Shown here one piece after another: positions 1 to 64,000 of a stretch of 64,000 bases of DNA. A model generated the notes under the pieces. The model saw only the letters and a list, made by a program, of their open reading frames with translations, was not told the origin of the DNA and ran no database searches. The first letter of the stretch is position 1, and the number at the start of each line of letters is the position of its first letter. Where the stretch lies: sequence record PP430345. One strand, given 5' to 3'. Made by a program: the position numbers and the translations under genes. This stretch comes from Escherichia phage vB_EcoM-LTH01.

Positions 1-2
1 GA

Positions 3-164
3 TCAACGTCCTACATGAAGGCAGAGCACATTATTCGTATTCTTCCACTCGACCAGTTCGATGAAGAAGAAAAGAAAAAGGATAAACTTGTTTCCGATTA
101 TCGTGAAAAAGAACTTAAATTAAGACTTGACTTGTTGGAACAAGCTGGTGTAGACTATATCTAA
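3..164 (+). CDS. hypothetical protein, 5'-truncated by window edge (ends ...LEQAGVDYI)
   Basis: Open frame 3 from window start to TAA at 162-164; same strand as downstream early genes. Confidence 0.3.
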   Translation, partial: STSYMKAEHIIRILPLDQFDEEEKKKDKLVSDYREKELKLRLDLLEQAGVDYI

Positions 165-187
165 CTTGAAACGAAGAGGATAATATA

Positions 188-454
188 ATGTCAGAAAAAA
201 CTTTAGTTGGTATTGAAAAAGCTTTCATCGAATCTTTTGATGGGTGGGATGAAATTGATTGTGGGGTGATGTATTTTTACGACGTTGTGTTAAAAGAAGA
301 ATATAAGCATCTCGTACCAGAAGGAACTGCCTCTGTAGGTATGGCTGTTAGTTCGACTGAGAGCTATGTCCAATTTAATTTCTTCGACAAGGACGACAAA
401 GCTACAACAAAAGCTTTCGAGATTAATCTTACTTTAGGTAAAGAAAAGTTATAG
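188..454 (+). CDS. hypothetical protein
   Basis: ORF track; GAGGA-type RBS upstream; tight packing with neighbours. Confidence 0.5.
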   Translation: MSEKTLVGIEKAFIESFDGWDEIDCGVMYFYDVVLKEEYKHLVPEGTASVGMAVSSTESYVQFNFFDKDDKATTKAFEINLTLGKEKL

Positions 455-475
455 ACTACCGAGGGGAATAAATAA

Positions 476-733
476 ATGAAATTTTACTCAGCAAAACATA
501 AATTTAGCGGTGAATTTGTTTCATTTTGGCAGACTGCCGACGATGATGGTTTTGTACATACAAAATTAAGTCTTTCTAATAACGAAAGGGACACACCTTT
601 TGTGACCTCGTTAGAACAGGTAGCCAAACTGATCAAAGGTAATCTTAACAATGATTGGTCTATTATTGTATACGATGAGCTTAAGGAAGCTGTTGAAAAT
701 TCAATGCTTGAAATCGTAGTAATTGATATCTGA
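476..733 (+). CDS. hypothetical protein
   Basis: ORF track; GAGGGG upstream; stop overlaps next start (ATCTGATG). Confidence 0.5.
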   Translation: MKFYSAKHKFSGEFVSFWQTADDDGFVHTKLSLSNNERDTPFVTSLEQVAKLIKGNLNNDWSIIVYDELKEAVENSMLEIVVIDI

Positions 734-915
734 TGAAAGTCAAAATCTTAGAATCAAAGACCAAACTGCTTGAGCAACTTAAGTATTACGGTGTCCAAAA
801 AGATTCAATTCTTTTCGTGACAAAAGAAAGCGCGTCTGGTACTATTATTGCGAATAAGGGCAAGGGCTATCAATTTATGCTCTTGAAAGATGAATACGAA
901 ATAGTTGAAGAATAG
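733..915 (+). CDS. hypothetical protein
   Basis: ORF track; start overlaps upstream stop. Confidence 0.4.
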   Translation: MKVKILESKTKLLEQLKYYGVQKDSILFVTKESASGTIIANKGKGYQFMLLKDEYEIVEE

Positions 916-923
916 GAGTCACC

Positions 924-1160
924 ATGTGGCCTTTTAAAAAGAAAGAAACTGAAGAAAACAAACCAAGTTGTAAACATGATTTTGTCATTACTCAATGTAA
1001 TCAAGTTACAAAGGTAATGTCTCGCTTCTACGATACAGAAGAGATCAAGACAACAGTTGTGTCACGTATTTGTCGGCAATGCCTTGTACAAGAGGCTCAC
1101 ACTGTTCCAGGTCACATTGATTATTCTAAAGCTTTAAATATTTTTGGAGGTACTCGATGA
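924..1160 (+). CDS. small Cys-containing protein (possible zinc-binding)
   Basis: ORF track; CxxxxxxC ... CRQC spacing; GGAG RBS. Confidence 0.4.
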   Translation: MWPFKKKETEENKPSCKHDFVITQCNQVTKVMSRFYDTEEIKTTVVSRICRQCLVQEAHTVPGHIDYSKALNIFGGTR

Positions 1161-1543
1161 GTTTATCAAAAAATAGAAAAGAGTTTAATGAATTTATTGA
1201 CAGCTTGGCAGGAAAGCCTTATATTAATGCCATCGTCTCTAAATATCCTTTGGCGCATCTGACCTTTGTTCCAGAAAAGCGATTGTACCAACTGGAAGAG
1301 GATGAAGTATTTTGCTGTACGTGCGGTTGTGGTGAGGTAAAACCTATTATGGTCCCTTACCCAACATTGAGTGTTGTATCACATACCGACGGACTGGAGG
1401 AGGCAGTAATCCACGGTTTTTGGGTATCACCTTGTAAACAAAAAAGTTCTTTTGATGATGAAGGTATTGTTGAATACTATGACATTGAAGTATTCAATGA
1501 TAAAACTGGTGAAATTGTTAAAGTGGAGATCAATTACGAATGA
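1157..1543 (+). CDS. hypothetical protein with CCTCGCG cysteine cluster
   Basis: ORF track; ATGA overlap with upstream stop. Confidence 0.45.
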   Translation: MSLSKNRKEFNEFIDSLAGKPYINAIVSKYPLAHLTFVPEKRLYQLEEDEVFCCTCGCGEVKPIMVPYPTLSVVSHTDGLEEAVIHGFWVSPCKQKSSFDDEGIVEYYDIEVFNDKTGEIVKVEINYE

Positions 1544-1857
1544 AAATTGTATGGGGTTTTACTAAAATAATCTTTATGATCCTGTGCCTTGCTGTACTAA
1601 ACCCACATCGTTTACTGCTGGCCTTGATTCACCTTTTAGCTGCAATATTTAGTTTTATCGCTTGGCGACTAGAAGACCTCGCGGGCTTTATGGGGAAGTG
1701 CGTTAAGAAAGGCATGAAGAAATTCTGGCTTTTTGGTGAGAAGTTATTATCTGAGCCTTTACATAAGGAAATCGAAAAGCTGGATATTATTTTGAAGGCC
1801 GCAGAAAAGAAACTCAATCCGAATAATGTTGACAAGGAAAAGGATGATGGTGTATAA
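1540..1857 (+). CDS. putative membrane protein
   Basis: Two hydrophobic segments in first 45 aa; ATGA overlap. Confidence 0.4.
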   Translation: MKIVWGFTKIIFMILCLAVLNPHRLLLALIHLLAAIFSFIAWRLEDLAGFMGKCVKKGMKKFWLFGEKLLSEPLHKEIEKLDIILKAAEKKLNPNNVDKEKDDGV

Positions 1858-2050
1858 AGTATTCTGCGAATGGGATATTGGTCAAGAAGGTATTGCATTT
1901 GTTTCAGAAAAGGCAGCACTCAATTGGATAGAGGGTCAAAAAGATATTCTTCTGTCTGACATTGATGAGACTATAAAAAGTCTTATGAAGCAACGTCTTT
2001 TAGTTATTGAGCCACTAATTGTTATTGATGAAAAAGGAGAAAGAGTATGA
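1844..2050 (+). CDS. hypothetical protein
   Basis: ORF track 1826-2050; start moved to ATG 1844 after AAGGA RBS to reduce overlap. Confidence 0.35.
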   Translation: MMVYKVFCEWDIGQEGIAFVSEKAALNWIEGQKDILLSDIDETIKSLMKQRLLVIEPLIVIDEKGERV

Positions 2051-2655
2051 TCAAGAAGTTTGTTGCTTGGGTAAAATCGCTGTTTATTCCTCTGGAAGTA
2101 GAAACTGCGGCGATCGACAAGTATATTGCAAAGCAGGCCGAACAGCGTAAGGAGACTGAAAGCGTTAAATTCGGCCCAGTTGAAACACGCGATCTGGAAG
2201 AACCATTAAAAGAAAATGAGGTATTGGTTGGGGTAAACATCAAAGATAAGACGATGAAGGTTGTTGATATCTCTGTTGAACGACCAAAATCACAGGCTAC
2301 GCCGCCGAAACCGTTGGATGAACAACTGAAGGGTGTTGAATTACCGTCCTATGCTCAAGGTAAGAAATTACCACCGAAGGCAAAGCGACAGTATATTGAT
2401 CAGGCCCGTCGGGCAGCACCACGTAAGATGAGCGACTCTCCAAATGGGTATGGAACTAGCCAGGTTGATCCTCAGGTGGCAGCTTTAGGTGGTGTGGCAA
2501 CGTATACTGCTGTAATGTCCTCCAGTGAAGATCGTACAAGTAGTTCAAGTTCTCACTGTTCTTCAAGTCGGTCAAGTTCGTATGATAGCTCATCATCGTA
2601 TGATAGTTATTCTTCTGATAGTAGCAGCAGTAGTTCTTCAAGCAGTTGTGATTGA
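2047..2655 (+). CDS. hypothetical protein with Ser-rich low-complexity C-terminal tail
   Basis: ORF track; last ~45 aa are mostly S/D/Y. Confidence 0.5.
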   Translation: MIKKFVAWVKSLFIPLEVETAAIDKYIAKQAEQRKETESVKFGPVETRDLEEPLKENEVLVGVNIKDKTMKVVDISVERPKSQATPPKPLDEQLKGVELPSYAQGKKLPPKAKRQYIDQARRAAPRKMSDSPNGYGTSQVDPQVAALGGVATYTAVMSSSEDRTSSSSSHCSSSRSSSYDSSSSYDSYSSDSSSSSSSSSCD

Positions 2656-2722
2656 TATTTAAGAGAGGGGCCGAAAGGCTCCTCACATCGGGAGTAAGAG
2701 TTTTAATTAGAGGAGTGATGAA

Positions 2723-3124
2723 ATGCGTAAAGTATACCCTAAGAAGCCAAATGCCACTAAAACCCCACGCTACGGTTCTGAAGAATGTCCGCGAATCACG
2801 GATGAAGAATCTCGTATCGTTAAGGAAAATTTTGCAGAAATATTTTTGTTTGGTCCCACTAATAATGATCCGTACACTCTGTTGGCTGAACGTTTAGGCT
2901 CAGATCGCAATCGAGCAAAAACTGTATACTATGCTTGGGTTTATCGACAGAAAGGTCATTATTTTCGTCATGTTACTCGGGAGCGTCAAGTTCGTTCACG
3001 TTTAGTCTGTCGTATCAAAAAGTACACAGAATTCTTAAACAATCCAGAAACTATCTATCAGATTATGTGTCGTGCAGAAGATGAGGTTGACGAACTGATT
3101 GCTAAGGGGACTATCAAACAATGA
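2723..3124 (+). CDS. hypothetical protein
   Basis: ORF track; GAGGAG RBS upstream. Confidence 0.45.
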   Translation: MRKVYPKKPNATKTPRYGSEECPRITDEESRIVKENFAEIFLFGPTNNDPYTLLAERLGSDRNRAKTVYYAWVYRQKGHYFRHVTRERQVRSRLVCRIKKYTEFLNNPETIYQIMCRAEDEVDELIAKGTIKQ

Positions 3125-3272
3125 TGATTTCTCCAGAGATTTTTGTAACGTTTTTCATTATGGTTTCTCTTGCAGGATCAAGGTTTTTACCTTTCAACGT
3201 ACTAAGTGCGACATGGTTCATACTTGGGACAATATTTGCAGTAGAGACTACAAAATATTTTGGAGGTAGCTA

Positions 3273-3572
3273 TTGAAAAGGTTAATCATTTTATGTATAC
3301 TTCTTCTTGTTGGTTGCGGAGAGGGTGAAGATGAGCAGACAAAGCGATACAAAAATCTACCTTCTCTGATGCCAACAGAGGTTAAGGAGTTACACGAATT
3401 TTGCAAGAAGCAACACAATTATTACAACAGTTATGCGGTTGTTGTTGATGGTGAAGCAAAATCTGTAATTTGCAAGTTCAAAGATAGTGAACGTGAAAAA
3501 GGTATCTCCTCAGGTTATACGTGGGATGCTCAAAGTTTAAGAGATAAAATGAAGGGGGTTAAAAATGAGTAA
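3273..3572 (+). CDS. putative lipoprotein (TTG start)
   Basis: N-terminus MKRLIILCILLLVGCGEGED has signal peptide plus lipobox LVGC; GGAGG RBS at 3262-3266. Confidence 0.5.
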   Translation: MKRLIILCILLLVGCGEGEDEQTKRYKNLPSLMPTEVKELHEFCKKQHNYYNSYAVVVDGEAKSVICKFKDSEREKGISSGYTWDAQSLRDKMKGVKNE

Positions 3573-3753
3573 TGATCTTAGTTCACATGCGGTAATGGGA
3601 CCTGGTGGTGCACTGATCGGGATCGCAATCACAAAAGGTATTGCAAATGAAATTATCATGGAGTTTCAAAAGAAAGGTCGAACGGGTTACTATGCAACCC
3701 CTGTAGAAAGTTGGATGTTAGATTACTTTAAAGACGATACCGAGGAGGCTTAA
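3565..3753 (+). CDS. small Gly-rich membrane protein
   Basis: GPGGALIGIAITKGIA hydrophobic helix; overlaps neighbours by a few nt. Confidence 0.4.
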   Translation: MSNDLSSHAVMGPGGALIGIAITKGIANEIIMEFQKKGRTGYYATPVESWMLDYFKDDTEEA

Positions 3754-4340
3754 TGGAATACATTAGTTGGTTGTTTATCTTATCTGCGTGGGTTATCTTT
3801 GCTATCTGGTTAGCCCCTGTGATCATCGCTTTCCGTCGTAATCACAAGAACAAGGTTGTAATTTTAGCTTTGTCATTCTTTACTTCAATGATCCCTTACC
3901 CGCTTGCATTGTTTGCTTGTTGGATAGTTCTGTTGGCTTGGTCATTGTATAAAGTTTCAGTGGTCAATGATGGCTCAAAGTCTGCATATTTAGATTCTAA
4001 GTATCTTGAGTATGCAAAAGGACCGCAAGGTTTACCTGGTCCAATGGGTCCCCGTGGAGAGTCTGCTTATGAAACATACCTGAGAATTCTTCGTAAAGAA
4101 GATCCTAGCGCTATCCCACTAAATGAGAAGGATTGGCTGGATAGTTTAAAAGGGTTGGATGGTGACAAAGGTGATCGAGGGCCATCTGCATACGATCTGT
4201 ATTGCTTATCTGTATGGTCCAAAGGTGATGGTAAAGTACCTCTGTCTTTAGATGAGTGGCTAGAATCTCTCCGTGGTAAAGATGCAGACGAATTACCTTT
4301 ATCTAAAAAAGGTGTCGTTAGTCCACCAAAACGTCCTTGA
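3753..4340 (+). CDS. membrane protein with short collagen-like Gly-X-Y motifs
   Basis: Two N-terminal TM helices, then GPQGLPGPMGPRGESAYETYL and DGDKGDRGPSAYDLY motifs resembling modules of the collagen-like structural protein. Confidence 0.5.
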   Translation: MEYISWLFILSAWVIFAIWLAPVIIAFRRNHKNKVVILALSFFTSMIPYPLALFACWIVLLAWSLYKVSVVNDGSKSAYLDSKYLEYAKGPQGLPGPMGPRGESAYETYLRILRKEDPSAIPLNEKDWLDSLKGLDGDKGDRGPSAYDLYCLSVWSKGDGKVPLSLDEWLESLRGKDADELPLSKKGVVSPPKRP

Positions 4341-4394
4341 CAGAAAGTTAAGTGTGGGGCATAATGGCCCCACTTAAACAACAGAGGAAAGAAG

Positions 4395-4775
4395 ATGAGT
4401 ATTTTTGACGGTAAAGATTATTTGGTTGCTGATTGGATTCCTATCTCTGCGACACGTAACATTCACATTTACGATGGTGTTAAGAATTTGAATACGACGA
4501 TCATCTACACAAACAGTGAAGAAGACCGTGAAATGCAAATCATGAGTGTCTTCGGTATTGATGATGAGAATAAGATTGAAAAAGGTCGTGCTCGTATTGG
4601 TATCGACATTTTCGACCTGTCTGGTGACCAAAGTGCAGATCCCGTAAACATTGACCGTTCTCGTGTGTTTGCTCACAAAGAAGAACAATTTACGGAAGAA
4701 CTTATTAAAGACTTGCAGATGATCAACACTTTGTTTGATAATGTTCATGAAAAAGTTAAGCGAGTTTATCTCTAA
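4395..4775 (+). CDS. hypothetical protein
   Basis: ORF track; AGGAAAGAAG RBS. Confidence 0.5.
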   Translation: MSIFDGKDYLVADWIPISATRNIHIYDGVKNLNTTIIYTNSEEDREMQIMSVFGIDDENKIEKGRARIGIDIFDLSGDQSADPVNIDRSRVFAHKEEQFTEELIKDLQMINTLFDNVHEKVKRVYL

Positions 4776-4782
4776 AAGTTGT

Positions 4783-4811
4783 TTGCAATTCAAATAAGTT
4801 AGTTGTAATAT
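4783..4811 (+). promoter_or_regulatory. putative sigma70-like promoter (TTGCAA-17-TAATAT)
   Basis: Hexamers read directly upstream of the 4859 gene. Confidence 0.35.
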
Positions 4812-4858
4812 AGTTTCTCGGCCTTAAGTGGTGTGTTCAATAGTTAAAGGAGATTTAA

Positions 4859-6034
4859 ATGTCTGAAGTTAAAGTTATCAATGCTGTATACGATGCTGTT
4901 TCCGATACCACAGTAAACATTGCAGCAGGTACGATTGAACGTATCCTCATTAAACGTATTAATGAAGATGGTAGTCCACGCGTTACCACCTTTAAAGATA
5001 AGAATACAGGTCAGCAAAAAAGCATTAACAATACCCACCGCTATGCAGTTCTTCTGAAAGAAGGTGAAGACCAGGCTTGGATTTCTTTTGGTGAAGGTGA
5101 AGTTAAAAACCTGAAGTATGAGAATCAGTTCCAGATTAAAAATCCTGAAGGTGGTTACACTGATCTTAAAGAAGGTATGAAAATTCGCTTACCTGTTGTT
5201 ATCAAGACCTACACCAAACAAGATGGTAGTCAGGGTTCTTCTACGGAAGGTAAGAAAGCACGTATCAAGATTACTGACGCATCCGGTGCTCGTGAGCCTC
5301 GTCAGCAACAGCAGCAATCAAGTGGTTCCCAACAGCAGCAAAAGCCGTCTGGTGGTGCAGCTAAGAAGATTTATGGTGATATCACATCTATCGAAGGCAA
5401 TAAGGTAGTTGTTAAGCTGGAAGACGGCACAGAAGTTACTGTAAACCTCACTGATGAACAGACGGGTCAGATTACAGAAGGTGGTCGTATTGCAGGTGTT
5501 CGTTCAGATGATGGTACGGTTACAAGCTTTAAAGCTTACGGTCCAAAAGGTGCAAATACTGGAACAGGATCACGTTCAGGTAAAGGTAAAGACGATCTGC
5601 CTATTCGTTTAGGTAATGCACTGTCTATCACAGATGCGATGTTCCCGAATGAAACGATCGCAAATCAGGGTATTGTTGTAGAGCAAGTTCTTGCAGCGAT
5701 GGACTCCATTAAAGCAAAACTTCGCGAAGAGTTTAAATCTATGGATGATTATTCTTTTGGTGCTCGTTTAGGCCAGTGTGGTATTCTTTCTGCCCGTTGG
5801 GGAAGTAATAACATTGAAACGTTTATTGCTAAAACAGAAGAGAATTTCCGATTTATCTGTCAGTTGGAAGATAAGATCCGTAACGGGGCTTCAACCCCTA
5901 AGCAAGAAGAAAAGAAATCTGAGCCGGAACCGCAGTTAACTCCGTCAGCAGAAGATTCACCTACACCTGATATCGAAGGCCATGTGAATATGTCTGTAGA
6001 TGATATGGATTTTGACGACGATATTCCGTTTTGA
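4859..6034 (+). CDS. ssDNA-binding-like protein with E. coli SSB-type acidic C-terminal tip
   Basis: Strong RBS AAAGGAGA; C-terminus MSVDDMDFDDDIPF matches the host SSB tip; internal Q/G/S-rich linker (REPRQQQQQSSGSQQQQKPSGG); N-terminal fold not assignable by eye. Confidence 0.5.
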   Translation: MSEVKVINAVYDAVSDTTVNIAAGTIERILIKRINEDGSPRVTTFKDKNTGQQKSINNTHRYAVLLKEGEDQAWISFGEGEVKNLKYENQFQIKNPEGGYTDLKEGMKIRLPVVIKTYTKQDGSQGSSTEGKKARIKITDASGAREPRQQQQQSSGSQQQQKPSGGAAKKIYGDITSIEGNKVVVKLEDGTEVTVNLTDEQTGQITEGGRIAGVRSDDGTVTSFKAYGPKGANTGTGSRSGKGKDDLPIRLGNALSITDAMFPNETIANQGIVVEQVLAAMDSIKAKLREEFKSMDDYSFGARLGQCGILSARWGSNNIETFIAKTEENFRFICQLEDKIRNGASTPKQEEKKSEPEPQLTPSAEDSPTPDIEGHVNMSVDDMDFDDDIPF

Positions 6035-6054
6035 TCGTAAAATTTAGATAAAAA

Positions 6055-6084
6055 TAAAGGCGCTCATTTGAGCGCCTTTTCTTT
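6055..6084. terminator. bidirectional rho-independent terminator between convergent genes
   Basis: Hairpin AGGCGCTC-ATTT-GAGCGCCT flanked by A-run on one side and T-run on the other. Confidence 0.6.
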
Positions 6085-7318
6085 ATGCTGGAATAACTAT
6101 ACCTTCCAAGTTAAACTTCTGAGCTATCGTATTAGAGGCCGTAAAGTCAGCAGGGTACATAGCCCCTGTGTAACCTCTCCCTGTCCAGTAAAGATTACCA
6201 TTGCCACTAACAATTACTTTAAAAGTGTCAGCCAATGAGCCAGTCATATGGAGAATGCCGCCATCATCTATAATATCTTGATGTATGCTTTCAAAAGATG
6301 TTGCGTTGGTGGTTATAGGAAGATCTCTAAATAAGGAGTATGTGTATCCACCTTGTCCACCTGTCGATTGATAAACTCCATTAACCCTGTCAGAGATGAA
6401 TACTTGCAGTGCTGCCCTAGTGCTCACACTTGCGTTTGTATAACTGATCTGGTTAGTTAGGTAAACTTCAACTCCAGCAGGAATGCTTGCCATAGGTGCT
6501 AAATTAGGACCGAGGACGTTGGTTGAGTTTATCCCTGCTCTTGCTGCCGATCCAACTGCATCCCATGACCCATCTTCCCTCTGTGCAACAATAAGTATAA
6601 TAGATTGAGCACCTGAACCGCCAGCCGTGTTAGCCACTTGACCACGAGCACATTTTGCCCTAATATATCTTACAGAAGGGTCCCCAATAGTTGTCCAAGT
6701 TGATAATATTGTTCCGGCAGAAGTACCTGCTACTTGATCTACACCATTGTCGCCTCGGTATTTTAAAGTCCCATCAACCTCGACACGAATAGCATTATAG
6801 TTTGCAAAATACAGATATTTTGTTTTTTCACCCCAAGCTATTTGGGGTCCGTCTGGAAGAAGTCTATAAACAGTGCCGTCAGGTTGGATCGCATATGATC
6901 TAGCTATTTGTATTGCGGAAGATAAGATATTTACGCCGTCAACAATGTATGCAGATTCAGGCAAGACGTTCCAACTGTTTTGGAGAGTTGTGTCAACAGC
7001 GGGGAAGATTACGGCAGAGATATATTCATAGTGGTTATTATTTTTCTTAACCCATACACCGCCGTACAGTGTACTGTCTGTGCCTGCCTCATAAACTTCT
7101 TCGACACCCGTGTTAGTGAGTGTCCATCCAGAAGTTGCATTATTTGTGGTCCCTGTTTTACCAAGCCCGTTTAAATAATTAGATCCGGTTACATACAGAT
7201 GCCCATTAGTAAGCAAAATAAAAATATTTCCTGTACTGGTGCTTACGGCATATTTGATTGTAACGCCTACAGGCAGCGGAACACCGCCGCCGAAGTTAAT
7301 AATTGGAAAAGGGATCAT
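6083..7318 (-). CDS. putative tail fiber / receptor-binding protein
   Basis: Last gene of tail module, Gly/Thr/Asn-rich; AGGAGG RBS; family not assignable by eye. Confidence 0.45.
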   Translation of the reverse strand: MIPFPIINFGGGVPLPVGVTIKYAVSTSTGNIFILLTNGHLYVTGSNYLNGLGKTGTTNNATSGWTLTNTGVEEVYEAGTDSTLYGGVWVKKNNNHYEYISAVIFPAVDTTLQNSWNVLPESAYIVDGVNILSSAIQIARSYAIQPDGTVYRLLPDGPQIAWGEKTKYLYFANYNAIRVEVDGTLKYRGDNGVDQVAGTSAGTILSTWTTIGDPSVRYIRAKCARGQVANTAGGSGAQSIILIVAQREDGSWDAVGSAARAGINSTNVLGPNLAPMASIPAGVEVYLTNQISYTNASVSTRAALQVFISDRVNGVYQSTGGQGGYTYSLFRDLPITTNATSFESIHQDIIDDGGILHMTGSLADTFKVIVSGNGNLYWTGRGYTGAMYPADFTASNTIAQKFNLEGIVIPA

Positions 7319-7328
7319 TTATCCTCCT

Positions 7329-7353
7329 AAAAAGAAAAGGCCCCGAAGGGCCT
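7329..7353 (-). terminator. intrinsic terminator (GGCCC-CGAA-GGGCC hairpin + U-tract)
   Basis: Hairpin 7338-7353 followed on minus strand by TTTTCTTTT. Confidence 0.5.
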
Positions 7354-7356
7354 CTA

Positions 7357-10300
7357 TTAGCGACGAGTGATGAATACGTCAATCAATGGGCCTTTGCCAC
7401 GATAAACCATGTTAACTACCGATACAGTGTTTGCATCTGTGTTGATGGTTTCAGTACCGTGTACAACAAACTCCGATCCGAATGTTACCGCATGTCCACC
7501 TGTACCATCCTGTTCAAAGAAGAGGAACACTGACTCACCTTTTCCTGAACTCAACAGGCCAATCGGTGCTTTCACTTCAACATCATTTATAACGTTTACG
7601 TTATATATGCTCGTTGAGCCGTCTGGGATATAAGAAGAAGAGGTGGTGCTTACTTCTTTTGGTGTGGTGCTGAACTTGCTTGCGGAAATGGCGTTTTCAG
7701 AACTAAGGGATTGAACATTTAACGGTACAGTCGGGATATTAAACTGACCAGTTACAGTCAGGTCTGTTATGTTCGCCGTCGTTAACGTAGCTGTCGTGGT
7801 AGACAAAGATGCAGGCTCGATCGCCTTTCCAGACAAGTCGATATTGCCAGAGATGTTACCAACAACAGTCAGGTTTCCACCAACTCGAAGGTTCTTGTTG
7901 ATGTTTGCACCGGAAAGAGAAGTTATCCCGTATGTAGGTGCACCTTCATAATCTTCACCGAATGTACCAGATAATCCAGTTACCGATGTACGAGACTCAA
8001 TGGAAAGGGCACTTACTGTTCCCGTTGAGGTCATAGAAGCAACGTTAACGTCTTGAGAGCTAAGGTCAATGTTGCCAGTTACAGTTCCTGTTACGTTAAG
8101 GTCGCCCTGAATCTCACCTGGTCCACGAACTTCAAGAGCAGGATCACTAGACCCGACAGTACGAGTGATAACCGTGTTACCTGAAGTTACTTTACCAGCA
8201 CGGATATCATCGGTGATGACTTGATCAATGTTGCCTATCCCTGAAACCTCTAAGCTTCCTGCCATTACTTGTCCAGTTGAAATCAAAGAACCAACTTCAG
8301 CTTGACCTGTGGCAACAATTGCAGTAGTCTGAATCTCAACTTGAGCGGTTACGCTACGGGGAGAGATATCTTTACCGTTTATGCTTTCCGCTGTCCCTAA
8401 GGCGTTACCATTCGCGTCCAGAAGAGATCCAAATACCTGTACGTCATTGAAGCTTGCTTGACCTTGAACAGATGTGATATTACCAGCGGTGATAGTCAAA
8501 CCATCATTTAAGGTAACAGCACCTTCCAAGAGGCTAGTCTCTTCGACACGTAGCGTTTTAGTTCTCACAGACGTTGCAGACTGCACACTATTTGGAAGAA
8601 TGTCTTGACCAGTGACGTTTGCAAAGAATTGCTCACCATTGGCATTTGTCAGGTTTCCAGTTACCTGAAGATCTACCGTAGTAATCTTTTGATTGTTGGT
8701 TATGTTATTAGCAGTAACCTCGTCAAAAGTTGATCCACGAGTAACCGTCAGGGTATTAACCTGAATGTCCCGCCCAGTGAGGTCTACTTCAAAACCTGTT
8801 ACAGTTCCCGTGATTGTCAGGTTATTTACCTGAGTTTCTCCAGTGGCTGTCAGGTTTGCCGTTGTAACGCTCTCAGAAGCTTCTACAGACGTTGTTTCCA
8901 CAGAGGATGGGAGAATGTCTTGTCCGTCAACATTTCCCGTTACAGTGATTCCTGTGGTGGTTCCTGTGACTACAAGATTGTTAACCGTTGTGGTCGAAGT
9001 TGTTCCTGCGGTAATGTCGCCACTAACTGAGAGGCTCGCACCATCAATTGCAGCAGCCGTTATGTCCCCAGTATCTAAGCTTTGGATACTTAACTCACCG
9101 TCTAGAGTAATATCACCACGAACACGCATGTTGTTACCAACATCGATGTTTCCTGTGGTTGTCACCGAAGAAGGAGAGATTGCTTCACCATCAATAGAGA
9201 CTGTAACTCCCGTCAGGTTTCCAGTGATCTCAAGATCCTTGATCGTTGCCTTGTTAGTCACTGTCAGATCTTGGAATTCAACAGCAGAAGTTCCAAAGTC
9301 GATATCGGCCCTGAGTGTTCCATTAACCGTCAGGTTGTTTACCGTAACATCGCCGGAAGCAGTAGTAGGTCCAGTAATGTTTAAGCTCTCTGCCACAGTA
9401 ACAGATGTTGCACTCACATTACGAGGGGAAATGTCTTTCCCGTCAACACCGATTCCAGCACCCGTGAGAGTACCTTCGATTCTTACATTTTTCAATACTG
9501 TATTGCCAGCAACGGCAAGATCTGCACCGAGAGTTGTATTTCCCTTGACCTCCGCAGTTCTTTCAACCACAATGCTGTTAGGATTAATATCCAGACCTTC
9601 AACGTCAGCCTTCAATCCTTCAATGGTGTTCGTCACACGAAGAGTATTTATTTCCGCAATACCGTCAACGATCAGCTGTGGGCGGTCTTCTGCGTTATTG
9701 GCATTACCCTCTAAGTGAAGATAGTCACCTTGCATGAATCCATCAACATCAAGAGAATTCGTGGAAACAGAGGTATTTCCAACCTTGATCTCTCTCGCAG
9801 TTATATTATCGCTATCAACAACACCAGTGGTGACTTGGAAAGGCTTTATATTTGTTCTTTTGGTTAACCCTGCCTGGGGTGGAACGCCATTTTGTTCAAA
9901 TGCGATTTCTGCGTCTGTGCCTGTCATTCGTAATCTTTTTAAAGATAATTCGGCATCAAGAGCAGCGATCCTGTCGCCAGTGAAGATGGTTTCTCCACTT
10001 ACATAGAGATCTTTCAGACTCGCATCATCTGCAACGATAATGTTTTGGAATTCACCTTTGGACTCTTCAAGAACCTCACCACGTACTTTTTCTATTTCTC
10101 GGCTAACCCAAGCGGTGTTCGCGATAGTAAATGAGCTATCACCTTCAGCAGCAAGAGGTACAGTAGGGTTTCCACGGAAGACAGGGGAAAGGATAGGGGC
10201 GTAAGTTTCTTGAATGTTACCTTTATCGAAGAAAGGTCTGAACTTCCCGTCGTTGATCGGACTGTCTCGCATAACGACAGGGGTACTAGTAGTTGCACCT

Positions 10301-10590
10301 GGGGCATACCACCAAGTTACGTTGCCATTTACATCGGTAAAGGCATACAACTGATTGAATTCAATAACTGAACTTCCATTTCTCCACGGTAACGGTGGAG
10401 TTTTGAAATAAAAGTTATCAATTATTGCTTTACGTACACTCGGGATTAAGCTACCATCTTCTGTAACAGCTTGTTCAGTTGCTGTGCCGTTGACGATCAA
10501 ATGAAGTCTTCGAGAGTCTTCGATGATCTGATCAACAGCAAGGTCTGCTTCGGTGCTTACCAGTGCCAATATATCAGTATTAGACGACAC
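7357..10590 (-). CDS. large tail fiber / tailspike-like protein (1077 aa)
   Basis: Repetitive T/G/N/V-rich segments (recurring ...GxDISPxSV... units); position in tail module. Confidence 0.6.
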   Translation of the reverse strand: MSSNTDILALVSTEADLAVDQIIEDSRRLHLIVNGTATEQAVTEDGSLIPSVRKAIIDNFYFKTPPLPWRNGSSVIEFNQLYAFTDVNGNVTWWYAPGATTSTPVVMRDSPINDGKFRPFFDKGNIQETYAPILSPVFRGNPTVPLAAEGDSSFTIANTAWVSREIEKVRGEVLEESKGEFQNIIVADDASLKDLYVSGETIFTGDRIAALDAELSLKRLRMTGTDAEIAFEQNGVPPQAGLTKRTNIKPFQVTTGVVDSDNITAREIKVGNTSVSTNSLDVDGFMQGDYLHLEGNANNAEDRPQLIVDGIAEINTLRVTNTIEGLKADVEGLDINPNSIVVERTAEVKGNTTLGADLAVAGNTVLKNVRIEGTLTGAGIGVDGKDISPRNVSATSVTVAESLNITGPTTASGDVTVNNLTVNGTLRADIDFGTSAVEFQDLTVTNKATIKDLEITGNLTGVTVSIDGEAISPSSVTTTGNIDVGNNMRVRGDITLDGELSIQSLDTGDITAAAIDGASLSVSGDITAGTTSTTTVNNLVVTGTTTGITVTGNVDGQDILPSSVETTSVEASESVTTANLTATGETQVNNLTITGTVTGFEVDLTGRDIQVNTLTVTRGSTFDEVTANNITNNQKITTVDLQVTGNLTNANGEQFFANVTGQDILPNSVQSATSVRTKTLRVEETSLLEGAVTLNDGLTITAGNITSVQGQASFNDVQVFGSLLDANGNALGTAESINGKDISPRSVTAQVEIQTTAIVATGQAEVGSLISTGQVMAGSLEVSGIGNIDQVITDDIRAGKVTSGNTVITRTVGSSDPALEVRGPGEIQGDLNVTGTVTGNIDLSSQDVNVASMTSTGTVSALSIESRTSVTGLSGTFGEDYEGAPTYGITSLSGANINKNLRVGGNLTVVGNISGNIDLSGKAIEPASLSTTTATLTTANITDLTVTGQFNIPTVPLNVQSLSSENAISASKFSTTPKEVSTTSSSYIPDGSTSIYNVNVINDVEVKAPIGLLSSGKGESVFLFFEQDGTGGHAVTFGSEFVVHGTETINTDANTVSVVNMVYRGKGPLIDVFITRR

Positions 10591-10602
10591 AGTTTTCTCC
10601 TC

Positions 10603-10863
10603 TTACTTGTTTTCGTCGGAAGGGTCTTTATCTTTTTTCAAAGATAATCCCCAACGGAGGTTGATGAGGTCACTCAACAGGTGTGGGGCCACTACCGTAG
10701 GGGCATAAAGCCATACGTACCATTCAGGCAATGTATTGTTGAATCCATACCAGAGAAAGACGGCAGTCATAGCAGCCATACCTACGTTAGACCAAAACTT
10801 CGTATGAGAAGCTTTATCTGGTTCCACCGCAGAGGTCACTAGGTCTTTGAGAAATTTTAACAT
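10603..10863 (-). CDS. small membrane protein (holin-like topology; function unknown)
   Basis: One hydrophobic helix plus charged C-terminus. Confidence 0.35.
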   Translation of the reverse strand: MLKFLKDLVTSAVEPDKASHTKFWSNVGMAAMTAVFLWYGFNNTLPEWYVWLYAPTVVAPHLLSDLINLRWGLSLKKDKDPSDENK

Positions 10864-10885
10864 AGATCACCTTCATTATCAATGT

Positions 10886-11344
10886 TCATACCATGTGGGC
10901 AATGAGCACTAGAAATATCACTACTGCTGTTCTTATCCATTCCGGTACGGTATTATCCTTCCAAGAATAAACGAACACAAAGGTTTCTATGAAATATTTG
11001 TGAGCGTCTCTAAGAGCGAATTCGTAAACCCATAAGGGGAACAATTCTGGATATTGGATTGCAAACACTTGAATAAGCATGAACGGAATACTTAGGCATA
11101 CGATAAGTTTTTGTCGTAATCCTTTCACTGTACAACCCATAGTGAAAAGCAGTATCGAATCCAATGTCCAGACGACATTAAAATAAAGAGTGATATCGAA
11201 ATTGATTTGCGTAGAGAAGAACCAAAGGATCAGGTTCTCCAATACGAGATAGGCCAGGCAAAGCCCAGCCATTATCTTTGTTCCACTCTCTTTTCGAGTA
11301 GCAAGGATTACGAAACAAATGCCATATATTATGGCTGTAATCAT
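10886..11344 (-). CDS. polytopic membrane protein
   Basis: About four hydrophobic segments. Confidence 0.45.
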   Translation of the reverse strand: MITAIIYGICFVILATRKESGTKIMAGLCLAYLVLENLILWFFSTQINFDITLYFNVVWTLDSILLFTMGCTVKGLRQKLIVCLSIPFMLIQVFAIQYPELFPLWVYEFALRDAHKYFIETFVFVYSWKDNTVPEWIRTAVVIFLVLIAHMV

Positions 11345-11673
11345 TTGCGGTTCTCAATAATTTTGTTTAGTAATTCTCGAATATCCTTCTGTAGAGCGTG
11401 GTTTTCTTCTTTTGCTTCCTTTCGCATATCTGTGATATCGGTCCTAATATCTTGGATCGTATCGGTGATATGTTTTATCTTACGGTCAAGAATGGCATCG
11501 ATACTATCCTTAGTAACCGCAGATTCCTTCAAGCGAAGAACATCTTTTTCAAGCTCACTTTGACGTGACTCTAATTTTTTAAAGTCGGTGTAAAAGATCT
11601 TTAATGCACCCAGCAAAATGAATGTTAAAAGACCCCAAAGTGCTTTCAGAACTGCCATTATATCAACAATCAT
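11341..11673 (-). CDS. membrane-anchored coiled-coil protein (start reassigned to internal ATG)
   Basis: ORF-track start 11706 lies inside a GC hairpin (11685-11708); GGAGA RBS precedes ATG at 11673 (MIVDIMAVLK...); N-terminal TM then heptad-rich charged domain. Confidence 0.4.
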   Translation of the reverse strand: MIVDIMAVLKALWGLLTFILLGALKIFYTDFKKLESRQSELEKDVLRLKESAVTKDSIDAILDRKIKHITDTIQDIRTDITDMRKEAKEENHALQKDIRELLNKIIENRK

Positions 11674-11712
11674 AAGTCTCCATAGTCGGGCCGAAGCCCG
11701 ACTCATCTAAGG

Positions 11713-12333
11713 TTAAAAGGTGAACTCTGACCAGTCGATATCACCAGGGGAGGTGCTATCAGGGATACGCATGACTTTAACTCTCATCTTGCGAAGATCG
11801 TTATATCTCTCAAGCTCATCGTCTGTAGCATCTCCCAATTCAACAGCATCCTGAAGCGGAACGATAACAGAACCGATCACTTGCAGAATGCCAGCCTTTC
11901 TTGCAGCGGTGCTAAAAGCAGGGTCATAATCTGCCTTAACTACCTGTTTACCGTTGAATGACCAAACACCGCCTTGCAAAGAAAAATCTTTGGGAAGTGT
12001 ATTAAGATCCACAACAGACAAACCACCTGGGTGAAGACGAGTAACCTCTTCACTCTTTGCCCAGCCACGGACAATACTATGTTCATCAAAGAAAACAACA
12101 TATTTCTTTTTGAACAGTTCGCGAGAGTCGTAGAAATCACGACCTTTATCGTCCTGAAAATACTGAACACCTTCTCCAAAAGCTTTAACTTCCGGTGTAT
12201 AAAGCTTGAAGTTATTCATTCTCATAATTAGCCCTCCACCGTTACCCATACGCCAGACATACGCTTCTGGATTGGTTTGTAATAACCTTGGTTTAATCCA
12301 AGTCCCGCTGAAACAACACCAGTGATTACGCAA
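11713..12333 (-). CDS. tail fiber assembly (chaperone) protein-like
   Basis: Directly downstream of tail fiber gene with overlap; size and acidic C-terminal region typical of Tfa/gpG-type proteins; true start may be an internal ATG. Confidence 0.5.
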   Translation of the reverse strand: MRNHWCCFSGTWIKPRLLQTNPEAYVWRMGNGGGLIMRMNNFKLYTPEVKAFGEGVQYFQDDKGRDFYDSRELFKKKYVVFFDEHSIVRGWAKSEEVTRLHPGGLSVVDLNTLPKDFSLQGGVWSFNGKQVVKADYDPAFSTAARKAGILQVIGSVIVPLQDAVELGDATDDELERYNDLRKMRVKVMRIPDSTSPGDIDWSEFTF

Positions 12334-13862
12334 CCTGCCGGAGCACGTACAGGACTGGTATAGTTGTCCCCATTCATTGTCGTTTGTTGCTCAATACCTA
12401 AACGAACATCTTCGATAGTTTGAACAACTACGGCTGGAATAACTGTAACCTGCCTTGTTGCTTGGATTCCCGTAATAGATCCACGAACAGTAATAACAGC
12501 AGTACCTGGAGCAACACCCGATACATATCCACTTTGTGTAACGACAGCAACGTTAGCATTACTGGTGGAATACACTAGCGGCTCGTTGGAGTTGGCAGGT
12601 GTTCTGTTAACAGGGATCACTTCAGAATCGTTAACTTCCACACTAGGGATGCTGCCGATACTGATCGCTGTCAATGGTGTGTATGAAACTATTTTAACCT
12701 GTGCCGATATACCTGTGGAGATAGAGGCAATGATGTTAGTTTCACCTGGTCCAGTCAATCTTACATTACCAGCGCTATCCACGGTTGCAACATTACCATT
12801 CTGAGAGGTCCAAGTAACAGGATATTGGCTCGCCAAGTTTGCAGGGAGAACTTGAGCAGATATCCCTTGGGTAAAACCTACACGATTTGTAATGCTATCT
12901 GGTGTAGTAACAAGTGCAGTTGGTGACAGACTTCCAGTACCTTGTGCCTGATCAGTCTTGATAATGTACATCACTGCGACGTTCTTAGGTCTGTTTTCCG
13001 GTGCAGTCGGAACTACACGGCTTGCATCGAATCGAACATCACCTGCTGGGTTTTTACGATCGTGGTCAGGACCCGAGTTTGAGTTATATTGCGTATAAAG
13101 CGCACCTTGTTCACGATAACCGTGATCAGTACGGATACTTTCGTAACCCATTACACCCGTAATGTTTCGAATCGCATCACCTTGAATAGAACCTAAAGCA
13201 CGACCAGAGTCAGGGTCGTAAGCTCCAGATCCGTGCGCCCATCCACGAAGGAACAATCCACGATAATCAGGGACTACGTTTCGTCCTAAAACTTGGTACA
13301 GTCGTGGGTTCTGAGATGTACTGAATACTTGCCCGTTACACTCCAAGAATCCCGCCGGAGGAACTTGACCAGCCCAAGTAAGAATTGCACCAATCGGAAC
13401 CAGACGAGGCTCAAGCTCATCAATACGTGCGTTTAATCGGGAAACTGCATTATCTAAGTCTTGAGATAAACGAGTAACACGCTGATCAACCGCAGTGATC
13501 TCACGACGAAGATCTGCAACAGTCTGCTCTACATAAGTTCTTAAAGTTGCAACAGATTGTCTTACGTTCGCAACATCTTCACGAATAACTTCCAGTTGAT
13601 TGTTTACTCGTGTTTCGAGTTCCTGAATCAGTCGCTTGTATTCTTCTTCAACCTCTGGAAACTTCTCTTCTACGATCCAATTAAGCCAAGCACCAGACTG
13701 GTGAAGAATATAGTTGAATTCTTCTGCCGCTGGTTTTTGCCCTTTGTCATAGCCCTTTGCTAAAAGGTCATCAATCGGTTTTGATTTGTTAGGTCTTCCA
13801 GTACCAGGAAGGTTAACATCTTGTGCCGCAAAGACAACAATCGGTGTTGTTGGTCTAGCCAT
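12228..13862 (-). CDS. tail fiber protein with collar-like and Ig-like (Big_2-type) domains
   Basis: LTWAGQVPPAGFLECNGQVFS...PDYRGLFLRGW resembles phage tail-collar domain; TWTSQNGNVATVDSAGNVRLTGPGETNIIAS resembles Big_2 repeats. Confidence 0.65.
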   Translation of the reverse strand: MARPTTPIVVFAAQDVNLPGTGRPNKSKPIDDLLAKGYDKGQKPAAEEFNYILHQSGAWLNWIVEEKFPEVEEEYKRLIQELETRVNNQLEVIREDVANVRQSVATLRTYVEQTVADLRREITAVDQRVTRLSQDLDNAVSRLNARIDELEPRLVPIGAILTWAGQVPPAGFLECNGQVFSTSQNPRLYQVLGRNVVPDYRGLFLRGWAHGSGAYDPDSGRALGSIQGDAIRNITGVMGYESIRTDHGYREQGALYTQYNSNSGPDHDRKNPAGDVRFDASRVVPTAPENRPKNVAVMYIIKTDQAQGTGSLSPTALVTTPDSITNRVGFTQGISAQVLPANLASQYPVTWTSQNGNVATVDSAGNVRLTGPGETNIIASISTGISAQVKIVSYTPLTAISIGSIPSVEVNDSEVIPVNRTPANSNEPLVYSTSNANVAVVTQSGYVSGVAPGTAVITVRGSITGIQATRQVTVIPAVVVQTIEDVRLGIEQQTTMNGDNYTSPVRAPAGCVITGVVSAGLGLNQGYYKPIQKRMSGVWVTVEG

Positions 13863-13874
13863 TAAATTCTCCCA

Positions 13875-14516
13875 TTAAAAGCCCCAAGGGTCTTCGTCGT
13901 CAGATACATAAACTAAAGTTGCAAGTCCACCCGCGCCAGTACGATCAGTGTCGTAGACGGATGCCCACCCAAATGCTTGTTCGTCACCCTCAAATCCAAA
14001 CGGGTATCCCTGATTCTCCACAACTCGCAAGTGAGTCACCAGAGGGAGCATATCAAGTATTTGGTCAAGAATAAGCTCAACTTCCACACAGGTATTGAAG
14101 ATGTTAATATCCATACGGTAATTTCTACCCTTATAGGTAGTCACACCCTCCTCACCGAATAATTGCTTCAGTGTGGATATAATTTCAGATCTTGTTCCAC
14201 TTTTAGATCCAATAGCTGTAAGGATTATAATAACAGCCCTGTACTCAGGATCATTCAATCCGTTACGGAAGATACCGTTTTGTCTGCCTATTTCGTCGAG
14301 AGTGTCGCCCTCTGCATTGATGATTGTTCTCATCTCTGCCAGTTCAACAGCTTTCTGATCTATGAGTTCAAGACGTTTCAAGAAGATCTCAAGGACCTTT
14401 TGGATGTTATCTTTATTCTCAAAGATCTCAGGGGGTAAATAATCAATACCCCCTTTGACGAAATCAGGCAGAGGATGGATGTGGTTAACATCCTTCTTTT
14501 CTGTAACCTCTGCCAT
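13875..14516 (-). CDS. baseplate/tail protein (P2 gpI-like position)
   Basis: Position between baseplate J-like gene and tail fiber; size ~210 aa. Confidence 0.4.
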   Translation of the reverse strand: MAEVTEKKDVNHIHPLPDFVKGGIDYLPPEIFENKDNIQKVLEIFLKRLELIDQKAVELAEMRTIINAEGDTLDEIGRQNGIFRNGLNDPEYRAVIIILTAIGSKSGTRSEIISTLKQLFGEEGVTTYKGRNYRMDINIFNTCVEVELILDQILDMLPLVTHLRVVENQGYPFGFEGDEQAFGWASVYDTDRTGAGGLATLVYVSDDEDPWGF

Positions 14517-14525
14517 TCTTTCTCC

Positions 14526-16010
14526 TTAAACTATCTGACGGAATTCAATATTCTCTGCGGACAGGGCGAATACTTCAGTAACATCGGCAGATACATCTGT
14601 TCCAACATAGGAAGACTCAGGTTCTTCTACGTTCTTAATCTCAACAAAAACTTGAGTGAAACGAGATGATGCCGTTGAACTGATAACTGTACCTACCAAC
14701 TGAACGTTGTACAGAGTTCCGGCTATAATAGTCCCATTTATCGCAGTAATCAAGCTATTTGAGATAGTTGTTTCTTCGACAACAGAAAGAGGTCTTCCAC
14801 GATAGCTGATTCTCATACTCAGGTTACGAGCTTGGGCCTTCGTGTGCCAGATTGTTTCTACTTGGTCATCTTCAGTGGTGATGTTGTAGAAAGTACTCCC
14901 TGACGTATTGTTGGAACCAGCGATAGTGTCGTAAAGTACCTGACTGATTTCAGCAGTGTTACCACCGTAAACAACAGGCATGAAGGAGTAAGGAGGCACA
15001 CCAACAGAGTTTGTCTTGTCGGTATTGTTTGCAAAGATCCTTACCTTCTCTATACCCTCAACTTTGTTCAGCAGTGCAGAAAGGATCGCTGCACGAGTGG
15101 CCTTTCCTGTGTTAACTGCATCAATTGCACGGAGACGGTATTCATTATCTGATTCTACGTCTGACCCTGGGGTGAATGCAATCAGGTTCGTCAAGTCAAG
15201 GAAACCCGCCGGAACCGGACTTATTCCACGAACACTGAAAGCATCACGAGATGTTAAACCAGGCTCCGTAGCTCTAACATCCATTGTGATAGTTCTAGTA
15301 CCTGCCAATGGTTGAGTACGGAAATCGATTCTGCTTGACAAGCCGATAAGGTTCTTGTTACTATCATACCCAATGTGGATAGAGTTGGCTACGGAATCAA
15401 TAATGATTTTATCACGGTTGGACAGGATAGTGTTCTCCACAATGAAATCTTTAATTGCAGAGAAGAATGCGATAACAGGCGCACCAGTGGTGGCTGTCAA
15501 TTGATATGTCATGGTCTTGATCGATTGATCATTGATGTTCTGGATCTGTAATCGGTAACTTCCGACAGAAAGATCCGAACCACGGATGACCTGAGCAAAA
15601 ATGTTTCCTGCAACCTGAACATCGTTAGATAGACGATAATCGTTGTCGATGGTGTATGCAGAGGCAGAGTAAATCATGTTGTAAGGGATAGTGGAATCAA
15701 TGGTCAACTGAACCTGACCTGTGCTTCGAGTCTTCCCGTTACGATAAATACCACGCTTAGATAAAAGGTCGTCAAGGTAAATACCTTCTGCACCTTGCAT
15801 TGTCTGTGCGTAATAAACAGAACCCATCAACAACCAGAGTTGATATTCACGTTCGTTAAAGATAGAAATGAGTTTGTCAGCAACTGAGTTACTTTCGGTA
15901 TTGAAATCTTCACCAAATTCATTCTTGAAAGTTTTCTTCGTTTCCTGAATCAAGTCTTCCATCGGCGGGAGGTTAAATCCACTACCCGTTAGACCGTAAT
16001 TGGACGCCAT
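14526..16010 (-). CDS. baseplate J-like wedge protein
   Basis: Size and position upstream of tail fiber genes in Mu/P2-like order. Confidence 0.55.
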   Translation of the reverse strand: MASNYGLTGSGFNLPPMEDLIQETKKTFKNEFGEDFNTESNSVADKLISIFNEREYQLWLLMGSVYYAQTMQGAEGIYLDDLLSKRGIYRNGKTRSTGQVQLTIDSTIPYNMIYSASAYTIDNDYRLSNDVQVAGNIFAQVIRGSDLSVGSYRLQIQNINDQSIKTMTYQLTATTGAPVIAFFSAIKDFIVENTILSNRDKIIIDSVANSIHIGYDSNKNLIGLSSRIDFRTQPLAGTRTITMDVRATEPGLTSRDAFSVRGISPVPAGFLDLTNLIAFTPGSDVESDNEYRLRAIDAVNTGKATRAAILSALLNKVEGIEKVRIFANNTDKTNSVGVPPYSFMPVVYGGNTAEISQVLYDTIAGSNNTSGSTFYNITTEDDQVETIWHTKAQARNLSMRISYRGRPLSVVEETTISNSLITAINGTIIAGTLYNVQLVGTVISSTASSRFTQVFVEIKNVEEPESSYVGTDVSADVTEVFALSAENIEFRQIV

Positions 16011-16101
16011 TGTTCCTCCTGCTCCAAAATTAGACGATAAGCGTATTTTATCATAATATCCAGAGAATTAAAAGAAAAGGGAGCACGAGGCTCCCTTGAG
16101 G

Positions 16102-16626
16102 TTATTTCCAGGTATTGACCCAAGTAGAGTCACCATATTTCGGTAATCTGAAGTTAATCAGGTAGTAAAGCTTGTTCTTGAATTCAATTAAAGAACCTTC
16201 GTCACCACACAGTTCAACGTTACCTTCCGGCGGTGTTGGATACTCATAAGTATCATCACCTAAGAATGCGAAGTTAATCTCTTCACCCTCTGACGTTACA
16301 ACCGTAAAGAAGCATTTATAACTACGGCTGTAAATCTCTACAGAGGAATTGAAATCTTTTATCGCGATCACATCCGGCTCTTGACGAACCTCTTGCTTTA
16401 TCCTATTATCCAGTACAGTTTTTGATAGTTTCTTGGCAATAAACATTCCGTAAGGGAAGCCTATTGTTTCATCGAAATACCAAGTTCCCTGCCAGATCCC
16501 GAAGCGAAGATAAAGCCTTTGACGTAAACTCATCTGGTTAGAGGTAACAACCTGCAAAGTCCTTGTCGAGAAATCAAGATCCCCTGTTAAGGGATCTAAA
16601 AGGAAGTCTTTAAATACTGTAGCCAT
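16102..16626 (-). CDS. baseplate protein (gp25/W-like position)
   Basis: Gene order only. Confidence 0.35.
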   Translation of the reverse strand: MATVFKDFLLDPLTGDLDFSTRTLQVVTSNQMSLRQRLYLRFGIWQGTWYFDETIGFPYGMFIAKKLSKTVLDNRIKQEVRQEPDVIAIKDFNSSVEIYSRSYKCFFTVVTSEGEEINFAFLGDDTYEYPTPPEGNVELCGDEGSLIEFKNKLYYLINFRLPKYGDSTWVNTWK

Positions 16627-17318
16627 TATACTTTAACCCCACTGGTATCACCACCTCTTTCAACGCCACTATGTCTATGGTTGAGGTAGTCGGCATAAAA
16701 ATCTTCCAGATCAACACCGGAAGCTGTGATCACGTTACCGGAGGTTGTTATGGTGCAACCATTCACCCTTACCATTCCAGACTCCATCACTTCTATGTTG
16801 GCAGGACCATTCGAAAACGTCATCTTACCACTTTGCTCAATCTTTAGATTGGCAGCAGGATTCTGAAACGTCATCGTCCCATCAGGCATCAGTGTCATAA
16901 CACCTTTATCGTTCTCAAGAACAACGTTGTCGGGATGAGCAGCCTTTCCATTACCTTCGGTAAATATCTGCGTCACAGCCCAACCAGGGAATAATTGATG
17001 GGTATTCACATCCTTAAAGTCACCTTCGTTCCTTTCAGAGAAAGCAACACCCACCAAATCTCCGACTTTTATAGGCATAGATAATCTTGCCTTTCCACCT
17101 GCGCCGGAAGGGAAGTTAATCGGAACATCGTAAATAACTGGATAAGCTTCTACTGTTCCGTTATCAAATTCCGTTTGTGCCATAGGTTTAACATCGACAG
17201 AGGGGATGGCGTAATTAACGCCAACCACTGTTCCTCGGATGTTAGTATGCACGTTGTTTCGCAGATATCTTCCGACAAAGACAGATAGTGCTGCATCATA
17301 ACGATCTACGTAAGCCAT
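16626..17318 (-). CDS. baseplate spike / assembly protein (gpV-like position)
   Basis: Gene order; ATGGCTTACGTAG start overlaps upstream stop. Confidence 0.35.
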   Translation of the reverse strand: MAYVDRYDAALSVFVGRYLRNNVHTNIRGTVVGVNYAIPSVDVKPMAQTEFDNGTVEAYPVIYDVPINFPSGAGGKARLSMPIKVGDLVGVAFSERNEGDFKDVNTHQLFPGWAVTQIFTEGNGKAAHPDNVVLENDKGVMTLMPDGTMTFQNPAANLKIEQSGKMTFSNGPANIEVMESGMVRVNGCTITTSGNVITASGVDLEDFYADYLNHRHSGVERGGDTSGVKV

Positions 17319-17321
17319 AAG

Positions 17322-18278
17322 TTATCTTATCAACTCCCCTCGTGTTTCTGCAAGACCTAATTCGGTTACCCAGTCGCCTGTTTCGTAACCGCCCCTGTGT
17401 GTCAACTCAATGACTTTGTAAAAACCCTTAATGTATCGAGTGTTCAGGTATACTGTAGACTCAGGAAGGATCGCACCATTAAGGAGTGTAGTCACTGTCA
17501 AACCAACGTCCTCCTTTACATTCTTCTCCTTCTTCTTTGAAGTCTCTTTTGTATCTTTTTTCTTTTTCTTCTTCGAGATGTTTGGTTGCTTTAACGTTGG
17601 AGTGCCAACCATCCCGCCTTCCTCGGAGATCTCGAACATCACATTTGCAAACCTGGAGCCTTCTTTTGTCCAATAAACAGCACCATCCTGTATGGAAAAG
17701 GTAGATCCAGTATTTTTTGCAAGGTTTTCTAAGTTCTGTGCCGCATTACCAGTAAATGCCATAGAACTCTGCAATGTGTCAGCACTAAAAGGAACAACAC
17801 GCCCTTTGGGTAGCTTAAGATCAGAGATAAGGTCATTAAGAACCTGATTCACAGGCGTTCCCTTTCGGTAAGATCGGGAGGTTGTGGCGGTAGTCAAGTT
17901 TAGCGTTCCATCACCAAAAATAAACTTAGTCTCTCGTGTTTCCTCTGAGAAAGTATCCTCTACAAACTCGATTGTTCCAGAAAAGATAAGTTTTTCGTCA
18001 CCATTGTACCCCGCTTTTAAAAGGACAGCGAGGGATTCTCTTTGGTTTATACTGAGGTAGTTAACAACGTCATCGGAAAGGTTAAATACACTTACGTATC
18101 CCTTGTTAGGTTCCTTTGAGTTGTCTTTCTTTAACTGAAAGGTAATATGAAGATCCTTGATCTCATATGCTTCACCTTGGTTACTGTTACTGGCGTAGCG
18201 CTCAATGTTGACGGGCTTTTCACCAATATAAACAGGTCTTCCGATAACTAAAGTATATGTCCTTTCCAATGCCTTCAT
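17322..18278 (-). CDS. baseplate hub-like protein
   Basis: Gene order; contains Lys-rich tract (KKKKKKD). Confidence 0.35.
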   Translation of the reverse strand: MKALERTYTLVIGRPVYIGEKPVNIERYASNSNQGEAYEIKDLHITFQLKKDNSKEPNKGYVSVFNLSDDVVNYLSINQRESLAVLLKAGYNGDEKLIFSGTIEFVEDTFSEETRETKFIFGDGTLNLTTATTSRSYRKGTPVNQVLNDLISDLKLPKGRVVPFSADTLQSSMAFTGNAAQNLENLAKNTGSTFSIQDGAVYWTKEGSRFANVMFEISEEGGMVGTPTLKQPNISKKKKKKDTKETSKKKEKNVKEDVGLTVTTLLNGAILPESTVYLNTRYIKGFYKVIELTHRGGYETGDWVTELGLAETRGELIR

Positions 18279-18646
18279 TAATTAATCGCCTCCACATCTT
18301 CCTCTCTGGATGCATAAATCATCTGGACACCAGAAAGAGGTCCAACATTATAACGACCCACACGAGTAGCAATATCTCGCAATGGGAATAAATACAGGTT
18401 ACCATCGGGAACATTATCCAAATAACGATAAGGTCCGATAATATCACTATAGCAAGTCAATTTGGTAGTTATCGTAGGAGAAACACCGATATCACCTAAA
18501 GAGAATAACCAAGACTCATCCCTTTCATTCCATGTAAAACGAACCTCGTAAGTTACGGAGTCGAGGACCACACGGAATGTTTCGTCAGGGTATCCAGTCA
18601 ATTCAAAATCGAATGTTCTCACATATTTCTTGTTAAGATCAATCAT
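18278..18646 (-). CDS. tail protein (unknown role)
   Basis: Gene order; translational coupling. Confidence 0.35.
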   Translation of the reverse strand: MIDLNKKYVRTFDFELTGYPDETFRVVLDSVTYEVRFTWNERDESWLFSLGDIGVSPTITTKLTCYSDIIGPYRYLDNVPDGNLYLFPLRDIATRVGRYNVGPLSGVQMIYASREEDVEAIN

Positions 18647-18648
18647 TA

Positions 18649-19524
18649 TTACCTCTTCAAAGATGCTGGATCAAATTCATATTTCTTACCTGCCTCTCCA
18701 GAGAAATCTGTCGTTCCTGTAAGTGCGTTTTCGATTCGCTCTTTTGCAGCAGCATTCTTTCCGAGATACGGTGTTTTACGCTTACCTTGAGCGTTGTCGC
18801 TAACAGAACCATTCTCTGCGGTCTGTTTAGTGCCAGAGTTTACATTCTTAGCTTTCTTAGGATCAGCAGTAGTTCTTGCTAAAACTGTTTTAGAAATATC
18901 ACGGAAACGGAACTCTTCTAGGGTCAAACTAACAGCAATGCTACCTCCCTGACCATTGTCACGAGTAACAGAGAAGTTTGTGATCACATAGTTCGTCAGG
19001 ATATCATCTTCTGTTACCAAGGTAACAAGTTGATGACCATCACCAATTTGCTTAAGGATCTCTACAGCTTTTGCTGGACGCTTGGATTGTAACGGGTTAT
19101 TTTTGTCTGTATCGAAATCAATATAGTTTCTCTCGTTTATAATTAAAGGAGAGTCAGTGATGACTGCCGAAAAACTAAATTTACCATCTTGAGTTACAAC
19201 ATGATCAGATGCTTTAGCTTTTGACTCTACAGCATAGCTGGTCTTGTTATAATCCTTTGTGTAGGTGTGGGTAGTAACAACGTCAAACAGGATAGCAATA
19301 TCGTCTGTTTGGTTCTTGTCGTAAAGAAGTGGTGCTCTACCTGTATTTATACCAGAAGCGAAGAGTGTGTATTGAACATCTTCACGCAACTTGGTATTCT
19401 GTGCCGTCTGTTTTTGACGGGCCTCTTCAGCTTGACCTTGCTGATACGCCTTGTCGATAGCAGCAATCTGCTCAGGTGAATACGTACCCATTTTGTAAGT
19501 GCTAGGTTTTAAATCAGTAGCCAT
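18649..19524 (-). CDS. tail protein downstream of tape measure (Mu gpP-like position)
   Basis: Gene order; AGGAGG RBS. Confidence 0.35.
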   Translation of the reverse strand: MATDLKPSTYKMGTYSPEQIAAIDKAYQQGQAEEARQKQTAQNTKLREDVQYTLFASGINTGRAPLLYDKNQTDDIAILFDVVTTHTYTKDYNKTSYAVESKAKASDHVVTQDGKFSFSAVITDSPLIINERNYIDFDTDKNNPLQSKRPAKAVEILKQIGDGHQLVTLVTEDDILTNYVITNFSVTRDNGQGGSIAVSLTLEEFRFRDISKTVLARTTADPKKAKNVNSGTKQTAENGSVSDNAQGKRKTPYLGKNAAAKERIENALTGTTDFSGEAGKKYEFDPASLKR

Positions 19525-19562
19525 AAGTTTCCTCCTTTCAGTATTTTAACACGAATAAGTAC

Positions 19563-19587
19563 AATAAAAAAGGGGGCCGAAGCCCCC
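19563..19587 (-). terminator. intrinsic terminator (GGGGGC-CGAA-GCCCCC + U-tract)
   Basis: Perfect 6-bp GC stem with CGAA loop, followed on minus strand by TTTTTTATT. Confidence 0.55.
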
Positions 19588-19592
19588 TGTAA

Positions 19593-22016
19593 TTATTGGT
19601 TACCACCCTGAGTGAGCAGGTTGATATTGAATCCGTTCTCTTCATCCACAATTGCACGGATATATTGACGAATCTCTCCACTCTTGATCTCAACGGTGAT
19701 CTTACCTTCAGGTGGTGCTGCTGGAGTTTCCAGAGGAAATCCGCTAGGGCGAATACCAGATGGAGTCGAGATAGTGTTAGGATCTACAGTTATGTCACGA
19801 GAGCCACCAAACAACTCTCTGAACACATCAGTTAACCCGACAGGTTGTGGAGTTACACCATATTGCTGCTGGAAAGCTGTTGCGTCAAGCCCTGCTCCAG
19901 CCAATCGGCTCTCTCCACTTTGGATAAAGCGGTCATTGATTTCTGACCCTGCTGAATAAAGCGTACCAAGGCCAAAAAGATTACCAAGCTTACCAAGTTG
20001 ACTGAATCTTCCAGCTACACTTGTCTTACCTGGGGTAGTTGCGCCACCAGAGGCTGTGGTGTTTGCACCAGTTGTGGTTTTTCCACCCGTAGCTAAATCT
20101 CCACCAAGGGTTCCACGAATCTCCTTAAGTGCACCTTTTAATCCTGCAATCTTAGCTAGGATATTAAACACTTTAGTTAGACCGCCGAGGAACAATCCGA
20201 TACCAAGGAGATAAGAACCCCAATCAAACACTTGACGAAGAGTATCACCTTCAACACCTATTTTCTTGAAGTAATAAGACACCACACGATCCAAAAGGAC
20301 AAGGTTATCATGTATTTCAAGAACCATGTCTGTAAATCCTTCAATTACGTTACCGAAGAATCTACCGATGGTGCTTGCAACGTTACCATTACTTGATAGG
20401 ATTGTAGCTAAGTTATTGAAAACTCTTGTCAGTTGTTCACCAAAGCCACCTTGGAATATTCTGTTTTGAAACTCTGCAAAAGTCTGAGTTAAACGCTGGT
20501 AAGCAACACGGTTACTTTCCAAAGCTTTATCCAGTGCACCACCTTTGTTAGCAGCCTCTGCATAGTATTTACCAACCAAAGGTATGATCTTGGAGGCTTT
20601 CAATTCACCATCTTCCATCAACTTCAACAATTTTGCAATGTCGATAGAGGTGTCGCCGAATGCTTCTTGAGTTGCTTTCAAGAATACCTGTAAAGAACCA
20701 GGAATTGCTTCAGCCAACTGACCCTTTAGTTCTTCAGCCATTACTTGACCTTTACCAAGGATCTGTTGAATTGCTGTAATGCCACGCTGATATCTTACAG
20801 GATCGACCTGAAGTGCGGTGGAATATTCAGAAAATGCACTAAATAATTCGTCTGTTTGAGATTTACTAATAACACCATCAGCAGAGATCGCTAACTGGGT
20901 AAATCCCTGCGATGCAGTTTTCAGATCCAAACCTAAACGGTATGCTTCGTCACGAACAAACTTAACACGCTGACCAGCTTCTTCTGCCGAATCAGAGATC
21001 AACAGAGATGTTGCATTGATTCCTTCGAAGAATTGACCTTGACGAGTTATTGATGCACCTGCTGAGAAAACTCCATATGCGGCAGTAGCACTTACCAAGC
21101 TGGAACGAACATCTTTAAGTGTGGAAGAGAAAGATCCAGCACTTGACTGTGCAGCACGGAATTGTCTTTCTAGCGCCTGTATGCTTTGACGATACTGCCC
21201 AGATGATAACGTACCAGCACGAAATTGTCTATTAAGATCTTCAATCCCACGACCTTCCGAGTCACGACCCAAAGCACCTGCATAACCACGACCATATCGA
21301 GAGGATAGACGAATACGTTGTTGTGCTGTAACATCATCAATACGGGCAGCAGCACGAGCAGCGCGGACACGTTCACGTTCCTGTTCTTGAGTTTGTTGCT
21401 TCTGCATTCTCTCTTTGATACGAGAACTACGTTGCATCGCTCTGTTTTGTGCAGCAATTAAATCAGGGTTGAATCGGCTATTAGGATCTCCAACAATACC
21501 TGACCCTGGCTCTCTGTTACCGCGAGATAATAATTGATTTGCAGCTTCCACACGTTGGATGTTGAAAGGCGGTAAAGGTGTCGCTGTACGGTTTGCAGAT
21601 CTTGCAGCAGCACGGGCAGCTTTCTCCTGTTCCTGATAGAACTTTCTCATCTCAGCAGAACCAGGGGATGCAGCCGTCAGGCTTTTAACCTGTTGTCGTA
21701 TTCTTGCAGCAGAAACCTTCTGAATTGCCTCTTTTGCCTTGGCTTCTTTCTTTGCCAGAGCAATACGATAATCAGTGGCCTTCTTCTCCTCACGCTTCCG
21801 AGTTTCTTCCAGACGTTTACTGACTAGTCTCATTTCACGAGCGGATTGTTTATAAGCCTCAGCAGGAGAATTCTTTCCGGCAGCGGTAGCCTCTGTTGAA
21901 GCCTTTTTCCATTCGTTGGAGAGTTTTCGGATCTCCTCACGAGCTTTTCGATAGGAACCTTTGTCAGTTTCAAATATGACTCGGTTCTTTGTTGTTGCAA
22001 TTACTTCAACAGCCAT
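19593..22016 (-). CDS. tail tape measure protein
   Basis: 807 aa, Ala/Arg/Gln-rich coiled-coil N-terminus, Gly-rich hydrophobic segment, canonical position after chaperone pair. Confidence 0.75.
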   Translation of the reverse strand: MAVEVIATTKNRVIFETDKGSYRKAREEIRKLSNEWKKASTEATAAGKNSPAEAYKQSAREMRLVSKRLEETRKREEKKATDYRIALAKKEAKAKEAIQKVSAARIRQQVKSLTAASPGSAEMRKFYQEQEKAARAAARSANRTATPLPPFNIQRVEAANQLLSRGNREPGSGIVGDPNSRFNPDLIAAQNRAMQRSSRIKERMQKQQTQEQERERVRAARAAARIDDVTAQQRIRLSSRYGRGYAGALGRDSEGRGIEDLNRQFRAGTLSSGQYRQSIQALERQFRAAQSSAGSFSSTLKDVRSSLVSATAAYGVFSAGASITRQGQFFEGINATSLLISDSAEEAGQRVKFVRDEAYRLGLDLKTASQGFTQLAISADGVISKSQTDELFSAFSEYSTALQVDPVRYQRGITAIQQILGKGQVMAEELKGQLAEAIPGSLQVFLKATQEAFGDTSIDIAKLLKLMEDGELKASKIIPLVGKYYAEAANKGGALDKALESNRVAYQRLTQTFAEFQNRIFQGGFGEQLTRVFNNLATILSSNGNVASTIGRFFGNVIEGFTDMVLEIHDNLVLLDRVVSYYFKKIGVEGDTLRQVFDWGSYLLGIGLFLGGLTKVFNILAKIAGLKGALKEIRGTLGGDLATGGKTTTGANTTASGGATTPGKTSVAGRFSQLGKLGNLFGLGTLYSAGSEINDRFIQSGESRLAGAGLDATAFQQQYGVTPQPVGLTDVFRELFGGSRDITVDPNTISTPSGIRPSGFPLETPAAPPEGKITVEIKSGEIRQYIRAIVDEENGFNINLLTQGGNQ

Positions 22017-22073
22017 TTCGACTCCTCATAATAAAAATAAAGGCCAGAGTCTTTCGACTCCAGCCCTATTTAT

Positions 22074-22325
22074 TTACTTTCTCCGTTTTAACTGGGCCTC
22101 TTGTTGTTCCATTCGCTGGCGTTCGTATTCCTTCTCTTTCTCTTGAACACCTTCCAAATATTCTTGAATATCTATATATTCATTTTTCTTAAGAAGGTCT
22201 TCCATGTCCCCACTTTCAATAGAAAGTTCATTAACTCCCTTGAATTTCTCCATGACACGGAAATAAAGATAGTCATACCATTTCAGACTGGAGTTTTTCC
22301 TACAATACTCCAAGGCCCTTTCCAC
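22074..22325 (-). CDS. tail assembly chaperone C-terminal extension frame (likely expressed by -1 frameshift from upstream ORF)
   Basis: Its frame stays open upstream across the stop of 22340-22810 and is in -1 register relative to it. Confidence 0.45.
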   Translation of the reverse strand: MERALEYCRKNSSLKWYDYLYFRVMEKFKGVNELSIESGDMEDLLKKNEYIDIQEYLEGVQEKEKEYERQRMEQQEAQLKRRK

Positions 22326-22339
22326 CGTACTCAGCGGCC

Positions 22340-22810
22340 TCAGGCTTCCGTCTGATCCAGTTGGTCCACCTTGCGAACCAGACCGAACTTCTGAAGGAGA
22401 TTTTCGATTGTCCCGAAACCGCTCTTGCCGAAAAAACAGCCGTAGTTCACCTGTATGATTTCAGCAAGTAACTTGAACAAATCTTCTACGTGACCATCAA
22501 ACACTTCATCGATATCAATCGGGCCGCCCATGTTGTCTACTTCAACGCCTTCCAGTAAAAGGTTGATAATTTCCAGACCACCTTCATCGATACGATCCAG
22601 AATATAAAGAATTGCGGTTGGGACAGCATCTTGAAAATCTTGTCCACCGGAAATAGCAGAGCCTGCCATTGTACCCAAAGGAACAGCTACCAGCTTGCCA
22701 ATTTTAGGCATATTACGGATAACTTGAGTAGGCGACCAATGATAAATCGTGAATCGCTTACCGCCGCAGAGAGTGATCTCTGTAGTCTTTTTAAATTTAA
22801 AACCTTGCAC
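22340..22810 (-). CDS. tail assembly chaperone
   Basis: Position between tail tube and tape measure genes; ends shortly after a U UUU UUC heptamer. Confidence 0.55.
   Translation of the reverse strand: MQGFKFKKTTEITLCGGKRFTIYHWSPTQVIRNMPKIGKLVAVPLGTMAGSAISGGQDFQDAVPTAILYILDRIDEGGLEIINLLLEGVEVDNMGGPIDIDEVFDGHVEDLFKLLAEIIQVNYGCFFGKSGFGTIENLLQKFGLVRKVDQLDQTEA
22430..22436 (-). promoter_or_regulatory. candidate -1 programmed frameshift slippery heptamer (T TTT TTC)
   Basis: Heptamer in the 0 frame of the chaperone ORF (codons TGT TTT TTC); -1 frame open from here to the stop at 22074. Confidence 0.45.
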
Positions 22811-22889
22811 GTTTACACTCCTGTGTCCACTTTGTTAATATAAATATGTCCATAGCGTGAGAAGGGCCTCATCCTTGAGGCTCACGTAA

Positions 22890-23372
22890 TTATTGATCCA
22901 GTCCGAGTATTCCACCGATACCAGCAGCAACGCCTTGAATCTGATCAGCGCTCAACTGTGCATCGACTACGCCAATTTCCCAGTCCATCTGACCTACTTC
23001 AGAACCGTAGGTCAGGTCTGGTTGACGTTGAATCCATCCGAAGGTGTTCAGAGATAGACCCTGAGAACCTTCAATCTGAATCGGGAAGTAAACAAGTCCG
23101 GTAAGACGGGCTTGCAACTGCCATTGAGAGAGATAACCGTTCCATACAGAGGTATTCTGCAAAGAGATGGTCACTACGCCGGAGTTATCACGGACGATAG
23201 CAGAACTCACTTCACCATCTACACCCGACAGCGGAGTAATGTTATCATTGTTACGAGAAACAACGACTTTCGTATCAGCGGCGAATCCAGAAACACGTTG
23301 ACCACCGATAAAGATCAGGACTTTGGCTGGGTCATACGCCTGGAGACTAATTAACTTAGGATTCAGTGCCAT
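22890..23372 (-). CDS. tail tube protein
   Basis: 160 aa directly downstream of sheath gene; canonical sheath-tube order. Confidence 0.65.
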   Translation of the reverse strand: MALNPKLISLQAYDPAKVLIFIGGQRVSGFAADTKVVVSRNNDNITPLSGVDGEVSSAIVRDNSGVVTISLQNTSVWNGYLSQWQLQARLTGLVYFPIQIEGSQGLSLNTFGWIQRQPDLTYGSEVGQMDWEIGVVDAQLSADQIQGVAAGIGGILGLDQ

Positions 23373-23375
23373 CTA

Positions 23376-24791
23376 TTACACCCCTACAGAAGAAGTAGTG
23401 AAAGAAGTCTGAGTGCTTTGGGTCGTAGTTTGAGGACGATCCAGAACAACAGCAGCGCGAATTTTAACGTAGTGCAGGGAGTTGTTGTAAACTACTTCAA
23501 CTTTAACATCACGCAGGATACGGTTAGCCAAGTCGTTGCTTGGAATTTCAGCACGACGAGGAATAGTAATGATTGGATCGTAGCTCACACGGTTCACTGT
23601 ATCATAACCAGTCAGAATACCACCGTTACGAATACCGATGTTGATTGGATTATTGAACAGGATAGAACGCAGAACCGGAAGATCTTCATCACTCATCTTC
23701 ATGGACTGGCCTTGATCAGAACGACGCTTCATGTATCCGAATACAGATTCTTCCATGCGGAATTTCAGCCAATGGGAGAAACGAATAACGTCAACATACT
23801 GACCGCTGGAGGTACGACCTTCGATGTAGCTGTTAGTGCCGTACATTGCACGATAGATGTTTGCGTTACGTCCCCAAGCGTTGCTACGCTGAGTTTCGGA
23901 GATGGTAGAAGGCTTCATGCCAGGCATTGTCTTCAGGTGAATAGAGTCACCGTAAGAAGGATCGTTGGCAGCCATTGCACCGATAACAGAACCTTCGGTG
24001 AATTCTACATCCGCTTCTTTGTCGTAAGTACCCAGAGAGTTGTAACCCAGAGCTTTCAGTGTATCAAACACGGAAGCGCTTTGGTTAGCTGCTGCCAGAG
24101 CATCGCTGTCACTGGAATTATATACGTGCAGTTTATAATTGGCTTGTGCAAATTCAGCCGCTGCAACGATATCTGCATCAGAACGTTGTTCGTGAGACAG
24201 GAAGTACCAGTTGTGGTTTTCAGCAAGTACCTGCGGAAGAACAGTTGCAACAGTTTCAACAGAGGTGTTTACAATCTTGTAATTACCTTCGCCTTTTCCT
24301 ACGCTGATAATTTCTGCGGATTGTACAACAACGACGACACCACCTTCAACAGTTGCAGTAACGCGACCAGCCAAATCCGCATCGTTGTTAATGCCTTCTG
24401 CCAGAGCGGTTGCGATCTGACCAGGGGTGTTTCCAACGTTAACCAAAATGGTGATTGCTTTAACAACCTTATTGATGGTAATATTTACAACAACACGTTC
24501 GGTATTGGTAGTGCCAGTAAAGTCGATTCGAGAACCCGACATAGACATACGACCAATAGCCACCAGTTGCGGAGCAAAAGAACCGCCAAATGCATTGGAT
24601 GCAAACTGATGCGCTGCGGAACCAACTGCAAATCCATCACCAACCAGACTTTCCAAAGACCCGTACAGACGGAGACGTTCAGGGAAGTTGTTGTGTACTG
24701 CTAAGAACATTGGGGTTTCAAACCCTACGGTATCAATAGGTTGAGTGCCAAGAGTTACCTCGACGTCAACTACCTTATCTTCATAAGCCAT
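23376..24791 (-). CDS. contractile tail sheath protein
   Basis: 471 aa; position and size; identifies a myovirus-type tail. Confidence 0.8.
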   Translation of the reverse strand: MAYEDKVVDVEVTLGTQPIDTVGFETPMFLAVHNNFPERLRLYGSLESLVGDGFAVGSAAHQFASNAFGGSFAPQLVAIGRMSMSGSRIDFTGTTNTERVVVNITINKVVKAITILVNVGNTPGQIATALAEGINNDADLAGRVTATVEGGVVVVVQSAEIISVGKGEGNYKIVNTSVETVATVLPQVLAENHNWYFLSHEQRSDADIVAAAEFAQANYKLHVYNSSDSDALAAANQSASVFDTLKALGYNSLGTYDKEADVEFTEGSVIGAMAANDPSYGDSIHLKTMPGMKPSTISETQRSNAWGRNANIYRAMYGTNSYIEGRTSSGQYVDVIRFSHWLKFRMEESVFGYMKRRSDQGQSMKMSDEDLPVLRSILFNNPINIGIRNGGILTGYDTVNRVSYDPIITIPRRAEIPSNDLANRILRDVKVEVVYNNSLHYVKIRAAVVLDRPQTTTQSTQTSFTTSSVGV

Positions 24792-24902
24792 GTTTATCCT
24801 CTGCTTCTAGACGATTATTGACTAGCACCGGAAGTGCCAATTGATTAGGGGCCGAAGCCCCTCATTTGTCACTGATAAGCGTGGGCCTATCAATAACCGG
24901 AT

Positions 24903-25562
24903 TTACTTCTCGTTTACAGTAACGATAGTATCGATGTAAGTGAAAGGAATATCCGGTTCTGGCGGGATACTAGGACCATCACCACCTGGTTTGACGTTGA
25001 TATCGATAAGGGCTTCATTTTCGATCTTGTTTCCAGAGGGATCTGAAACACTAGTGTCGATAATGATGCTTTCGATATTTTCAAACTGACCGAAGTCACT
25101 TTCAACGAATGTAACGTTAAAGGTAATCAGTACCCTTGCCCTGTTTTCGTAATATTGCTCATTAAGGGGAATTCTTAATCTTGCAATAGAAGAAGTGGAC
25201 GAGTAAGCATAAGGTGATCCGACAGGGAAGTATTTATCTCTTATCCATGCAAGGCTCAATGCCTGATGAAAACGAGTCAATGCCCAGTGAGGTTTTCCAC
25301 GATATGCGGTGAGTGTGTATGTTGCAGTGTAGTTGTGAACAGTGTGGGTGATACCATTCTCAACAATCTGATTTGTTTCCCAATCGAGAGGGCTTAAATC
25401 TGATAGGTCTACGAGGATGAATGGTCCCTCAACTTTAGGGATTGTTTCACCAGCTTCAACCACCTTGTAAGTGGTTACGTCTTTCAAGAGACGACCGATA
25501 ACCTTTGTGAGATTGCCCATAATCTCGTCGGAGTTTGTAAACTCATTAGGCAATTGATCCAT
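24903..25562 (-). CDS. neck / tail completion protein (unknown)
   Basis: Gene order between head and sheath genes. Confidence 0.35.
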   Translation of the reverse strand: MDQLPNEFTNSDEIMGNLTKVIGRLLKDVTTYKVVEAGETIPKVEGPFILVDLSDLSPLDWETNQIVENGITHTVHNYTATYTLTAYRGKPHWALTRFHQALSLAWIRDKYFPVGSPYAYSSTSSIARLRIPLNEQYYENRARVLITFNVTFVESDFGQFENIESIIIDTSVSDPSGNKIENEALIDINVKPGGDGPSIPPEPDIPFTYIDTIVTVNEK

Positions 25563-26002
25563 TATAATCCACCCTCTGTTCCAACAGGTACAGCGATCAG
25601 ATAGTAACGATATCTCATGTTGCCTGCACTTGGATAACGGTCAGCTTTCATTACTGTAAACCAACTGTTCTCACCAACAGAATTGGGAAGCCACAATTGA
25701 TCAGAAAGTTTATCCGTTCCTTCTTGTGCACGATACAATACAGTTTCTGAATACACAGTATAGGAGTCGTAATCTTCCTCACCTGCTGTAGTCAGTTGGT
25801 TGTTTTGATCACGAAGCGCTTTGCCTCGGATTGGTTGAATGACACACTCAACAGCCGTGAATGGTGTGTATTCAATTTCCAGACCACCGTTGTCGAATGG
25901 GTCATCCAAATCAACCTTTTTATAAGAACGTCTGCGACCTTCAACCTCGATACGAGGGATAAGCTGGTTGCGACGACTTAACAATAAATAGCCACGAGAC
26001 AT
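25562..26002 (-). CDS. neck / tail terminator-like protein (unknown)
   Basis: Gene order; translational coupling. Confidence 0.35.
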   Translation of the reverse strand: MSRGYLLLSRRNQLIPRIEVEGRRRSYKKVDLDDPFDNGGLEIEYTPFTAVECVIQPIRGKALRDQNNQLTTAGEEDYDSYTVYSETVLYRAQEGTDKLSDQLWLPNSVGENSWFTVMKADRYPSAGNMRYRYYLIAVPVGTEGGL

Positions 26003-26011
26003 TATGCCTCC

Positions 26012-26473
26012 TTAGTCTTTCGTAAGAGGAACAATCTTAAACTTCGCTGCATCTGAAAGATCGCCGTAATGGATCATTGCATCACTGAATCCTTTATAGC
26101 TCGCCCATGCAGTGGATACTCGGTTATTGGAGAACGTACCTTGATCAATTGTAAAACGAATGCTGTCAGCGTAGTCCTTACCGATTTTCTTGAGTGCAGG
26201 GCTATATGACTTACCTTTCAGCAAATCATCATTAAGCCTTTTGAGGTTCTTGATGAGTCCACCGCGATAATGAATCGAAGTAGAAAGCATGAAGTTACGT
26301 TCAGGAAGATTGTTCCATCCTAATTCGTGAATTGCTGCAAGAGTCGCCATATTTAGACCAGAATAGTGAGCCTCATCAAAGAAGCCCACCTCAATCTCTT
26401 TTGTTTCCAATTCAGAGAGTTGGTCGAAATAGTGATCCATGACAGAAAAATCAACTGTTGATGTTTTCTTCAC
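26012..26473 (-). CDS. head-tail joining protein (unknown)
   Basis: Gene order. Confidence 0.35.
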   Translation of the reverse strand: MKKTSTVDFSVMDHYFDQLSELETKEIEVGFFDEAHYSGLNMATLAAIHELGWNNLPERNFMLSTSIHYRGGLIKNLKRLNDDLLKGKSYSPALKKIGKDYADSIRFTIDQGTFSNNRVSTAWASYKGFSDAMIHYGDLSDAAKFKIVPLTKD

Positions 26474-26536
26474 GGTTATTTCTCCATGAAAGTTATTTTA
26501 CCACAATAGATGAGCAAAAGCAACAAAGTCAAAGCT

Positions 26537-27094
26537 TTAGTTGACCATCCAAGGATTACGCTTTCTTACACCAGTTCTTGTACCCACAGCAGGGAAAATA
26601 CCTGGTTCCATGAATCCATTGAAGGAATCCCGATTTCTTTTAACTCTCGCAAATTCACCATTCCTTGTTCCACCGATAATGATCAAACCGAGGCCAGAAC
26701 CTACGGCGTTGTCTTTAAGGCACGGGTCAATATACTCAGGATGCTCAGTCAACCAGTCGAGAAAGTCTTGCCAGTTTCCAGAGTTAGACCCGTATTTCAC
26801 AGATATGGTTTCATCGCCAACTTTTTCGAATCGTTCACGAATTGAAGAAGCACCACTTGAAACTTCCTGAACAATAAGCCAACGTACACAATCAAGAACG
26901 GTATTGTAAAGAATGATGGAGAACTGATCCGGCCTGTTTTCTAGGTCGTAACAAATCTTCCATTTATTATAGAAAAACAGAATCATGCTGTCAGGCATTT
27001 CATCTTCAGTAAGTCCACCTAAAAAGTTACGGACAAGTTGTACTACTTCTTCATCAGTCATGTTATCCTCCAGTGTATTAAAACATATTATCAC
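26537..27094 (-). CDS. hypothetical structural-module protein
   Basis: Gene order. Confidence 0.35.
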   Translation of the reverse strand: MIICFNTLEDNMTDEEVVQLVRNFLGGLTEDEMPDSMILFFYNKWKICYDLENRPDQFSIILYNTVLDCVRWLIVQEVSSGASSIRERFEKVGDETISVKYGSNSGNWQDFLDWLTEHPEYIDPCLKDNAVGSGLGLIIIGGTRNGEFARVKRNRDSFNGFMEPGIFPAVGTRTGVRKRNPWMVN

Positions 27095-27120
27095 AAAATA
27101 AAGAGAAAGTCATTTGTATA

Positions 27121-27146
27121 AAAATAAAGCCACCCGAAGGTGGCCT
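27121..27146 (-). terminator. intrinsic terminator (GCCACC-CGAA-GGTGGC + U-tract)
   Basis: Hairpin 27128-27146 followed on minus strand by TTTATTTT. Confidence 0.5.
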
Positions 27147-27153
27147 TATACAT

Positions 27154-28851
27154 TTAATAGACATTACCGGTTTGAATAGTTTGTGTAGCTCCGTCAAAAA
27201 TACAAATAGAATATATTGACAATCTCCCACCTGTGTCACTTGAAGAAGATTTATTCATCGTTGCTGTTATCCAAACCCTCCAACAACTTCCGTCGTTATT
27301 GTCTGTAACAACAAGGTGCATTGTATCTGGATACCCTACAGTCGCCGACGCATTTTCAACATAAGCAACAGTATTGCTCAATGTTGCATTACTTACCCTC
27401 CCTGTTTTTATTCTATTAATATCCGTGTAGTTAGCCGTCAAGTACCATCCAAAATTTATTTGTCTGGAAGAAGACGATGTTCCTGCGGAGAAACCTACCT
27501 TAACTTGACTAGCCAAACCTGCGGCGTCAATAATAAGCCTTACATTACCATTATTAGTACCGGGTAAAGGTAACCACATTTTTTTAGTCCCAGTAGGTGT
27601 ATTATAAACCCCAGCTAAGGTAGGAGTAGCAGCTGGACCTACATCTCCTTTATCCCCTTTGTCCCCTTTCTCGCCCTTAGGACCTTGAGGGCCTATCATA
27701 CCTGCCGGACCTTGTGGTCCAATAGCACCTGTCTCCCCCTGAGGGCCAGTCGGACCCCTGATACCCTGAGGGCCAGCTATGCCTTGAGTGCCTTGAGGGC
27801 CTGCTGGGCCGATATCTCCTTTATCTCCCTTAGGACCTTGCGGACCCTCTGGGCCAGTTGGTCCTGCATCACCCTTCACTCCCTGGGGACCTTGTGGACC
27901 TTGAGGACCAGTCGGACCTATATTACCTTGAGGGCCAGTTGGACCCGTTGCACCAATTGGACCTTGAGGACCTTCAGGGCCTGCTGGACCTTCAGCGCCT
28001 ATATCCCCTTTAGGTCCTTGTGGTCCCATAGGACCCTGAGGTCCTTCAGCACCTTGATCACCTTTGGGACCAACAGCGCCTGCAATCCCCTGAATACCCT
28101 GGGGACCCTGAGGGCCTGTTGGCCCTTGTTCCCCCCTTGCACCTTGATCACCTTTTGGACCCTGCGGTCCTTGTGGACCTGTTGGCCCTTGAGATCCTTC
28201 TAAGGCTAAGATAACCCAATCTTCATTTGTACCAGGTTCTGAGCCAATACTGGCAGAACTGGCAAAATACGTTGAACCATTGTAAGAAACCGAATCATTT
28301 TCAGAATAAGATTCCTCAGCGTCCCAAGTACCTTTGAAAGTCAAACCAGCAGGGCCAACCTCACCTTTTTCCCCTTTAGGGCCTGTAAGTCCGATCGGTC
28401 CTTGCGGACCTTCTGCTCCAGTCTCACCCTTAGGACCTTCAGGGCCAACAAGTCCCTGAGGACCTTGCTCACCTTTTTGTCCTTGTGGCCCTTGCGGACC
28501 CATAGGTCCTTGAGGGCCAACAATACCAGCTGCCCCCGCTATACCTGCGGGACCTTGTTCTCCTTTATCACCCTTAGGACCTGTAAGGCCACGGACACCT
28601 TCATCTCCTTTGGGACCAATAGGACCTTGCGGTCCAATATCCCCTTTTGGACCCTGAGGGCCAGCAGGTCCAACTGGACCTTGTTCTCCCTGAGGTCCGC
28701 GAGGACCAGTGTTACCAACATCACCTTGTTCTCCGACACGGGAAAACAAATCTTTAAACAAATACCTCTTTCTTGCATTAAGATCGTAAACGGCAGTCCC
28801 GAAATAAACCCCGCTGTGATCTCCCGTAATACCTTTAGCTGTAGAAGGCAT
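27154..28851 (-). CDS. collagen-like triple-helix repeat protein with globular C-terminal domain (565 aa)
   Basis: Long uninterrupted Gly-X-Y tracts ([23 protein letters not shown]...), then ~170-aa non-collagenous C-terminus. Confidence 0.75.
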
Positions 28852-28863
28852 AGATTACTCCTA

Positions 28864-29502
28864 TTAAACAGTGCGGAAAGATTCAGGTACGGAAGGAAGT
28901 TCTTCAATATTTTTTGCAATATTCACTTCTTTAATAAAAGTCCCCATATTATTGTAACTTTCTACATAAACGGAGATTATTTCTTTGATAAGTTCGATTA
29001 CATCTAGACGAAGATGCTCGATCACTTTATTATCATAAGTTAACAGACTAAATAATTGATCGTCTTCAGCCAGTTCTGCAACAGAAAGAATGGAGTGATA
29101 AAGAGACAGTGAATTTGAATCTACAGAATAGAAACTACCATCAACCTCTACGCCGCCCATGTTTTCATTTTCGAAATTAGATTTGGCAGAGTAGATTAAT
29201 TGTTCTTTTTCACGAGTCAAGTTATCAGCTAACTCTTCCTCGGTAAAATCCCTAACGTTCCAAGTTCTGTACCAGAAACCGTCTTCTCGCAATTCTGGAA
29301 GTCCTTCCGTCACAACATCCCCTTGCGGCATCGGTACATCATAAACCGCATGATATCCAACTTCAGCCATACCGACAGCGTAAACAAAGCTACCAATAGA
29401 TACGTTAGGATATTCAGCACGGTAGTCGGCCAGGTATACCGGATAACGCATGTCAGACATGCGGATCATGGGGGTCCAGCCATAAATCTTATCGATCACC
29501 AT
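28864..29502 (-). CDS. hypothetical protein between the two collagen-like genes
   Basis: ORF track; AAAGGAA RBS. Confidence 0.4.
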   Translation of the reverse strand: MVIDKIYGWTPMIRMSDMRYPVYLADYRAEYPNVSIGSFVYAVGMAEVGYHAVYDVPMPQGDVVTEGLPELREDGFWYRTWNVRDFTEEELADNLTREKEQLIYSAKSNFENENMGGVEVDGSFYSVDSNSLSLYHSILSVAELAEDDQLFSLLTYDNKVIEHLRLDVIELIKEIISVYVESYNNMGTFIKEVNIAKNIEELPSVPESFRTV

Positions 29503-29547
29503 ATTAATTCCTTTCTGAAAGAGGGGGCCTAAGCCCCCATTTAAAAA

Positions 29548-32500
29548 TTAACCTATAGTCATTGCTTGAGTACCCGTCAGGAACTCACCATCCCAGAACA
29601 AGGTCAGGATAGTGCGAGTAGCCCCGAGAGTAGGTGCTGTTCCGTTAGACCAAGCGATCTGGCTATCCCAGTTAATCTGACCACCGTTACCAGTGAATCG
29701 TAAGACTATGGTTTTAGCCCTTCCTGCTGGCAATCCGGTGATGACTAAGGATTTGTTGGTAGTCCCATCTAAAGTCCAAGCGTTACCTGTGCTTGCATCA
29801 ATTGCCCCTGTAGAAGCAACAACACGCAAATCGTACTGGTCCAGCTTAACCCATGCGCCGTTTTCACGAACATAGAACCCACCTTCCAGCGGTGCTTCCA
29901 GAACTGGAACCGTCAATGTAGACCAAGCACCATCTTTACGGACGTACTGGTTACCATCACGAGGTGCTTCCAGAACTTCTGCGGTAGGCAGTTCAGTCCA
30001 ATCACCGTCGGTACGGACATACAGCTTTCCGTCCCCTGGTGCGTCATACACGTTACCACCACCTAAGAATCCGAGCAGTGCCCAGTTCGTTGCGGAAGTT
30101 TTACGGTAATATTCCAGAGTGGAAGAGTTCAGGTACAAATCGTTAAGACGACCATCGCTAACCATCGGTGCACGAGGGAAAACAACCCACAATGTACCTT
30201 GATCACCTTTAGCACCTGTCGGACCAGAAGGGCCTTGCGGACCTTGGTTACCCGTTGGACCAACTGGTCCTACTGGACCTTGGATACGTCCTAAGTTTTC
30301 GTATGCTGCACCAGTCCAACCCCAGAAGTCACCTTGGATAAGATAACCTTGACCCAAAGTACCAGTTGAAGGTAATTCATCAGAGGTATCAAATCGACCA
30401 ATGATCTCTACACCAGGACCAATATCTCCCTGAGGACCTTGCTCACCCTGTGGGCCTTGGTCGCCTTGTGGTCCTACTTCACCACGTTCACCCTGAGGAC
30501 CTTGCTCCCCTTGTGGCCCTGTGGCTCCAGTATCACCTTTGTCACCTTTAGCGCCAGTCAATCCCTGAGGGCCCTGAGTACCCTGAGGACCTTGCTCCCC
30601 TTGTGGGCCACGGGCAACCCCAGCCTCTACAAAAGCAGTTCCGTCGAAAGCGTAACCGATCCCAGTGTCGTCTGTGACATAGAAATCACCTACAGCACCA
30701 GTTTGAGGAAGGTCTGCTTGAGATGGTACAGTTCCTTTAGGGATCAGGCCAGAGCCAACATCCCCCTTGTCGCCTTTGTCTCCTTTTGCACCAGTTTCAC
30801 CAGCAGGTCCTTGTGGTCCTTGGTCACCCGTAGAACCTTTCTCACCTTGTGGACCTTGAGGACCAACTTCTCCTTGAGGGCCGACCTCACCCTGCGGTCC
30901 GCGAACGGTTCCGGCAGAAACGAATTCCACGCCATCCCAAGCGTAACCGATCCCAGTGTCTTCAGCTACGTAGAAGTCACCTAATTCAGCAGTAGAAGGA
31001 AGTTCAGCGGAGGTTGCAACCAAACCTTTCAGCTTCAGTGCATCACCTGCGTCGCCTTTGTCTCCTTTGTCTCCTTTCTCACCAGTGTCGCCTTTGTCGC
31101 CCTTCAGACCCTGAGGTCCACGAGTAAGACCAGTCAGTACCCATGCAGTGCCATCCCAAGCATAACCATTACCTTCAGACTCTACAACGTAGAAGTCACC
31201 AGTGGTGGCATCGGCAGGAAGTGCTTCTTGAGTTGCAACAATACCACGAGCAACGATACCAATTCCAGTATCACCCTTATCACCCTTATCGCCCTTGTCA
31301 CCTTTTTCGCCAGTCTCACCCTGTGGACCAATACCACCTTGTGGACCAGTCTCACCTTGGGGGCCAGCAGGACCTTGTGCCCCTGTTGCACCCTGCGGTC
31401 CTTGTGCACCAGTCAGACCAATAGGACCTTGTGGACCTTGTGGTCCTACATCCCCTTGGGGACCTTTGATGTTACCAACGTTAGTCCACTGACCGCCAGT
31501 AAAGATATAAAGATCAGCTTCAATCAGATAAGCATCACCTTCACTAATACCAGTCTGAGGCAATTGGTCTTCGGAAGCTACTGAGCCAAGGATATTCAGA
31601 CCCGCACCAACAGGACCTTGTTCACCTTGTGGACCAGTTAATCCACGAGGGCCAGTTGCACCCACGTCACCTTTTTCACCCTTCAAGGTTGCAAGGTATT
31701 CATTAACTGAACCTTCGAAACCGTTAGCAACCGCGATAGTGTAGTTGTCGTCTCCTTTATCGCCTTTATCGCCTTTGTCCCCTTTATCGCCTTTATCACC
31801 CTTAGCACCAACTGGGCCTTGTGGGCCTTGGAAAGATCCCAAATCTTCCCAGTTACCAGTACCATCAGAAACGAAGACATTAGTTCCGATCAGGTAAGCA
31901 TCACCCGCATCAGCACCTGCTGGCAAACTTGCTTCATCGGCAACAGAACCTAAGATATTAATAGCGTTAGCATTCTTACCGTCAACACCAGGTTCACCCT
32001 GCGGTCCTTGTTCACCAACATCCCCTTTCTCACCCTTCAGCGATTCAAGAAATTCACGTTGAGAACCAACGTTACCGTTAGCCAGCCAGACCTGATAAGC
32101 AGAACGACCTTCAGGGCCAATCTGGCCTACTGGTTGCCATTTATCGGTATCTCCCGTCCAAACATACATCTTTTCTTGAATGATGTAGGCATCACCAGGT
32201 TTGTTCTCTTCTTGAGGAAGATCTTCGATACGCTGGAAAGAACCAAGGAGTTGCAGACCTATACCGTCAGCACCACGAAGGGTAGCCAACCAGTCATCGA
32301 CTGTTCCAACAAAGCCTGCGGTTTCAGCAACTTCAAATGCAGAAAGACCTTCAGGTCCAGCGAAGTTACCTACGTTTCTCCATTGTTTGATACCACCTTC
32401 AGTGATAACGGTAAAGAAACTCTGTCCGATTACGTATGTATCACCATTCGCAAGATCAACAACAGAAGGCAATTGATCTTCAGATGCCAAGGTGTCGAGG

Positions 32501-33348
32501 ATGTTGATACCAATACCAGCAGGGCCACGAGGACCTTCTACACCACGAGGGCCAGTTGCTCCAGTCAGACCGATAGGTCCAGTTGCGCCAGCAGGACCGA
32601 CTTCTCCAGTATCCCCTTTATCCCCTTTTTCACCCTGCGGGCCAACAGGTCCAGTTTCTCCGGCTGGGCCTTGTGGACCTGCTGGTCCTTGTTCACCCTG
32701 ATCGCCTTTGTCACCTTTGATGGTTTCTACAAACAGACCATCTGAACGTTGTTCCAGTTTGTTACCTGCATCTTGAGAAATGTCAGCACCAACTGGAGCC
32801 ACATACAGTGCACCTTCACGAACTTGCAAGCTGTTGTCGATAGCGGGGGAAACTTTAACTGCCAAACCATCAGGGTCTACAGACAAAGCGTTAGTTGAAG
32901 AGGTGGAAACTTTCAGGGATATACGGGAGTTTTTAGCAACCAGAGGATCTGCGGTAATTTCCAGTGCGTCACCAACAGCGGTAGTGGTAGCATGAACTGG
33001 CTCAACCAGAACACCTTCCAAACTGGCATCACCTTGAGCAGCAGCTTCTTCCGCAGTGACGTATTTTGCAACGTTCGCCTGAGAGGTAGATACTTTAGCA
33101 TCTCCAGCGGAAGCAAACAAGCCTTCCTCGTTATCAGTCTGAACCAGAGTCAGGGCGTTACCTGCACGGCGAGATAGCTTAACTTGAGCTTGCAGAGGGG
33201 AAGAGGTAGTACCATTACCAACTAACAGGGTAGATACAGTATCTTCCGTTTCAATACCGTTAAAAATAACTCCACCACCAGTGGTAGTTACGACAGGATC
33301 AGGAGCAGTAACGAATGCTTCCACGACCTTATCATTATATTCAGCCAT
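29548..33348 (-). CDS. giant modular collagen-like fiber protein (1266 aa)
   Basis: At least eight Gly-X-Y blocks alternating with ~40-aa repeated globular modules (GDAYLIG..., [17 protein letters not shown]...), [12 protein letters not shown] runs, three C-terminal repeats (YVR.DG.W). Confidence 0.75.
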
Positions 33349-33400
33349 TTATAAAATTCTCCTAGGGATTTAAGCCCCTGAACAGGGGCATGAGGTGAGA

Positions 33401-33994
33401 TTAAAGTGCAGCAGCTAAATCTTCAAGCATCCCATCAAAGGTTTTACCTTTGCTCAGTGAAATGCCGTATTCCACAGCGAAAGCTTCCAATGCCGCCTTA
33501 GATGCAGACTTTTTGCTGTCGTCACGCAGTTCTTCAGCCTTGGCTAAGATCTGAGATTTTTCTTCTTCAGTACGAGCAGTTAATTCTTCCTTTACTTCAA
33601 CTTCTTTAACTTCTTCAACTTTAGTGTTGACAAGTACAGACTCTTCCATTACCTTAGTTGGAGTATCAGTAACAATGGCTTCTTTGACAGCCTCAATTTT
33701 CTTAACATCCAAACGGAATTTTAAAGGATCTTTAGGCTTCTCTTTAAAGAATACTAGGAAACTTGTACCTTTTTGCACAGAAGCAAGGGTGTCGATACCG
33801 AGAGCGGTCATCTTTTCCATTTGAGTTAGAAAATCATAAAGGCCACGGGCAAGGACTAGTTTTCCGTCGTAGCTGTAAAGGAATGCACCTAAACGTGCAG
33901 AGGTGTTTACATCAAGCTTTTCTAGATATTCACCGAAGAACTTGAGCATGTGATATTCACTTTTAAAAATTTCCAAGTGAGTTTGCTTAGACAT
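33401..33994 (-). CDS. hypothetical structural protein downstream of major capsid gene
   Basis: ORF track; charged coiled-coil-like C-terminal half. Confidence 0.4.
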   Translation of the reverse strand: MSKQTHLEIFKSEYHMLKFFGEYLEKLDVNTSARLGAFLYSYDGKLVLARGLYDFLTQMEKMTALGIDTLASVQKGTSFLVFFKEKPKDPLKFRLDVKKIEAVKEAIVTDTPTKVMEESVLVNTKVEEVKEVEVKEELTARTEEEKSQILAKAEELRDDSKKSASKAALEAFAVEYGISLSKGKTFDGMLEDLAAAL

Positions 33995-34071
33995 TAAATT
34001 ACTCCTTCGTCATTGATTAGATTAATAGCCTATCTTATAATGGTACACTATTTTGCCTAAATTGTACAGGC

Positions 34072-34102
34072 ATAATAAAAAAGGCCACCCGAAGGTGACC
34101 TT
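34072..34102 (-). terminator. intrinsic terminator after major capsid gene
   Basis: GGCCACC-CGAA-GGTGACC hairpin (one mismatch) followed on minus strand by TTTTTTATTATG. Confidence 0.55.
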
Positions 34103-34118
34103 TAATCAGTTATTAAGA

Positions 34119-35114
34119 TTATTCAAACTTACCAACAGACTTAACTACCAGTTCAGGACGGTTGTTAACAGTCAGGAAGGAAGTTTCAGATTCGATCTTC
34201 GCTTCACGCAGGTACTGAGATTCTTTGAAGAATACATACAGTTCCTGAGCTACTTGGTTAGCACCTTCCAGAGTGTCGCTCGGCGCGTAATAGATTTCGA
34301 ACATACGATCGATACCACGAGGGAAGATGTATGCTTCACCAGCAGGGATGTTACCGGAAATGTCTTCGATGAACAGGATGTTCTTGTGTTCGAAGATACG
34401 GTTGTTGGCATTACCGCCCAGACGACGACGCAGGACTTCCTGAGTAGAAGGGTACTGAGAATATGCACCAGTTACCTGCGGGTGAGCGATCAGAGCAGAG
34501 AACCACTGACGGGATGCCATAACGACGATCTCGTAGTTGTCACCTTGGTCACCAGCGTAATCGATGATGTGTGCACGAGCTTCAGCTTCCAGCACTTCAA
34601 TCGGGTCAATAGCCAGAGCGGTGAAGTCAACGTCAGCAGTCTGCTGGGTTACACCCCAAACATCGTAGTAGTCGTAATCACAAACCGGATCGTTAGGGGA
34701 CCAGGAAGTACCTTTCAGAGCAGCGTACATTGCCTTGGATTTCAGAACCGCATGACTACGACGGATACGGGCCAAGTGACGAGCCACTTCAGCTTCAACA
34801 GTTGCCGGAGCGTTGTCAGTACCGAATTCACGGAAGTTCTGAATGTCTGCACGGTCGATAGAACGGTCAAGAGGGAAGAACGGGATGTTCAGGTTTACGA
34901 TCTTTTTACGATCATTACCCAGGTGCTGACGAACGCTACCACGCTGTACAGCATTGATCTGACCAGCACCGTCATCACGACGTTCGATTTTAGCGATAGT
35001 AGTACGACCAAAGTTCTCAGTGAACAGGTTCATGCTTTGAAGCAGGGTATCAACACGCGGCAGAGTAGAGATCAGGCCAGTGTAATCCAGGATTTGAAAA
35101 TCACCATTTTGCAT
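34119..35114 (-). CDS. major capsid protein (lambda gpE-like family)
   Basis: 331 aa; order decoration-like then capsid as in lambda D-E; followed by strong terminator; family by size/order and loose sequence resemblance. Confidence 0.65.
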   Translation of the reverse strand: MQNGDFQILDYTGLISTLPRVDTLLQSMNLFTENFGRTTIAKIERRDDGAGQINAVQRGSVRQHLGNDRKKIVNLNIPFFPLDRSIDRADIQNFREFGTDNAPATVEAEVARHLARIRRSHAVLKSKAMYAALKGTSWSPNDPVCDYDYYDVWGVTQQTADVDFTALAIDPIEVLEAEARAHIIDYAGDQGDNYEIVVMASRQWFSALIAHPQVTGAYSQYPSTQEVLRRRLGGNANNRIFEHKNILFIEDISGNIPAGEAYIFPRGIDRMFEIYYAPSDTLEGANQVAQELYVFFKESQYLREAKIESETSFLTVNNRPELVVKSVGKFE

Positions 35115-35137
35115 TTAAATATTCTCCTTCGAAAAAG

Positions 35138-35569
35138 TTACAGGACAGCGCCGAGGAATTCGGTAGCTACTACACGATCAGTTACTTGGTTACCAGCTTT
35201 AGACAGTGCCAGCTTACCAGCATCGTCAATTGCAGTACCGTCAGCGTAGACCAGTTTGGTTGCGTTCAGGGTCAGACCACGAACAGCGATAGTCATAGGA
35301 AGCTTCTCACCAGCCATCGGGGTAGCGCCGTCATGCTTGGTAACACCAGGCAGAACTTTACGGTCAACCAGAACACCGTAAACGTCAGCAGCGTCTGCAA
35401 CAGCAGCCGGAGTACCATCAGCTTTAACCAGCAGACCTGCGACCAGATCAGCAGTATAATCCATTTCTACTTCTTCAAAGTTCCAACCAGTGTCACCAAA
35501 TGCAACAACACGGCCCAGTACGATATCAGAGTAGTTACCTTCGAGAGTTACAACATGTGCTTTAGCCAT
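35138..35569 (-). CDS. head decoration-like protein
   Basis: 143 aa Ala/Gly/Val-rich, immediately upstream of capsid gene. Confidence 0.4.
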   Translation of the reverse strand: MAKAHVVTLEGNYSDIVLGRVVAFGDTGWNFEEVEMDYTADLVAGLLVKADGTPAAVADAADVYGVLVDRKVLPGVTKHDGATPMAGEKLPMTIAVRGLTLNATKLVYADGTAIDDAGKLALSKAGNQVTDRVVATEFLGAVL

Positions 35570-35589
35570 TCTATTCGTTTCCTCAATAA

Positions 35590-36684
35590 TTAGGCGTTAA
35601 TAAATTCAGCATTGCCGTTAGCAGCCTTAGCGATCTCTGCTGCACGTTCTGCGATTACTCGGTTCAAACGAGCCTGAGCGTCTTCAGAGCCTTTAGCAAC
35701 TTCAGTCAGTTGACCATCAGCACCTACTTCTTTGCCGTCAGCGAAGGATTTTTTGATCTCTTCGATTTCTGCATCTTTAGCGACGAGAGCTTCGTCTTTC
35801 TCTTTAAGAGCAGCAGCAGCTTTTTCCAGCACAGCAACAACAGATGCTTTAGCTGGGTCTTCGATCAGGTCAGCAACAGCTTCACGTTGGTCATCAGCAA
35901 CAAAACCAAAACTTGCAGCTTTGTTCAAGGCAACTTCACGTTTTGCAACAGCCTGAGCTTTAACGATTTCTTGAGCAGCGGTGAAGGTTTCTTTCATACC
36001 TTCAACCTGAGCCATCAACGCTTCATTAGCTTTCATCAGATCAATGAATTGTTGGGACTTGGTTACATCTACTTCTTTTTCCACAGGAGTCTCCTTGATG
36101 GTTGTGGTCGCTCCAGCGGAGCTTACAGGTTCAGGCTTAGTAGCTGATTTAACTACTTCACCAGTTTCTGGTTTGCGTAATTCTGAATTGTCACCAAAGT
36201 CAAGGCCCAATTCTTTACATCCGTCTTCAAACTGCTTGCGAGTCTTAATTAACTCGAAGCGTTCAACGAGAGAAAGGTCAGCACCTTCTTTTGCTTTCTT
36301 GATGATAGTGATTGTTTCAAGCTTCTCATCGAGATATTCTTGATGACGACGGATGTAATCAGCCGTATAAGAATCCAAGTCTTCAGGATCTTTATCAGCA
36401 TATTCGTCTTCGAAGGTAGTTGTGAAGCCCAGCAGCTTAGTAAGTAACTCAGCATCATCATAATACATGTGGAAGAAGCGACGTAAAAACTCTTCCATAC
36501 TGATAGTTACTTGAACTTGCTCAAGGGCTTTGATAACATCAACCGTCAGTTTGCTGGGGTCAATGTCAGATTTAGTGAGAAGGCTTACGTGGCGATTGTT
36601 CGCACTGTAACCTTGATCTCGGTGAGTTAGAGCAATTCCGCGAGATTTAATCTGGCGACCTTTCTCTATAAGGGTCTTAATCAT
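35590..36684 (-). CDS. putative scaffolding protein
   Basis: Ala/Glu/Lys-rich coiled-coil C-terminal half; position between portal side and capsid. Confidence 0.45.
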   Translation of the reverse strand: MIKTLIEKGRQIKSRGIALTHRDQGYSANNRHVSLLTKSDIDPSKLTVDVIKALEQVQVTISMEEFLRRFFHMYYDDAELLTKLLGFTTTFEDEYADKDPEDLDSYTADYIRRHQEYLDEKLETITIIKKAKEGADLSLVERFELIKTRKQFEDGCKELGLDFGDNSELRKPETGEVVKSATKPEPVSSAGATTTIKETPVEKEVDVTKSQQFIDLMKANEALMAQVEGMKETFTAAQEIVKAQAVAKREVALNKAASFGFVADDQREAVADLIEDPAKASVVAVLEKAAAALKEKDEALVAKDAEIEEIKKSFADGKEVGADGQLTEVAKGSEDAQARLNRVIAERAAEIAKAANGNAEFINA

Positions 36685-37301
36685 TATTCTTCCTCTTCCA
36701 ATTCGATACTGAAATCAAGATCGGATAGCTCATTTGTTTCCTCATTCAACATACCACCGCACTGAAGAGATAATCCACCGACGATGCCAGCTTTCTTTAA
36801 CTCCCATGCTTCAGGTGAATATTGAACCTTTGCTACCCATGATCCTGCTTTTATGATTTCTCCTGTTTGTGTGACAGTTACATCAATTTCTGGCTGAATC
36901 CAATGATCTACGATCTTGAATGCTTCGGTATCAACCAAGTGGTACAAGTTCTCAGTTACCGCACCGATTTCTTGAGCTTTCTTGAAATCTTGTTGTGCTT
37001 TAACTAGTGTCTCTTTGCTCATCCATTGTCCATGAGCATCCGGCGTATCAGGTTCGTAAATGATCTCGTAAGAAATCATCTCTTCTTTCTGTGCAGCTTT
37101 TTGGACAAGAACGGAGCCAATGGCTCCAGAAATAGAAGCCTCTTTATTGAAGCCCTGTTTAAGTAGCTCATTGGCCTTTTTCACAGCCCGTCCCTTTTGG
37201 ATTCGGGACAGATAGGTTTGTGAAGGAAGGTCGGAGATAGTAATGTTTTCCATCATTGCTCCCGTGATATTTATTTTAACACTGAACGATTCGTTTTGCA
37301 A
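36684..37301 (-). CDS. head morphogenesis protein (possible prohead protease position)
   Basis: Gene order only; acidic C-terminus EEEE. Confidence 0.3.
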   Translation of the reverse strand: MQNESFSVKINITGAMMENITISDLPSQTYLSRIQKGRAVKKANELLKQGFNKEASISGAIGSVLVQKAAQKEEMISYEIIYEPDTPDAHGQWMSKETLVKAQQDFKKAQEIGAVTENLYHLVDTEAFKIVDHWIQPEIDVTVTQTGEIIKAGSWVAKVQYSPEAWELKKAGIVGGLSLQCGGMLNEETNELSDLDFSIELEEEE

Positions 37302-37322
37302 GAGTCTGATTTAAATCAAAGA

Positions 37323-38855
37323 TCAATTTTCTAAATTAGAAACTGAATTATCTCTTGTTCCGCTAATCTTTGCAGTCCCGTTTCCAGAAGTCCCCTGTGC
37401 AAAGCCATCGCCAGAACGACTGGTATTATCTCCAAGGAGAAGCATAAGTTCTTCTTGCGAAATATCTTCACCAACTTGATAATCGATTCCAAGAACATCA
37501 AGAATGCGATTAATAACTTCCGGTGTCTTAGGCAAGTAGCCGACAGCACCCATACGCTGAACCGCTTTAGAGAAACCTTCCATGTCTGTATCAACGATCT
37601 GACCAAATTTAACGAATGGCATTTCTTTTTCTGCCAGACGAATACCGTTCAGAGCCAGAAGCTGAGGGAGCAGGTTTTCATTCAGTGCTTCAGCGATAAT
37701 TTCATTAACACGTTGTACAAATTGAGTATGGATAGTTTGTTTTGATTCCGACAGGTTGTATGAACCAGAAGCATCATTACCTACGTTCAGGAATCCCGCG
37801 CCCAGACGATCAAGGATTGATTTTTTACGATCACTGATCAGGTCACGAGTACTGTACTGTTTACCCATACCGTCAATGCCCTTCAGAGACATTGAGTACA
37901 GGGGTGAGTTATCTTTAACGTCAGACGGTAACATAAAGAAAGATTGCTCGCCTGAGTGGGCGTTTGCGGCATCCATCATTAGACCTTGAACCATCTCAGC
38001 TTCGTAGCTGGAAGGGTCGATAGCTGCTTTGTTAAGAATAGCAGAAGGAATCTTCAGTTCGATAACACCACCCATGTCTTTCGTAGCACCAACAACTTCA
38101 AGGTTCTCGATAAGAACTTTTTCACGCCAAGGTCGGTAACAAGCAACCAGCGGAGAAACGCCGAGCGCTTGAGAAGAAGAACCGCCAGTCGTCATGATCA
38201 TCAGCTTGTTTGCTGGAATAACAACATCATTCCCTCTACGAGAACCAGTCAGGCCACTCATAGAAGCACCAAGTGGACTATCTGTGTAGTTCTTGAAAGA
38301 ATCAAGTGACTGTTTAACACCAATAACACGAGAACCATCATCGCTGTACACGAGAGGGTTTTTACGACTCAGAGAAGCCTGTGGACGGAATGCAAGGTTT
38401 TTAATCTTAAATCGTCCTGCATATTCACCAGTCTGGATCTGAGTATATACCTTCTCAACTACAGAGATGCCGTATTCGTTAAATGTGGCAGCGTCACGGG
38501 CAAATTGACGCAGGGTTTGACCTTCCATGTTACGAAGGCAGAAGGTAATGAACTCGGCTGCGTCTTGAGACTCTTTAGATTTGCCAGGGATTACTTTGAA
38601 GTCCTTGAATGCTTTCTCTACGAAAGTGTAAAGCATATCAAGACCAGTCGCTACCGTAGCATCTTGTTTCATAGCTTCAACTGTACCGATCAATTGAGGC
38701 CATTTAATTTCTTCAGCTTTCATGCGTTCAGTTTCTACCTGAACCTTAGCTAAAGCAAAAGTACCTTGCTCACTCATTCGTAAACGAGCAACGTTTAATT
38801 CTTCGCTCGTCGCTTTACGAACCTGTGTGTTGCGACCTTTATTCTTCTTCTTCAA
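37323..38855 (-). CDS. portal protein
   Basis: 510 aa immediately downstream of terminase large subunit. Confidence 0.6.
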   Translation of the reverse strand: MKKKNKGRNTQVRKATSEELNVARLRMSEQGTFALAKVQVETERMKAEEIKWPQLIGTVEAMKQDATVATGLDMLYTFVEKAFKDFKVIPGKSKESQDAAEFITFCLRNMEGQTLRQFARDAATFNEYGISVVEKVYTQIQTGEYAGRFKIKNLAFRPQASLSRKNPLVYSDDGSRVIGVKQSLDSFKNYTDSPLGASMSGLTGSRRGNDVVIPANKLMIMTTGGSSSQALGVSPLVACYRPWREKVLIENLEVVGATKDMGGVIELKIPSAILNKAAIDPSSYEAEMVQGLMMDAANAHSGEQSFFMLPSDVKDNSPLYSMSLKGIDGMGKQYSTRDLISDRKKSILDRLGAGFLNVGNDASGSYNLSESKQTIHTQFVQRVNEIIAEALNENLLPQLLALNGIRLAEKEMPFVKFGQIVDTDMEGFSKAVQRMGAVGYLPKTPEVINRILDVLGIDYQVGEDISQEELMLLLGDNTSRSGDGFAQGTSGNGTAKISGTRDNSVSNLEN

Positions 38856-38870
38856 AATAATTCCCCTCAG

Positions 38871-40358
38871 TTATCGTCTATACCTGGAATACATCGTAGG
38901 GGCGTGAGGTCGTGGTATTGGAACAGCACGGACAATTTCTGTTTTCTCCAGATAGTTAATACCCGAAGAGATGGCATCCACCCAGTCGTCCTTACGTGAT
39001 CCAGTTGACCTCTCGCCGTCGAAAGATTCAAGTTCCTTCAATAAAGCTTCTAATGTGTCCACAGGGAAAGATTTCTCAACAATCCGTACAAATCCGTTCT
39101 GTGCTAAGTTAGCGAACGGAGAGAAGCGTACAAGCTTCTTTTTGTTACCTGGTGTTGGGTCTTTCTCAACCATGAACCCTTGATTCAATAACTCACGAGA
39201 AGATGTAGTAAATTCGGATAGACCTGCTTGACCAGGGTCAACAGGGAAGATGATCCTAACGTCATCTCCGTCATGTATTGCCTGTTTAAGAATAATCTTG
39301 TCACGCTCACCTGCTTTTTTGCAGAAGCGTCCGGCTTGTCCAGTGGACCAATCGCCAGTATCAACGAATTCATCACAATAATCACCGAACAGGTAGTAGA
39401 ACCCATCCTGATCTCGCGCTACACCTATACCTGCCGTGAAGTCAGGTGTTTTGTTACCTGTGGAACGCTCTGTACCTGCTTTATCGTAAGATCTAACCTT
39501 GTCGCAATTAAGCGGGAGATGATCTACATTTTTGAGGAAAGAACGTTTAAAATAGTTTGCACCCTGCGGACGAGCATCCCAGTTACCATGAAGAAGTCGT
39601 GCACGGTCAACCTCGTTAAGACCTTCCAACTGAGCAAGGTATTCGGGGTTGTTGATAAGCATTGGCGGGTTGTCATAAATAGTGGAAGATATGAATGTGA
39701 ACGATACGGGCTTACATTTCTTACCATAACGTTTCTTCAACTCCTCTACTGAGTCTCCCCACATGTATTGGTCATCCACACGGACGAAATAACGAATAAC
39801 TCCGTCTTTTTCAGGATTAGGATAGCCATCCTTATCGAGATACCAGTCAACCATCTTACGAAGGTAATGATCAGGATCAGGGTTGCAACTTATTACCATA
39901 CGGGAAGGGTATTTTGAGTTTGAACGCAAACGGGACATCATATATTCCAACTGTTCCCATTCGAACTGTGTTCCTTCGTCAACTCCGATAAAGGTAAACT
40001 CCAATCCCTGAATATCGAATTTATCGCTTACGTGTTGCATAGACTGCCATTTAACGGTAGCCCCGTTAGGAAATGTTGCAGTCATTTCATTTTCTTTAAA
40101 CTTAGGCTTAACTACCGGAGGTAGTTGGTTGTAAATATCCTTAGCTTTGTCGAACAAACCACCTTGTCCACGAATCTGAGGGACGGTACGACGGAACATG
40201 ATACATGCTGTTCTGGGGTCGTTTACAATCAACAAAGGCATCAACTGGAGCAGGTAGGACTTACCTGATCCTGCTGCACCACCTATAACCATTATTTGTG
40301 CGTCAGATTCGAGAACCATTTGTTGCTTTCGACTCGCTGGTGCGAATGTAGCAGACAT
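38871..40358 (-). CDS. terminase large subunit
   Basis: Walker A GGAAGSGKS near N-terminus, Walker B-like FIGVDEGTQF, C-terminal nuclease-sized domain; first gene of head module. Confidence 0.85.
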   Translation of the reverse strand: MSATFAPASRKQQMVLESDAQIMVIGGAAGSGKSYLLQLMPLLIVNDPRTACIMFRRTVPQIRGQGGLFDKAKDIYNQLPPVVKPKFKENEMTATFPNGATVKWQSMQHVSDKFDIQGLEFTFIGVDEGTQFEWEQLEYMMSRLRSNSKYPSRMVISCNPDPDHYLRKMVDWYLDKDGYPNPEKDGVIRYFVRVDDQYMWGDSVEELKKRYGKKCKPVSFTFISSTIYDNPPMLINNPEYLAQLEGLNEVDRARLLHGNWDARPQGANYFKRSFLKNVDHLPLNCDKVRSYDKAGTERSTGNKTPDFTAGIGVARDQDGFYYLFGDYCDEFVDTGDWSTGQAGRFCKKAGERDKIILKQAIHDGDDVRIIFPVDPGQAGLSEFTTSSRELLNQGFMVEKDPTPGNKKKLVRFSPFANLAQNGFVRIVEKSFPVDTLEALLKELESFDGERSTGSRKDDWVDAISSGINYLEKTEIVRAVPIPRPHAPTMYSRYRR

Positions 40359-40458
40359 AATTCTCCTTTAGTTCTTGACTTGAACTGATAAAAGGTATAT
40401 TACCATAAAAAGGATAAAAAATAAAGGCCAATGCATAAAAGCACTGACCTTGTCAACA

Positions 40459-40758
40459 TTATTTGCAGAACTCTGGTGGATTTTCTTTAAAAATATTACA
40501 AACGTAGGTCTGTAATCCTTCAGCACGTCTTTCTATTCTTGCAGCACGAAGATTGTTATGACTAAGAACGTCAGCAACAGTTGTCTTTGCAGAGCGTTTT
40601 TCCATAACCAGCTTAGGACCTTCTTTCTTCATAAGTTCAAGATCCGGCTTTTCGATCAGCTTTTCTATCTTAACTTCTTCAGTAGGACCACAAATTTCTT
40701 TACTCTGACAACCAACAAGACCAAAACAAAGGATAATTCCGGCGATAATCTTCTTCAT
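40459..40758 (-). CDS. outer-membrane lipoprotein, o-spanin-like
   Basis: MKKIIAGIILCFGLVGC has signal peptide plus lipobox; several Cys; start overlaps stop of upstream TM/coiled-coil gene. Confidence 0.45.
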   Translation of the reverse strand: MKKIIAGIILCFGLVGCQSKEICGPTEEVKIEKLIEKPDLELMKKEGPKLVMEKRSAKTTVADVLSHNNLRAARIERRAEGLQTYVCNIFKENPPEFCK

Positions 40759-41117
40759 TATTCCCCCAGTGATTTGTTATAGATATCAACTATCTCATCA
40801 TCCATAAATATTTCTTGTCCCTTTTTAGATTTTGCATAGTCGATTCTCATTGCCTCTACTTCATCACGTAATTTTTCCTCAGCGATGATCCGTTTTGCAT
40901 TTGCATAAGAAAGTTCTTCATTCAATCTCTTATTCTCTTCCAATGTAGAGTCAAGCTTTCCTTTGTACTCAGTAGCTTTCTTTATCCAAGCCGTGTTTGC
41001 AGCATCGTAGCCTTTGTCATATCCCACAGACTCAACGTGTCCGAGATACAGTTTTCCAGAAGTAAATAACGCAACGCCGATCATTGCGTAAATGAAATAT
41101 TTTTTAGCGGGTAACAT
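40758..41117 (-). CDS. inner-membrane coiled-coil protein, i-spanin-like (start at internal ATG 41117)
   Basis: AAGGAGGA RBS 7 nt before ATG (MLPAKKYFIY...); N-terminal TM then coiled-coil; upstream ATG 41174 would fall inside a terminator. Confidence 0.45.
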   Translation of the reverse strand: MLPAKKYFIYAMIGVALFTSGKLYLGHVESVGYDKGYDAANTAWIKKATEYKGKLDSTLEENKRLNEELSYANAKRIIAEEKLRDEVEAMRIDYAKSKKGQEIFMDDEIVDIYNKSLGE

Positions 41118-41154
41118 ATAAATCCTCCTTTTGGATATTTTATCACCGAAATCA

Positions 41155-41186
41155 CAAATAAAAAAGCCTCCCAAATGAGGGAGGCT
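41155..41186 (-). terminator. intrinsic terminator ending the tRNA operon
   Basis: Hairpin GCCTCCC-TCATTT-GGGAGGC followed on minus strand by TTTTTTATTTG. Confidence 0.6.
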
Positions 41187-41234
41187 GAGGCGAAGGAGAG
41201 GAGATTATATTATTGTTATTATATGAGGGTAAAT

Positions 41235-41309
41235 TGGCTGGGGATACTGGACTCGAACCAGTGAATGTTGGAATCAAAATCCAATGCCTTACCGCTTGGC
41301 TAATCCCCA
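41235..41309 (-). tRNA. tRNA-Gln (anticodon TTG)
   Basis: Manual cloverleaf: 7-bp acceptor, anticodon arm TTGGA-TTTTGAT-TCCAA, T-arm ACTGG-TTCGAGT-CCAGT, encoded CCA; close to E. coli tRNA-Gln. Confidence 0.8.
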
Positions 41310-41317
41310 TTTTTGTT

Positions 41318-41393
41318 TGGAGCGGATAACGAGACTCGAACTCGTGACATTCTGATTGGAAATCAGAAGCTCTACCAACTGAGCTATACCCGC
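41318..41393 (-). tRNA. tRNA-Gly (anticodon TCC)
   Basis: D-arm GCTCAGTTGGTAGAGC, anticodon arm TCTGA-TTTCCAA-TCAGA, T-arm ACGAG-TTCGAGT-CTCGT, CCA encoded. Confidence 0.8.
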
Positions 41394-41398
41394 ATATT

Positions 41399-41475
41399 TG
41401 GTCGGTGTACGAGGATTTGAACCTCGAACCTAATGCTCCCAAAGCATTCGCGCTACCAAGTTGCGCTATACACCG
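41399..41475 (-). tRNA. tRNA-Pro (anticodon TGG)
   Basis: Anticodon arm AATGC-TTTGGGA-GCATT, T-arm CGAGG-TTCAAAT-CCTCG, CCA encoded. Confidence 0.8.
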
Positions 41476-41479
41476 TATT

Positions 41480-41560
41480 TGGCGTGAAGGTGAAGAGTCG
41501 AACTCCTTACGACTGGTTTTGGAGGCCAGCTTGCCACCGTGACAATTATGTTACCCGCAC
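41480..41560 (-). tRNA. tRNA-Trp-like (anticodon CCA), atypical 5' half
   Basis: Anticodon loop CTCCAAA and T-arm GGAGTTCGA resemble tRNA-Trp, but acceptor pairing needs a mismatch and the D-arm region is ~5 nt too long. Confidence 0.4.
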
Positions 41561-41569
41561 ATTAATTTG

Positions 41570-41642
41570 GTTTCCGTACTGGATTCGAACCAGTATCACA
41601 ACGAGACGTTGCGGGAATCTTATCCTATAAGCCTAACGGAAA
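41570..41642 (-). tRNA. tRNA-like element, possibly non-functional
   Basis: Perfect acceptor (TTTCCGT/ACGGAAA), U8-A9 and T-arm ACTGG-TTCGAAT-CCAGT, but anticodon-position hairpin has a 3-nt TCT loop on a 7-bp stem. Confidence 0.3.
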
Positions 41643-41645
41643 ATT

Positions 41646-41732
41646 TGGTGCATTGTGATGGAGTCGAACCACCCGAGTTCTATGAACAGCAGATTTACAG
41701 TCTGCCCCGCTACCCCTACGGTCTAACAATGC
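41646..41732 (-). tRNA. tRNA-Tyr (anticodon GTA), long variable arm
   Basis: Anticodon arm GCAGA-CTGTAAA-TCTGC identical to E. coli tRNA-Tyr; variable arm GTTC-ATA-GAAC; perfect 7-bp acceptor; CCA encoded. Confidence 0.8.
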
Positions 41733-42040
41733 CTTATCCTACGGTCACACAAGTCTGACCATCTATCTCTGAGCAAGGGATTTCAAAATGTCTCCCGTCC
41801 CCAAATACATCTCGCCACATAGTCTATTCGGAAGCGGGAGTCTATGCACACCCCTTGCGGTAAGTGACCTCACTTTGAGATCAGCATCTTCCTTATTCGA
41901 CGAGTTAAATTCTCTTTAAGGTAGCCAGTGTTCGCAGCACTAACTATGAGGTATCCGTAAGATGATTTCAGTCATCTACCGAAAAATTACACCAAGCAAC
42001 TACCTTAAAGAGAACTTCTTAGTAAAGGCCCTTGCGAGCC

Positions 42041-42415
42041 TTAATCTTCACCTTCTGCCATTTTATACTCACGAATCTGAGTAGTTAATGGAATAGCATC
42101 TTTAAATGCATCAGAAGGGCCTTGATGAGTTTCTGAATTTGCAGAAGTAGTTCCTCCTGCCAGATCCTCTTCATTATCTTCCATTGTGTACAGATTGTTT
42201 GCCTTTTCAGCTTGCTCAAGAATATACTTCGCAGTAGTTTCTTTAACTTTCTCTGTACCGGAAGTCAGTAGACCTTCCAGAGTTTTAATTGCTTGAGGAG
42301 TAAGTCTTGCAAACTCGGAACGAGCATGAAGAATTGCTCTCTCAGTATTGATTGCAATGCTTTCCTCTGTAGTAGGCCGACCGCGTTTTCGAGTAACGAT
42401 TTCAGCTTTAGCCAT
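42041..42415 (-). CDS. hypothetical early protein (basic N-terminus RKRGRPTTEE, acidic C-terminus)
   Basis: ORF track 42041-42421; ATG 42415 preferred (GAGG + 5-nt spacer); promoter-like hexamers just upstream. Confidence 0.45.
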   Translation of the reverse strand: MAKAEIVTRKRGRPTTEESIAINTERAILHARSEFARLTPQAIKTLEGLLTSGTEKVKETTAKYILEQAEKANNLYTMEDNEEDLAGGTTSANSETHQGPSDAFKDAIPLTTQIREYKMAEGED

Positions 42416-42442
42416 AAACACCTCAATTCAGTCGATATAACT

Positions 42443-42471
42443 ATATTAGCAGTATAATAGGATTATGTCAA
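42443..42471 (-). promoter_or_regulatory. putative sigma70-like promoter (TTGACA-17-TAATAT)
   Basis: Consensus -35 and 4/6 -10 read on minus strand upstream of the 42415 start. Confidence 0.4.
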
Positions 42472-42607
42472 GAACTTATTGAAATGTATTAAGAAATGAA
42501 ATGGGGGTGCGCCGTTTCTGCTGTAATCTACGTCGTTATCGTTGAGGGAACTCGTAGTCAGGGAACATCAGTCCGACGACTTATCGGGAGCGACCCGACT
42601 TCTTATG

Positions 42608-42682
42608 TGGTGGCCCTGGGTGGAATCGAACCACCGTCTGGCGATTATGAGTCGCTTGCTTGAACCGTCCAGCTACAGGGCC
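42608..42682 (-). tRNA. tRNA-Met (anticodon CAT; initiator vs elongator vs tRNA-Ile2 not resolved)
   Basis: Perfect acceptor GGCCCTG/CAGGGCC, anticodon loop CTCATAA, T-arm GGTGG-TTCGATT-CCACC, discriminator A, CCA encoded. Confidence 0.75.
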
Positions 42683-42701
42683 TGTATTTAAAAGAACTTA
42701 G

Positions 42702-42780
42702 CGCGGGAGGAAGGACTCGAACCTTCATACTCCAATTACTCGATTAACGACGGTTTAGAAGACCGTTGAGATACACCCGC
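42702..42780 (-). tRNA. tRNA-Arg(TCT)-like element with non-canonical architecture
   Basis: T-arm GAAGG-TTCGAGT-CCTTC and perfect hairpin ACGGT-CTTCTAA-ACCGT, but the hairpin sits at the D-arm position; no canonical cloverleaf found. Confidence 0.3.
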
Positions 42781-43093
42781 GCTAAATTCTCTTGTGGGTG
42801 GTGACAGGTTTTGGATATTTAACGACAGGATAACCTTAAACCTCGTCATCATGACAAGGGGTACACCGTAAAAGATTGTCGTGGTATTAAAACTATAATG
42901 ATCCGTGGATCACTAATCAGACGATCTTCGACGGCTCCCCGATATACACAGGGATGGACTGGGCATCCCATTTAGTCGCAGTCAACCAAAAGCGTAAATC
43001 GCGGCGGTGGTATATTGGTTCCAACATATATTTATCCACCCAGCCTTCAAGATGACTAATCTCTCAGGCAACAAAATAATCTTACATATTTAA

Positions 43094-43276
43094 TCAGCTA
43101 TTGTCAACAGGTTTTTTACCATTAATGCAGAGATTACACATCACTGATCTCTTTGGTCCTAAAAACCTGTAACCGCAAACAAAACACTGACAAGTGTAGC
43201 CTTTTTGTTTTTCATGGTTGCGAGGATCATCGAAACTTAGAGATTCAAAGGTCTGGTCTTTCATCATACATCCCAA
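43094..43276 (-). CDS. small zinc-ribbon-like protein (CQCFVCG ... CNLC)
   Basis: ORF track; two Cys pairs. Confidence 0.4.
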   Translation of the reverse strand: MGCMMKDQTFESLSFDDPRNHEKQKGYTCQCFVCGYRFLGPKRSVMCNLCINGKKPVDNS

Positions 43277-43371
43277 TTCTCCTCGTTAATAATTCCTTCT
43301 CCGAATCCTACGAAACCATCAAATTCGTCTTTCATTAACCTTCTCCGTATCCAATCATGTATCTTCTCCTA

Positions 43372-43590
43372 TTACAGTTTAACAACACTAACGCTAAAGC
43401 CAGGTATGGTTTTACACTCAGCTTCCATAGATTCAAGAGTCCCTTCAACAAGTTCTTTTTCTACAGCTTCGAAAATCTCTTCGATGCTCAAGCCGGACTT
43501 TTCCATCTTAGCTTTTAACATCTCTTCCATATCTTCGTTAGTGTAGTCAATTTCATAAGTAACCTTGAGTTCTACAACCTGTTTAGTCAT
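43372..43590 (-). CDS. small acidic protein (paralog A)
   Basis: 72 aa, E/D-rich; shares pattern with adjacent 74-aa ORF. Confidence 0.45.
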   Translation of the reverse strand: MTKQVVELKVTYEIDYTNEDMEEMLKAKMEKSGLSIEEIFEAVEKELVEGTLESMEAECKTIPGFSVSVVKL

Positions 43591-43807
43591 TGGCGATCTC
43601 CGAAACGGTAACTTCAGTAGTTAACCCAGGGAATTCTGAATCATCATTAGGGAACTGTTCTACAAACCCCTCAAGAAATTGCTGCGGGAATGTCTTGTAG
43701 AGTTCTTCAACTGTAATACCTTGACGCTCAGAAGCTTCTTTCATTTCTTTGCTAAGAGCTTCATTAGTCTTATCTACGGTAAAGTTCAATGTAATGCTAA
43801 ATTTCAT
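43583..43807 (-). CDS. small acidic protein (paralog B)
   Basis: 74 aa, E/D-rich; overlaps neighbour by 8 nt. Confidence 0.45.
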   Translation of the reverse strand: MKFSITLNFTVDKTNEALSKEMKEASERQGITVEELYKTFPQQFLEGFVEQFPNDDSEFPGLTTEVTVSEIAND

Positions 43808-44052
43808 TTTGCCTCCATAAAAGTCATCTTGTAACGAGAAGTTAAGTCACCCTCGTTGGGGTAGAAGAAGTATATTCGATTTCCTTTCCCAAAGTCAATC
43901 TTTTTCCAACACTCCAGAGAAAACCCTGTAGTCTCAAAAGCAATGTCGTTACCCTCATCGAAAGCTTCATCATAGCTGTTAAAGGTATCGATATACTCTT
44001 CCGTTACGTATCCAGCAGCACCGTATTCCAGTGCAAGTTTAAAGTTTTTCAT
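43804..44052 (-). CDS. small acidic protein
   Basis: 82 aa, acidic/aromatic; translationally coupled. Confidence 0.45.
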   Translation of the reverse strand: MKNFKLALEYGAAGYVTEEYIDTFNSYDEAFDEGNDIAFETTGFSLECWKKIDFGKGNRIYFFYPNEGDLTSRYKMTFMEAK

Positions 44053-44110
44053 ATTAGTTAACCAGTCAAATAAAAGTATACCTCCATTTTACTGGCATAA
44101 CCAATGATAG

Positions 44111-44356
44111 TCAATGTAACTCAAGCGATTGAAGAAGTCCAGAAATTTCTTCTTCAAGTTTAGACTCTATTTGAATCTCCTTACATGGAATCATAAACTC
44201 TGGAACCATATCGGCATAAACTCTCTCAGAAACGATTTGAGCGTTCATTGCACTCCAGTCAAGAAAAGACATGACTTCATCTGTTTCTTTCATGAGAGAG
44301 CTTCCTATTGCGTTTAAACGGCATTCTGAAACCTGATTCACGATTACCTCCATCAA
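44111..44356 (-). CDS. hypothetical protein
   Basis: ORF track; overlaps upstream stop. Confidence 0.4.
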   Translation of the reverse strand: MMEVIVNQVSECRLNAIGSSLMKETDEVMSFLDWSAMNAQIVSERVYADMVPEFMIPCKEIQIESKLEEEISGLLQSLELH

Positions 44357-44739
44357 TATCCGTACTTCTCTTTAAGTATTGGGTCGTTAACCACAATGTA
44401 ATGACGTGGTTTCGACTTCCCGTTGATTATCACCTTATCTCTGTAAATCCTGATGTAACCGCCAGTCTCCATCTTCTTAAGGAATGCACTTACCTTGGCT
44501 TGACTGGTCGGTGACATTTGAAACAACTCACACAATGCCACCTGTGATTCATAGAAACACGTTTCCACTGATTCGCCCTGTCGAGAAGCAAACTCCGCAA
44601 AGAATGAAAATCTCCACCTCAAAAGTATCATCCTCTTTAAATCCTCGCCGGACATTTCAGTAACCCAACGAAGAGGAAGCATGGCGAACGCATCGTCTTC
44701 AAAAGTCTTCTTCCCAACAGAGGTGTTTATCTCAAACAT
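44353..44739 (-). CDS. putative winged-helix DNA-binding protein (first gene of leftward early operon)
   Basis: C-terminal SQAKVSAFLKKMETGGYIRIYRDKV resembles a wHTH recognition helix plus wing; AAGAGGAGG RBS; adjacent to repeat-rich control region. Confidence 0.4.
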   Translation of the reverse strand: MFEINTSVGKKTFEDDAFAMLPLRWVTEMSGEDLKRMILLRWRFSFFAEFASRQGESVETCFYESQVALCELFQMSPTSQAKVSAFLKKMETGGYIRIYRDKVIINGKSKPRHYIVVNDPILKEKYGY

Positions 44740-44767
44740 AGACCCTCCTCTTAATCTTACCTTCGCT

Positions 44768-44795
44768 ATCTTACATGACTATCCCAACATGTCAA
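44768..44795 (-). promoter_or_regulatory. putative leftward early promoter (TTGACA-16-TAAGAT)
   Basis: Read on minus strand upstream of the 44739 start. Confidence 0.35.
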
Positions 44796-44879
44796 ACCCT
44801 TTATGCCCGTTTAGGCATACAATACTATATTAGATTTCCCTGGCTCGAAGCCTCTCGCCAAACCCTTTATCATTATAAT

Positions 44880-44929
44880 TTATTCATTTCATTCATAAAT
44901 TATATAATAATTATTCATTTCATTCATAA
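44880..44929. repeat. two copies of 19-bp direct repeat TTATTCATTTCATTCATAA separated by 12 bp
   Basis: Exact copies at 44880-44898 and 44911-44929 in AT-rich intergenic DNA. Confidence 0.7.
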
Positions 44930-44953
44930 TTATTATTAAAAACAATAAAAACA

Positions 44954-45022
44954 AGATCTTTTATAAGATCTTTTTATATATATGATCTATAGATCTACAG
45001 ATCTTAAAGGATCTTTTATAGA
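44954..45022. repeat. GATC-dense repeat block (6 GATC in 60 bp; AGATCTTTTATA-like unit x3)
   Basis: AGATCT at 44954, 44966, 44991, 44999; GATC also at 44984 and 45010. Confidence 0.7.
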
Positions 45023-45052
45023 TTTTATACTAAATTTTTTAAATTTAAAGTC

Positions 45053-45081
45053 TTGACATGGAGTTTTTACATAGGTATAGT
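45053..45081 (+). promoter_or_regulatory. putative rightward early promoter (TTGACA-17-TATAGT)
   Basis: Hexamers read upstream of the 45117 gene. Confidence 0.45.
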
Positions 45082-45116
45082 GACTCTACTTTAACAAACA
45101 ACAGGTTATCTTTATA

Positions 45117-45398
45117 ATGATTTTGAATAATAAATGTAAAAAGTTATCAGAGAATGAATTAAGTCATCTTCAAGCTATGAGAGAAGCTTGGCATTCAGCA
45201 AAAGCTGGACTGAAAGTATGTGTTGTGACTGTTTACGAATGTGACTGGTACACCATTTTGGGGAACTATTACGGAGTAATGAATCAGTATGTGGAAAAAG
45301 GCTTGATTTATCATCGTGTGGAAGATAGTATGAATCCTGACTTACAGCTTGTGGCTGAAGATTTGGATAATGTACTAATAACTTTGGAGATGATCTAA
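45117..45398 (+). CDS. hypothetical early protein
   Basis: ORF track; first gene after divergent promoter. Confidence 0.45.
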   Translation: MILNNKCKKLSENELSHLQAMREAWHSAKAGLKVCVVTVYECDWYTILGNYYGVMNQYVEKGLIYHRVEDSMNPDLQLVAEDLDNVLITLEMI

Positions 45399-45537
45399 TG
45401 AAAGAGTGTAACGATATTGTTGCGTTTGGATTGAACATCGTGGAGTTTGGAACAGTGTGGTTTCTGATGCTAATAGCATTTGGTGTCAGTTTGGTTAAGT
45501 ATCTTAACAAAGGTATTGGAGAGAGGAAAAGTAAATC

Positions 45538-45837
45538 ATGAAATTGATCTTTAGTGATGAATTAAGCGAGCAGTTGGAAAACATCTTTCGTGCACAGGAA
45601 AAGCCTCGGTTCTACTTGTGGTGTACAGAACTGAATGACCAGTTTAAATACCTCGAAGAAATCCTCGAAGGGAGGGGTGTAGAACTCACTGTGGCGAAAG
45701 TAAGACAGAACTGTGACAACTTATGCCTCTCTGTGATTGGTGACGCTGACGAGGTTGCTTGGATGGATATGGCCCTATTGGTCTATTCACATAATCATCG
45801 TTATAAGCACCTTCTTGTTTTGGAGCATATGGAATGA
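45538..45837 (+). CDS. hypothetical protein
   Basis: ORF track; GAGAGGAAA RBS. Confidence 0.45.
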   Translation: MKLIFSDELSEQLENIFRAQEKPRFYLWCTELNDQFKYLEEILEGRGVELTVAKVRQNCDNLCLSVIGDADEVAWMDMALLVYSHNHRYKHLLVLEHME

Positions 45838-46172
45838 AAAAGTCTATTGTGGCGTACAAGTTGTTTAGAGTCAGGAAAGACGGTACAATAGGCCCCCTAT
45901 TTATCAATAGATCTTTAGTCGTAGAAAAGAATAAGTGGATGGAAGCTGAAAATCATCCTACTCGGGGATTTTCTGTACGACCAGGTTGGCATTGTACACT
46001 TAAACCTGAAGCTCCTCATCTGAAGATAAACCTTAAATCGGGAGAGATCCGTAAATGGTTCAAGGTTGAAGTTCAAGGCACTGTTAATTTTCAAAGACCT
46101 GAATCTCAAGGCGGCACTTGGATATTGGCAGAAAGATTACGCGTTCTGGAGGAGGTATCTGGCAGTGTGTGA
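45834..46172 (+). CDS. hypothetical protein
   Basis: ORF track; ATGA overlap. Confidence 0.45.
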   Translation: MKKSIVAYKLFRVRKDGTIGPLFINRSLVVEKNKWMEAENHPTRGFSVRPGWHCTLKPEAPHLKINLKSGEIRKWFKVEVQGTVNFQRPESQGGTWILAERLRVLEEVSGSV

Positions 46173-46404
46173 ATGTGATAATTGTAAGCTTGGGAAAAGG
46201 ATCGGGGATGTTCGAGAATACCTGAAAGATCGCCCTGATCTTGTTGACACTCTTGATGAACTGTATAGTGAATACATTCATGTAAGTACGGATCTTGAGT
46301 GGCTTGAGAACGTTGTAAATAAAAGGTGGCCTAATTACCAGGGGTGTATGAAGGCTTATGGTTGGGTAGAGGACAAAAAGGAGACTAATGATGAAAGTTG
46401 TTGA
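46165..46404 (+). CDS. hypothetical Cys-containing protein (GTG start)
   Basis: ORF-track frame 46066-46404 overlaps previous gene by 107 nt; GTG 46165 after GGAGG (46150-54) gives an 8-nt overlap. Confidence 0.35.
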   Translation: MCECDNCKLGKRIGDVREYLKDRPDLVDTLDELYSEYIHVSTDLEWLENVVNKRWPNYQGCMKAYGWVEDKKETNDESC

Positions 46405-46582
46405 TATAGAGATCAGTGAGAACATTGCTGGTGGGTATTCTCTTCTGGTATGTAATCGTGAAGGTGGTGAGATTGTTCACGGCTATAAGGTTGGTGGGAT
46501 GGACACTGTAGAGTCATTCACTGTTCCTTTGGACGTATTACTGGAAGCAATCAAGAATAACACCTACGATACTGAAGAGTGA
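46388..46582 (+). CDS. hypothetical protein
   Basis: ORF track; AGGAG RBS. Confidence 0.4.
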   Translation: MMKVVDIEISENIAGGYSLLVCNREGGEIVHGYKVGGMDTVESFTVPLDVLLEAIKNNTYDTEE

Positions 46583-46586
46583 TGCT

Positions 46587-46958
46587 ATGACGACAGAGAA
46601 GAAGCCTTTTGACAAGACGGCCTTTGTTTTTAATACGCCAGTTGAAAAACTTGAAGAATGTTTGTTGACATGCAATGAAGAGTTGAGTAGACTGCTCACT
46701 ATTCCGAAACCGGACCCTTGGGTACAGGATCGTATCGACGATCTGTCTTATTGGTTGGGTATTTGGGAGCTACAGCTTCCTGACGCTAAGAGACGGAAGA
46801 TGACAACCGTTCCTATGAGTGCGATAGAAAGAGTCGTGCTTGGGCTGTATGAGAAGCCAGAGGAGCCTAAAAAGGCTTGGACCAAACCGAAAAAGAAAGC
46901 ACCACCAAAGGTGGAAAAGGAGAAGAAACGTGTCACAAAAAAGAAAAAGTCTGTCTGA
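46587..46958 (+). CDS. hypothetical protein with Lys-rich C-terminus
   Basis: ORF track. Confidence 0.45.
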   Translation: MTTEKKPFDKTAFVFNTPVEKLEECLLTCNEELSRLLTIPKPDPWVQDRIDDLSYWLGIWELQLPDAKRRKMTTVPMSAIERVVLGLYEKPEEPKKAWTKPKKKAPPKVEKEKKRVTKKKKSV

Positions 46959-46977
46959 GAAATGGCTTAGTAACGGA

Positions 46978-47331
46978 ATGTCAAACCAGTGGATTGATTC
47001 TGGATTGGCAACCTGCTTGAAAAAGCCAAACAAGACGCTCATCGAAGAAGAACCAAAAGATGAAGTTTTCGAATCTCCGAATGGAAGTGTTTGGATTGTG
47101 GCTGTCGATTACAGTGGACGGGTAACCGTCCTTAAAGCACCAAATATTCATCCTGCATTGCTTGACGAGGGTCCTGAAGCGGAGTATATTGGTCTTCCAC
47201 CTGATTCAGATTCTGGCCCTGGTGTTTACCGTTGGACGTGTAGTTATCATGAAAGTAAGGATCGAGAATCTAATCTTGTGGACGGTTTTGAGTTTCATGT
47301 GGAGAAAGAAGAGGTTCTTTTCTCTGTTTAG
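46978..47331 (+). CDS. hypothetical protein
   Basis: ORF-track frame 46840-47331 trimmed to first ATG past upstream stop. Confidence 0.35.
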   Translation: MSNQWIDSGLATCLKKPNKTLIEEEPKDEVFESPNGSVWIVAVDYSGRVTVLKAPNIHPALLDEGPEAEYIGLPPDSDSGPGVYRWTCSYHESKDRESNLVDGFEFHVEKEEVLFSV

Positions 47332-47340
47332 GAGGAAACA

Positions 47341-47562
47341 ATGAGGATAAGTAAGAAGACTCATCCGTTTTATTTCACCAATGTCTATATGGGTGGGGAA
47401 CTGAAGAAATCCAGCTTTGATGCTTGGTATCGAGGGATCAAAGCATTCGCATTTCTCCGTCGGAACATTGGTGGCATCATTAAAAAGAATGATCAGTTCT
47501 TTAAAGAGAATCCTGATTATGTTGAAGGTGCTCTTTGTGGAAAACTAAAGGAGACTAAATGA
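47341..47562 (+). CDS. hypothetical protein
   Basis: ORF track; GGAGG RBS. Confidence 0.45.
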   Translation: MRISKKTHPFYFTNVYMGGELKKSSFDAWYRGIKAFAFLRRNIGGIIKKNDQFFKENPDYVEGALCGKLKETK

Positions 47563-47894
47563 AATATCGGTTCAATGGCTACAAAACTAAATTTACCTCT
47601 CTTAAGTTTGTTGTTGGTAAGGTATATGATTTCAAAGATCGAGTTTTTGAAGTTGCTAATGAAGATGGGATCATGCTATCGGGTAGCGACGAGAATGGTA
47701 CAACCGGAGTGATCGTATTTTTTAAGGACTATGATTTCGAAGTTGTTGGGGAGGGAAGTCCTGAGATACGGTATATTGTTAGTGGCAAGAATGTAACTAA
47801 AGAGGTCTTTGAAGAGGTTAAAAAATCCCTAGAAGATCTTGACAAGATTGGGTTTGGTCTGGCAAAATACACATTAGAAATCAAAGCAAACTAA
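47559..47894 (+). CDS. hypothetical protein
   Basis: ORF track; ATGA overlap. Confidence 0.45.
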   Translation: MKYRFNGYKTKFTSLKFVVGKVYDFKDRVFEVANEDGIMLSGSDENGTTGVIVFFKDYDFEVVGEGSPEIRYIVSGKNVTKEVFEEVKKSLEDLDKIGFGLAKYTLEIKAN

Positions 47895-47900
47895 GGAGAA

Positions 47901-49271
47901 GTGATGAGCGTAACTAAGATTATCGAACAACTGGCAGCAACCGGATCAACAAAAGAAAAAGAAGCGATCTTACGTAGTCATGCGGATAACGATGGCCTGC
48001 GTGAAGTATTTCGGGTAGCATATAGCAAAGAGTTAAACTTCTTTGTTCGCAGTTTTAAGGTTGATCCTGCAACTTTCCACCAAGGAAGCCGTAATCTGCA
48101 AGAGAGTATTGATCTTATCGTCAACGATGTTGCAAGCCGTATGTACACTGGGCATGAAGCTCGTGATGTTCTCACGAATGCCGTTCAACTGTGTGAAGAA
48201 CCCGAAACCCTGATAAAGATCATCAACCGCGATCTTGAGTGTGGTATCCAGACAACTCTGACCAACAAGGTTTGGAAGGACCTGATTACAGAGCCTCCTT
48301 ACCAGAGCTATACTCTTTTCAAAGAGGATCTCCTTCGTAATTTCAACTATGAGGGTGCTTTCTCCGACGAGAAGATGGACGGACTTTATGCAGACATTAT
48401 GGTTTGGCCTGAGCAGGTCATTTATCGTTCACGATCAGGGAAAGAGCTTAATTTCCGGTGTATTACTTCACTTGAGCAAAACCTGAAAGAAAAAGCCAAT
48501 TCTGATGGTCCTTTTGTTATGCACGGGGAAGGTTTAGTTATTGACCTGTCATACCCGCACGGGGTTCAACCACGAGAGATCGGTAACGGATATCTTAACC
48601 AAGATCCTGAAAACATTGATCCTAATCTGGTACGTTTGGTTGTTTGGGATGTTGTTTCTATGGACGAGTATATCGCACGTAAATCCAAGAAAAAATATAA
48701 AGACCGTCGTAAGCAGGTTGAAAATATTGTCAACTATGTTGATGAGTCTTCTCATTTCCAGATGATCCGTGGTCGTCAGATAGGCAGTCTTAAAGAGGCT
48801 ATTGACCACTTTATCGAAATGCGTTTGCAGAAGAAAGAGGGTACGGTTCTTAAAGAAGCGAATATGCCTTGGGGAGATAACAAGACTAAGAAAGGGATCA
48901 AACTTAAAAATGAGTTCGATGTTGATCTTGAGGTTGTGGCGACAACGCCTCACAAGAAGAAGCCTGGGCTTATTGGATCTCTGGTCTGCCGGACTCGTGA
49001 TGGACTTCTTGAAGTTGGTGCTGGGTCTGGACTTACTGATGCGCTTCGTAAAAAGCCGAGTGAGTATTTCATTGGGCAGATTATTACGATCAAGGCTAAT
49101 GACATTACTGATGCGGAGAATAAAGATCTGAAATCGCTGTTTTTGCCACGTTTAAATTATAAGTTTGTTGAACTTCGCTTTGATAAGAGCGTAGCCAACA
49201 GCCTGGAAGAAGTGATCGAAGCATCGAACTCTCTTCTGGATCTTCTTCGTAAAATTGCAGAGGAGGTTTAA
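47901..49271 (+). CDS. ATP-dependent DNA ligase
   Basis: Adenylation motif I KxDG present as EKMDGLYADI; 456 aa; AAGGAGAAG RBS. Confidence 0.65.
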   Translation: MMSVTKIIEQLAATGSTKEKEAILRSHADNDGLREVFRVAYSKELNFFVRSFKVDPATFHQGSRNLQESIDLIVNDVASRMYTGHEARDVLTNAVQLCEEPETLIKIINRDLECGIQTTLTNKVWKDLITEPPYQSYTLFKEDLLRNFNYEGAFSDEKMDGLYADIMVWPEQVIYRSRSGKELNFRCITSLEQNLKEKANSDGPFVMHGEGLVIDLSYPHGVQPREIGNGYLNQDPENIDPNLVRLVVWDVVSMDEYIARKSKKKYKDRRKQVENIVNYVDESSHFQMIRGRQIGSLKEAIDHFIEMRLQKKEGTVLKEANMPWGDNKTKKGIKLKNEFDVDLEVVATTPHKKKPGLIGSLVCRTRDGLLEVGAGSGLTDALRKKPSEYFIGQIITIKANDITDAENKDLKSLFLPRLNYKFVELRFDKSVANSLEEVIEASNSLLDLLRKIAEEV

Positions 49272-49273
49272 TA

Positions 49274-49735
49274 GTGGAAGCTTTAATTATCGCTGTTGTG
49301 GGGATTACACTTTACCTTTCCGTAATTTTGGGCGTTCCCGTGTTGCTTACTCGTAAGCCAGCAGGTAAGATCTTGAAGTTGATTCGTGAAGGATCTTCTC
49401 GGTTTGAGGTACATTCTGGAGTTTTTGTTCCTGAGGGCCATGAAGATCCTTGTGAGGATAATGATGATCTTTGGTATGTTGATTATACAATTGTTGATAC
49501 GGTCACAGGTAAGGTTACTTACATTGAAAAGGTTTGTGGTATTATCTCCGATAGCCTTTTCGTAAATGGCGATCTGTTCTGGATGAATGATTATGAAGGT
49601 ACACGACTTTACCACACCTGTCGTCGAATCGTTAAGCGACGTAATAAGGCTTCAAAAAAGGACAAACGATCTAAGTTCGAGATCGAAAAGGATGAAGCAC
49701 GTAAAGTTGCACTAGAAACTTATAAAGACTGTTGA
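49274..49735 (+). CDS. membrane-anchored hypothetical protein
   Basis: N-terminal hydrophobic helix; basic C-terminus. Confidence 0.4.
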   Translation: MEALIIAVVGITLYLSVILGVPVLLTRKPAGKILKLIREGSSRFEVHSGVFVPEGHEDPCEDNDDLWYVDYTIVDTVTGKVTYIEKVCGIISDSLFVNGDLFWMNDYEGTRLYHTCRRIVKRRNKASKKDKRSKFEIEKDEARKVALETYKDC

Positions 49736-49788
49736 CAATGATAAGGGGCCATTATACATGACCCCAAGTTAAACGAAAGGAGATTAAA

Positions 49789-50526
49789 TTGAAATACAAT
49801 GAATTGAGTACTGATCAAAAAACCTTTATTTCCGAGATGATTGATGTTAAGGGCAATAGCTTCTTTCGGGAAGCAGCAGAGCGAGTAAAAAATTGGAATT
49901 TTGTTGCTCGTGGTTTTCATGACTTCTCTGAAGATGTTTCAAAATTCCAAAAAACTCTTGTTATGGAAGAGTACAATGAACTTTATGATCTTGGTTTAAC
50001 TAAAAAGAATCGTAAGGAAATCATAGATGCACTTTGCGACTTGTTTGTAGTTGGATCATATTACAACTTCTTGAAAGGTGGTTCTGAAAACATCTGTCCT
50101 GCTGACAATGTTGGTACGTATAATCTGACTTCGCTTTATCGAACTCTTGATCAATTTATCGAGAGTGACAATACAAACGGGATCGTTATGGCGGTTGTTG
50201 CAATCATGCAGAACTCCAACTTTAATGCTCATCGTGCTTTAAATGAGGTTTTGGATTCAAATGATTCCAAGATCCCAACCGTGAAAGAATTTACAGAAGG
50301 TTTCTACAAGACGTATTACTTTTTTGCAGAAGCTGATTTTGATCTTGATGCCATGATGCGTTTGGAAGCAGAACAGATTGAACTGCGTAACCGTAACCGT
50401 TATCATGGTGTGAAGGGAAGTATCGTAAAAGGTGGTGATGGTATGGATCGAGTAGTATTTAAAGATAAGAACGGCAAGATCATGAAGCCGATCACTTATT
50501 TTGAAGCAAACCTAGAGGGAATGTAA
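49789..50526 (+). CDS. hypothetical protein, possibly MazG-like NTP pyrophosphohydrolase
   Basis: EEYNELYD and EIIDALCDLFVV resemble the EExxE..D motif pair of all-alpha NTP-PPases; weak. Confidence 0.3.
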   Translation: MKYNELSTDQKTFISEMIDVKGNSFFREAAERVKNWNFVARGFHDFSEDVSKFQKTLVMEEYNELYDLGLTKKNRKEIIDALCDLFVVGSYYNFLKGGSENICPADNVGTYNLTSLYRTLDQFIESDNTNGIVMAVVAIMQNSNFNAHRALNEVLDSNDSKIPTVKEFTEGFYKTYYFFAEADFDLDAMMRLEAEQIELRNRNRYHGVKGSIVKGGDGMDRVVFKDKNGKIMKPITYFEANLEGM

Positions 50527-50529
50527 TTA

Positions 50530-50706
50530 ATGCCGTTGTATTCTTACAAATGTGAAAAATGTGGTGAAGTTTTCGATCAAAATAGAAAGATCGCAGAACG
50601 TGAAAATGCTCCTTGCAAGTGTGGAGAGATTGCAGTAAAATGTTTGTCTGCTCCACGAGGAATTAAAAACGGTTATTGTGACCAGGGTAAAATGTTTGTA
50701 CGATAG
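50530..50706 (+). CDS. small zinc-ribbon protein (FmdB-like), 58 aa, absent from ORF track
   Basis: MPLYSYKCEKCGEVF...APCKCGE: two CxxC pairs with typical N-terminus; reading frame checked to TAG at 50704-50706. Confidence 0.5.
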   Translation: MPLYSYKCEKCGEVFDQNRKIAERENAPCKCGEIAVKCLSAPRGIKNGYCDQGKMFVR

Positions 50707-50714
50707 GGGGAATT

Positions 50715-51059
50715 ATGAATCAAGAAAAAGATGTTGAAAAACCTGGCTTACCTGTGTATGATGGTTCTCAGACTAAAATTTCTTTTGATGGTTTAGTTAT
50801 TACGGGTCTTGCAAGTGGTAAAAAATATGCTCGTCGTCCAAACGGTTATCATGAGATCTATGTCAGTGCATTAAGTCCTTTTGTCCGTCAGTTCCAAATT
50901 GGACTAAAAGGTAATTTAACCTTGAAGATCCATACGGGTTATGAAACATTTGCAACGTGTACTTTACCTTGTGAAACTGTAGCTCTGCTTGTGTCAGAGA
51001 TCAGTGATGAAATCCCAGTCTTTCAGGTTGTTTTTAAAGAACTTAAAAATCCTGCTTGA
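50715..51059 (+). CDS. hypothetical protein
   Basis: ORF track; GGGGGA RBS. Confidence 0.45.
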   Translation: MNQEKDVEKPGLPVYDGSQTKISFDGLVITGLASGKKYARRPNGYHEIYVSALSPFVRQFQIGLKGNLTLKIHTGYETFATCTLPCETVALLVSEISDEIPVFQVVFKELKNPA

Positions 51060-51144
51060 CATAAGATATTGAATGGGGTATTCTTACCCCATCGAAGCAA
51101 AGAAGTTAACTTACTATTTAAACATTAAAGAGGAGAAATACAAA

Positions 51145-51456
51145 ATGGCTAAATCTAAAACTGACCTGATCACTACCCTGCCTTCTGACCTGGAAGTTCG
51201 TAAGCGTCTGGCTAACATTGTTCAGGAAGGTGTTGAAGCTGTTCGTCGTCAGAAAGATGCTGCTGAAGATCTGAAAAGCATCCTGGCGATCACTAAAGAA
51301 GACCTGAACATCGACCCTAAATTCCTACGTACCCTGATCAACGGTGAATATGATAAGCAAGATGCAGCAGAGAAGAAACGTGCAGCGCTTGAAAGCCAGA
51401 TTGAACAACTGAACGAACTTGATATCTTGATGGGCCGTGAAGTTGGTGAAGAATAA
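51145..51456 (+). CDS. hypothetical protein (probably highly expressed)
   Basis: ORF-track frame from 51073; ATG 51145 preferred because of strong RBS AAAGAGGAG. Confidence 0.45.
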   Translation: MAKSKTDLITTLPSDLEVRKRLANIVQEGVEAVRRQKDAAEDLKSILAITKEDLNIDPKFLRTLINGEYDKQDAAEKKRAALESQIEQLNELDILMGREVGEE

Positions 51457-51496
51457 TATAAAGTTAATATCTTAAACTTCTATAAGGAGAAATTCT

Positions 51497-51718
51497 GTGA
51501 ATATCAAAGAAGTTAATCCAGGGCAGACAGTTAAGTTCAACCCACTGGGTAATTATGAGGATCGCTATAATTTGTACGGTGTTCAAGTTGGTGATACAGG
51601 TGTTGTTGAATTCGTTGATGAAGAATGTGAATATGTCACTGTTGCATTCACACGTCAGGACGGTGTTATCGTTGATGGTTTCTACGCAGAAGCTGAAGAT
51701 TTAGAACTCGTAGCTTAA
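51497..51718 (+). CDS. hypothetical protein
   Basis: ORF track; AAGGAGA RBS; followed by terminator. Confidence 0.45.
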   Translation: MNIKEVNPGQTVKFNPLGNYEDRYNLYGVQVGDTGVVEFVDEECEYVTVAFTRQDGVIVDGFYAEAEDLELVA

Positions 51719-51726
51719 GTAACGAT

Positions 51727-51750
51727 CGGGCCACATTAGTGTGGCCCTTA
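51727..51750 (+). terminator. intrinsic terminator-like hairpin (GGGCCACA-TTAG-TGTGGCCC)
   Basis: Perfect 8-bp stem followed by TTATAAT. Confidence 0.45.
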
Positions 51751-51781
51751 TAATGAAAAATACAAAAAAGGAGATACAAAT

Positions 51782-52024
51782 ATGAATATTAATTTTAACG
51801 ACGCAACTTACGAAAAACTGAAATACCTGGCTACTCTGGAAGGTCGATCAGTTGCAGCGTATATCTCCCAAAAGATGGATGAGCTTACAGGTCAACTGGT
51901 AAATGTTGAATATTCACTGAATGATATTCCAGAAGGTACGCCTCTTGCTCATATGGATCTAACTCCAAAGCCACGAATCGTAGATCGTGACACTGATGAA
52001 CAAGATGGTTACGCAAATTGGTAA
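51782..52024 (+). CDS. possible ribbon-helix-helix DNA-binding protein
   Basis: N-terminal NDATYEKLKYLATLEGRSVAAYISQKM resembles RHH strand-helix-helix pattern; AAGGAGA RBS. Confidence 0.35.
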   Translation: MNINFNDATYEKLKYLATLEGRSVAAYISQKMDELTGQLVNVEYSLNDIPEGTPLAHMDLTPKPRIVDRDTDEQDGYANW

Positions 52025-52033
52025 AAATTTTTA

Positions 52034-52060
52034 AGCCGCCCTTCGGGGCGGTTTTTCTTT
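52034..52060 (+). terminator. rho-independent terminator (CCGCCC-TTCG-GGGCGG + T-tract)
   Basis: GC stem with TTCG tetraloop followed by TTTTTCTTT. Confidence 0.7.
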
Positions 52061-52069
52061 ATCTATCTC

Positions 52070-52097
52070 TTGACACCTGCCTCCAGTTCTGTATAAT
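52070..52097 (+). promoter_or_regulatory. strong sigma70-consensus promoter (TTGACA-16-TATAAT)
   Basis: Perfect -35 at 52070-52075 and perfect -10 at 52092-52097, directly after terminator. Confidence 0.6.
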
Positions 52098-52126
52098 ACC
52101 TATATCAACCAACAACAGGAGATAAA

Positions 52127-52315
52127 ATGAATATTAAACTTACAAAAGAAATGATTGCCGTGTTTATGCAAATTTCGTCAGTTCGTGATGGGATGAGTAA
52201 AGAATCTAAGAGTATTAAGTTACCTGAAGTTGACTCTCTCGTAACACTTCTTGAAAATGTTGGAGCACTTATTCTTCGTGAAATGACCAAGCAAGATTCT
52301 ACTACAGAGGGGTGA
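52127..52315 (+). CDS. hypothetical protein
   Basis: ORF track; AGGAGA RBS. Confidence 0.45.
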
Positions 52316-52319
52316 TCAA

Positions 52320-52784
52320 TTGAAAACTTTTAAAGAACGTATGGAATTGTTAGATAAAGCTTTGTCTCGTGAAACTCCAGAGAGTTTGTTTGAAAAACTA
52401 CAGTCATACGGAAATGCTGATTACTCTTTCGAAGATATGATGGATGAGATTCCTGAGATCTGTTGGCAAACATGTTATTGGAATAACGATCAAAAAGTTC
52501 AACGTACTATTGTATGTGCAGCTAATCGGTTTAAATTGAAAGATGGTGGAACTCTGATTATCCCTGGATCTCGTCATTACTCTAAGGATATGGCAGAAGT
52601 GCTTGATGTGGTGGGGCCACAATTAGTATCTCAGCAAGTTTGTGGAGACGATCAAGGCTTTATCGACCAATACGGTAATTATTGGAATCGTGAAGAAGCA
52701 ATGATTATTGCAACTTATGCCGGACAGGTACGTATCGAACGTGGTGGAAGTGAGAAAGAACTTTACTCGGAGGACCTTTACTGA
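52320..52784 (+). CDS. hypothetical protein (TTG start)
   Basis: ORF track; GAGGGG RBS. Confidence 0.4.
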
Positions 52785-53056
52785 TGAACACTAAACAGCT
52801 TACTATTGAAGCTTTGCAGCTTAAGATAAAACAAATCGAGTATCTTAACCAGATGATGAAAGAGGGTTGGGGTACGTATACTAATCAGCCTGCCTGGGAG
52901 GCTTTAGGTCATCCATACCTGAACGATGCTTGTAATGGTAATATTCCTCGTGATGGGTTGAAACCTTTCTTACGGGATATGTACATTAAGGTTAACGAAG
53001 AGATCATTGATTCCCTTTACTATCAGATCAGGAAACTCGAAAATGAGAGTAATTGA
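52784..53056 (+). CDS. hypothetical protein
   Basis: ORF track; ATG overlaps upstream stop. Confidence 0.45.
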   Translation: MNTKQLTIEALQLKIKQIEYLNQMMKEGWGTYTNQPAWEALGHPYLNDACNGNIPRDGLKPFLRDMYIKVNEEIIDSLYYQIRKLENESN

Positions 53057-53243
53057 TTCTAAAAGTGATTATTTCAATTCTTTAAATGATAAGGACAAGA
53101 CTAAGATTCGTCACTTCATCGTAGAGATGGGATACACCAACTCTGAAGATTTGAAAGAGCATATTCTCGAATGTTACGTAGCTAAGAAATTTTCTTTGAC
53201 AAGTAAGTGTTTAAATGAGATTATACAGCACTACACGGCTTAA
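53043..53243 (+). CDS. hypothetical protein
   Basis: ORF-track frame 53007-53243 trimmed to ATG 53043. Confidence 0.35.
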   Translation: MRVIDSKSDYFNSLNDKDKTKIRHFIVEMGYTNSEDLKEHILECYVAKKFSLTSKCLNEIIQHYTA

Positions 53244-53256
53244 GGGGGATAGTTGA

Positions 53257-53589
53257 ATGGGTAAATTAGTTGTTTTGGAAGTTCGGGCAGCAGACTTAGC
53301 AAAGGCAGTTGGTTTCTTTAAATTTGAAGATTCTGAATTTCGTGAGCGATGGGGACTTAACTTACCATCCAAAATCTGTGGTCTTTTTAAGGCAAGTCAG
53401 ATCGAAGACCTGATTATTAAAAAGATTGTTAATCTTGATGGTGTGGAATTTAATAATATTGTCGTTTTCGACGAAGACTTTGATTGGTCTGCCTATTGCA
53501 GCCTTTCAGATTGGATTGCTAAATTCCCGATGGCAGAAAACTGTTCTGTTTCAATTCCTGGATCTTTACTGGAGATTGTGAATGTATAA
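53257..53589 (+). CDS. hypothetical protein
   Basis: ORF track; GGGGGA RBS. Confidence 0.45.
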   Translation: MGKLVVLEVRAADLAKAVGFFKFEDSEFRERWGLNLPSKICGLFKASQIEDLIIKKIVNLDGVEFNNIVVFDEDFDWSAYCSLSDWIAKFPMAENCSVSIPGSLLEIVNV

Positions 53590-53818
53590 TCAAGATATCG
53601 AAACGATTAAAGAAAGGCTTAAGTTGATGACAGCTTCGCCCAATGTAACGACTAAGGATGTTGATCTTATTCGTCAAACACTTCATGTAATAAATTCATT
53701 AGAAGAGGAGATCAAGTCTCTCAATGTTGATGTAGGTTGTTACAAACATGCTTATGTTGCGTTTGCTGACATTACGAAGATTATGGCTCGGGAGTTAGAA
53801 AAATCGAAACATTCTTAG
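53582..53818 (+). CDS. hypothetical protein
   Basis: ORF track; overlaps upstream by 8 nt. Confidence 0.4.
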   Translation: MYNQDIETIKERLKLMTASPNVTTKDVDLIRQTLHVINSLEEEIKSLNVDVGCYKHAYVAFADITKIMARELEKSKHS

Positions 53819-53954
53819 GGGTTATCGTTTTAATACTGGCATTCTACCTCTTCACAAGAGCGTGCTGGATTGGATTTTTCAGTACGCCTGACGGATTACT
53901 TTCGGTAGTGCTATTCTTGATTTCAATATCTGCATTGGATCTATAGGAGTTTTT

Positions 53955-54506
53955 ATGCGAGTCACTGATAAACATGTGTTCTTTTATTCTTATCGCGATG
54001 TTTTTAGTAATCATTACCAGGAGATCTCTCCATTCTCAAACTTCGACCAGAAGATGAAGGGGGTTTATTTCCACACTGGTGAGCATTACATGATGTATGA
54101 AAAGGCTATGCTTTTCGGTGACAAAGCTTCAGCGGAAAGGATCATTAAGGCCGTAACGCCGCAAGGTGCTAAAACGCTCGGTCGTAAGGTAAAGAATTTT
54201 GATCAGGCAGTTTGGGATGAAAATAAATTTAACATTGTGACCCGTTTAGTGTATAGTCGTATGTGTGATAATGGTAATCTCCGTGAACTTGCGGTAGGTT
54301 ACCGTAAAAAGGGTTTGAAGTTTGTAGAAGCCTCGCCGAGAGATCGTATATGGGGGATCGGTATGGACGAGAATCATCCTATGGTAGATGATGAAAGTTT
54401 CTGGTATGGAGAGAATCTTTTGGGGAAAGCCTGGGACGAAGCAACGGATATGATTATCGATGTTTCGGAAGCTATGAATATGATTGGTAAATGTGAGGCA
54501 TACTAA
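53955..54506 (+). CDS. NADAR-family (YbiA-like) hydrolase; candidate DNA ADP-ribosylation reversal enzyme
   Basis: N-terminal FFYSYRDVFSNHY, HYMMYEKAMLFGD, GRKVKNFDQAVWDE and ASPRDRIWGIGMDE match the conserved blocks of NADAR/DUF1768 as I recall them. Confidence 0.65.
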   Translation: MRVTDKHVFFYSYRDVFSNHYQEISPFSNFDQKMKGVYFHTGEHYMMYEKAMLFGDKASAERIIKAVTPQGAKTLGRKVKNFDQAVWDENKFNIVTRLVYSRMCDNGNLRELAVGYRKKGLKFVEASPRDRIWGIGMDENHPMVDDESFWYGENLLGKAWDEATDMIIDVSEAMNMIGKCEAY

Positions 54507-55010
54507 ATGAAATTAACTATCGAATTAATCCCAAGCACAGCTTGGGACAACAACCTTCGGTCTTACCTTACCCAATCTGGTTGGGACAAAGTTCGTCGAA
54601 AGTGCTATCAAGAAGCAAACTACCACTGTGAGGTTTGTGGAGGTCAAGGTGGAAATGGACGTAAGCATCCATGTGAAGCTCACGAGGTATGGGACTTTGT
54701 TGATGGGGAAGTTGTGTTAAGGGGTGTGATCGCTTTATGTCCTCCTTGCCACGAAGTAAAACATATCGGTCGTGCTCAAGCGACTGGTAACATGACTCGT
54801 GCAATACGACACTTTATGAAAGTTAACGGTGTTGACAAGAAGGCTGCTGAAGAATACATTAGGCAAGCTGCGGCATTGTGGCGAGAAAGAAGTAAGCAAG
54901 AGTGGTCTTTGAATATCGATTATCTGTATGAATACATGGGTAAAGATTTCAAATTCAAGCGACCAGTAAAAGAAGTTAAAGAAGACGAAGATTACGGCGA
55001 AGCATTTTAA
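54507..55010 (+). CDS. HNH-family endonuclease-like protein (possible free-standing homing endonuclease)
   Basis: CEVCG...H...AHEVWDF...CPPCHEVKH has the Cys-pair/His spacing of HNH nucleases; ATGA overlap with NADAR gene. Confidence 0.45.
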   Translation: MKLTIELIPSTAWDNNLRSYLTQSGWDKVRRKCYQEANYHCEVCGGQGGNGRKHPCEAHEVWDFVDGEVVLRGVIALCPPCHEVKHIGRAQATGNMTRAIRHFMKVNGVDKKAAEEYIRQAAALWRERSKQEWSLNIDYLYEYMGKDFKFKRPVKEVKEDEDYGEAF

Positions 55011-55023
55011 TAAGGAGAGGTCT

Positions 55024-56133
55024 ATGGGTTATCCGGTAATTGAAGATTGGTCAGGTATTATCGAAGACAACGTGGTTGTTGCACTTGATCTCGATCAAAC
55101 TTGCTATGTTGCTGCGGCTGGTGCAGAAAAAAGAACGATCATCGCTCGACACAAGGAGACTGGAAGGGAAAAAGAATTTCGCAACAAAACAGAGTTTTGG
55201 GGTCGCCAAAAGAATGTTGTTGGTGGATGGTTAAAAGACCAAAACATTAATATGGAAGCAAAAGCGGTTGCTCGCGGAAAAGAATTTACTCCGTGGACCC
55301 GTGATGATTTCGAGATCATTGAAAAGCAAACTCCAGAACCAGTGGAGAACTGTCTTCACTTATTGAAGATTAAGATCAATGCTATTCTTGAACACGTAGG
55401 ATCAGCAAACGGGCTTGGTGTTTTAGGTGGGAGTGGTAACTTCCGTCTTGCACTCCCGACCCCTGAGATCTATAAGGGTAACCGTGAAGATACTTTACGT
55501 CCTCTGTTGCTTGGGGAGACTCGTCGATATGTTCAGCAGAAGTATGGTGCGATCATTGTGGATGGTATTGAGGCAGATGATTATTTATCGATCCTTGGTT
55601 ACAAAGGTTATTTAAATTATCGAAAGACTGGAAAGTTCAGTCATATTGTGGCATCCTTTGATAAGGATCAGGTTCAGGTTCCTTCTCTGTTGTTTAACAC
55701 GATGCGTGATTCAACAGAGCGTACTTGGAAACATCCTGAACTCTGGTTGATTGATGATTCTATGGGTGAGATCTGGATGGAGTCTGGAAAGGTAAAAGGC
55801 TGGGGTAAGAAATTCTTCGGTTACCAAATGCTATTTGGTGATGCAGCGGATAACGTTAAACCATATCAAACCTTCGAGGGTCTTCGCTTTGGTGAAACAT
55901 CGGCTTTCCAGGTCATCTCCCCTTGTGCAGACGAGAAGAGTATGTGGTTAGCTATTATTGATCAGTATAAGAAGTGGTTTCCTGAGGGTGTTGAATATAC
56001 AGACCACTTAGGGAATCATCGTAAGTTTTCAGCGGGTCAGTGGGCTTCTGTCATTTTCCAGTGTGTTTATATGAAGCGCACAGAAAATGATAAGACAACA
56101 TTATCCTCAACTTTAAAACGGGTAGGTATTTAA
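55024..56133 (+). CDS. putative nuclease (5'-3' exonuclease/FEN-like motif)
   Basis: GAIIVDGIEADDYLSILGY resembles the GxEADD motif of 5' nucleases; N-terminal VVVALDLDQT acidic cluster; weak. Confidence 0.3.
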   Translation: MGYPVIEDWSGIIEDNVVVALDLDQTCYVAAAGAEKRTIIARHKETGREKEFRNKTEFWGRQKNVVGGWLKDQNINMEAKAVARGKEFTPWTRDDFEIIEKQTPEPVENCLHLLKIKINAILEHVGSANGLGVLGGSGNFRLALPTPEIYKGNREDTLRPLLLGETRRYVQQKYGAIIVDGIEADDYLSILGYKGYLNYRKTGKFSHIVASFDKDQVQVPSLLFNTMRDSTERTWKHPELWLIDDSMGEIWMESGKVKGWGKKFFGYQMLFGDAADNVKPYQTFEGLRFGETSAFQVISPCADEKSMWLAIIDQYKKWFPEGVEYTDHLGNHRKFSAGQWASVIFQCVYMKRTENDKTTLSSTLKRVGI

Positions 56134-56444
56134 TGTCAGGCTTTTCTGAGAGTTTTGATGATGTTATGATCGCTGACGAAATTCGTGCAGCACTCGTTCC
56201 TGGCGCAAAGCGCCAGGTCTACAAGATTGAAGAACCTTGGACTATGCTGGAGGAGCCTTGGAGAATTCAATGGTTTGACAAGCGTGTTGATTCTATCTGT
56301 CAGGTCTATGTTGTTGGTGATCCGTTCTACGATGAGAAATATGTAACTTTTATGGTTTACATGGACGGAGAAGTAAAGAACTATGTGTTCTTAATCGACC
56401 AATATCATTATCTTGATAATACCGAAGAAGGGGAATCAGCGTGA
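56133..56444 (+). CDS. hypothetical protein
   Basis: ORF track; translationally coupled. Confidence 0.45.
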   Translation: MSGFSESFDDVMIADEIRAALVPGAKRQVYKIEEPWTMLEEPWRIQWFDKRVDSICQVYVVGDPFYDEKYVTFMVYMDGEVKNYVFLIDQYHYLDNTEEGESA

Positions 56445-57019
56445 AAATTTTATCCATCGATCAGAGTATGGCTTCTTGTGCATGTGTAGTTTTTGACGGT
56501 AATGAACCGATCTTTAAAGAAGTATTGAAAACAACAGGATCTGCAAATGCCAAAGACTGGCAGATTCGTTTTGATAATCCTGTTGAGCAGATGGCATACA
56601 TTTCTCGACACATTGCGGATATTTGTGAGTCTTTCCAGGTCGAGAAGATCGTGCTGGAGTCTTTGAGCTTTGGATCTGCTGGTAATGCCACAAGGGATCT
56701 TGCAGGATTATTTTTCTGTATTCAGTTGACACTACTTCGAGATGGATATAGTATGGACAACATACACACCATTGCACCAACATCTGTTAAATCTTGGGCG
56801 CGAGGTAAATTACCTGGTGAGGAACAAGAGGTGATGAATGCAAAAGGTACGAAGATGGAAAAAATTAAAATGGATAAAGATCAAATGATGAAGGTTTGCG
56901 AGTTGATGGAACCTGGGTTTTTAGCTGGATATTCAAAGACAGGTAAGAACGGCGGGGCTACAGATCTTGCAGATGCCTACTTAATTGGGAGATGCTACCT
57001 TGAACGAAACGGTTATTGA
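56441..57019 (+). CDS. RuvC-like Holliday junction resolvase
   Basis: N-terminal KILSIDQS and C-terminal ATDLADAYLIGRCY resemble RuvC catalytic blocks. Confidence 0.5.
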   Translation: MKILSIDQSMASCACVVFDGNEPIFKEVLKTTGSANAKDWQIRFDNPVEQMAYISRHIADICESFQVEKIVLESLSFGSAGNATRDLAGLFFCIQLTLLRDGYSMDNIHTIAPTSVKSWARGKLPGEEQEVMNAKGTKMEKIKMDKDQMMKVCELMEPGFLAGYSKTGKNGGATDLADAYLIGRCYLERNGY

Positions 57020-57653
57020 ACGCTACGAATCTGAAGAGTTTTACCAGAGTAAGAAATTAGTGATCTGTTGGAATACCCTCGAAAGGGGGGATTTCATTGC
57101 TAAACTAAAGCACACTGCAAATAAGTTGGGGTTTGGTTCTTATCAGAAGGATCGTAGTGGTTACGATATAAACCTGTTTAATGAGCGATCTAAGCTGAAC
57201 ATGCACATTCAGACGATCAGTTCTGCACAGTGGTCTTTTTGGCAAAAAGTCAGAGGTATGTGTTTTGACGAAATCATCATCAGTGGGTATTCTTTTAAGT
57301 CTGTTTCTGATAAAGCTTCACTGAAAGAATTACTTTATTTGACGAAGCAAAAAGGTAATCCGATTTTTGATAATGCTTTAAGGGTTTTTATAAACTCAAG
57401 TCGATCTGAATTCTTTAAGGATTTTGATTCGAACGTTCCATCAGAGTTTAAAAATAATGTTGACAACAGTCTGTTTAGTAATATAAACTTTCCAATGTCA
57501 CTTTATCGCTTCGGAATGGAAGAGTATTTTGAAAACCCTGTTGCACCTACACACGGTGAGTTCTTAATGGCTTTGGCCTTGGAGGGAGTACATGCGAGTA
57601 CCGAGAGTGAGGAAGCGGCGGTCAAAGAGGCCACTATTCACAGCGAAGGATAA
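56985..57653 (+). CDS. hypothetical protein
   Basis: ORF track; 35-nt overlap with upstream gene, start uncertain. Confidence 0.4.
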   Translation: MGDATLNETVIERYESEEFYQSKKLVICWNTLERGDFIAKLKHTANKLGFGSYQKDRSGYDINLFNERSKLNMHIQTISSAQWSFWQKVRGMCFDEIIISGYSFKSVSDKASLKELLYLTKQKGNPIFDNALRVFINSSRSEFFKDFDSNVPSEFKNNVDNSLFSNINFPMSLYRFGMEEYFENPVAPTHGEFLMALALEGVHASTESEEAAVKEATIHSEG

Positions 57654-57696
57654 GGCAACTACACCTATCCGTGTTAAATTGAATAAGGATCTTTGG

Positions 57697-58170
57697 GTGA
57701 GTGGGTCGAAGGAAATAGCAAAATATCGTGATGAAATATTGCTTGACCAACAGGGAGTTTGTGCTATACTAGGTGAAGTTATGGAGAAGCCTTGTTTAGA
57801 CCATGATCACTTTGATGGAAAGGTTAGGGGTGTTATTGGAAGCACCCTGAACCTTTTCGAAGGTGGTGTACAAAAACTTTGGTCTAAACACATGGAAGAT
57901 AAAACAGACTTGACAATGAGTGAAGTTCTACGTAGAATGGCTGACTATCTCGAAAGGGATTACTCTTCAAGAAAGTTTCATGGTGAGATTGTTGCTGACC
58001 TGAAAAAATATTTGAAGAGATTAAAGAAAGAAACAATTGCAATGAACGCTTTATTGAGGTACAATGTAGTTATCGATGATAGTTTGGATAAAGGTGAAAT
58101 GATAACTCTTTATGTGAAAGCGTTTATCGATAAACTTGAGGAGGGTTATCTGTATGAGTCAAGAAGTTGA
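57697..58170 (+). CDS. endonuclease VII-like resolvase (GTG start, 157 aa)
   Basis: CAILGEVMEKPCLDHDHFDGKVRGVIGSTLN matches the EndoVII zinc/HN block; ORF-track start 57592 overlaps previous gene by 62 nt; GTG 57697 follows AAGGA with 7-nt spacer. Confidence 0.6.
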   Translation: MSGSKEIAKYRDEILLDQQGVCAILGEVMEKPCLDHDHFDGKVRGVIGSTLNLFEGGVQKLWSKHMEDKTDLTMSEVLRRMADYLERDYSSRKFHGEIVADLKKYLKRLKKETIAMNALLRYNVVIDDSLDKGEMITLYVKAFIDKLEEGYLYESRS

Positions 58171-58381
58171 CAATAACACCTACGGTTTACCAACCCTGCG
58201 GTTTTATTATCGCAATTGGAAAGGTGATTGTGGTTATCGTACTGTAACTGGTACGCCAGTGATGTGGTATGGTGAATCGCCGTATCATCGTGGCGAACAG
58301 TGGTTTATGAAAGCGTATGATGTAGATAAACAAGATATCCGTGACTTTGCTGTTGCCGATGTAATCGAATTTTTTAAATAA
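58154..58381 (+). CDS. hypothetical protein
   Basis: ORF-track frame from 58136; ATG 58154 after GAGG preferred. Confidence 0.4.
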   Translation: MSQEVDNNTYGLPTLRFYYRNWKGDCGYRTVTGTPVMWYGESPYHRGEQWFMKAYDVDKQDIRDFAVADVIEFFK

Positions 58382-58391
58382 GGAGTTTTTA

Positions 58392-59486
58392 GTGACTAAT
58401 AAAGTAACTTTTACTGTTGAACAAGTTCTGCAACTGATGAAACACGGTTTGTCTCAGCGCGAAGTAGCTCGCCAATTGGGTAAAGAGTCTCAGGAATCTA
58501 CGGTTCGTAATATGATCCGTCGTGAAATTCAAAAGAATGATGTTTCAAGTGTTAAGGAACTCCTTGAAATCACCCCAGCTTATGAAGATTACGAAAACTA
58601 TGCAGAATATATGCAGCAGAAAGAGTCAGGTGGGGAGTCTGTCGCTAAGATTGAAAAAGATTTCATTGAAAAGATCAAAGAGCAGAACCCAGGTGCTAAA
58701 GTTTTCCTTGGTGACATTGAAACATCTCCTTCTATAGCATATTCGTTTGGACGATTTAAACAGTTCATTGCACCGAAGCAGGTAATTATGGAACCGTACA
58801 TGCTGACATTCGCTGGTAAGTGGCTGCACAACCCATCGATCTTCAGCCGGAAGCTGACTGACTATCCAGAAGAGTTTGCACGAGATCACCAGTCAGATCG
58901 CAAGTTGATCGAAGACCTGTGGAAAGTTCTGGACGAATGTGATATCTTTATCGCACATAATGCTCGCTTTGACCGTGGTTGGGCAAATCAGCGTTTCGCA
59001 TATTACGGTATGCAACCGCCAAGCCCCTACATCACGATCGATACATTGGCTGCACTGAAAGAAGCTTTCTCTCTTCCTTCAAATGCACTTGAAGCAGCAT
59101 GTAACTATTTTGAACTTGATAGTCGTAAGCTGTCGCATGAAGGTTTCAGTCTGTGGCGACGTTGTGTTGAAGGTGACCCAACCGCATTTGAAGAGATGGA
59201 AGAATATAACATTGGTGATATTCCAACGCTGGAAGAACTGTATCTGACTGTACGACCTTTCATGCGGAAACATCCGAACATTGCATTGTTCCACAAAGAT
59301 CAATCAACTATGCGTTGTGTTCGTTGTGGTAGTGACGACTTAGTTATTGAGGAAGGTAAGTCAGCAGTAACGTTCTTGTCTAAGTTCAAGGTGTATCGTT
59401 GCCAGGAATGTGGTTCTTGTGCACGAGATCGTCAGAATGTTCGCGAGAAGGCAGCGATGAAGAAAACGCTGGCAAACATTCTGTAA
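58392..59486 (+). CDS. DEDD-type 3'-5' exonuclease with N-terminal HTH-like region
   Basis: Exo I-like FLGDIETSP and Exo III-like HNARFDRGW; C-terminal CVRCG...CQECG zinc-ribbon-like. Confidence 0.55.
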   Translation: MTNKVTFTVEQVLQLMKHGLSQREVARQLGKESQESTVRNMIRREIQKNDVSSVKELLEITPAYEDYENYAEYMQQKESGGESVAKIEKDFIEKIKEQNPGAKVFLGDIETSPSIAYSFGRFKQFIAPKQVIMEPYMLTFAGKWLHNPSIFSRKLTDYPEEFARDHQSDRKLIEDLWKVLDECDIFIAHNARFDRGWANQRFAYYGMQPPSPYITIDTLAALKEAFSLPSNALEAACNYFELDSRKLSHEGFSLWRRCVEGDPTAFEEMEEYNIGDIPTLEELYLTVRPFMRKHPNIALFHKDQSTMRCVRCGSDDLVIEEGKSAVTFLSKFKVYRCQECGSCARDRQNVREKAAMKKTLANIL

Positions 59487-59495
59487 TTTTATTTA

Positions 59496-59521
59496 ACCGC
59501 CCTTCGGGGCGGTTTTTTTTA
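59496..59521 (+). terminator. rho-independent terminator (near-copy of the 52034 terminator)
   Basis: ACCGCCC-TTCG-GGGCGGT followed by TTTTTTTTATT. Confidence 0.7.
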
Positions 59522-59545
59522 TTGTGAAAATGAGAGGAGATTAGT

Positions 59546-60184
59546 ATGAAATTCATTAATTTAAATGGTCCTGCTTTTTCTGGTAAAGATGCTCTTGCTA
59601 AAGAGATTGCAGAGTTAGTTACGGTAGATAATAACGTAGGTATTCATGTTGAGTTTAAAGGTTCCCTTATCGATCTAGCTATTCGTATTGCAGGTATTAA
59701 TCGTGAACTGTGGGATGCACTTTACCACCGCGATTATAAAGAAGTACCTCAACCATATTTTAATGTTGCAGGTAAACAAGTGTCCCCACGTAACTGGCTG
59801 ATCCATATCTCTGAGAATGTTGCGAAGCCTCTCTTCGGAGAAGAATACTTTGGTGTTGCTCTTGCCAAGCGTGTTAAAGATATTGCGAAAGGTATGGAAA
59901 TGAATGGTTATACCTGTACGTTTATTAGCTCTGATGGTGGATTTGTTCATGAAAGTGTTCCGGTAGTGAAGGCGGTAAATGGCGATTACACATTGATCCG
60001 TCTGCACCGTACTGATCCACGAACTGGTAATAAATTAACTTTTGAAGGCGATTCTCGTAATTATATTTACTCTGAGAATTTTCCTGAAAGTGCACGACCT
60101 AGAGATTTCGACGTTGAAAACGTTAATGGTAAGCTAACTGAAACTGCAAAATTAATTATCAAACTCTCAGAGGGGAAAGAGTAA
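59546..60184 (+). CDS. P-loop kinase, deoxynucleoside monophosphate kinase-like
   Basis: N-terminus MKFINLNGPAFSGKDALAKEI (P-loop) resembles T4 dNMP kinase N-terminus as I recall it; GAGAGGAGA RBS. Confidence 0.45.
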   Translation: MKFINLNGPAFSGKDALAKEIAELVTVDNNVGIHVEFKGSLIDLAIRIAGINRELWDALYHRDYKEVPQPYFNVAGKQVSPRNWLIHISENVAKPLFGEEYFGVALAKRVKDIAKGMEMNGYTCTFISSDGGFVHESVPVVKAVNGDYTLIRLHRTDPRTGNKLTFEGDSRNYIYSENFPESARPRDFDVENVNGKLTETAKLIIKLSEGKE

Positions 60185-60790
60185 ATGAAAAAAGCGATCA
60201 TTGTGGATGTTGACTTAACTATCGTTGATTCTGGATGGCCTTGGTTGCACTGGATGGAAAGCATCTATAATATGGAGGCTGATTCTGACCTTATGGAAAA
60301 GGACATTAGCGAGAATGGGTATTTTGATTACAATCTTTCTCGGTACTTTCCTGATCGCTGTAAGAAGGCTATCCCTCCATATGATTATTGGGAAGACCCT
60401 TTCTTGTATGATAAGATGTTCCCTATTGCGGGAGCAGTAGAGGCAATCAATAAGTTACATGCCGCAGGATTCCCTATTCGGTTTGTGTCTTATTGCAAGA
60501 AAGGTCATTTTAGTAGTAAAGTTCGTTTCTTGAAGCGACACTTCCCTAACCTGGATCTTGAAAATGGAACAGACGGGTGTGGTTTTTATGCTACAAAGTA
60601 CAAGGCTGGAGTTTCGGGTGATTACATCATTGATGATCGTAATAAATTTTTGAATCAATTTAGTGACAAGGTAGTAAAAATCAAGTATGATACACCCTTC
60701 AGTCAAGACGAAGAAGAGATCGGGTGTTACGACTTGGTAACTAGCGATTGGGCATCAATTGCTGAATTTATTTTGGAGAGAGAATCTTGA
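60185..60790 (+). CDS. HAD-superfamily hydrolase, likely 5'(3')-deoxyribonucleotidase
   Basis: HAD motif I in AIIVDVDLTIVDS; start overlaps stop of kinase gene. Confidence 0.45.
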   Translation: MKKAIIVDVDLTIVDSGWPWLHWMESIYNMEADSDLMEKDISENGYFDYNLSRYFPDRCKKAIPPYDYWEDPFLYDKMFPIAGAVEAINKLHAAGFPIRFVSYCKKGHFSSKVRFLKRHFPNLDLENGTDGCGFYATKYKAGVSGDYIIDDRNKFLNQFSDKVVKIKYDTPFSQDEEEIGCYDLVTSDWASIAEFILERES

Positions 60791-60972
60791 GATGTGGTAA
60801 AGGAAGATGGGTAGTTAGGGAAGGTGATTATGTAGAGATCCTTTCTAAAGAAAAGGGAAGCCTTTTGGCTTCCTTCAAAGTAAAAAGCGACATGTGCAAA
60901 GAAATGTTTGACATGTATCTTCACATTATGTACGATATTAGCGTTGATTACAAAATCAGGAAAATAAAATGA
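60787..60972 (+). CDS. hypothetical protein
   Basis: ORF track. Confidence 0.35.
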   Translation: MRCGKGRWVVREGDYVEILSKEKGSLLASFKVKSDMCKEMFDMYLHIMYDISVDYKIRKIK

Positions 60973-61175
60973 ATATAGTATTTTTCGAAGGTGAAGATTG
61001 GGAAGGTATTTATGTTGACGGTAAGTTAGTGTTAGAAGGCCACAGGGTAGACATTAAGGAATTTATTTCTTACTTGGCAAAGAAAAGACTTGCTAACTTA
61101 GAGATTGTAAGGGAAAATGATTTGAGTAGTCCAATTGAAGATTACTTGCCACAATTTGTTGAAGATTTAAATTAA
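60969..61175 (+). CDS. hypothetical protein
   Basis: ORF track. Confidence 0.4.
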   Translation: MNIVFFEGEDWEGIYVDGKLVLEGHRVDIKEFISYLAKKRLANLEIVRENDLSSPIEDYLPQFVEDLN

Positions 61176-61191
61176 TAGAGAGGAGATTTGA

Positions 61192-62220
61192 ATGTCCATG
61201 ATTGAAGCCCGTATTATTGCAGATTCTGTTGGCTATCGTAGTAAAGCTCGTATCACCACGTTTGAATTGACCTATCCTCGATTCATTCACTCAGAACTTA
61301 TGACACACCGACTGTTTAGTAGAAATGCAATGTCTTCTCGTGCAGTGCCGATCAAGACAATGGTTAAACTGATCCGTGAAAATATGGCAATGCCTGTTCG
61401 ATTTGGTGCTAACCAACCTGGTATGCAGGATAAAGGAACAGAACATGATGGTAAAGTATGGTATGATTGGGTGGAAGATACAAGTGGCGTGTGTCATGAA
61501 CTGTACTGTACCGGACGAGAAGCTTGGGCGAAGGCTGCGGAAAATGCCTGTGAATGGGCAGAACGTTTCGAGGCAGCGGGGTTCCATAAGCAGATTGCTA
61601 ACCGATTGATCGAGCCGTTCCAGATGATGAAGACTATCGTTACAGCAACAGAATTTGAAAACTTCTTCTGGTTACGTGTTGATGCAGACGCAGACCCAAC
61701 GATCGAAGTATTGGCTAAGAAAATGCACGAAGCTTATAAAGCTTCTACTCCAGAATGGTTACAACCTGGTGTGTGGCATACGCCTTACGTAGACCATTGT
61801 TTCGACTCTGGACCTTTGGGTGATGGGCATATTTTTGCAGGGTATTGTGTACAGGATGAAGATGGAAATCACATTATGCTGTCCGAAGAAGAGGCTTTGT
61901 CTATCTCTTCCTCTTGTTGTGGACAGGTAAGTTATCGTCGTCTTAACAATACGAAAGATAAGGCTTTGGATATTTATGCCAAGCTCGTATCCGGTAAAAA
62001 GGTCCACGCTTCTCCGTTCGAGCATCAGGCGAAGGAGATAGAAGAGACATTTGAACCCGATGAAGTACAAGACGGTTACAATATGGTAAATGTCCCTTGG
62101 TGTTCAGCATCTTGGGAAGAGGGTATTACTCACGTAGATCGTGACGGTAACTTCTGGAGTGGAAACCTGAAAGGGTTTGTTCAACATCGTCAGTTAATTC
62201 CTGGTCATGTTGCAAAATAA
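61192..62220 (+). CDS. ThyX-like (flavin-dependent thymidylate synthase fold) protein, divergent, with C-terminal extension
   Basis: FELTYPRFIHSELMTHRLFSRNAMSSR aligns with the ThyX block F..K.PIFV.RQ..RHR.......S, but first Arg of RHR is Thr; 342 aa is ~100 aa longer than typical ThyX. Confidence 0.45.
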   Translation: MSMIEARIIADSVGYRSKARITTFELTYPRFIHSELMTHRLFSRNAMSSRAVPIKTMVKLIRENMAMPVRFGANQPGMQDKGTEHDGKVWYDWVEDTSGVCHELYCTGREAWAKAAENACEWAERFEAAGFHKQIANRLIEPFQMMKTIVTATEFENFFWLRVDADADPTIEVLAKKMHEAYKASTPEWLQPGVWHTPYVDHCFDSGPLGDGHIFAGYCVQDEDGNHIMLSEEEALSISSSCCGQVSYRRLNNTKDKALDIYAKLVSGKKVHASPFEHQAKEIEETFEPDEVQDGYNMVNVPWCSASWEEGITHVDRDGNFWSGNLKGFVQHRQLIPGHVAK

Positions 62221-62287
62221 GTGTTGACATTGGTTAGTTAATTTTATATTATTATCGGCGCTGGGGCATATTGCCCCTCTTTTTAAA

Positions 62288-62782
62288 ATGTTGTACGAGG
62301 AGATTAAAATGGGTTTTAAGAAAGAAGTTAAATACGGTGCAGTAACTCTGGATTTCATTTTGGAATGTGCAAAAATCATGAACTTCGACCCGAAGGATGA
62401 CAAAACTCTTCGTAAAGTCCTTCACCTGATCGGTTTCCAAGTTTCAATTCTGAATGAAGAGACTGGTGAGTATAAACCTTGCCAGATTGACCGAATTAAC
62501 CGAGTGAATGTGCGTTGTATTGATAAACCGTACCTTTGCCGTGAAACAACAGTGTTTTCTGGACGTTTACGTGACAAATCAGAATTCCCACTGGTAGATA
62601 TCTACGAAAAGATGGATATCTTAGATGTTAGCAGTTCTAAAGCAACAGCTTTTGTTAATTCTTTGGATTTTGATATTCCGGTTGTTGAAAAAGTGAATAC
62701 CCGTAAATACACACGAAAAGAAGATCGTTCTGAAACAATCGTTATGGATCTTCCTGAGTTTTCTGAGACACTGATTAAATAA
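62288..62782 (+). CDS. hypothetical protein
   Basis: ORF track; GAGGAGA RBS. Confidence 0.45.
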   Translation: MLYEEIKMGFKKEVKYGAVTLDFILECAKIMNFDPKDDKTLRKVLHLIGFQVSILNEETGEYKPCQIDRINRVNVRCIDKPYLCRETTVFSGRLRDKSEFPLVDIYEKMDILDVSSSKATAFVNSLDFDIPVVEKVNTRKYTRKEDRSETIVMDLPEFSETLIK

Positions 62783-62796
62783 TAAGGAGAAATTTT

Positions 62797-63045
62797 ATGG
62801 GTAAAGCTAAATTAACAGTTCCGGTTGAGCAGACTAAGTGGTTCCAACGTGGTTTTGCAAGCAAGCATGAATACTTGGGTTGGTTGCAGTTTAATGATCT
62901 GGTTGATGATTCGTTTGGTTATGACGACACTTACCACGATCAGTACTCTGGATTAACTGTTCGATTAGGTGAACCGACATTTGAAAATGTCGATAAATAT
63001 GATACACTGATCAACAAGTCTGCAACTAAAACTGAAACTAAATAA
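62797..63045 (+). CDS. hypothetical protein
   Basis: ORF track; AAGGAGAAA RBS. Confidence 0.45.
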   Translation: MGKAKLTVPVEQTKWFQRGFASKHEYLGWLQFNDLVDDSFGYDDTYHDQYSGLTVRLGEPTFENVDKYDTLINKSATKTETK

Positions 63046-63057
63046 GGAGAAATAAAT

Positions 63058-64000
63058 TGGGTATTACTGTTCGTAAGCGTAATGGTTCTGTAGAGAAATT
63101 CGAAGCTGAGAAGATCAACCGTGTTGTAGTTTGGTCTTGTGAAGGGGTTAATGATGTAAGTCCTTCTGATATCCTGATGAAATCTCAGATTCAGATGTAT
63201 GATGGTGTAGAAACCGACGCGATTCACGATACCCTGATCAAGTCCGCAGCGGACCTAATTAGTGTAGAAAGTCCAAACTATCAGTATCCAGCAGCACGTC
63301 TGCTTCTGTTTAAACTGCGTAAGCAGGCTTATGGTGGTTTTGAACCTCGTCCACTGTACGCTCACATTCTTATGACTGTAGCTCGCGGTAAATACGATGA
63401 ACATCTGATTTCAGATTACACGAAAGAAGAGATTGAATTTTTAGATACAGTTATCGATCATGACCGTGATTTTGATTACACTTACGCAGCTATGCGTCAG
63501 TACGAAGATAAATATCTGGTCAAGGATCGTGTAACAGGTGAAATCTTTGAATCTCCTCAGACAGCACTGATGCTGATCGCAATGTGCTTGATGAGTAAAG
63601 AAGATCCTAAGAAGCGTCTACAAAAAGTGATTGATCTGTACAACATGGTTTCTACCATGAAGGTTTCTCTGCCTACTCCGATTATGGGTGGTGTACGAAC
63701 TCCGACTCGCCAATTCAGTTCTTGTGTTCTGATTGAATCAGGTGATGATATTAACCAGATCTTTGCAGCAGTTGAAGCACAAGGTAAGTATGCAGCACAG
63801 CGAGCAGGCATTGGTTTGAACTTTGGCGCTATTCGTGGACAGGACGCTCCTATTCGCGGTGGGGAAGTTAAACATGCAGGTACGGTCGGCATTGTTCGAA
63901 TGTATCAAGAATCTTTAGGTTGGGCATCTCAAGGTGGTCTGCGTAAAGCTTCAGCTAACTACTTTTATCCGATTTGGCACTGGGACTTTGAAAACCTGAT
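63058..64000 (+). CDS. nrdA: ribonucleotide reductase class I large subunit (NrdA), N-terminal ATP-cone; TTG start; 3'-truncated by window edge
   Basis: Translation from TTG 63058 (RBS AAGGAGAAA) gives LGITVRKRNGSVEKFEAEKINRVV (ATP-cone) and later LPTPIMGGVRTPTRQFSSCVLIE; open to window end; absent from ORF track. Confidence 0.8.

What the first reader, a model, noticed from the sequence alone, without database searches (positions are those of the whole stretch)
3273..4340. Envelope-targeted trio in the early region: lipoprotein, small TM protein, 2-TM protein
Seen in sequence: three adjacent genes encode a lipobox lipoprotein (LVGC), a 62-aa Gly-rich TM protein and a 195-aa 2-TM protein. Inference: clusters of early envelope proteins in phages commonly mediate superinfection exclusion or receptor masking; this one is followed by a GC hairpin (4349-4378).
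Basis: inference. Interest (0 to 1): 0.45.

Follow-up and report, generated by a model that had tools for sequence, protein, structure and literature searches.

The report
Phage Imm-like protein with collagen tail
In a lytic E. coli phage of the rV5 subfamily, the reported envelope gene cluster is real: its core is a distant relative of phage T4's superinfection-immunity protein carrying a tail-fibre-like collagen tail, beside a lipoprotein found only in this phage group; what it does has not been tested.

Summary
All three are under purifying selection (pN/pS 0.07-0.25). The window is a Septuagintavirus-like phage (Vequintavirinae). The lipoprotein (3273-3572) is confirmed. The 195-aa protein (3753-4340) has two hydrophobic helices that resemble the T4 Imm / PF14373 domain at near-threshold level. 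These are followed by short collagen triplets, two copies of a module also found in the phage's own 1266-aa collagen-like fibre, and an invariant C-terminal peptide (GKDADE[I/L]PLSxxGV). The 62-aa protein is not convincingly transmembrane and occurs only in this genus. The genes are not an obligate trio. Phage A7_1 has deleted the mature lipoprotein, and one metagenomic relative keeps only the Imm-like gene. Canonical spanins lie elsewhere (40459-41117), so a spanin role is unlikely. The hairpin is not a plain terminator: it sits inside a conserved sigma70-like promoter, a composite like the T4-type PeSL elements. Best reading: an accessory superinfection-immunity module that blocks genome entry. 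This is inferred from weak homology and is untested. Receptor masking has no support. It is a new variant of a known kind, of moderate interest.

The parts
2665..2684 (+). GC-rich hairpin (GAGGGGCC-GAAA-GGCTCCTC) with no T-tract, in the 67-nt gap upstream of the five-gene block. It marks the upstream boundary of the block.
   Evidence: A hairpin sits at the same position in Certrevirus (GGGGGC-TTCG-GCCCCC). In SSBI34 the hairpin there lies inside a TTGACA...CATAAT promoter.
2723..3124 (+). 133-aa basic soluble protein (phrog_12333, function unknown). It is the first gene of the translationally coupled block and is present in every relative examined.
   Evidence: Its ATGA stop/start overlaps the next gene. 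pN/pS is 0.01-0.15.
3121..3276 (+). 51-aa small membrane protein with two hydrophobic helices (phrog_22594).
   Evidence: It is conserved as a 50-aa gene in Certrevirus. pN/pS is 0.07-0.29. It is absent in metagenomic relative L012.
3273..3572 (+). 99-aa lipoprotein precursor: TTG start, lipobox LVGC with Cys15, an acidic tether, then a small alpha-beta-beta-beta-alpha domain with two invariant cysteines (C44, C67).
   Evidence: AlphaFold2 mean pLDDT 77, above 90 for residues 30-70. Matches phrog_15849 at 5e-23. Only 6 related clusters appear among 1.84 billion representatives. No fold match was found. The mature part is deleted in phage A7_1.
3565..3753 (+). 62-aa protein found only in Septuagintavirus. 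It is probably soluble. It overlaps the lipoprotein gene by 8 nt and the next gene by 1 nt.
   Evidence: 5 phage records only; pN/pS 0.08-0.15; no credible transmembrane segment; no family match.
3753..3962 (+). Residues 1-70 of the 195-aa protein: Imm-like membrane domain. It consists of helix 2-28, the basic loop RRNHKNK, and helices 34-45 and 48-72.
   Evidence: PF14373 at 20.0 bits in the window protein and 24-27 bits in relatives, against a cut-off of 27.9. phrog_1039 'immunity to superinfection' at 2.7e-6. hhalign against T4 Imm gives 76% probability and E 2e-5. Shuffle control: 0 of 4000. AlphaFold2 pLDDT 73-85.
4020..4277 (+). Residues 90-175: two short collagen-like Gly-X-Y runs (90-102, 134-144) alternating with two copies of a fibre module, SAYxxY...(D/E)WLxSL(K/R)G (104-134, 145-175).
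   Evidence: The same module occurs three times in the window's own 1266-aa collagen-like fibre at 29548-33348(-). Relatives carry 0, 1 or 2 modules.
4278..4340 (+). Invariant C-terminal peptide KDADELPLSKKGVVSPPKRP, followed by the stop codon.
   Evidence: D177, A178, D179, E180, P182, L183, S184, G187, V188 and P191 are invariant in 16 sequences. The peptide is unique in the window. Among 50,697 phage records it occurs only in this family. It is retained where the lipoprotein is missing.
4337..4378 (+). Composite hairpin and sigma70-like promoter: -35 TTGACA at 4337-4342 (overlapping the stop codon), -10 CATAAT at 4360-4365, and stem GTGGGGC/GCCCCAC at 4354-4373 with the -10 in its loop.
   Evidence: The promoter is conserved at this position in CR3, CR9, KaOmega, DU_PP_I and SSBI34. 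It matches the published Certrevirus promoter consensus. The architecture resembles T4-type PeSL elements.

Best explanation
This is the far end of a probably early or middle transcription unit in a Septuagintavirus-like lytic phage. It carries accessory genes whose products go to the cell envelope. The core gene (3753-4340) encodes an inner-membrane protein whose two-helix N-terminal domain is a divergent T4 Imm-type domain. By analogy with T4 Imm, it would make the infected cell refractory to genome delivery by later-arriving related phages, acting at the inner membrane or periplasm.

The positive-inside rule places the basic loop in the cytoplasm and the C-terminal tail in the periplasm. 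That tail is built like a phage fibre, with collagen triplets and fibre modules, so it is probably trimeric. It ends in an invariant peptide that most likely docks onto a conserved partner, either a host envelope component or a part of the incoming phage's tail. The lipoprotein and the 51-aa membrane protein are optional companions, perhaps a second independent exclusion layer in the way that T4 pairs Imm with Spackle. The 62-aa protein is a genus-specific add-on of unknown role.

Shown: gene reality, architecture, conservation and dispensability. Inferred: topology, trimerisation, target and the exclusion function itself.
For: Imm homology:
- PF14373 is hit by the window protein (E 6.5e-4, 20.0 bits) and by relatives at 24.4-27.1 bits (E 4e-6 to 3e-5). 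In CR9 and SSBI34 the match covers the whole 42-position profile.
- phrog_1039 'immunity to superinfection' scores 2.7e-6.
- hhalign of the family against T4 Imm gives 76% probability and E 2e-5 over 57 columns spanning both helices.
- The family HMM scores T4 Imm at 12.2 bits. None of 4000 shuffles reached that, and five unrelated two-helix membrane proteins scored 0.4-2.1 bits.
- P22, H31 and N33 are invariant, and R29 is kept in at least 90% of sequences. From memory, these fit the R-x-H-x-N loop of PF14373.

Topology: there are no K/R residues before helix 1, 3-4 K/R in the 8-residue loop, and 0-3 after helix 2 in all nine family members examined.

Accessory, non-structural character:
- The lipoprotein is deleted in the viable phage A7_1, which was isolated on K-12.
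- Gene content between the 133-aa gene and the DUF7325 gene varies between lineages.
- The W70 homologues W70_101 to W70_103 are not among the 28 virion proteins found by mass spectrometry.

Not lysis: canonical i- and o-spanins lie next to the terminase gene, as published for this subfamily.

Periplasmic lipoprotein: lipobox plus two invariant cysteines.
Against: - Every PF14373 score is below Pfam's gathering threshold.
- The matched region is a short hydrophobic hairpin, where spurious similarity is common.
- The best segment-preserving shuffle reached 11.9 bits, close to the 12.2 bits of T4 Imm.
- T4 Imm is the only characterised member of the family and has no C-terminal extension, so transferring its function is a long step.
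- AlphaFold2 splits the second hydrophobic region into helices 34-45 and 48-72. This leaves open a re-entrant topology that would put the tail in the cytoplasm.
- Nothing links the lipoprotein, the 51-aa protein or the 62-aa protein to exclusion.
- PADLOC found nothing.
- No expression or phenotype data exist.
Confidence: 0.45

Rival explanations
1. Lysis or lysis-timing function. The Imm-like protein or the 51-aa two-helix protein would act as a holin or antiholin, or the lipoprotein plus the membrane protein with its long periplasmic stalk would form a second spanin-like bridge across the envelope.
For: The holin of this subfamily has not been firmly identified. The block combines a lipoprotein with an inner-membrane protein that has an extended tail, which is superficially spanin-like. 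The lipoprotein gives weak PHROG hits to Rz-like spanins (phrog_812, E 0.0067).
Against: A canonical i-spanin (40758-41117, phrog_4297, 2.5e-20) and o-spanin (40459-40758, phrog_1267, 9e-14) already sit next to the terminase gene, as published. The weak spanin score of the lipoprotein (phrog_812, E 0.0067) is far from those values. The lipoprotein is dispensable in A7_1. The gene order and two-helix anchor differ from i-spanins, which have one N-terminal helix and a coiled coil. The 51-aa protein lacks the charged C-terminal tail typical of holins. The block lies in the replication-gene transcription unit and is not next to an endolysin.
Confidence: 0.1
2. Morphogenesis factor. The 195-aa protein would be a membrane-anchored scaffold or chaperone that nucleates trimerisation of the phage's collagen-like fibres through its matching collagen and fibre modules, with its tail in the cytoplasm.
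For: The C-terminal half matches tail-fibre and tail-assembly PHROGs (phrog_19976 at 3e-8, phrog_4440 at 4e-5). It also matches three modules of the window's own 1266-aa fibre. The block abuts the tail-fibre gene cluster. In CR9 the next gene is annotated as a virion structural protein. The AlphaFold2 helix break at residue 46 allows a cytoplasmic tail.
Against: Certrevirus members have the same collagen-like fibres, but their homologues carry no fibre module and as few as 2-3 triplets. The modules are therefore not needed for the conserved function. The invariant parts are the Imm-like domain and the C-terminal peptide, and that peptide is absent from the fibres encoded in this window. The protein was not detected in W70 virions. 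The positive-inside rule favours a periplasmic tail.
Confidence: 0.12
3. The genes are unrelated accessory genes that happen to be adjacent in a variable region, each with its own envelope target. Examples would be silencing the host receptor or flagellum, inhibiting a host envelope enzyme, or countering a membrane-based defence. The Imm resemblance would be only a shared membrane-hairpin fold.
For: Gene content here varies between lineages. Hairpin and promoter elements bracket the block, as in the T4-type variable regions shuffled by PeSL elements. The C-terminal peptide is conserved with or without the lipoprotein. The whole block is confined to the Septuagintavirus, Certrevirus and SSBI34 clade, whose members share tail fibres and possibly a flagellar receptor.
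Against: The lipoprotein and the Imm-like gene are adjacent and translationally coupled in nearly all members. The Imm similarity exceeds composition and topology controls. No alternative target is indicated by any search.
Confidence: 0.25

Closest known systems
Phage T4 Imm (superinfection immunity protein; Pfam PF14373 Imm_superinfect)
   Same: Both are encoded by a lytic myovirus in the replication-gene region. Both have two long hydrophobic helices joined by a short basic loop. Sequence similarity is detectable at profile level.
   Different: All scores are below Pfam's threshold. The protein here is 195 aa against 83 aa in T4, and carries a collagen and fibre-like C-terminal tail with an invariant end peptide that T4 Imm lacks. 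Its function is untested.
Phage T4 Spackle (gp61.3), the periplasmic partner of Imm in T4 exclusion
   Same: It is a small exported protein made by a lytic phage alongside an Imm-type protein. This is a possible functional analogy for the lipoprotein.
   Different: Spackle is a soluble periplasmic protein, whereas this protein is lipid-anchored with an alpha/beta fold. No sequence or fold match to any solved structure was found.
Receptor-masking lipoproteins Llp (T5) and Cor (phi80, N15, T1)
   Different: The only similarity to Cor lies in the signal peptide (phrog_1119, E 0.053, residues 1-20). No fold match was found. Asp at position +2 in 7 of 15 family members predicts inner-membrane retention in those members. 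This gene is not next to a receptor-binding protein gene, as I recall llp being.
Inner-membrane exclusion proteins P22 SieA and HK97 gp15
   Same: These are phage inner-membrane proteins that block genome delivery after adsorption.
   Different: They are prophage-expressed and act against podoviruses or siphoviruses. No sequence similarity was detected.
Two-component spanins (Rz/Rz1)
   Same: Both pair a lipoprotein with an inner-membrane protein that has an extended periplasmic part.
   Different: The phage's real spanin pair is at 40459-41117(-). The protein here has a different anchor, gene order and tail type, and the lipoprotein is dispensable.
PeSL composite terminator/promoter elements of T4-type phages
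   Same: A stem-loop is combined with a sigma70-like early promoter at the boundary of accessory gene cassettes.
   Different: This is a different phage subfamily. Sequence homology to T4-type PeSLs was not tested, and a role in recombination is not shown.

Membership tests
Pfam PF14373 Imm_superinfect (T4 Imm family) | HMM score at or above the curated gathering threshold of 27.9 bits | tested here: not met
   The window protein scores 20.0 bits. Relatives score 24.4-27.1 bits and T4 Imm itself 58.2 bits. This is near-threshold and consistent across the family, but formally below the cut-off.
Pfam PF14373 Imm_superinfect (T4 Imm family) | Profile-level similarity to T4 Imm beyond what composition and topology explain | tested here: inconclusive
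   hhalign gives 76% probability, E 2e-5, over 57 columns. The family HMM scores T4 Imm at 12.2 bits; 0 of 4000 shuffles reached this, but the best shuffle scored 11.9 bits. Other two-helix proteins scored at most 2.1 bits.
Pfam PF14373 Imm_superinfect (T4 Imm family) | Two hydrophobic helices joined by a short basic loop, in a small phage membrane protein | tested here: met
   The helices span 2-28 and 34-72, and the loop is RRNHKNK.
T4 Imm (function) | Blocks DNA entry of superinfecting phage into an infected or expressing cell | not testable with these tools
   This needs plating, adsorption and DNA-entry assays.
Bacterial lipoprotein (Lgt/LspA substrate) | Basic n-region, hydrophobic core and a lipobox [LVI][ASTVI][GAS]C within the first ~25 residues | tested here: met
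   The sequence begins MKRLIILCILLLVGC with Cys15. G14 and C15 are invariant in the 7-sequence and 8-sequence family alignments.
Two-component spanin (o-spanin / i-spanin) | Match to spanin families; an i-spanin with a single N-terminal helix and a coiled coil; the only such pair in the genome | tested here: not met
   Only weak hits were found (phrog_812, E 0.0067). A canonical pair exists at 40459-41117(-) with E values of 9e-14 and 2.5e-20.
Cor / Llp receptor-masking lipoproteins | Sequence or fold similarity of the mature domain | tested here: not met
EexN entry-exclusion lipoprotein (NF033894) | Score at or above the curated cut-off of 33 bits | tested here: not met
   The score is 15.7 bits, E 0.01, over residues 3-47, which is largely the signal peptide.
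Collagen triple-helix repeat (PF01391) | Uninterrupted Gly-X-Y repeats scoring at or above 27.2 bits | tested here: inconclusive
   The window protein scores 14.6 bits and relatives up to 25.2 bits. Gly-X-Y runs of only 3-5 triplets are visible in the sequence. Trimer formation was not tested.
Holin | Small membrane protein with a charged C-terminal tail, expressed late, usually next to an endolysin | tested here: not met
   The 51-aa protein has only one Lys near its C-terminus. No holin family was hit. The block is not adjacent to an endolysin. Expression timing was not tested.
PeSL-type composite terminator/promoter | A stem-loop combined with a sigma70-like early promoter in an intergenic gap at a cassette boundary | tested here: met
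   Only the architecture was tested. Homology to T4-type PeSLs and promoter activity were not.

The most novel reading that the evidence does not exclude
The Imm-type membrane hairpin anchors a trimeric, phage-fibre-like collagen stalk in the periplasm. The invariant tip peptide of that stalk (DADE[I/L]PLSxxGV) captures or jams a conserved part of the incoming tail tip or genome-delivery conduit of related myoviruses, or a conserved host envelope protein those phages need. Stalk length would be tuned by adding collagen triplets and fibre modules. This would be a mechanistically new, 'fibre-mimic' form of superinfection immunity. It would also give the first physical handle on how Imm-type proteins work.
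Probability: 0.2. Interest if true: 0.7.

Novelty: new variant of a known kind. Interest (0 to 1): 0.42.

Why it matters
As far as I know, the mechanism of T4 Imm is still unknown. A natural variant that adds a modular, probably periplasmic stalk ending in an invariant peptide offers a ready bait for pull-down or two-hybrid identification of the target. Vequintavirinae phages are candidates for therapy and biocontrol cocktails, so exclusion between cocktail members would matter in practice. The genes are annotated only as 'hypothetical' in every public record I looked at. The genus description papers do not mention them.

Tried and rejected
- Spanin identity: rejected after finding the canonical pair at 40459-41117(-) and the matching literature.
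- AlphaFold2 of the 195-aa protein: only the membrane domain was modelled with any confidence, and the tail had pLDDT below 50. Coordinates are not exposed, so the direction of helix 48-72 could not be read.
- Wider homologue searches: the word-indexed search found only close relatives. A full HMMER scan of 1.84 billion representatives with the mature lipoprotein found 6 related clusters plus one spurious repeat protein. IMG/VR yielded 4 loci and 185,579 bacterial and archaeal genomes yielded none.
- Other libraries: PADLOC and NCBIfam gave nothing useful. Rfam found nothing in the locus.
- The C-terminal peptide was sought in the phage's own proteins and in all phage records, and occurs only in this family.
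- The 1993 paper on T4 Imm membrane topology is not held in the library, so I could not compare with its experimental topology.
- Reading the hairpin as a simple intrinsic terminator was rejected: it has no T-tract and the -10 element lies in its loop.
Full report
WHAT THE WINDOW IS. Bases 2700-5000 are 94-95% identical to five Escherichia phages: UPEC06, A5-4, A73, W70 and A7_1. These belong to the Vequintavirinae, and A5-4 is the type of the genus Septuagintavirus. In those records every gene of the locus is annotated 'hypothetical protein'. The locus lies downstream of the DNA polymerase gene and a run of small same-strand ORFs. It converges on the tail-fibre genes of the opposite strand at a bidirectional terminator at 6056-6079.

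OBSERVATION CHECK: THE GENES.
- The 99-aa ORF starts at TTG with GGAGG 7 nt upstream. It begins MKRLIILCILLLVGC, a textbook lipoprotein signal with Cys15.
- The 195-aa ORF has two strongly hydrophobic stretches.
- All genes are under purifying selection against the sister phages, with pN/pS of 0.07-0.25. This includes the 62-aa ORF, which shows 8-12 synonymous against 2-5 non-synonymous differences. They are therefore real genes.

OBSERVATION CHECK: THREE CORRECTIONS.
- The 62-aa protein is not a convincing membrane protein. No 19-residue window passes Kyte-Doolittle 1.6. Its best 17-mer (ALIGIAITKGIANEIIM) costs about +5.5 kcal/mol on a simple Hessa-scale sum, against -2.2 and +0.6 for the helices of the 195-aa protein (scale values from my memory).
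- The genes from 2723 to 4340 overlap stop-to-start (ATGA, TTGA, 8 nt, TAATG) and so form one translationally coupled block.

THE 195-AA PROTEIN: IMM-LIKE DOMAIN.
- Residues 18-43 hit Pfam PF14373 (Imm_superinfect, the T4 Imm family) at E 6.5e-4 and 20.0 bits, against a threshold of 27.9.
- phrog_1039 'immunity to superinfection' scores 2.7e-6.
- Shorter homologues (105-127 aa) sit at the same position in Certrevirus phages and Salmonella phage SSBI34.
- Those homologues and metagenomic relatives hit PF14373 at 24.4-27.1 bits. In CR9 and SSBI34 the match covers the whole profile.
- A profile of 16 family members aligns to T4 Imm over both helices, with 76% probability and E 2e-5.
- An HMM of the family's membrane domain scores T4 Imm at 12.2 bits. 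None of 2000 full shuffles or 2000 segment-preserving shuffles reached this, although the best shuffle scored 11.9. Five unrelated two-helix membrane proteins scored 0.4-2.1 bits.
I read this as a genuine but divergent Imm-type domain. It formally fails Pfam's cut-off.

THE 195-AA PROTEIN: C-TERMINAL TAIL. The family alignment shows this architecture:
- an Imm-like domain (1-70);
- a collagen-like Gly-X-Y run of variable length;
- zero, one or two copies of a module SAYxxY...(D/E)WLxSL(K/R)G;
- a C-terminal peptide, GKDADE(I/L)PLSxxGV, invariant in all 16 sequences.
The window protein has two modules. The same module occurs three times in the window's own 1266-aa collagen-like fibre protein at 29548-33348(-) (tblastn E 4e-6). 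This explains the tail-fibre PHROG hits. The terminal peptide occurs nowhere else in the window. Among 50,697 phage records it occurs only in this family.

TOPOLOGY. AlphaFold2 models only the membrane domain with moderate confidence: helices 2-28, 34-45 and 48-72 at pLDDT 73-85. Across the nine family members examined there are no K/R residues before helix 1, 3-4 in the loop, and 0-3 after helix 2. The positive-inside rule therefore puts the loop in the cytoplasm. If the second hydrophobic region crosses the membrane once, the tail is in the periplasm. That topology is an inference.

IS IT A UNIT? No, not strictly.
- The 62-aa gene exists only in the five Septuagintavirus records.
- Phage A7_1, isolated on K-12, carries a ~225-bp deletion. 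It reduces the lipoprotein to its signal peptide plus seven residues while preserving the ribosome-binding site of the next gene.
- In the most divergent metagenomic relative, the Imm-like gene directly follows the 144-aa gene, with neither the 50-aa gene nor the lipoprotein. It still keeps the invariant C-terminal peptide.
- CR9 and KaOmega insert a 214-217-aa gene after the Imm-like gene, and another relative inserts a 115-aa gene.
The Imm-like gene is therefore the conserved core, and its terminal peptide does not depend on the lipoprotein. The whole block, together with the neighbouring DUF7325 gene, is limited to the same ~28 phage records. It also appears in four IMG/VR contigs and in no bacterial genome.

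THE SPANIN RIVAL. The window holds only two lipobox ORFs. The other one (40459-40758, minus strand) hits phrog_1267 'Rz-like spanin' at 9e-14. It is preceded, with stop/start overlap, by an i-spanin (phrog_4297, 2.5e-20), and the pair lies next to the large terminase gene. This is exactly the arrangement published for LL12, CB7, rV5, PVP-SE1 and the Septuagintavirus KEC4. A spanin role for the locus is therefore unlikely. The W70 homologues of the trio are not among the 28 virion proteins detected by mass spectrometry. This weighs against a structural role, although small membrane proteins are easily missed.

THE HAIRPIN. The stem GTGGGGC/GCCCCAC (4354-4373) is stable (z = -3.6) but has no T-tract on the + strand. 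It lies between the -35 (TTGACA, 4337-4342, overlapping the stop codon) and the -10 (CATAAT, 4360-4365, in the loop) of an 11-of-12 sigma70 match. A TTGAC(A/T)-N17-TAnnAT promoter occupies the same gap upstream of the DUF7325 gene in CR3, CR9, KaOmega, DU_PP_I and SSBI34. In CR9 and SSBI34 a different GC stem again wraps the -10. This matches the early/middle promoter consensus published for Certrevirus. The composite resembles the terminator/promoter 'PeSL' elements that border accessory cassettes in T4-type phages. A second GC hairpin without a T-tract precedes the block at 2665-2684 and is also conserved in position. Rfam finds nothing here.

INTERPRETATION. The best-supported reading is an accessory envelope module whose core works like T4 Imm, as an early-made inner-membrane protein that makes the infected cell refractory to genome delivery by related phages.
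- Known from the literature: T4 excludes superinfecting phage with Imm plus the periplasmic protein Spackle. P22 SieA and HK97 gp15 are inner-membrane blockers of DNA entry.
- New here: the fibre-like, probably trimeric tail with an invariant tip peptide. I infer that it reaches into the periplasm to bind a conserved host or phage component.
- The lipoprotein may be a second, independent layer, analogous to Spackle but not homologous to it. Nothing tests that idea.
I put about 0.45 on the exclusion reading. The rivals are lysis timing (0.10), fibre morphogenesis (0.12), and unrelated envelope-directed accessory functions (0.25). The receptor-masking part and the 'trio' framing are not supported.

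NOVELTY AND SCORE. None of the literature searches I ran, nor the two genus description papers, mentions these genes or an Imm-type domain fused to a collagen or fibre-like tail. The public records call the genes hypothetical. I class it as a new variant of a known kind. Interest is moderate (0.42): the homology is weak and the function untested, but the architecture offers a concrete experimental handle on the unresolved Imm mechanism.

Noticed in passing
window 4859-6034 (+): This 391-aa protein (phrog_4477, unknown function) ends in ...DDMDFDDDIPF. By my recollection that is identical to the C-terminal protein-docking tail of E. coli SSB. Its N-terminus looks like an OB fold, followed by a Q/G/S-rich linker. 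It is probably the phage's SSB, or a mimic of the SSB tail that recruits host SSB partners.
   Followed up: no
window 4337-4378; L004:2836-2910, L005:3446-3524, L003:3468-3542, L007:2800-2874, L006:~3190-3256: A sigma70-like promoter with a GC stem-loop wrapped around its -10 element is conserved in position upstream of the DUF7325 gene across Septuagintavirus, Certrevirus and SSBI34, with different stem sequences. The architecture resembles a T4-type PeSL.
   Followed up: partly
window 2665-2684; L006:~1565-1595: A GC hairpin without a T-tract precedes the five-gene block. In SSBI34 the equivalent site is a full promoter-with-hairpin (TTGACAAGGGGCGTTATACGCCCCATAAT). The block is therefore bracketed by such elements.
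   Followed up: partly
L010:836-901 (phage A7_1) versus window 3273-3572: A natural ~225-bp deletion removes the mature lipoprotein and leaves MKRLIILCILLLVGCGENKGG*. The Shine-Dalgarno sequence of the downstream gene is kept.
   Followed up: yes
L001:6574-6873 (UPEC06): The lipoprotein gene is annotated from an internal ATG as a 67-aa protein. The TTG-initiated 99-aa ORF with its signal peptide is intact, so this is an annotation artefact.
   Followed up: yes
window 40459-41174 (-): A canonical o-spanin (99 aa, lipobox LVGC) and i-spanin lie here with overlapping stop and start codons, next to the large terminase gene (38871-40358).
   Followed up: yes
window 2047-2655 (+): This 202-aa protein (phrog_13005) ends in a long Ser/Asp/Tyr-rich low-complexity tail (SSSSSHCSSSRSSSYDSSSSYDSYSSDSSSSSSSSSCD). 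Certrevirus relatives have a gene of similar size (about 200-245 aa) at the same position.
   Followed up: no
window 27154-28851 (-) and 29548-33348 (-): Two large collagen-like proteins (565 and 1266 aa) are encoded here. The larger carries three SAY/F...WLxSL(K/R)G interruption modules, like those in the Imm-like protein.
   Followed up: partly
window 1540-1857 (+): A further small membrane protein lies in the same transcription direction: 105 aa, two hydrophobic helices, phrog_5603. Envelope-directed genes are thus not limited to the reported cluster.
   Followed up: no
window 6083-7318 (-): This 411-aa RCC1-like protein (phrog_15692) corresponds to W70_106, which was detected in W70 virions by mass spectrometry.
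   Followed up: no

Follow-up and report, generated by a model that had tools for sequence, protein, structure and literature searches.

The locus and its gene product

The window analysed here is a stretch of 64,000 nucleotides from Escherichia phage vB_EcoM-LTH01 (sequence record PP430345). It carries a gene for a membrane protein of 195 aa, preceded by a Shine-Dalgarno sequence and with a start codon that overlaps the stop of the preceding ORF (TAATG; Table 1). The product combines two N-terminal hydrophobic helices with short Gly-X-Y runs, two full copies of a repeat of the form SAY...WLxSLKG (the SAY module) and one degenerate copy. A preliminary description had quoted strings from this protein and from a 1266-aa fiber encoded in the same window; the checked translations confirmed both ORFs and the strings in each, with GPQGLPGPMGPRGESAYETYL (residues 90-110), DGDKGDRGPSAYDLY (136-150) and DEWLESLRGKD (167-177) all found in the 195-aa protein.

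Table 1. Positions in the window of the membrane protein gene, its neighbors and parts, and the fiber modules compared with it
Feature	Position	Strand	Basis or detail
Upstream partner 1, 51-aa protein, two hydrophobic segments	3121..3276	+	PHROG 22594; aligned with Certrevirus orthologues
Upstream partner 2, 99-aa lipoprotein, lipobox LVGC, two further invariant Cys	3273..3572	+	PHROG 15849
Shine-Dalgarno GAGGAGG	3741..3747	+	6 nt ahead of the 3753..4340 start; read from sequence
Imm-like membrane protein gene	3753..4340	+	195 aa; TGA stop 4338-4340; ORF list
Whole TM1, residues 4-27	3762-3833	+	the core 3804..3947 takes in its end
Imm_superinfect (PF14373)-like core, residues 18-65	3804..3947	+	Pfam, orthologues, hhalign, family profile, AF2
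Degenerate, truncated SAY module, residues 77-89, SAYLDSKYLEYAK then G90	3981..4019	+	alignment, by eye
Gly-X-Y run 1, five triplets, residues 90-104, GPQGLPGPMGPRGES	4020..4064	+	
SAY module 1, long subtype, residues 104-134, SAYETYLRILRKEDPSAIPLNEKDWLDSLKG	4062..4154	+	HMM, regex scan, AF2
Gly-X-Y run 2, four triplets, residues 134-145, GLDGDKGDRGPS	4152..4187	+	
SAY module 2, long subtype, residues 145-175, SAYDLYCLSVWSKGDGKVPLSLDEWLESLRG	4185..4277	+	HMM
C-terminal peptide, residues 175-195, GKDADELPLSKKGVVSPPKRP	4275..4337	+	alignment of family
GC-rich hairpin GTGGGGC-ATAATG-GCCCCAC	4354..4373	+	14 nt past the 3753..4340 stop
Collagen-rich virion fiber, 1266 aa	29548..33348	-	PHROG 3904; Collagen and Fibritin_C domains
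Fiber SAY module without SAY start, residues 536-557	31678..31743	-	short-type HMM 26.8 bits, i-E 2.1e-7
Fiber SAY module, short subtype, residues 414-439	32032..32109	-	short-type HMM 42.9 bits, i-E 1.9e-12
Fiber SAY module, short subtype, residues 334-359	32272..32349	-	short-type HMM 31.7 bits, i-E 5.8e-9

The gene is under purifying selection, with a dN/dS relative to phage UPEC06 of 0.19 overall and 0.04 in the TM part, and with zero non-synonymous differences from UPEC06 across residues 143-195. Orthologues with 91-97% identity occur in five Septuagintavirus-like genomes; a first word-indexed homology search returned same-genus proteins only, and tblastn over related genomes placed the gene at one position per record. 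The 195-aa protein is a non-virion protein. Its orthologue is absent from the 28-protein virion proteome of the sister phage W70, in which the orthologue of the fiber, W70_131, has the highest spectrum count (PMC11370258), and it does not have the build of a virion tail fiber, having no distal domain and a membrane hairpin as its N-terminus. PADLOC gave no match for the gene or five neighbors, the lipoprotein included, a PDB sequence search with the protein found no relevant relative and Foldseek of its AF2 model against the PDB found no match. Weak Pfam and NCBIfam matches to Sel_put and KCU-star (residues 102-128) were set aside as chance. Literature searches on the module motif strings, on PF14373 and on Imm combined with collagen returned nothing relevant.

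Upstream, the lipoprotein is 38-44% identical to orthologues in Certrevirus and SSBI34, which themselves lie directly 5' of the Imm-like gene, and the gene for the 51-aa protein occupies the same position in loci L010 and L011. Pfam has no match for the lipoprotein, the 51-aa protein or a 62-aa protein. Downstream, the GC-rich hairpin may mark the end of the operon; it is overlapped by a promoter-like site, TTGACA-17-CATAAT at 4337-4365, identified by consensus match only, and a promoter and terminator scan of the window gave hits at chance level.

The N-terminal hairpin and its predicted topology

Hydropathy places the two hydrophobic segments at residues 4-27 and 35-65, separated by a basic loop, RRNHKNK (residues 28-34), with a charge of +4, and the second segment is kinked at P48/P50. 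The AF2 model has helices at residues 2-28, 34-45 and 50-65 (pLDDT 83-89), which agrees with the two N-terminal TM helices originally claimed for this protein. Against PF14373 (Imm_superinfect) the protein scores 20 bits (E 6.5e-4, residues 18-43), which falls short of the gathering score of 27.9 bits; its relatives score 14-22 bits and T4 Imm itself 58 bits. The same model is matched by 7/8 orthologues (best E 1.8e-5), precomputed PF14373 hits are present in four family members, and the orthologues of CR8 and PBES02 carry the UniRef name 'Superinfection immunity protein'. PHROG 1039, 'immunity to superinfection', matches the 195-aa protein with an E of 2.7e-6.

Hydrophobic helices readily give compositional matches when profiles are compared, and it is with this caveat that the hhalign result for the family N-termini and T-even Imm (79.6% probability, E 1.5e-5 over 60 columns) should be read. 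The alignment pairs P22/A26/R29/W57/W63/S64 with T4 P26/A30/R33/W55/W61/S62. P22, H31 and N33 are the same in all family members and A26, R29 and W57 in nearly all, and canonical PF14373 members with sequences such as YLIPTIIAIKREHRNKVPIFVV...ALAWSL correspond to WLAPVIIAFRRNHKNKVVILAL...LLAWSL in the 195-aa protein. When a profile of the family N-terminus was run against 5.8 billion proteins, the proteins recovered beyond the family were all annotated with PF14373 (E 1.5e-4 to 0.09). The hairpin thus has two hydrophobic helices, a short basic loop, the Pro and Ala of helix 1 and an Arg equivalent to T4 R33, and shares with T4 Imm and PF14373 the signature P-x-I-I-A-x-(K/R)-R-x-H-(K/R)-N ... 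W-x-x-L-L/A-W-S-L. Together these data point to profile-level homology with bona fide PF14373 members.

T4 Imm is reported to bind the tape-measure protein and to block genome entry, with R33 needed for activity and with its N-terminus in the periplasm (bioRxiv 10.64898/2026.03.06.709160). Residue W50 of T4 Imm, part of a loop that is said to touch the tape-measure protein, has no conserved counterpart in the family, which has a 6-residue insertion with an invariant Pro at this place. The canonical members are also far more compact, 57-121 aa among the retrieved hits and 83 aa for T4 Imm, without an extramembrane domain. Unlike T4 Imm, the 195-aa protein adds ∼130 aa, made up of a collagen-like stalk, two fiber repeats and a conserved PLSKxG-basic tail.

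With a loop charge of +4 and a neutral or acidic flank after TM2, the positive-inside rule favors a C-terminus that is outside. The N-terminus is therefore predicted to be periplasmic, the RRNHKNK loop cytoplasmic and the stalk periplasmic. At 31-37 residues, and kinked at a Pro-x-Pro, the second hydrophobic stretch could instead form a re-entrant hairpin, in which case the stalk would be cytoplasmic and the protein might act as a membrane tether that co-trimerizes with, scaffolds or sequesters collagen/SAY fiber proteins during virion assembly. Fiber-type modules normally fold in the cytoplasm, the extreme C-terminus of the protein is strongly basic, and residues 81-145 match PHROG 19976, 'tail assembly protein' (E 3.1e-8). 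We consider this arrangement improbable. The PHROG 19976 match is confined to the collagen/SAY repeat, the module subtype is unlike that of the phage's own fiber, which speaks against co-trimerization, and the gene lies in a group of small non-structural genes, with the virion module on the other strand. The charge distribution fits an N-out/C-out hairpin, and the N-terminus of T4 Imm is on the same, periplasmic side (bioRxiv 10.64898/2026.03.06.709160).

A stalk predicted to be periplasmic, anchored in the inner membrane and next to a lipoprotein gene, is also what the 195-aa protein would share with the spanins Rz/Rz1, whose stalks are likewise elongated and oligomeric. The translationally coupled trio of two-TM protein, lipoprotein and stalked protein is conserved in Septuagintavirus, Certrevirus and SSBI34, the lipoprotein weakly matches PHROG 812, 'Rz-like spanin' (E 0.0067), and T4 Imm is said to resemble a holin (PMC6832632), so that the three genes might be a lysis-related, holin/antiholin- or spanin-like set in which the stalk bridges the inner membrane to the outer-membrane lipoprotein. 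A lysis function nevertheless appears quite unlikely, as a genuine spanin pair lies elsewhere in the window (40459-41117, -), beside the large terminase, with 40758-41117 (-) matching PHROG 4297 (2.5e-20) and 40459-40758 (-) matching PHROG 1267 (2.4e-14). The same spanin arrangement is found in the relatives Certrevirus CB7, rV5 and PVP-SE1, with a holin candidate beside a SleB-like enzyme (PMC7344957). An i-spanin has one N-terminal TM, a periplasmic coiled coil and a cognate o-spanin lipoprotein, with one functional pair in each phage, whereas the 195-aa protein has two TM and a stalk of collagen type. The lipoprotein here is not rich in proline, and in locus L008 the family member furthest removed, P0180, has no lipoprotein neighbor.

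The stalk, its repeats and the virion fiber

Beyond the membrane, the stalk alternates Gly-X-Y runs with SAY modules. Module HMMs built solely from modules of unrelated database proteins recognize both full copies as long-type, the first (residues 102-134) with 29.1 bits (i-E 6.5e-8) and the second (residues 143-175) with 33.5 bits (i-E 2.7e-9), and AF2 models the first as a helix-loop-helix (residues 105-116 and 125-132). The degenerate copy at residues 77-89 is not significant with either module HMM, and phage A5-4 has a 5-aa in-frame deletion there. G90, P91, G93 and G96 are conserved across orthologues. Pfam Collagen (PF01391) gives the 195-aa protein 14.6 bits, below the threshold of 27.2 bits, and is passed or precomputed in orthologues with 10-13 triplets, such as P0106 at 32.7 bits. 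The protein is probably trimeric via this stalk. Stable trimerization is not guaranteed, as the Gly-X-Y runs are short (five and four triplets), and in the single-chain AF2 model the stalk has a pLDDT of 36-58.

A regex scan of all six-frame ORFs in the window found the compound SAY motif in the 195-aa protein and the 1266-aa fiber only, and in a search of 1019 ORF segments with the module HMMs these two proteins were again the only matches (next best E 0.9). Composition-corrected BLASTP aligns residues 96-146 of the membrane protein with fiber residues 408-451 at 35% identity (E 2e-6), a segment that spans the non-collagen part and contains the best partner module, fiber residues 414-439. Many weaker BLASTP HSPs are pure Gly-X-Y, as would be expected were the whole resemblance a matter of chance or composition with no real shared module. 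This is extremely unlikely and is refuted by the module HMMs; the top HSP crosses the non-collagen segment at a composition-based E of 2e-6, and HMMs derived from unrelated proteins score 27-43 bits per module in both proteins and nowhere else in the ORF segments. The similarity noted in the preliminary description thus goes beyond generic Gly-X-Y composition to a real homologous repeat, with a conserved module flanking the collagen-like runs.

The further proposal that this module was duplicated from the phage's own fiber was not supported. The membrane protein carries a 30-aa subtype, 'SAYxxY...(T)PLSxxEWLxSLK', and the fiber a 23-aa subtype, 'SAYxxAxxNGFxGTxxEWLxSLK'; HMMs for the two subtypes separate the proteins, with cross-scores of just 7-19 bits. 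Ranked by global BLOSUM62 score among 843 database modules, the fiber's own modules come 425-711 as matches to those of the membrane protein, and hence there has been no recent copying from the fiber of this phage.

The module itself is very widespread. We found 295 hits in 1.84 billion representatives, and most of the best 150 of these are long proteins of ∼400-2800 aa with up to 18 copies. PHROG matches over the repeat region of the 195-aa protein are tail-fiber families, and by these sequence matches the SAY module is overwhelmingly a tail-fiber shaft repeat. SAY/collagen stalks are found in exported bacterial proteins as well, for example an HtrA-like protease (P0050), where they follow a signal-anchor or lipoprotein-like N-terminus. 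No Pfam family covers the repeat, even in the many-copy protein P0003; PDB sequence searches found no relevant relative of a long-type array (P0016), and for a short-type array collagen chains and ankyrin-repeat designs only (best E 0.02).

Like collagen-like fiber shafts, which include the window's fiber (PHROG 3904) and PHROGs 4440 and 15437, the stalk alternates Gly-X-Y runs with helix-loop-helix modules of ∼23-31 aa that begin and end in step with the Gly-X-Y register. Unlike fibers, the 195-aa protein has two modules only, of the long subtype, is without virion-attachment and receptor-binding domains, and holds its stalk outside the virion by a membrane hairpin. P0003 and P0004, which head the hits of the exhaustive search, have the distal C-terminal domain of the window's fiber, and this domain only, in common with it (42% identity, E 1e-67), and therefore such fibers and the membrane protein draw on one module pool. 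We considered whether P0003 and P0004 are fibers of sequenced Vequintavirinae and rejected this, as their nearest sequenced relatives by tblastn are jumbo-phage fibers at ∼30% identity.

Comparison across the family gives a common plan of a TM hairpin, 4-13 GXY triplets, 0-2 SAY modules and an invariant PLSKxG tail, with a stalk of 30-114 aa, and this plan is kept at the syntenic position in Certrevirus, SSBI34 and metagenomic relatives. Outside the membrane, the best-conserved element is the C-terminal peptide, in which PLSKxG does not vary across 20 family members and basic residues come after it. The PLSKxG motif is family-specific, being absent from fiber-like hits and from the rest of the window. 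In the Certrevirus and SSBI34 orthologues, which come from other Vequintavirinae, hairpin, collagen run and C-terminal peptide are all retained and there is no SAY module, which means that the core role can be filled without it. Within the family, SAY modules are patchy insertions in, or exchanges within, the collagen stalk of some lineages.

These comparisons bear on the suggestion that a fiber-like domain is presented at the cell envelope. Anchoring of a non-virion protein in the membrane is upheld, and the idea of a displayed fiber mimic is not, in view of the SAY-free orthologues and a terminal peptide that fibers do not have. On the mimic reading, a shaft module of the phage's own fiber was duplicated into an early membrane protein that serves as a decoy or mimic, for example by occupying the receptor or binding the fibers of incoming phages, and the restriction of the repeat family to these two proteins in the window, the best HSP between them and the distal domain shared by P0003 and P0004 would all fit. 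We give such a decoy a low probability. Besides the difference in subtype and ranking, tblastn over related genomes turned up no closer copy at another place, receptor binding by fibers is not the task of their shaft repeats, and the predicted site of the stalk is the periplasmic face of the inner membrane and not the cell surface. Rather, with an Imm-like hairpin, orthologues that do without the SAY module and a PLSKxG peptide absent from fibers, the stalk looks like a spacer or oligomerization device.

A proposed role in superinfection exclusion

Imm-type proteins are classic, poorly understood injection blockers of T-even phages. With a probability of roughly 0.55, we propose that the 195-aa protein is an Imm-type inner-membrane superinfection-exclusion protein with a probably trimeric periplasmic stalk of collagen and fiber repeats, which would block DNA entry by a second phage. 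The Imm_superinfect-type two-helix hairpin would anchor the protein in the inner membrane. The Gly-X-Y runs, broken in phase by two helix-loop-helix SAY...WLxSLKG modules, would form the periplasmic stalk, probably trimerizing the protein and fixing its reach from the membrane, and a partner would probably be contacted through the invariant C-terminal (D-A-D-E-L/I)-P-L-S-K-x-G with its basic residues. By analogy with T4 Imm, the hairpin may intercept the tape-measure protein or tail-tip complex of a related superinfecting phage at the inner membrane, and this interception would stop genome translocation. The phage's own tape-measure protein is encoded at 19593-22016 (-). With T4 Imm the protein has in common that it is phage-encoded, non-virion, encoded among small non-structural genes and equipped with the R33-equivalent Arg, and it would also share the block of genome translocation at the inner membrane.

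In Streptococcus phage TP-J34 a lipoprotein, Ltp, targets the tape-measure protein, and in T5 the lipoprotein Llp also acts in exclusion; the lipoprotein encoded upstream here is reminiscent of both. Another tape-measure-targeting exclusion protein is HK97 gp15 (bioRxiv 10.64898/2026.03.06.709160). If the proposed function is correct, HK97 gp15, Ltp, Llp and the 195-aa protein would all be envelope proteins of phage origin that halt a second phage when its DNA enters or earlier. No sequence relationship was detected.

The analogy with Imm does not account for the role of the stalk and of PLSKxG, since canonical Imm proteins need no extramembrane domain. A more elaborate scheme, which we regard as rather doubtful, is that the hairpin, trimeric stalk and PLSKxG-basic tip make up a periplasm-spanning 'anti-injection' device, perhaps with the co-transcribed outer-membrane lipoprotein and the 51-aa protein. 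Before the tube arrives at the inner membrane, the tip might then catch the tail tip or tape-measure protein, or dock on the lipoprotein or the cell wall, with the length of the stalk tuned by swaps of fiber-shaft modules. If true, this would be a trans-envelope superinfection-exclusion complex without a described counterpart.

With an Imm-type anchor joined to a collagen/fiber-repeat stalk, the 195-aa protein would provide an example of tail-fiber shaft modules that serve anew as spacers outside the virion, and it draws attention to a very common fiber repeat, SAY...WLxSLKG in two subtypes, that is without a Pfam model or a solved relative detectable by sequence. An Imm relative whose probably trimeric stalk varies in length and whose tip is conserved would give a handle on how Imm-type proteins meet the incoming tail in the periplasm, and the protein is a candidate determinant of mutual exclusion among the Vequintavirinae phages used in cocktails.

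The module shared with the collagen-like fibre

All of the sequence strings quoted in the preliminary description are found in the 195-residue protein, whose gene has a GAGGAGG Shine-Dalgarno sequence and an ATG that overlaps the stop codon of the upstream ORF, and in the 1266-residue protein, a collagen-rich fibre (Pfam Collagen, 1.3e-44; Fibritin_C, 5.6e-10; PHROG 3904). In phage W70 the fibre orthologue, W70_131, has the top spectrum count in the virion, and the orthologue of the 195-residue protein is missing from the 28 virion proteins (PMC11370258). Among all six-frame ORFs of the window, the pattern SA[YF]...[WFY]Lx[ST]L[KR]G, which describes the interruption of the Gly-X-Y runs that we call the SAY module, matches only these two proteins. 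BLASTP with composition-based statistics aligns residues 96-146 with fibre residues 408-451 (35% identity, E 2e-6), and the alignment extends across the non-collagen segment. As an independent test, we ran HMMs built from 843 modules of 142 unrelated database proteins on the 1019 ORF segments of the window; only the 195-residue protein and the fibre scored, the next best segment having an E of 0.9. By both the BLASTP and the third-party HMM results, the likeness cannot be put down to Gly-X-Y composition alone. A third copy (residues 77-89, SAYLDSKYLEYAK, then G90) is visible in the smaller protein and is statistically not significant.

The module is very common. When 1.84 billion representatives were searched exhaustively with HMMER, 295 matched the 195-residue protein, and the best 150, 142 of which contain the 843 modules, are mostly long proteins (roughly 400-2800 residues) that match residues ∼88-180 in up to 18 stretches. 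The PHROG matches for this region are tail-fibre families, and tblastn with the top HMMER match lands in annotated tail-fibre genes. The modules lie in phase with the Gly-X-Y runs (...G-x-S-A-Y ... S-L-K-G-x-x-G...), and each is a helix-loop-helix in the AF2 model. Pfam offers no model for the repeat, even where a protein has many copies, and the sequence search found no related solved structure. Two subtypes can be told apart, a short one of 23 residues (SAYEIAVxNGFxGTxxEWLxSLK; 570 of the 843 modules) and a long one of 25-32 residues (SAYELYVxxxxxGxTPLSxxEWLxSLK). In the 195-residue protein both full modules are long; the long-type HMM scores them at 29.1 and 33.5 bits, and the short-type HMM finds only half-module fragments there. 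The three fibre modules are short (31.7, 42.9 and 26.8 bits, against 7.2, 18.8 and 1.9 bits with the long-type HMM). In addition to collagen and SAY modules, fibre residues ∼280-1020 hold about eight copies of a ∼45-residue unit (…ILGSVAxExxLPxxGxxGDAYLIxxxxYxWxGxxWxxxGxxxGPQG…) that alternates with collagen runs. The C-terminal domain of the fibre shares 42% identity with those of P0003 and P0004, two metagenomic fibres with shafts that, unlike its own, consist almost wholly of long-type modules.

The shared module originally noted is confirmed, and its interpretation is partly supported. Duplication from this phage's own fibre does not fit the subtype difference, nor the global alignment scores, by which the fibre modules rank only 425-711 of 843 as partners for those of the 195-residue protein; the homology is therefore one between members of a very large repeat family. 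Judged from sequence, the common motif is real homology, yet it does not count as evidence for donation by this fibre. The two full modules have ∼12 of 34 positions in common and are therefore not a recent tandem duplication. Some apparently cellular proteins (P0050, P0033 and P0123) likewise have SAY/collagen arrays, placed after N-termini of the signal-anchor or lipoprotein-like kind; one such protein has a C-terminal trypsin-like protease and a weak, sub-threshold PDZ match (HtrA-like). Virions are thus not the only setting in which the module forms a stalk.

An Imm-like hairpin with a variable stalk

Residues 18-43 match PF14373 (Imm_superinfect) at 20 bits, below the gathering score of 27.9, and PHROG 1039, 'immunity to superinfection', matches at 2.7e-6. 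PF14373 is matched by seven of eight orthologues, and those of CR8 and PBES02 are labelled 'Superinfection immunity protein' in UniRef. A profile of 11 family N-termini aligns with the T-even Imm proteins (79.6% probability, E 1.5e-5), pairing P22/A26/R29/W57/W63/S64 with T4 P26/A30/R33/W55/W61/S62; against 5.8 billion proteins it finds, beyond the family, only PF14373-annotated proteins, and four family members themselves carry the domain. Canonical PF14373 members read ...YLIPTIIAIKREHRNKVPIFVV...ALAWSL where the window protein reads ...WLAPVIIAFRRNHKNKVVILAL...LLAWSL. AF2 models residues 1-65 confidently (pLDDT 83-89), with helices at 2-28, 34-45 and 50-65. We conclude that the N-terminal domain and the Imm_superinfect hairpin are homologues, though the protein formally misses the Pfam threshold. 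The T4 Imm W50 loop is replaced by a six-residue insertion with an invariant Pro, which would fit a different target specificity.

By tblastn, syntenic orthologues occur in Certrevirus (KaOmega, CR3, CR8, CR9, PBES02, DU_PP_I, POP15 and others) and in Salmonella phage SSBI34; further members are metagenomic. All have the hairpin, 4-13 Gly-X-Y triplets and an invariant P-L-S-K-x-G with basic residues after it, and most have G-K/R-D-A-D-E-I/L before this tail; the PLSKxG peptide is confined to the family and absent from fibres. TM2 and PLSKxG are 30 to 114 residues apart, and the spacing is longest in the window's lineage, which has two SAY modules and a remnant. There is one module in P0007, P0012, P0020 and P0148 and none in the Certrevirus and SSBI34 orthologues, and the modules look like insertions in the collagen stalk, patchy across the family. 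Module 1 is close to that of P0007 and module 2 similar to that of P0012, so at least some of this variation is old within the family.

Compared with UPEC06, dN/dS is 0.19 for the whole protein, 0.04 for the hairpin and 0.28 for residues 71-142, with zero non-synonymous changes in residues 143-195. The dS of 0.55 in residues 71-142 (3963-4178), roughly threefold the flanking values (0.17 in the hairpin and 0.17 in the last module and tail), suggests mosaic exchange, a recombinational patch in the stalk. The gene is conserved, non-virion and under purifying selection, and its product joins a hairpin of the Imm type to a collagen/fibre-repeat stalk and a conserved tip.

Gene neighbourhood

The window derives from a Vequintavirinae myovirus with 94-95% DNA identity to Escherichia phages UPEC06, A73, W70 and A5-4, the last carrying the name Septuagintavirus sv54. 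Small plus-strand genes (1-6034) converge with a minus-strand virion module that includes the tail-fibre genes.

Features of the window
Feature	Position	Strand	Remarks
202-aa protein	2047-2655	+	PHROG 13005 match; C-terminal tail extremely Ser-rich (SSSSSSHCSSSRSSSYDSSSSYDSYSSDSSSSSSSSSCD)
51-aa protein	3121-3276	+	two hydrophobic segments
99-aa lipoprotein	3273-3572	+	lipobox LVGC, conserved Cys
62-aa ORF	3565-3753	+	between lipoprotein and Imm-like gene; window's lineage only
195-aa protein	3753-4340	+	Imm-like gene
Terminator-like hairpin	6056-6079		perfect 10-bp stem, bidirectional; between converging + small-gene cluster and - tail-fibre genes
Tape-measure protein	19593-22016		
1266-aa fibre	29548-33348	-	
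Large terminase	38871-40358		
o-Spanin	40459-40758	-	PHROG 1267
i-Spanin	40758-41117	-	PHROG 4297; listed ORF reaches TTG start at 41174
Five clustered tRNA genes	41235-42682	-	Gln-TTG, Gly-TCC, Pro-TGG, Tyr-GTA, Met-CAT; several listed 'ORFs' here are tRNA genes translated

In Septuagintavirus, Certrevirus and SSBI34, a 50-51-residue protein with two hydrophobic segments and a 92-99-residue lipoprotein with three conserved Cys precede the Imm-like gene; start and stop codons overlap, the set is translationally coupled, and the two upstream products could be additional envelope or exclusion factors. P0180, the most distant family member, has no lipoprotein neighbour. The 62-residue ORF has no match in PHROG, Pfam or PADLOC. 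A DUF7325 protein is encoded downstream of the Imm-like gene. KaOmega and CR9 have an additional ∼215-residue gene right after it (L002:1830-2483 and L004:1817-2461 in their respective loci); CR3, DU_PP_I and the window lack it. The trio could also be read as a spanin-like set, which is unlikely because a canonical Rz/Rz1 pair adjoins the large terminase gene, as described for Certrevirus CB7, rV5 and PVP-SE1 (PMC7344957); the pair in the window has a stop/start overlap and lies away from any endolysin.

Topology and proposed function

The loop of the hairpin has a charge of +4 and the flank after TM2 is neutral or acidic, which by the positive-inside rule would place the N-terminus and stalk on the periplasmic side. 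In agreement with this prediction, T4 Imm is reported to have its N-terminus in the periplasm (bioRxiv 10.64898/2026.03.06.709160), and a periplasmic stalk is compatible with the SAY/collagen stalks of exported bacterial proteins, where they come after signal-anchor or lipoprotein-like N-termini, as in the HtrA-like protease. Alternatively, the second hydrophobic segment, which is long and Pro-kinked, could be re-entrant, and the stalk would then be cytoplasmic.

The chemistry of collagen-like fibre shafts is the basis on which we infer that the stalk would trimerise; its Gly-X-Y runs are short and its AF2 confidence is low. T4 Imm binds the tape-measure protein and requires R33 (bioRxiv 10.64898/2026.03.06.709160). 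By analogy, the hairpin would stop genome translocation of a superinfecting relative, the target probably being that phage's tape-measure protein. Possible contributions of the stalk and PLSKxG tip are trimer avidity, periplasmic reach or docking of a partner such as the lipoprotein. Rather than presenting a copy of the phage's own fibre, the 195-residue protein has borrowed shaft elements as a stalk, and it is best filed as a new architecture within the Imm-type superinfection-immunity family, with tail-fibre shaft elements forming that stalk.

What the first reader, a model, noticed from the sequence alone, without database searches (positions are those of the whole stretch)
4859..6034. Phage protein ending in the exact E. 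coli SSB C-terminal tip (MDFDDDIPF)
Seen in sequence: the 391-aa product ends ...MSVDDMDFDDDIPF and has a Q/G/S-rich linker (REPRQQQQQSSGSQQQQKPSGG), but its N-terminal ~130 aa do not obviously resemble the E. coli SSB OB fold. Established knowledge: the SSB acidic tip (DDDIPF) is the docking site for many host replication/repair proteins. Inference: either a divergent phage SSB that recruits host SSB partners, or a decoy that titrates them. The tip is identical over nine residues, which suggests selection or recent acquisition.
Basis: partly seen in the sequence, partly recalled or inferred. Interest (0 to 1): 0.65.

Follow-up and report, generated by a model that had tools for sequence, protein, structure and literature searches.

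The report
Divergent phage SSB with host-type tip
This gene most likely encodes the phage's own single-stranded-DNA-binding protein, built from unusual parts but ending in the same docking peptide as the host protein; relatives in other phages share that ending, and a 2026 preprint has already described one of them.

Summary
The ORF at 4859..6034 (+) encodes 391 aa ending ...MDFDDDIPF, identical to the last nine residues of E. coli SSB.

The window is a Vequintavirinae (rV5-like) phage, 99.7% identical over this gene to Escherichia phage UPEC06. The gene closes the early/replication block.

No other SSB was detectable in the phage. It carries a T7-type replication set: a family A polymerase and a gp4-like primase/helicase.

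The tip is ancestral to the family, not recently captured. 113 of 117 relatives have it, it is the most conserved segment, and its DNA differs from host ssb at 5 of 9 codons, all synonymously.

A collinear homologue, Bas52_0087, was described in an April 2026 preprint as an "SSB-like" trigger of the DRT10 defence system. This is therefore a new member of a known kind.

ssDNA binding and the tip's partners remain untested.

The parts
4846..4852 (+). Ribosome-binding site AAAGGAG, six bases upstream of the ATG
   Evidence: Read directly from the sequence.
4859..6034 (+). Complete coding sequence: 391 aa plus stop. SSB-like protein of PHROG 4477.
   Evidence: ORF list and translation. PHROG 4477 match, E 1e-80. 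99.7% nucleotide identity to UPEC06 QUL77299.
4859..5296 (+). Domain 1 (aa 1-146): a decorated OB fold, basic (pI 9.0), and the presumed main ssDNA-binding domain
5297..5359 (+). Q/S-rich disordered linker between the two OB-like domains (aa 147-167).
   Evidence: pLDDT below 50 for aa 149-166. Weakly conserved segment, 0.44.
5360..5542 (+). Domain 2 (aa 168-228): a compact five-stranded barrel with the classic OB order b1-b2-b3-helix-b4-b5
5543..5590 (+). G/S/K-rich disordered linker (aa 229-244)
   Evidence: pLDDT below 50 for aa 232-242.
5591..5884 (+). Four-helix domain (aa 245-342) with no detectable relative in known families; a candidate oligomerisation domain. D245 corresponds to the DRT10-escape residue D252 of Bas52_0087.
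   Evidence: pLDDT 89-96, helices 247-261, 267-291, 297-310, 319-341. No PDB or Pfam relative by profile search. Invariant G252, G301 and G305, which form a GxxxG motif. Residue mapping and the preprint 10.64898/2026.04.29.721553.
5885..6004 (+). Disordered acidic tail (aa 343-382, pI about 4), the functional equivalent of the SSB intrinsically disordered linker
   Evidence: Low pLDDT. Least conserved segment, 0.38. Composition.
6005..6031 (+). C-terminal tip MDFDDDIPF (aa 383-391), identical to the last nine residues of E. coli SSB
   Evidence: Translation. Alignment to E. coli SSB in PDB 1eqq. Family conservation 0.89.
6056..6079 (.). Bidirectional intrinsic terminator between this gene and the convergent tail-fibre block
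   Evidence: A 10-bp G+C-rich stem with T runs on both strands.

Best explanation
The gene most likely encodes the phage's own single-stranded-DNA-binding protein, in a non-canonical form.

Proposed layout: two OB-like domains bind ssDNA. A four-helix domain probably holds subunits together. A flexible acidic tail presents the peptide DFDDDIPF at the free C-terminus.

Proposed mechanism: once the protein coats phage ssDNA, the tip acts as a docking handle. It would bring SSB-binding proteins to phage replication and recombination intermediates. Candidates are host enzymes that normally dock on the E. coli SSB tip (exonuclease I, PriA, RecQ, the chi subunit of Pol III and others) and perhaps the phage's own family A polymerase.

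Shown here: the sequence, the predicted folds, family-wide conservation of the tip, the genomic setting, and homology to the DRT10 trigger Bas52_0087.

Inferred, not shown: ssDNA binding, oligomerisation, and the identity of the tip's partners.
For: Fold
- These include bacterial, mitochondrial and phage SSBs, RPA, PriB, RecO and T7 gp2.5.
- Foldseek against viral models returns family members first, then many annotated viral SSBs.
- The second domain has the OB strand order.

Tip
- 98 of 117 family proteins end in the tip and 15 more carry it followed by a short extension.
- It is the best-conserved segment of the protein.

Genomic setting
- The gene closes the early block downstream of the DNA polymerase gene.
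- In an Aeromonas phage, a shorter relative lies one gene downstream of the DNA polymerase gene.
- The polymerase is family A, PF00476 above its cutoff.
- The phage has a gp4-like primase/helicase, PHROG 239, E 2e-74.
- In T7, this type of replication set needs a dedicated SSB.

No alternative SSB
- tblastn with E. coli SSB, T4 gp32 and T7 gp2.5 found nothing in the whole phage.
- An HMM of canonical SSB OB domains, run over all 964 ORFs of at least 60 aa, ranked this ORF first, though not significantly (E 0.16).

Literature (bioRxiv 10.64898/2026.04.29.721553)
- Bas52_0087 is collinear with this protein at 26% identity, pairwise E 3e-21.
- The preprint predicts it to be SSB-like, with two OB folds and a C-terminal tip.
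- It is required to trigger the reverse-transcriptase defence DRT10, which makes repetitive ssDNA and is restrained by exonuclease I, a known SSB-tip partner.
Against: - No experiment shows ssDNA binding for any member of the family.
- There is no sequence link to canonical SSBs: no Pfam hit, and a profile search of 1.84 billion representative proteins found only 32 clusters. 29 of these belong to this family, sharing its N-terminal domain, and 3 are unrelated multi-stretch matches.
- Fifteen relatives carry about 15 extra residues after the tip, and so do rV5 ORF214 and PVP-SE1 gp038.
- That extension would bury the terminal carboxylate that host partners recognise. A free host-type tip may therefore not be essential.
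- A remote SSB elsewhere in the phage, too divergent for these searches, cannot be excluded.
Confidence: 0.7

Rival explanations
1. The tip works mainly inside the phage's own replication machinery, as in T7. In this reading the SSB-like protein and the primase/helicase both carry an acidic tail ending in Pro-Phe, and both dock on the phage family A polymerase. Resemblance to the host tip would then be shared ancestry or convergence, not host hijacking. This overlaps with the best explanation and differs only in the partner.
For: - The helicase half of the UPEC06 primase/helicase (QUL77335; PHROG 239, E 2e-74) ends ...DDWDDDAPF.
- The Bas52 primase/helicase ends ...FEDDETPF.
- The Klebsiella phage KpS8 primase/helicase ends ...PDDDTPF plus the same 15-aa extension.
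- The phage polymerase is family A.
- In T7, the C-terminal tails of gp4 and gp2.5 are treated as binding the same site on the polymerase. PMC12339929 modelled gp2.5 on the gp4 tail peptide DTDF of PDB 6P7E.
- The terminal Phe of gp2.5 is reported as essential, judging from the titles of the Richardson-laboratory papers cited.
Against: - The SSB-like tip is held to the exact host consensus: DFDDDIPF in 57 of the 98 proteins that end in the tip.
- The helicase tails drift (DAPF, ETPF, DTPF). That difference suggests an extra constraint on the SSB tip from host binding pockets.
- No binding data exist.
Confidence: 0.3
2. The protein is chiefly a decoy. It displays the host SSB tip to soak up or displace host SSB partners such as exonuclease I or RecQ. 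That would protect phage DNA ends or shut down host repair, without the protein serving as the replicative SSB.
For: - The tip is identical to the host's.
- The same preprint reports that SbcB overexpression weakens the defence.
Against: - Both OB-like domains are conserved across the family, mean 0.65-0.66, with many invariant residues. A pure decoy would not need that.
- No other SSB is detectable in the phage.
- Expressing Bas52_0087 alone did not affect host viability (preprint). That argues against strong titration of essential SSB partners.
Confidence: 0.12
3. The protein is a recombination mediator or strand-annealing protein (RecO-like or gp2.5-like annealase) rather than a general SSB.
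For: - RecO also combines an OB fold with a helical domain.
- In Aeromonas phage phiA047 the short relative sits next to a gp2.5-like protein (PHROG 112, E 9e-7). That phage therefore has a separate SSB candidate.
Against: - RecO binds the SSB tip; it does not carry one.
- Profile-profile comparison of domain 1 with the Aeromonas gp2.5-like family gave 2% probability.
- This phage has no gp2.5-like or other SSB gene.
Confidence: 0.08

Closest known systems
Bas52_0087 (QXV84166.1) of Escherichia phage RudolfGeigy (Vequintavirus); bioRxiv 10.64898/2026.04.29.721553
   Same: - A collinear full-length homologue: 26% identity, pairwise E 3e-21.
- Same order of parts: OB, Q-rich linker, second OB-like domain, helical domain, acidic tail, then ...FDDDIPF.
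- Same position downstream of primase/helicase and polymerase.
- The escape residue D252 aligns with D245, which is invariant in the family.
   Different: - Only 26% identical.
- The window protein has a different version of the helical domain (LPIRLGNAL... / FGARLGQCG versus GVETGH... / VGASVGNAV).
- That version does not even match the helical part of PHROG 4477.
- The second escape residue, Y351, aligns with E337.
- Whether the window protein triggers DRT10 is unknown.
E. coli SSB and the bacterial SSB family (Pfam PF00436)
   Same: - OB-fold DNA-binding module.
- A disordered linker and an identical nine-residue tip, MDFDDDIPF.
   Different: - No PF00436 match.
- Two OB-like domains per chain plus a four-helix domain that SSB lacks.
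- 391 aa against 178 aa.
- Oligomerisation probably runs through the helical domain rather than the OB core (inference).
Bacteriophage T7 gp2.5
   Same: - An acidic C-terminal tail ending in Phe.
- It works alongside a family A polymerase and a gp4-type primase/helicase that has a similar tail.
   Different: - No sequence similarity.
- The T7 tail ends ...DGDF, not DDDIPF.
- T7 gp2.5 has one OB fold and no helical domain.
Canonical phage SSBs carrying the host tip (for example HK75 gp31, mEp554_23)
   Same: They end in ...PPMDFDDDIPF like the host protein, and some carry the same 15-aa extension seen in this family.
   Different: Those proteins are ordinary PF00436-type SSBs close to E. coli SSB in sequence. 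The window protein is not.

Membership tests
Bacterial-type SSB (Pfam PF00436) | Sequence match to the SSB OB-domain profile | tested here: not met
   No PF00436 hit even at E up to 1. An HMM built here from three canonical SSB OB domains gave E 0.16. The family profile matched PDB SSBs only at the tip.
Bacterial-type SSB (Pfam PF00436) | OB-fold nucleic-acid-binding domain | tested here: met
   [not shown]
Bacterial-type SSB (Pfam PF00436) | Disordered linker followed by the acidic C-terminal tip D-D-D-I-P-F with a free carboxyl end | tested here: met
   Translation ends DFDDDIPF followed by a stop. aa 345-368 have pLDDT below 50 and the remaining residues to the C-terminus only about 46-58.
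Bacterial-type SSB (Pfam PF00436) | High-affinity, sequence-independent ssDNA binding; homotetramer | not testable with these tools
   Needs purified protein.
PHROG 4477 / Bas52_0087-type SSB-like proteins of Vequintavirinae | Full-length collinear homology | tested here: met
   PHROG 4477, E 1e-80, covering aa 4-391. BLASTP to Bas52_0087, E 3e-21, covering aa 18-391.
PHROG 4477 / Bas52_0087-type SSB-like proteins of Vequintavirinae | Two OB-like domains, a helical domain, a disordered tail and the FDDDIPF tip | tested here: met
.
PHROG 4477 / Bas52_0087-type SSB-like proteins of Vequintavirinae | Required to trigger the DRT10 (UG17) defence | not testable with these tools
   Shown only for Bas52_0087 in the preprint. 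The window protein's helical domain, where the escape mutations map, is a different variant.
T7 gp2.5-like SSB (PHROG 112) | Sequence or profile similarity to gp2.5-like proteins | tested here: not met
   tblastn with T7 gp2.5 found nothing. PHROG scan of domain 1 at E up to 10 gave no PHROG 112 hit. hhalign against an Aeromonas gp2.5-like family gave 2% probability.
T7 gp2.5-like SSB (PHROG 112) | Acidic C-terminal tail ending in an aromatic residue, alongside a family A polymerase and a gp4-like primase/helicase | tested here: met
   Tail. PF00476 polymerase. PHROG 239 primase/helicase with its own ...DDDAPF tail.

The most novel reading that the evidence does not exclude
In these phages 'acidic run, then x-Pro-Phe' may be a shared docking code. 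It sits on both the SSB-like protein and the primase/helicase. It could plug a T7-type phage replication machine into the host's SSB-partner network, or into the phage's own polymerase.

A recurrent 15-residue cap, AP(I/V)GLQYxxHAIxx(L/I), then masks the code in some phages. The same cap follows canonical lambdoid SSBs and primase/helicases.

In rV5 and mEp554 the cap contains the start codon of an inserted endonuclease VII-like gene. That raises the possibility of a homing endonuclease family that targets the tip-coding DNA. I found no paper describing this.
Probability: 0.25. Interest if true: 0.55.

Novelty: new member of a known kind. Interest (0 to 1): 0.35.

Why it matters
- **Annotation.** It gives a likely function to a gene labelled 'hypothetical' in almost all of about 230 phage genomes (PHROG 4477, 'unknown function'). 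It also supplies the otherwise missing SSB of the rV5-like phages, several of which are used in therapy and biocontrol work.
- **Defence systems.** The family is relevant to anti-phage defence, because a homologue is the trigger of DRT10. The window protein is a natural variant of the domain where the escape mutations map.
- **Scope.** The general idea, a phage SSB carrying the host's docking tip, is well established. The value here is better annotation and a set of testable hypotheses, not a new principle.

Tried and rejected
- **Recent capture of a host ssb fragment: rejected.**
  - The last 180 nt match E. coli genomes only over the final 30-41 nt, and only in plasmid-borne ssb genes.
  - Against chromosomal ssb, five of nine tip codons differ, all synonymously.
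- **A second, canonical SSB in the phage: not found.**
  - tblastn with E. coli SSB, T4 gp32 and T7 gp2.5 gave nothing.
  - An SSB OB-domain HMM over all 964 ORFs gave nothing significant.
  - The record annotation names no SSB.
- **Sequence bridge from domain 1 to known SSB families: none.** A profile search of 1.84 billion representatives found only 32 clusters: 29 belonging to this family and 3 unrelated multi-stretch matches.
- **Domain 1 as a fused gp2.5-like protein: rejected.**
  - The idea came from a VKNxKYE motif shared with the Aeromonas phage neighbour gene.
  - hhalign gave 2% probability and the PHROG scan was silent.
- **Identity of the helical domain: unresolved.**
  - Profile searches against PDB sequences and Pfam found nothing.
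- **Conserved upstream partner gene: not found.** The upstream ORFs in the window and in Bas52 are unrelated.
- **The 15-aa extension as purely a homing-endonuclease scar: not settled.**
  - In rV5 and mEp554 the endonuclease start codon lies inside it.
  - PVP-SE1, HK75, KpS8 and two metagenomic loci keep the extension with no endonuclease gene annotated or recognisable next to it.
- **Literature: nothing beyond the one preprint.** Searches for rV5 SSB, DDDIPF in phages, and 'DIPFAP' returned nothing further on this family.

Full report
**Observation**

The ORF at 4859..6034 (+) encodes 391 aa ending ...GHVNMSVDDMDFDDDIPF*. It has a strong ribosome-binding site (AAAGGAG at 4846-4852). A bidirectional intrinsic terminator at 6056-6079 separates it from the convergent tail-fibre genes.

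E. coli SSB ends ...NEPPMDFDDDIPF, so the last nine residues are identical. No other ORF in the window ends this way. The quoted Q/S-rich stretch is present, but it links two folded domains. It does not precede the tip.

**Source and setting**

Over this gene the window is 99.7% identical to Escherichia phage UPEC06, a member of the Vequintavirinae (rV5-like, about 143 kb), and 94-95% identical to four other E. coli phages. In all five records the gene is annotated 'hypothetical protein'.

It is the last gene of a rightward early block that starts with the DNA polymerase about 7 kb upstream. The window corresponds to roughly UPEC06 95.4-30.9 kb, reverse complement.

**Family**

- tblastn finds relatives in 233 phage records. 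Most are rV5-like phages of Escherichia, Klebsiella, Salmonella, Cronobacter, Pectobacterium and related hosts.
- Aeromonas phages match only the C-terminal part.
- The protein belongs to PHROG 4477, 'unknown function' (E 1e-80). It has no Pfam match above cutoff.
- A word-indexed search gave 95 homologues.
- An exhaustive profile search with the N-terminal domain against 1.84 billion representatives found only 32 clusters. Of these, 29 belong to this family, sharing its N-terminal domain, and 3 are unrelated multi-stretch matches.
- This is therefore a narrow, phage-only family with no sequence bridge to canonical SSBs.

**The tip is ancestral and under selection**

Of 117 family proteins, 98 end in the tip (57 of them in exactly DFDDDIPF). 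Fifteen carry the tip followed by about 15 more residues, and four are fragments.

The tip is the most conserved segment, at 0.89 mean majority-residue fraction. The 40 residues before it are the least conserved, at 0.38.

At the DNA level the window reads ATGGATTTTGACGACGATATTCCGTTTTGA. Chromosomal ssb reads ATGGACTTTGATGATGACATTCCGTTCTGA, and a 48-nt query ending in that sequence matched 3196 E. coli records at 99% identity or better. That is five synonymous differences in nine codons.

The best E. coli matches to the last 180 nt cover only the final 30-41 nt, in plasmid ssb genes. Recent capture of a host gene fragment is not supported.

**Architecture**

AlphaFold2 with a 60-sequence alignment gives three folded units separated by disordered linkers:

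| Segment | Residues | Prediction |
|---|---|---|
| Domain 1 | about 1-146 | all-beta, OB fold |
| Linker | 147-167 | Q/S-rich, disordered |
| Domain 2 | 168-228 | b1-b2-b3-helix-b4-b5, the classic OB order |
| Linker | 229-244 | G/S/K-rich, disordered |
| Helical domain | 245-342 | four helices, pLDDT 89-96 |
| Tail and tip | 343-391 | low-confidence, acidic |

- the ExoVII large-subunit OB domain;
- SSBs from Coxiella, E. coli, B. subtilis, Helicobacter, mycobacteria, Plasmodium and mitochondria;
- RPA subunits, PriB, RecO, and Stn1/Ten1;
- phage Enc34 SSB and T7 gp2.5.

The full model also returns OB, SSB and RPA matches of about 64 residues at about 2 A rmsd. Because these lengths and rmsd values differ from the domain-1 search, I infer that they come from domain 2.

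Foldseek against viral models returns family members first and then many annotated viral SSBs (E 5e-4 to 1e-2). Domain 1 is basic (pI 9.0) and the tail is acidic (pI about 4).

The helical domain has no detectable relative by profile search in the PDB or Pfam. It carries an invariant G301-x3-G305 motif.

It exists in two clearly different sequence versions within the family. The window shares the rarer version with the Aeromonas phage proteins.

**Is it the phage's SSB?**

No other SSB was detected in the whole phage:
- tblastn with E. coli SSB, T4 gp32 and T7 gp2.5 found nothing.
- An HMM of canonical SSB OB domains, run over all 964 ORFs of at least 60 aa, ranked this ORF first, though not significantly (E 0.16).
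- The record names no SSB.

The phage does encode a family A DNA polymerase (PF00476, 45.7 bits against a cutoff of 34.3). It also encodes a gp4-like primase/helicase (PHROG 239, E 2e-74). In T7, from established knowledge, this type of replication set depends on a dedicated SSB with an acidic, Phe-terminated tail.

**Literature**

A bioRxiv preprint of April 2026 (10.64898/2026.04.29.721553) reports the following.
- Escape mutants of the Vequintavirus Bas52 against the reverse-transcriptase defence DRT10 map to Bas52_0087 (D252V, Y351C).
- Exonuclease I (SbcB), a known SSB-tip partner, restrains the system.
- Expression of the protein alone is neither toxic nor sufficient to trigger DRT10.

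I retrieved that gene. It is a collinear homologue of the window protein: 26% identity, E 3e-21, aa 18-391. D252 aligns with the family-invariant D245 and Y351 aligns with E337, both in the helical domain.

The central idea of the finding is therefore already on record for this family. ssDNA binding and tip interactions remain untested there too.

**What the tip docks on is open**

The host-partner reading rests on exact identity with the host consensus. A second reading comes from the primase/helicase tails:
- the UPEC06 helicase half ends ...DDWDDDAPF;
- Bas52_0075 ends ...FEDDETPF;
- the KpS8 primase/helicase ends ...PDDDTPF plus an extension.

This parallels T7. There, the tails of gp4 and gp2.5 are treated as binding the same polymerase site (PMC12339929). 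The two readings are not exclusive.

A pure decoy role is less likely, given the conserved OB-like domains and the absence of another SSB.

**Side observation: a 15-residue extension after the tip**

Fifteen family members, plus rV5 ORF214 and PVP-SE1 gp038, continue past the tip with AP(I/V)GLQYxxHAIxx(L/I). The same extension follows the tip of canonical SSBs in lambdoid and Vibrio phages, and of some primase/helicases.

rV5 differs from Bas52 by a 638-bp insertion that begins immediately after the ...IPF codon. The insertion adds the extension and an endonuclease VII-like gene whose ATG lies at nucleotide 20 of the extension, in another frame. mEp554 has the same arrangement in a canonical ssb gene.

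Other genes keep the extension with no endonuclease gene annotated or recognisable next to them. Whether it is an insertion scar or a functional cap on the tip is unresolved. No paper in the library contains 'DIPFAP'. The window protein itself has no extension.

**Verdict**

The best explanation is a divergent phage SSB whose conserved host-type tip serves as a protein-recruitment handle (confidence about 0.7). It is a new member of a recently described kind, of moderate-to-low interest, with some testable side leads.

Noticed in passing
Related loci: L005 4179-4816 (rV5), L011 1552-2077 (mEp554), L006 4183-4230 (PVP-SE1), L009 1528-1575 (HK75), L010 2519-2566 (KpS8): A 15-aa extension, AP(I/V)GLQYxxHAIxx(L/I), follows the DDDIPF tip in 15 family members. 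It also follows the tip in canonical phage SSBs and in some primase/helicases. In rV5 (a 638-bp insertion relative to Bas52) and in mEp554, the start codon of an endonuclease VII-like gene lies inside the extension in another frame. This suggests a mobile endonuclease inserted at the tip-coding DNA. Other genes keep the extension with no endonuclease gene annotated or recognisable next to them. The window gene has no extension.
   Followed up: partly
UPEC06 MW250786 105478-108276 (L004 5478-8276, - strand); outside the window: The phage's primase/helicase appears split by an HNH endonuclease gene (PF13392). Its helicase half (QUL77335, PHROG 239) ends ...DDWDDDAPF, an SSB-tip-like tail. The primase/helicases of Bas52 (...FEDDETPF) and KpS8 (...PDDDTPF plus extension) have similar tails.
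   Followed up: partly
UPEC06 MW250786 12702-13223 (L003, - strand); outside the window: A 173-aa protein of unknown function (QUL77176, PHROG 12009) ends ...KFIVDEDIPF. It is a third protein in this phage with a tip-like C-terminus, and here no disordered acidic tail precedes it.
   Followed up: partly
L007 2122-3435 (Aeromonas phage phiA047): A shorter relative (240 aa: one beta domain, the same helical domain, ending ...ELDWDDSIPF) lies one gene downstream of the DNA polymerase gene. It sits next to a gp2.5-like protein (PHROG 112) whose C-terminus (...KPEETE) does not end in an aromatic residue. The two may work as a pair.
   Followed up: partly
window 5591-5884: The helical domain occurs in two distinct sequence versions within the family, and they are combined with similar N-terminal domains. 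For example, P0011 has a window-like N-terminus but the other helical version. This indicates domain swapping. The window's version does not match the helical part of PHROG 4477.
   Followed up: partly
window 3753-4340 (+): A 195-aa ORF with a hydrophobic N-terminal region and collagen-like Gly-X-Y runs (GPQGLPGPMGPRGES, GLDGDKGDRGPS). It gives weak PHROG matches to tail-fibre and superinfection-immunity families, yet sits in the early gene block.
   Followed up: no
window 6083-7318 (-): The convergent neighbour, 411 aa, belongs to PHROG 15692. The equivalent neighbour genes in metagenomic loci L012-L014 carry RCC1 / WD40_RLD beta-propeller Pfam hits. It lies at the end of the tail-fibre block, so it may be a receptor-binding or fibre-associated protein.
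   Followed up: no
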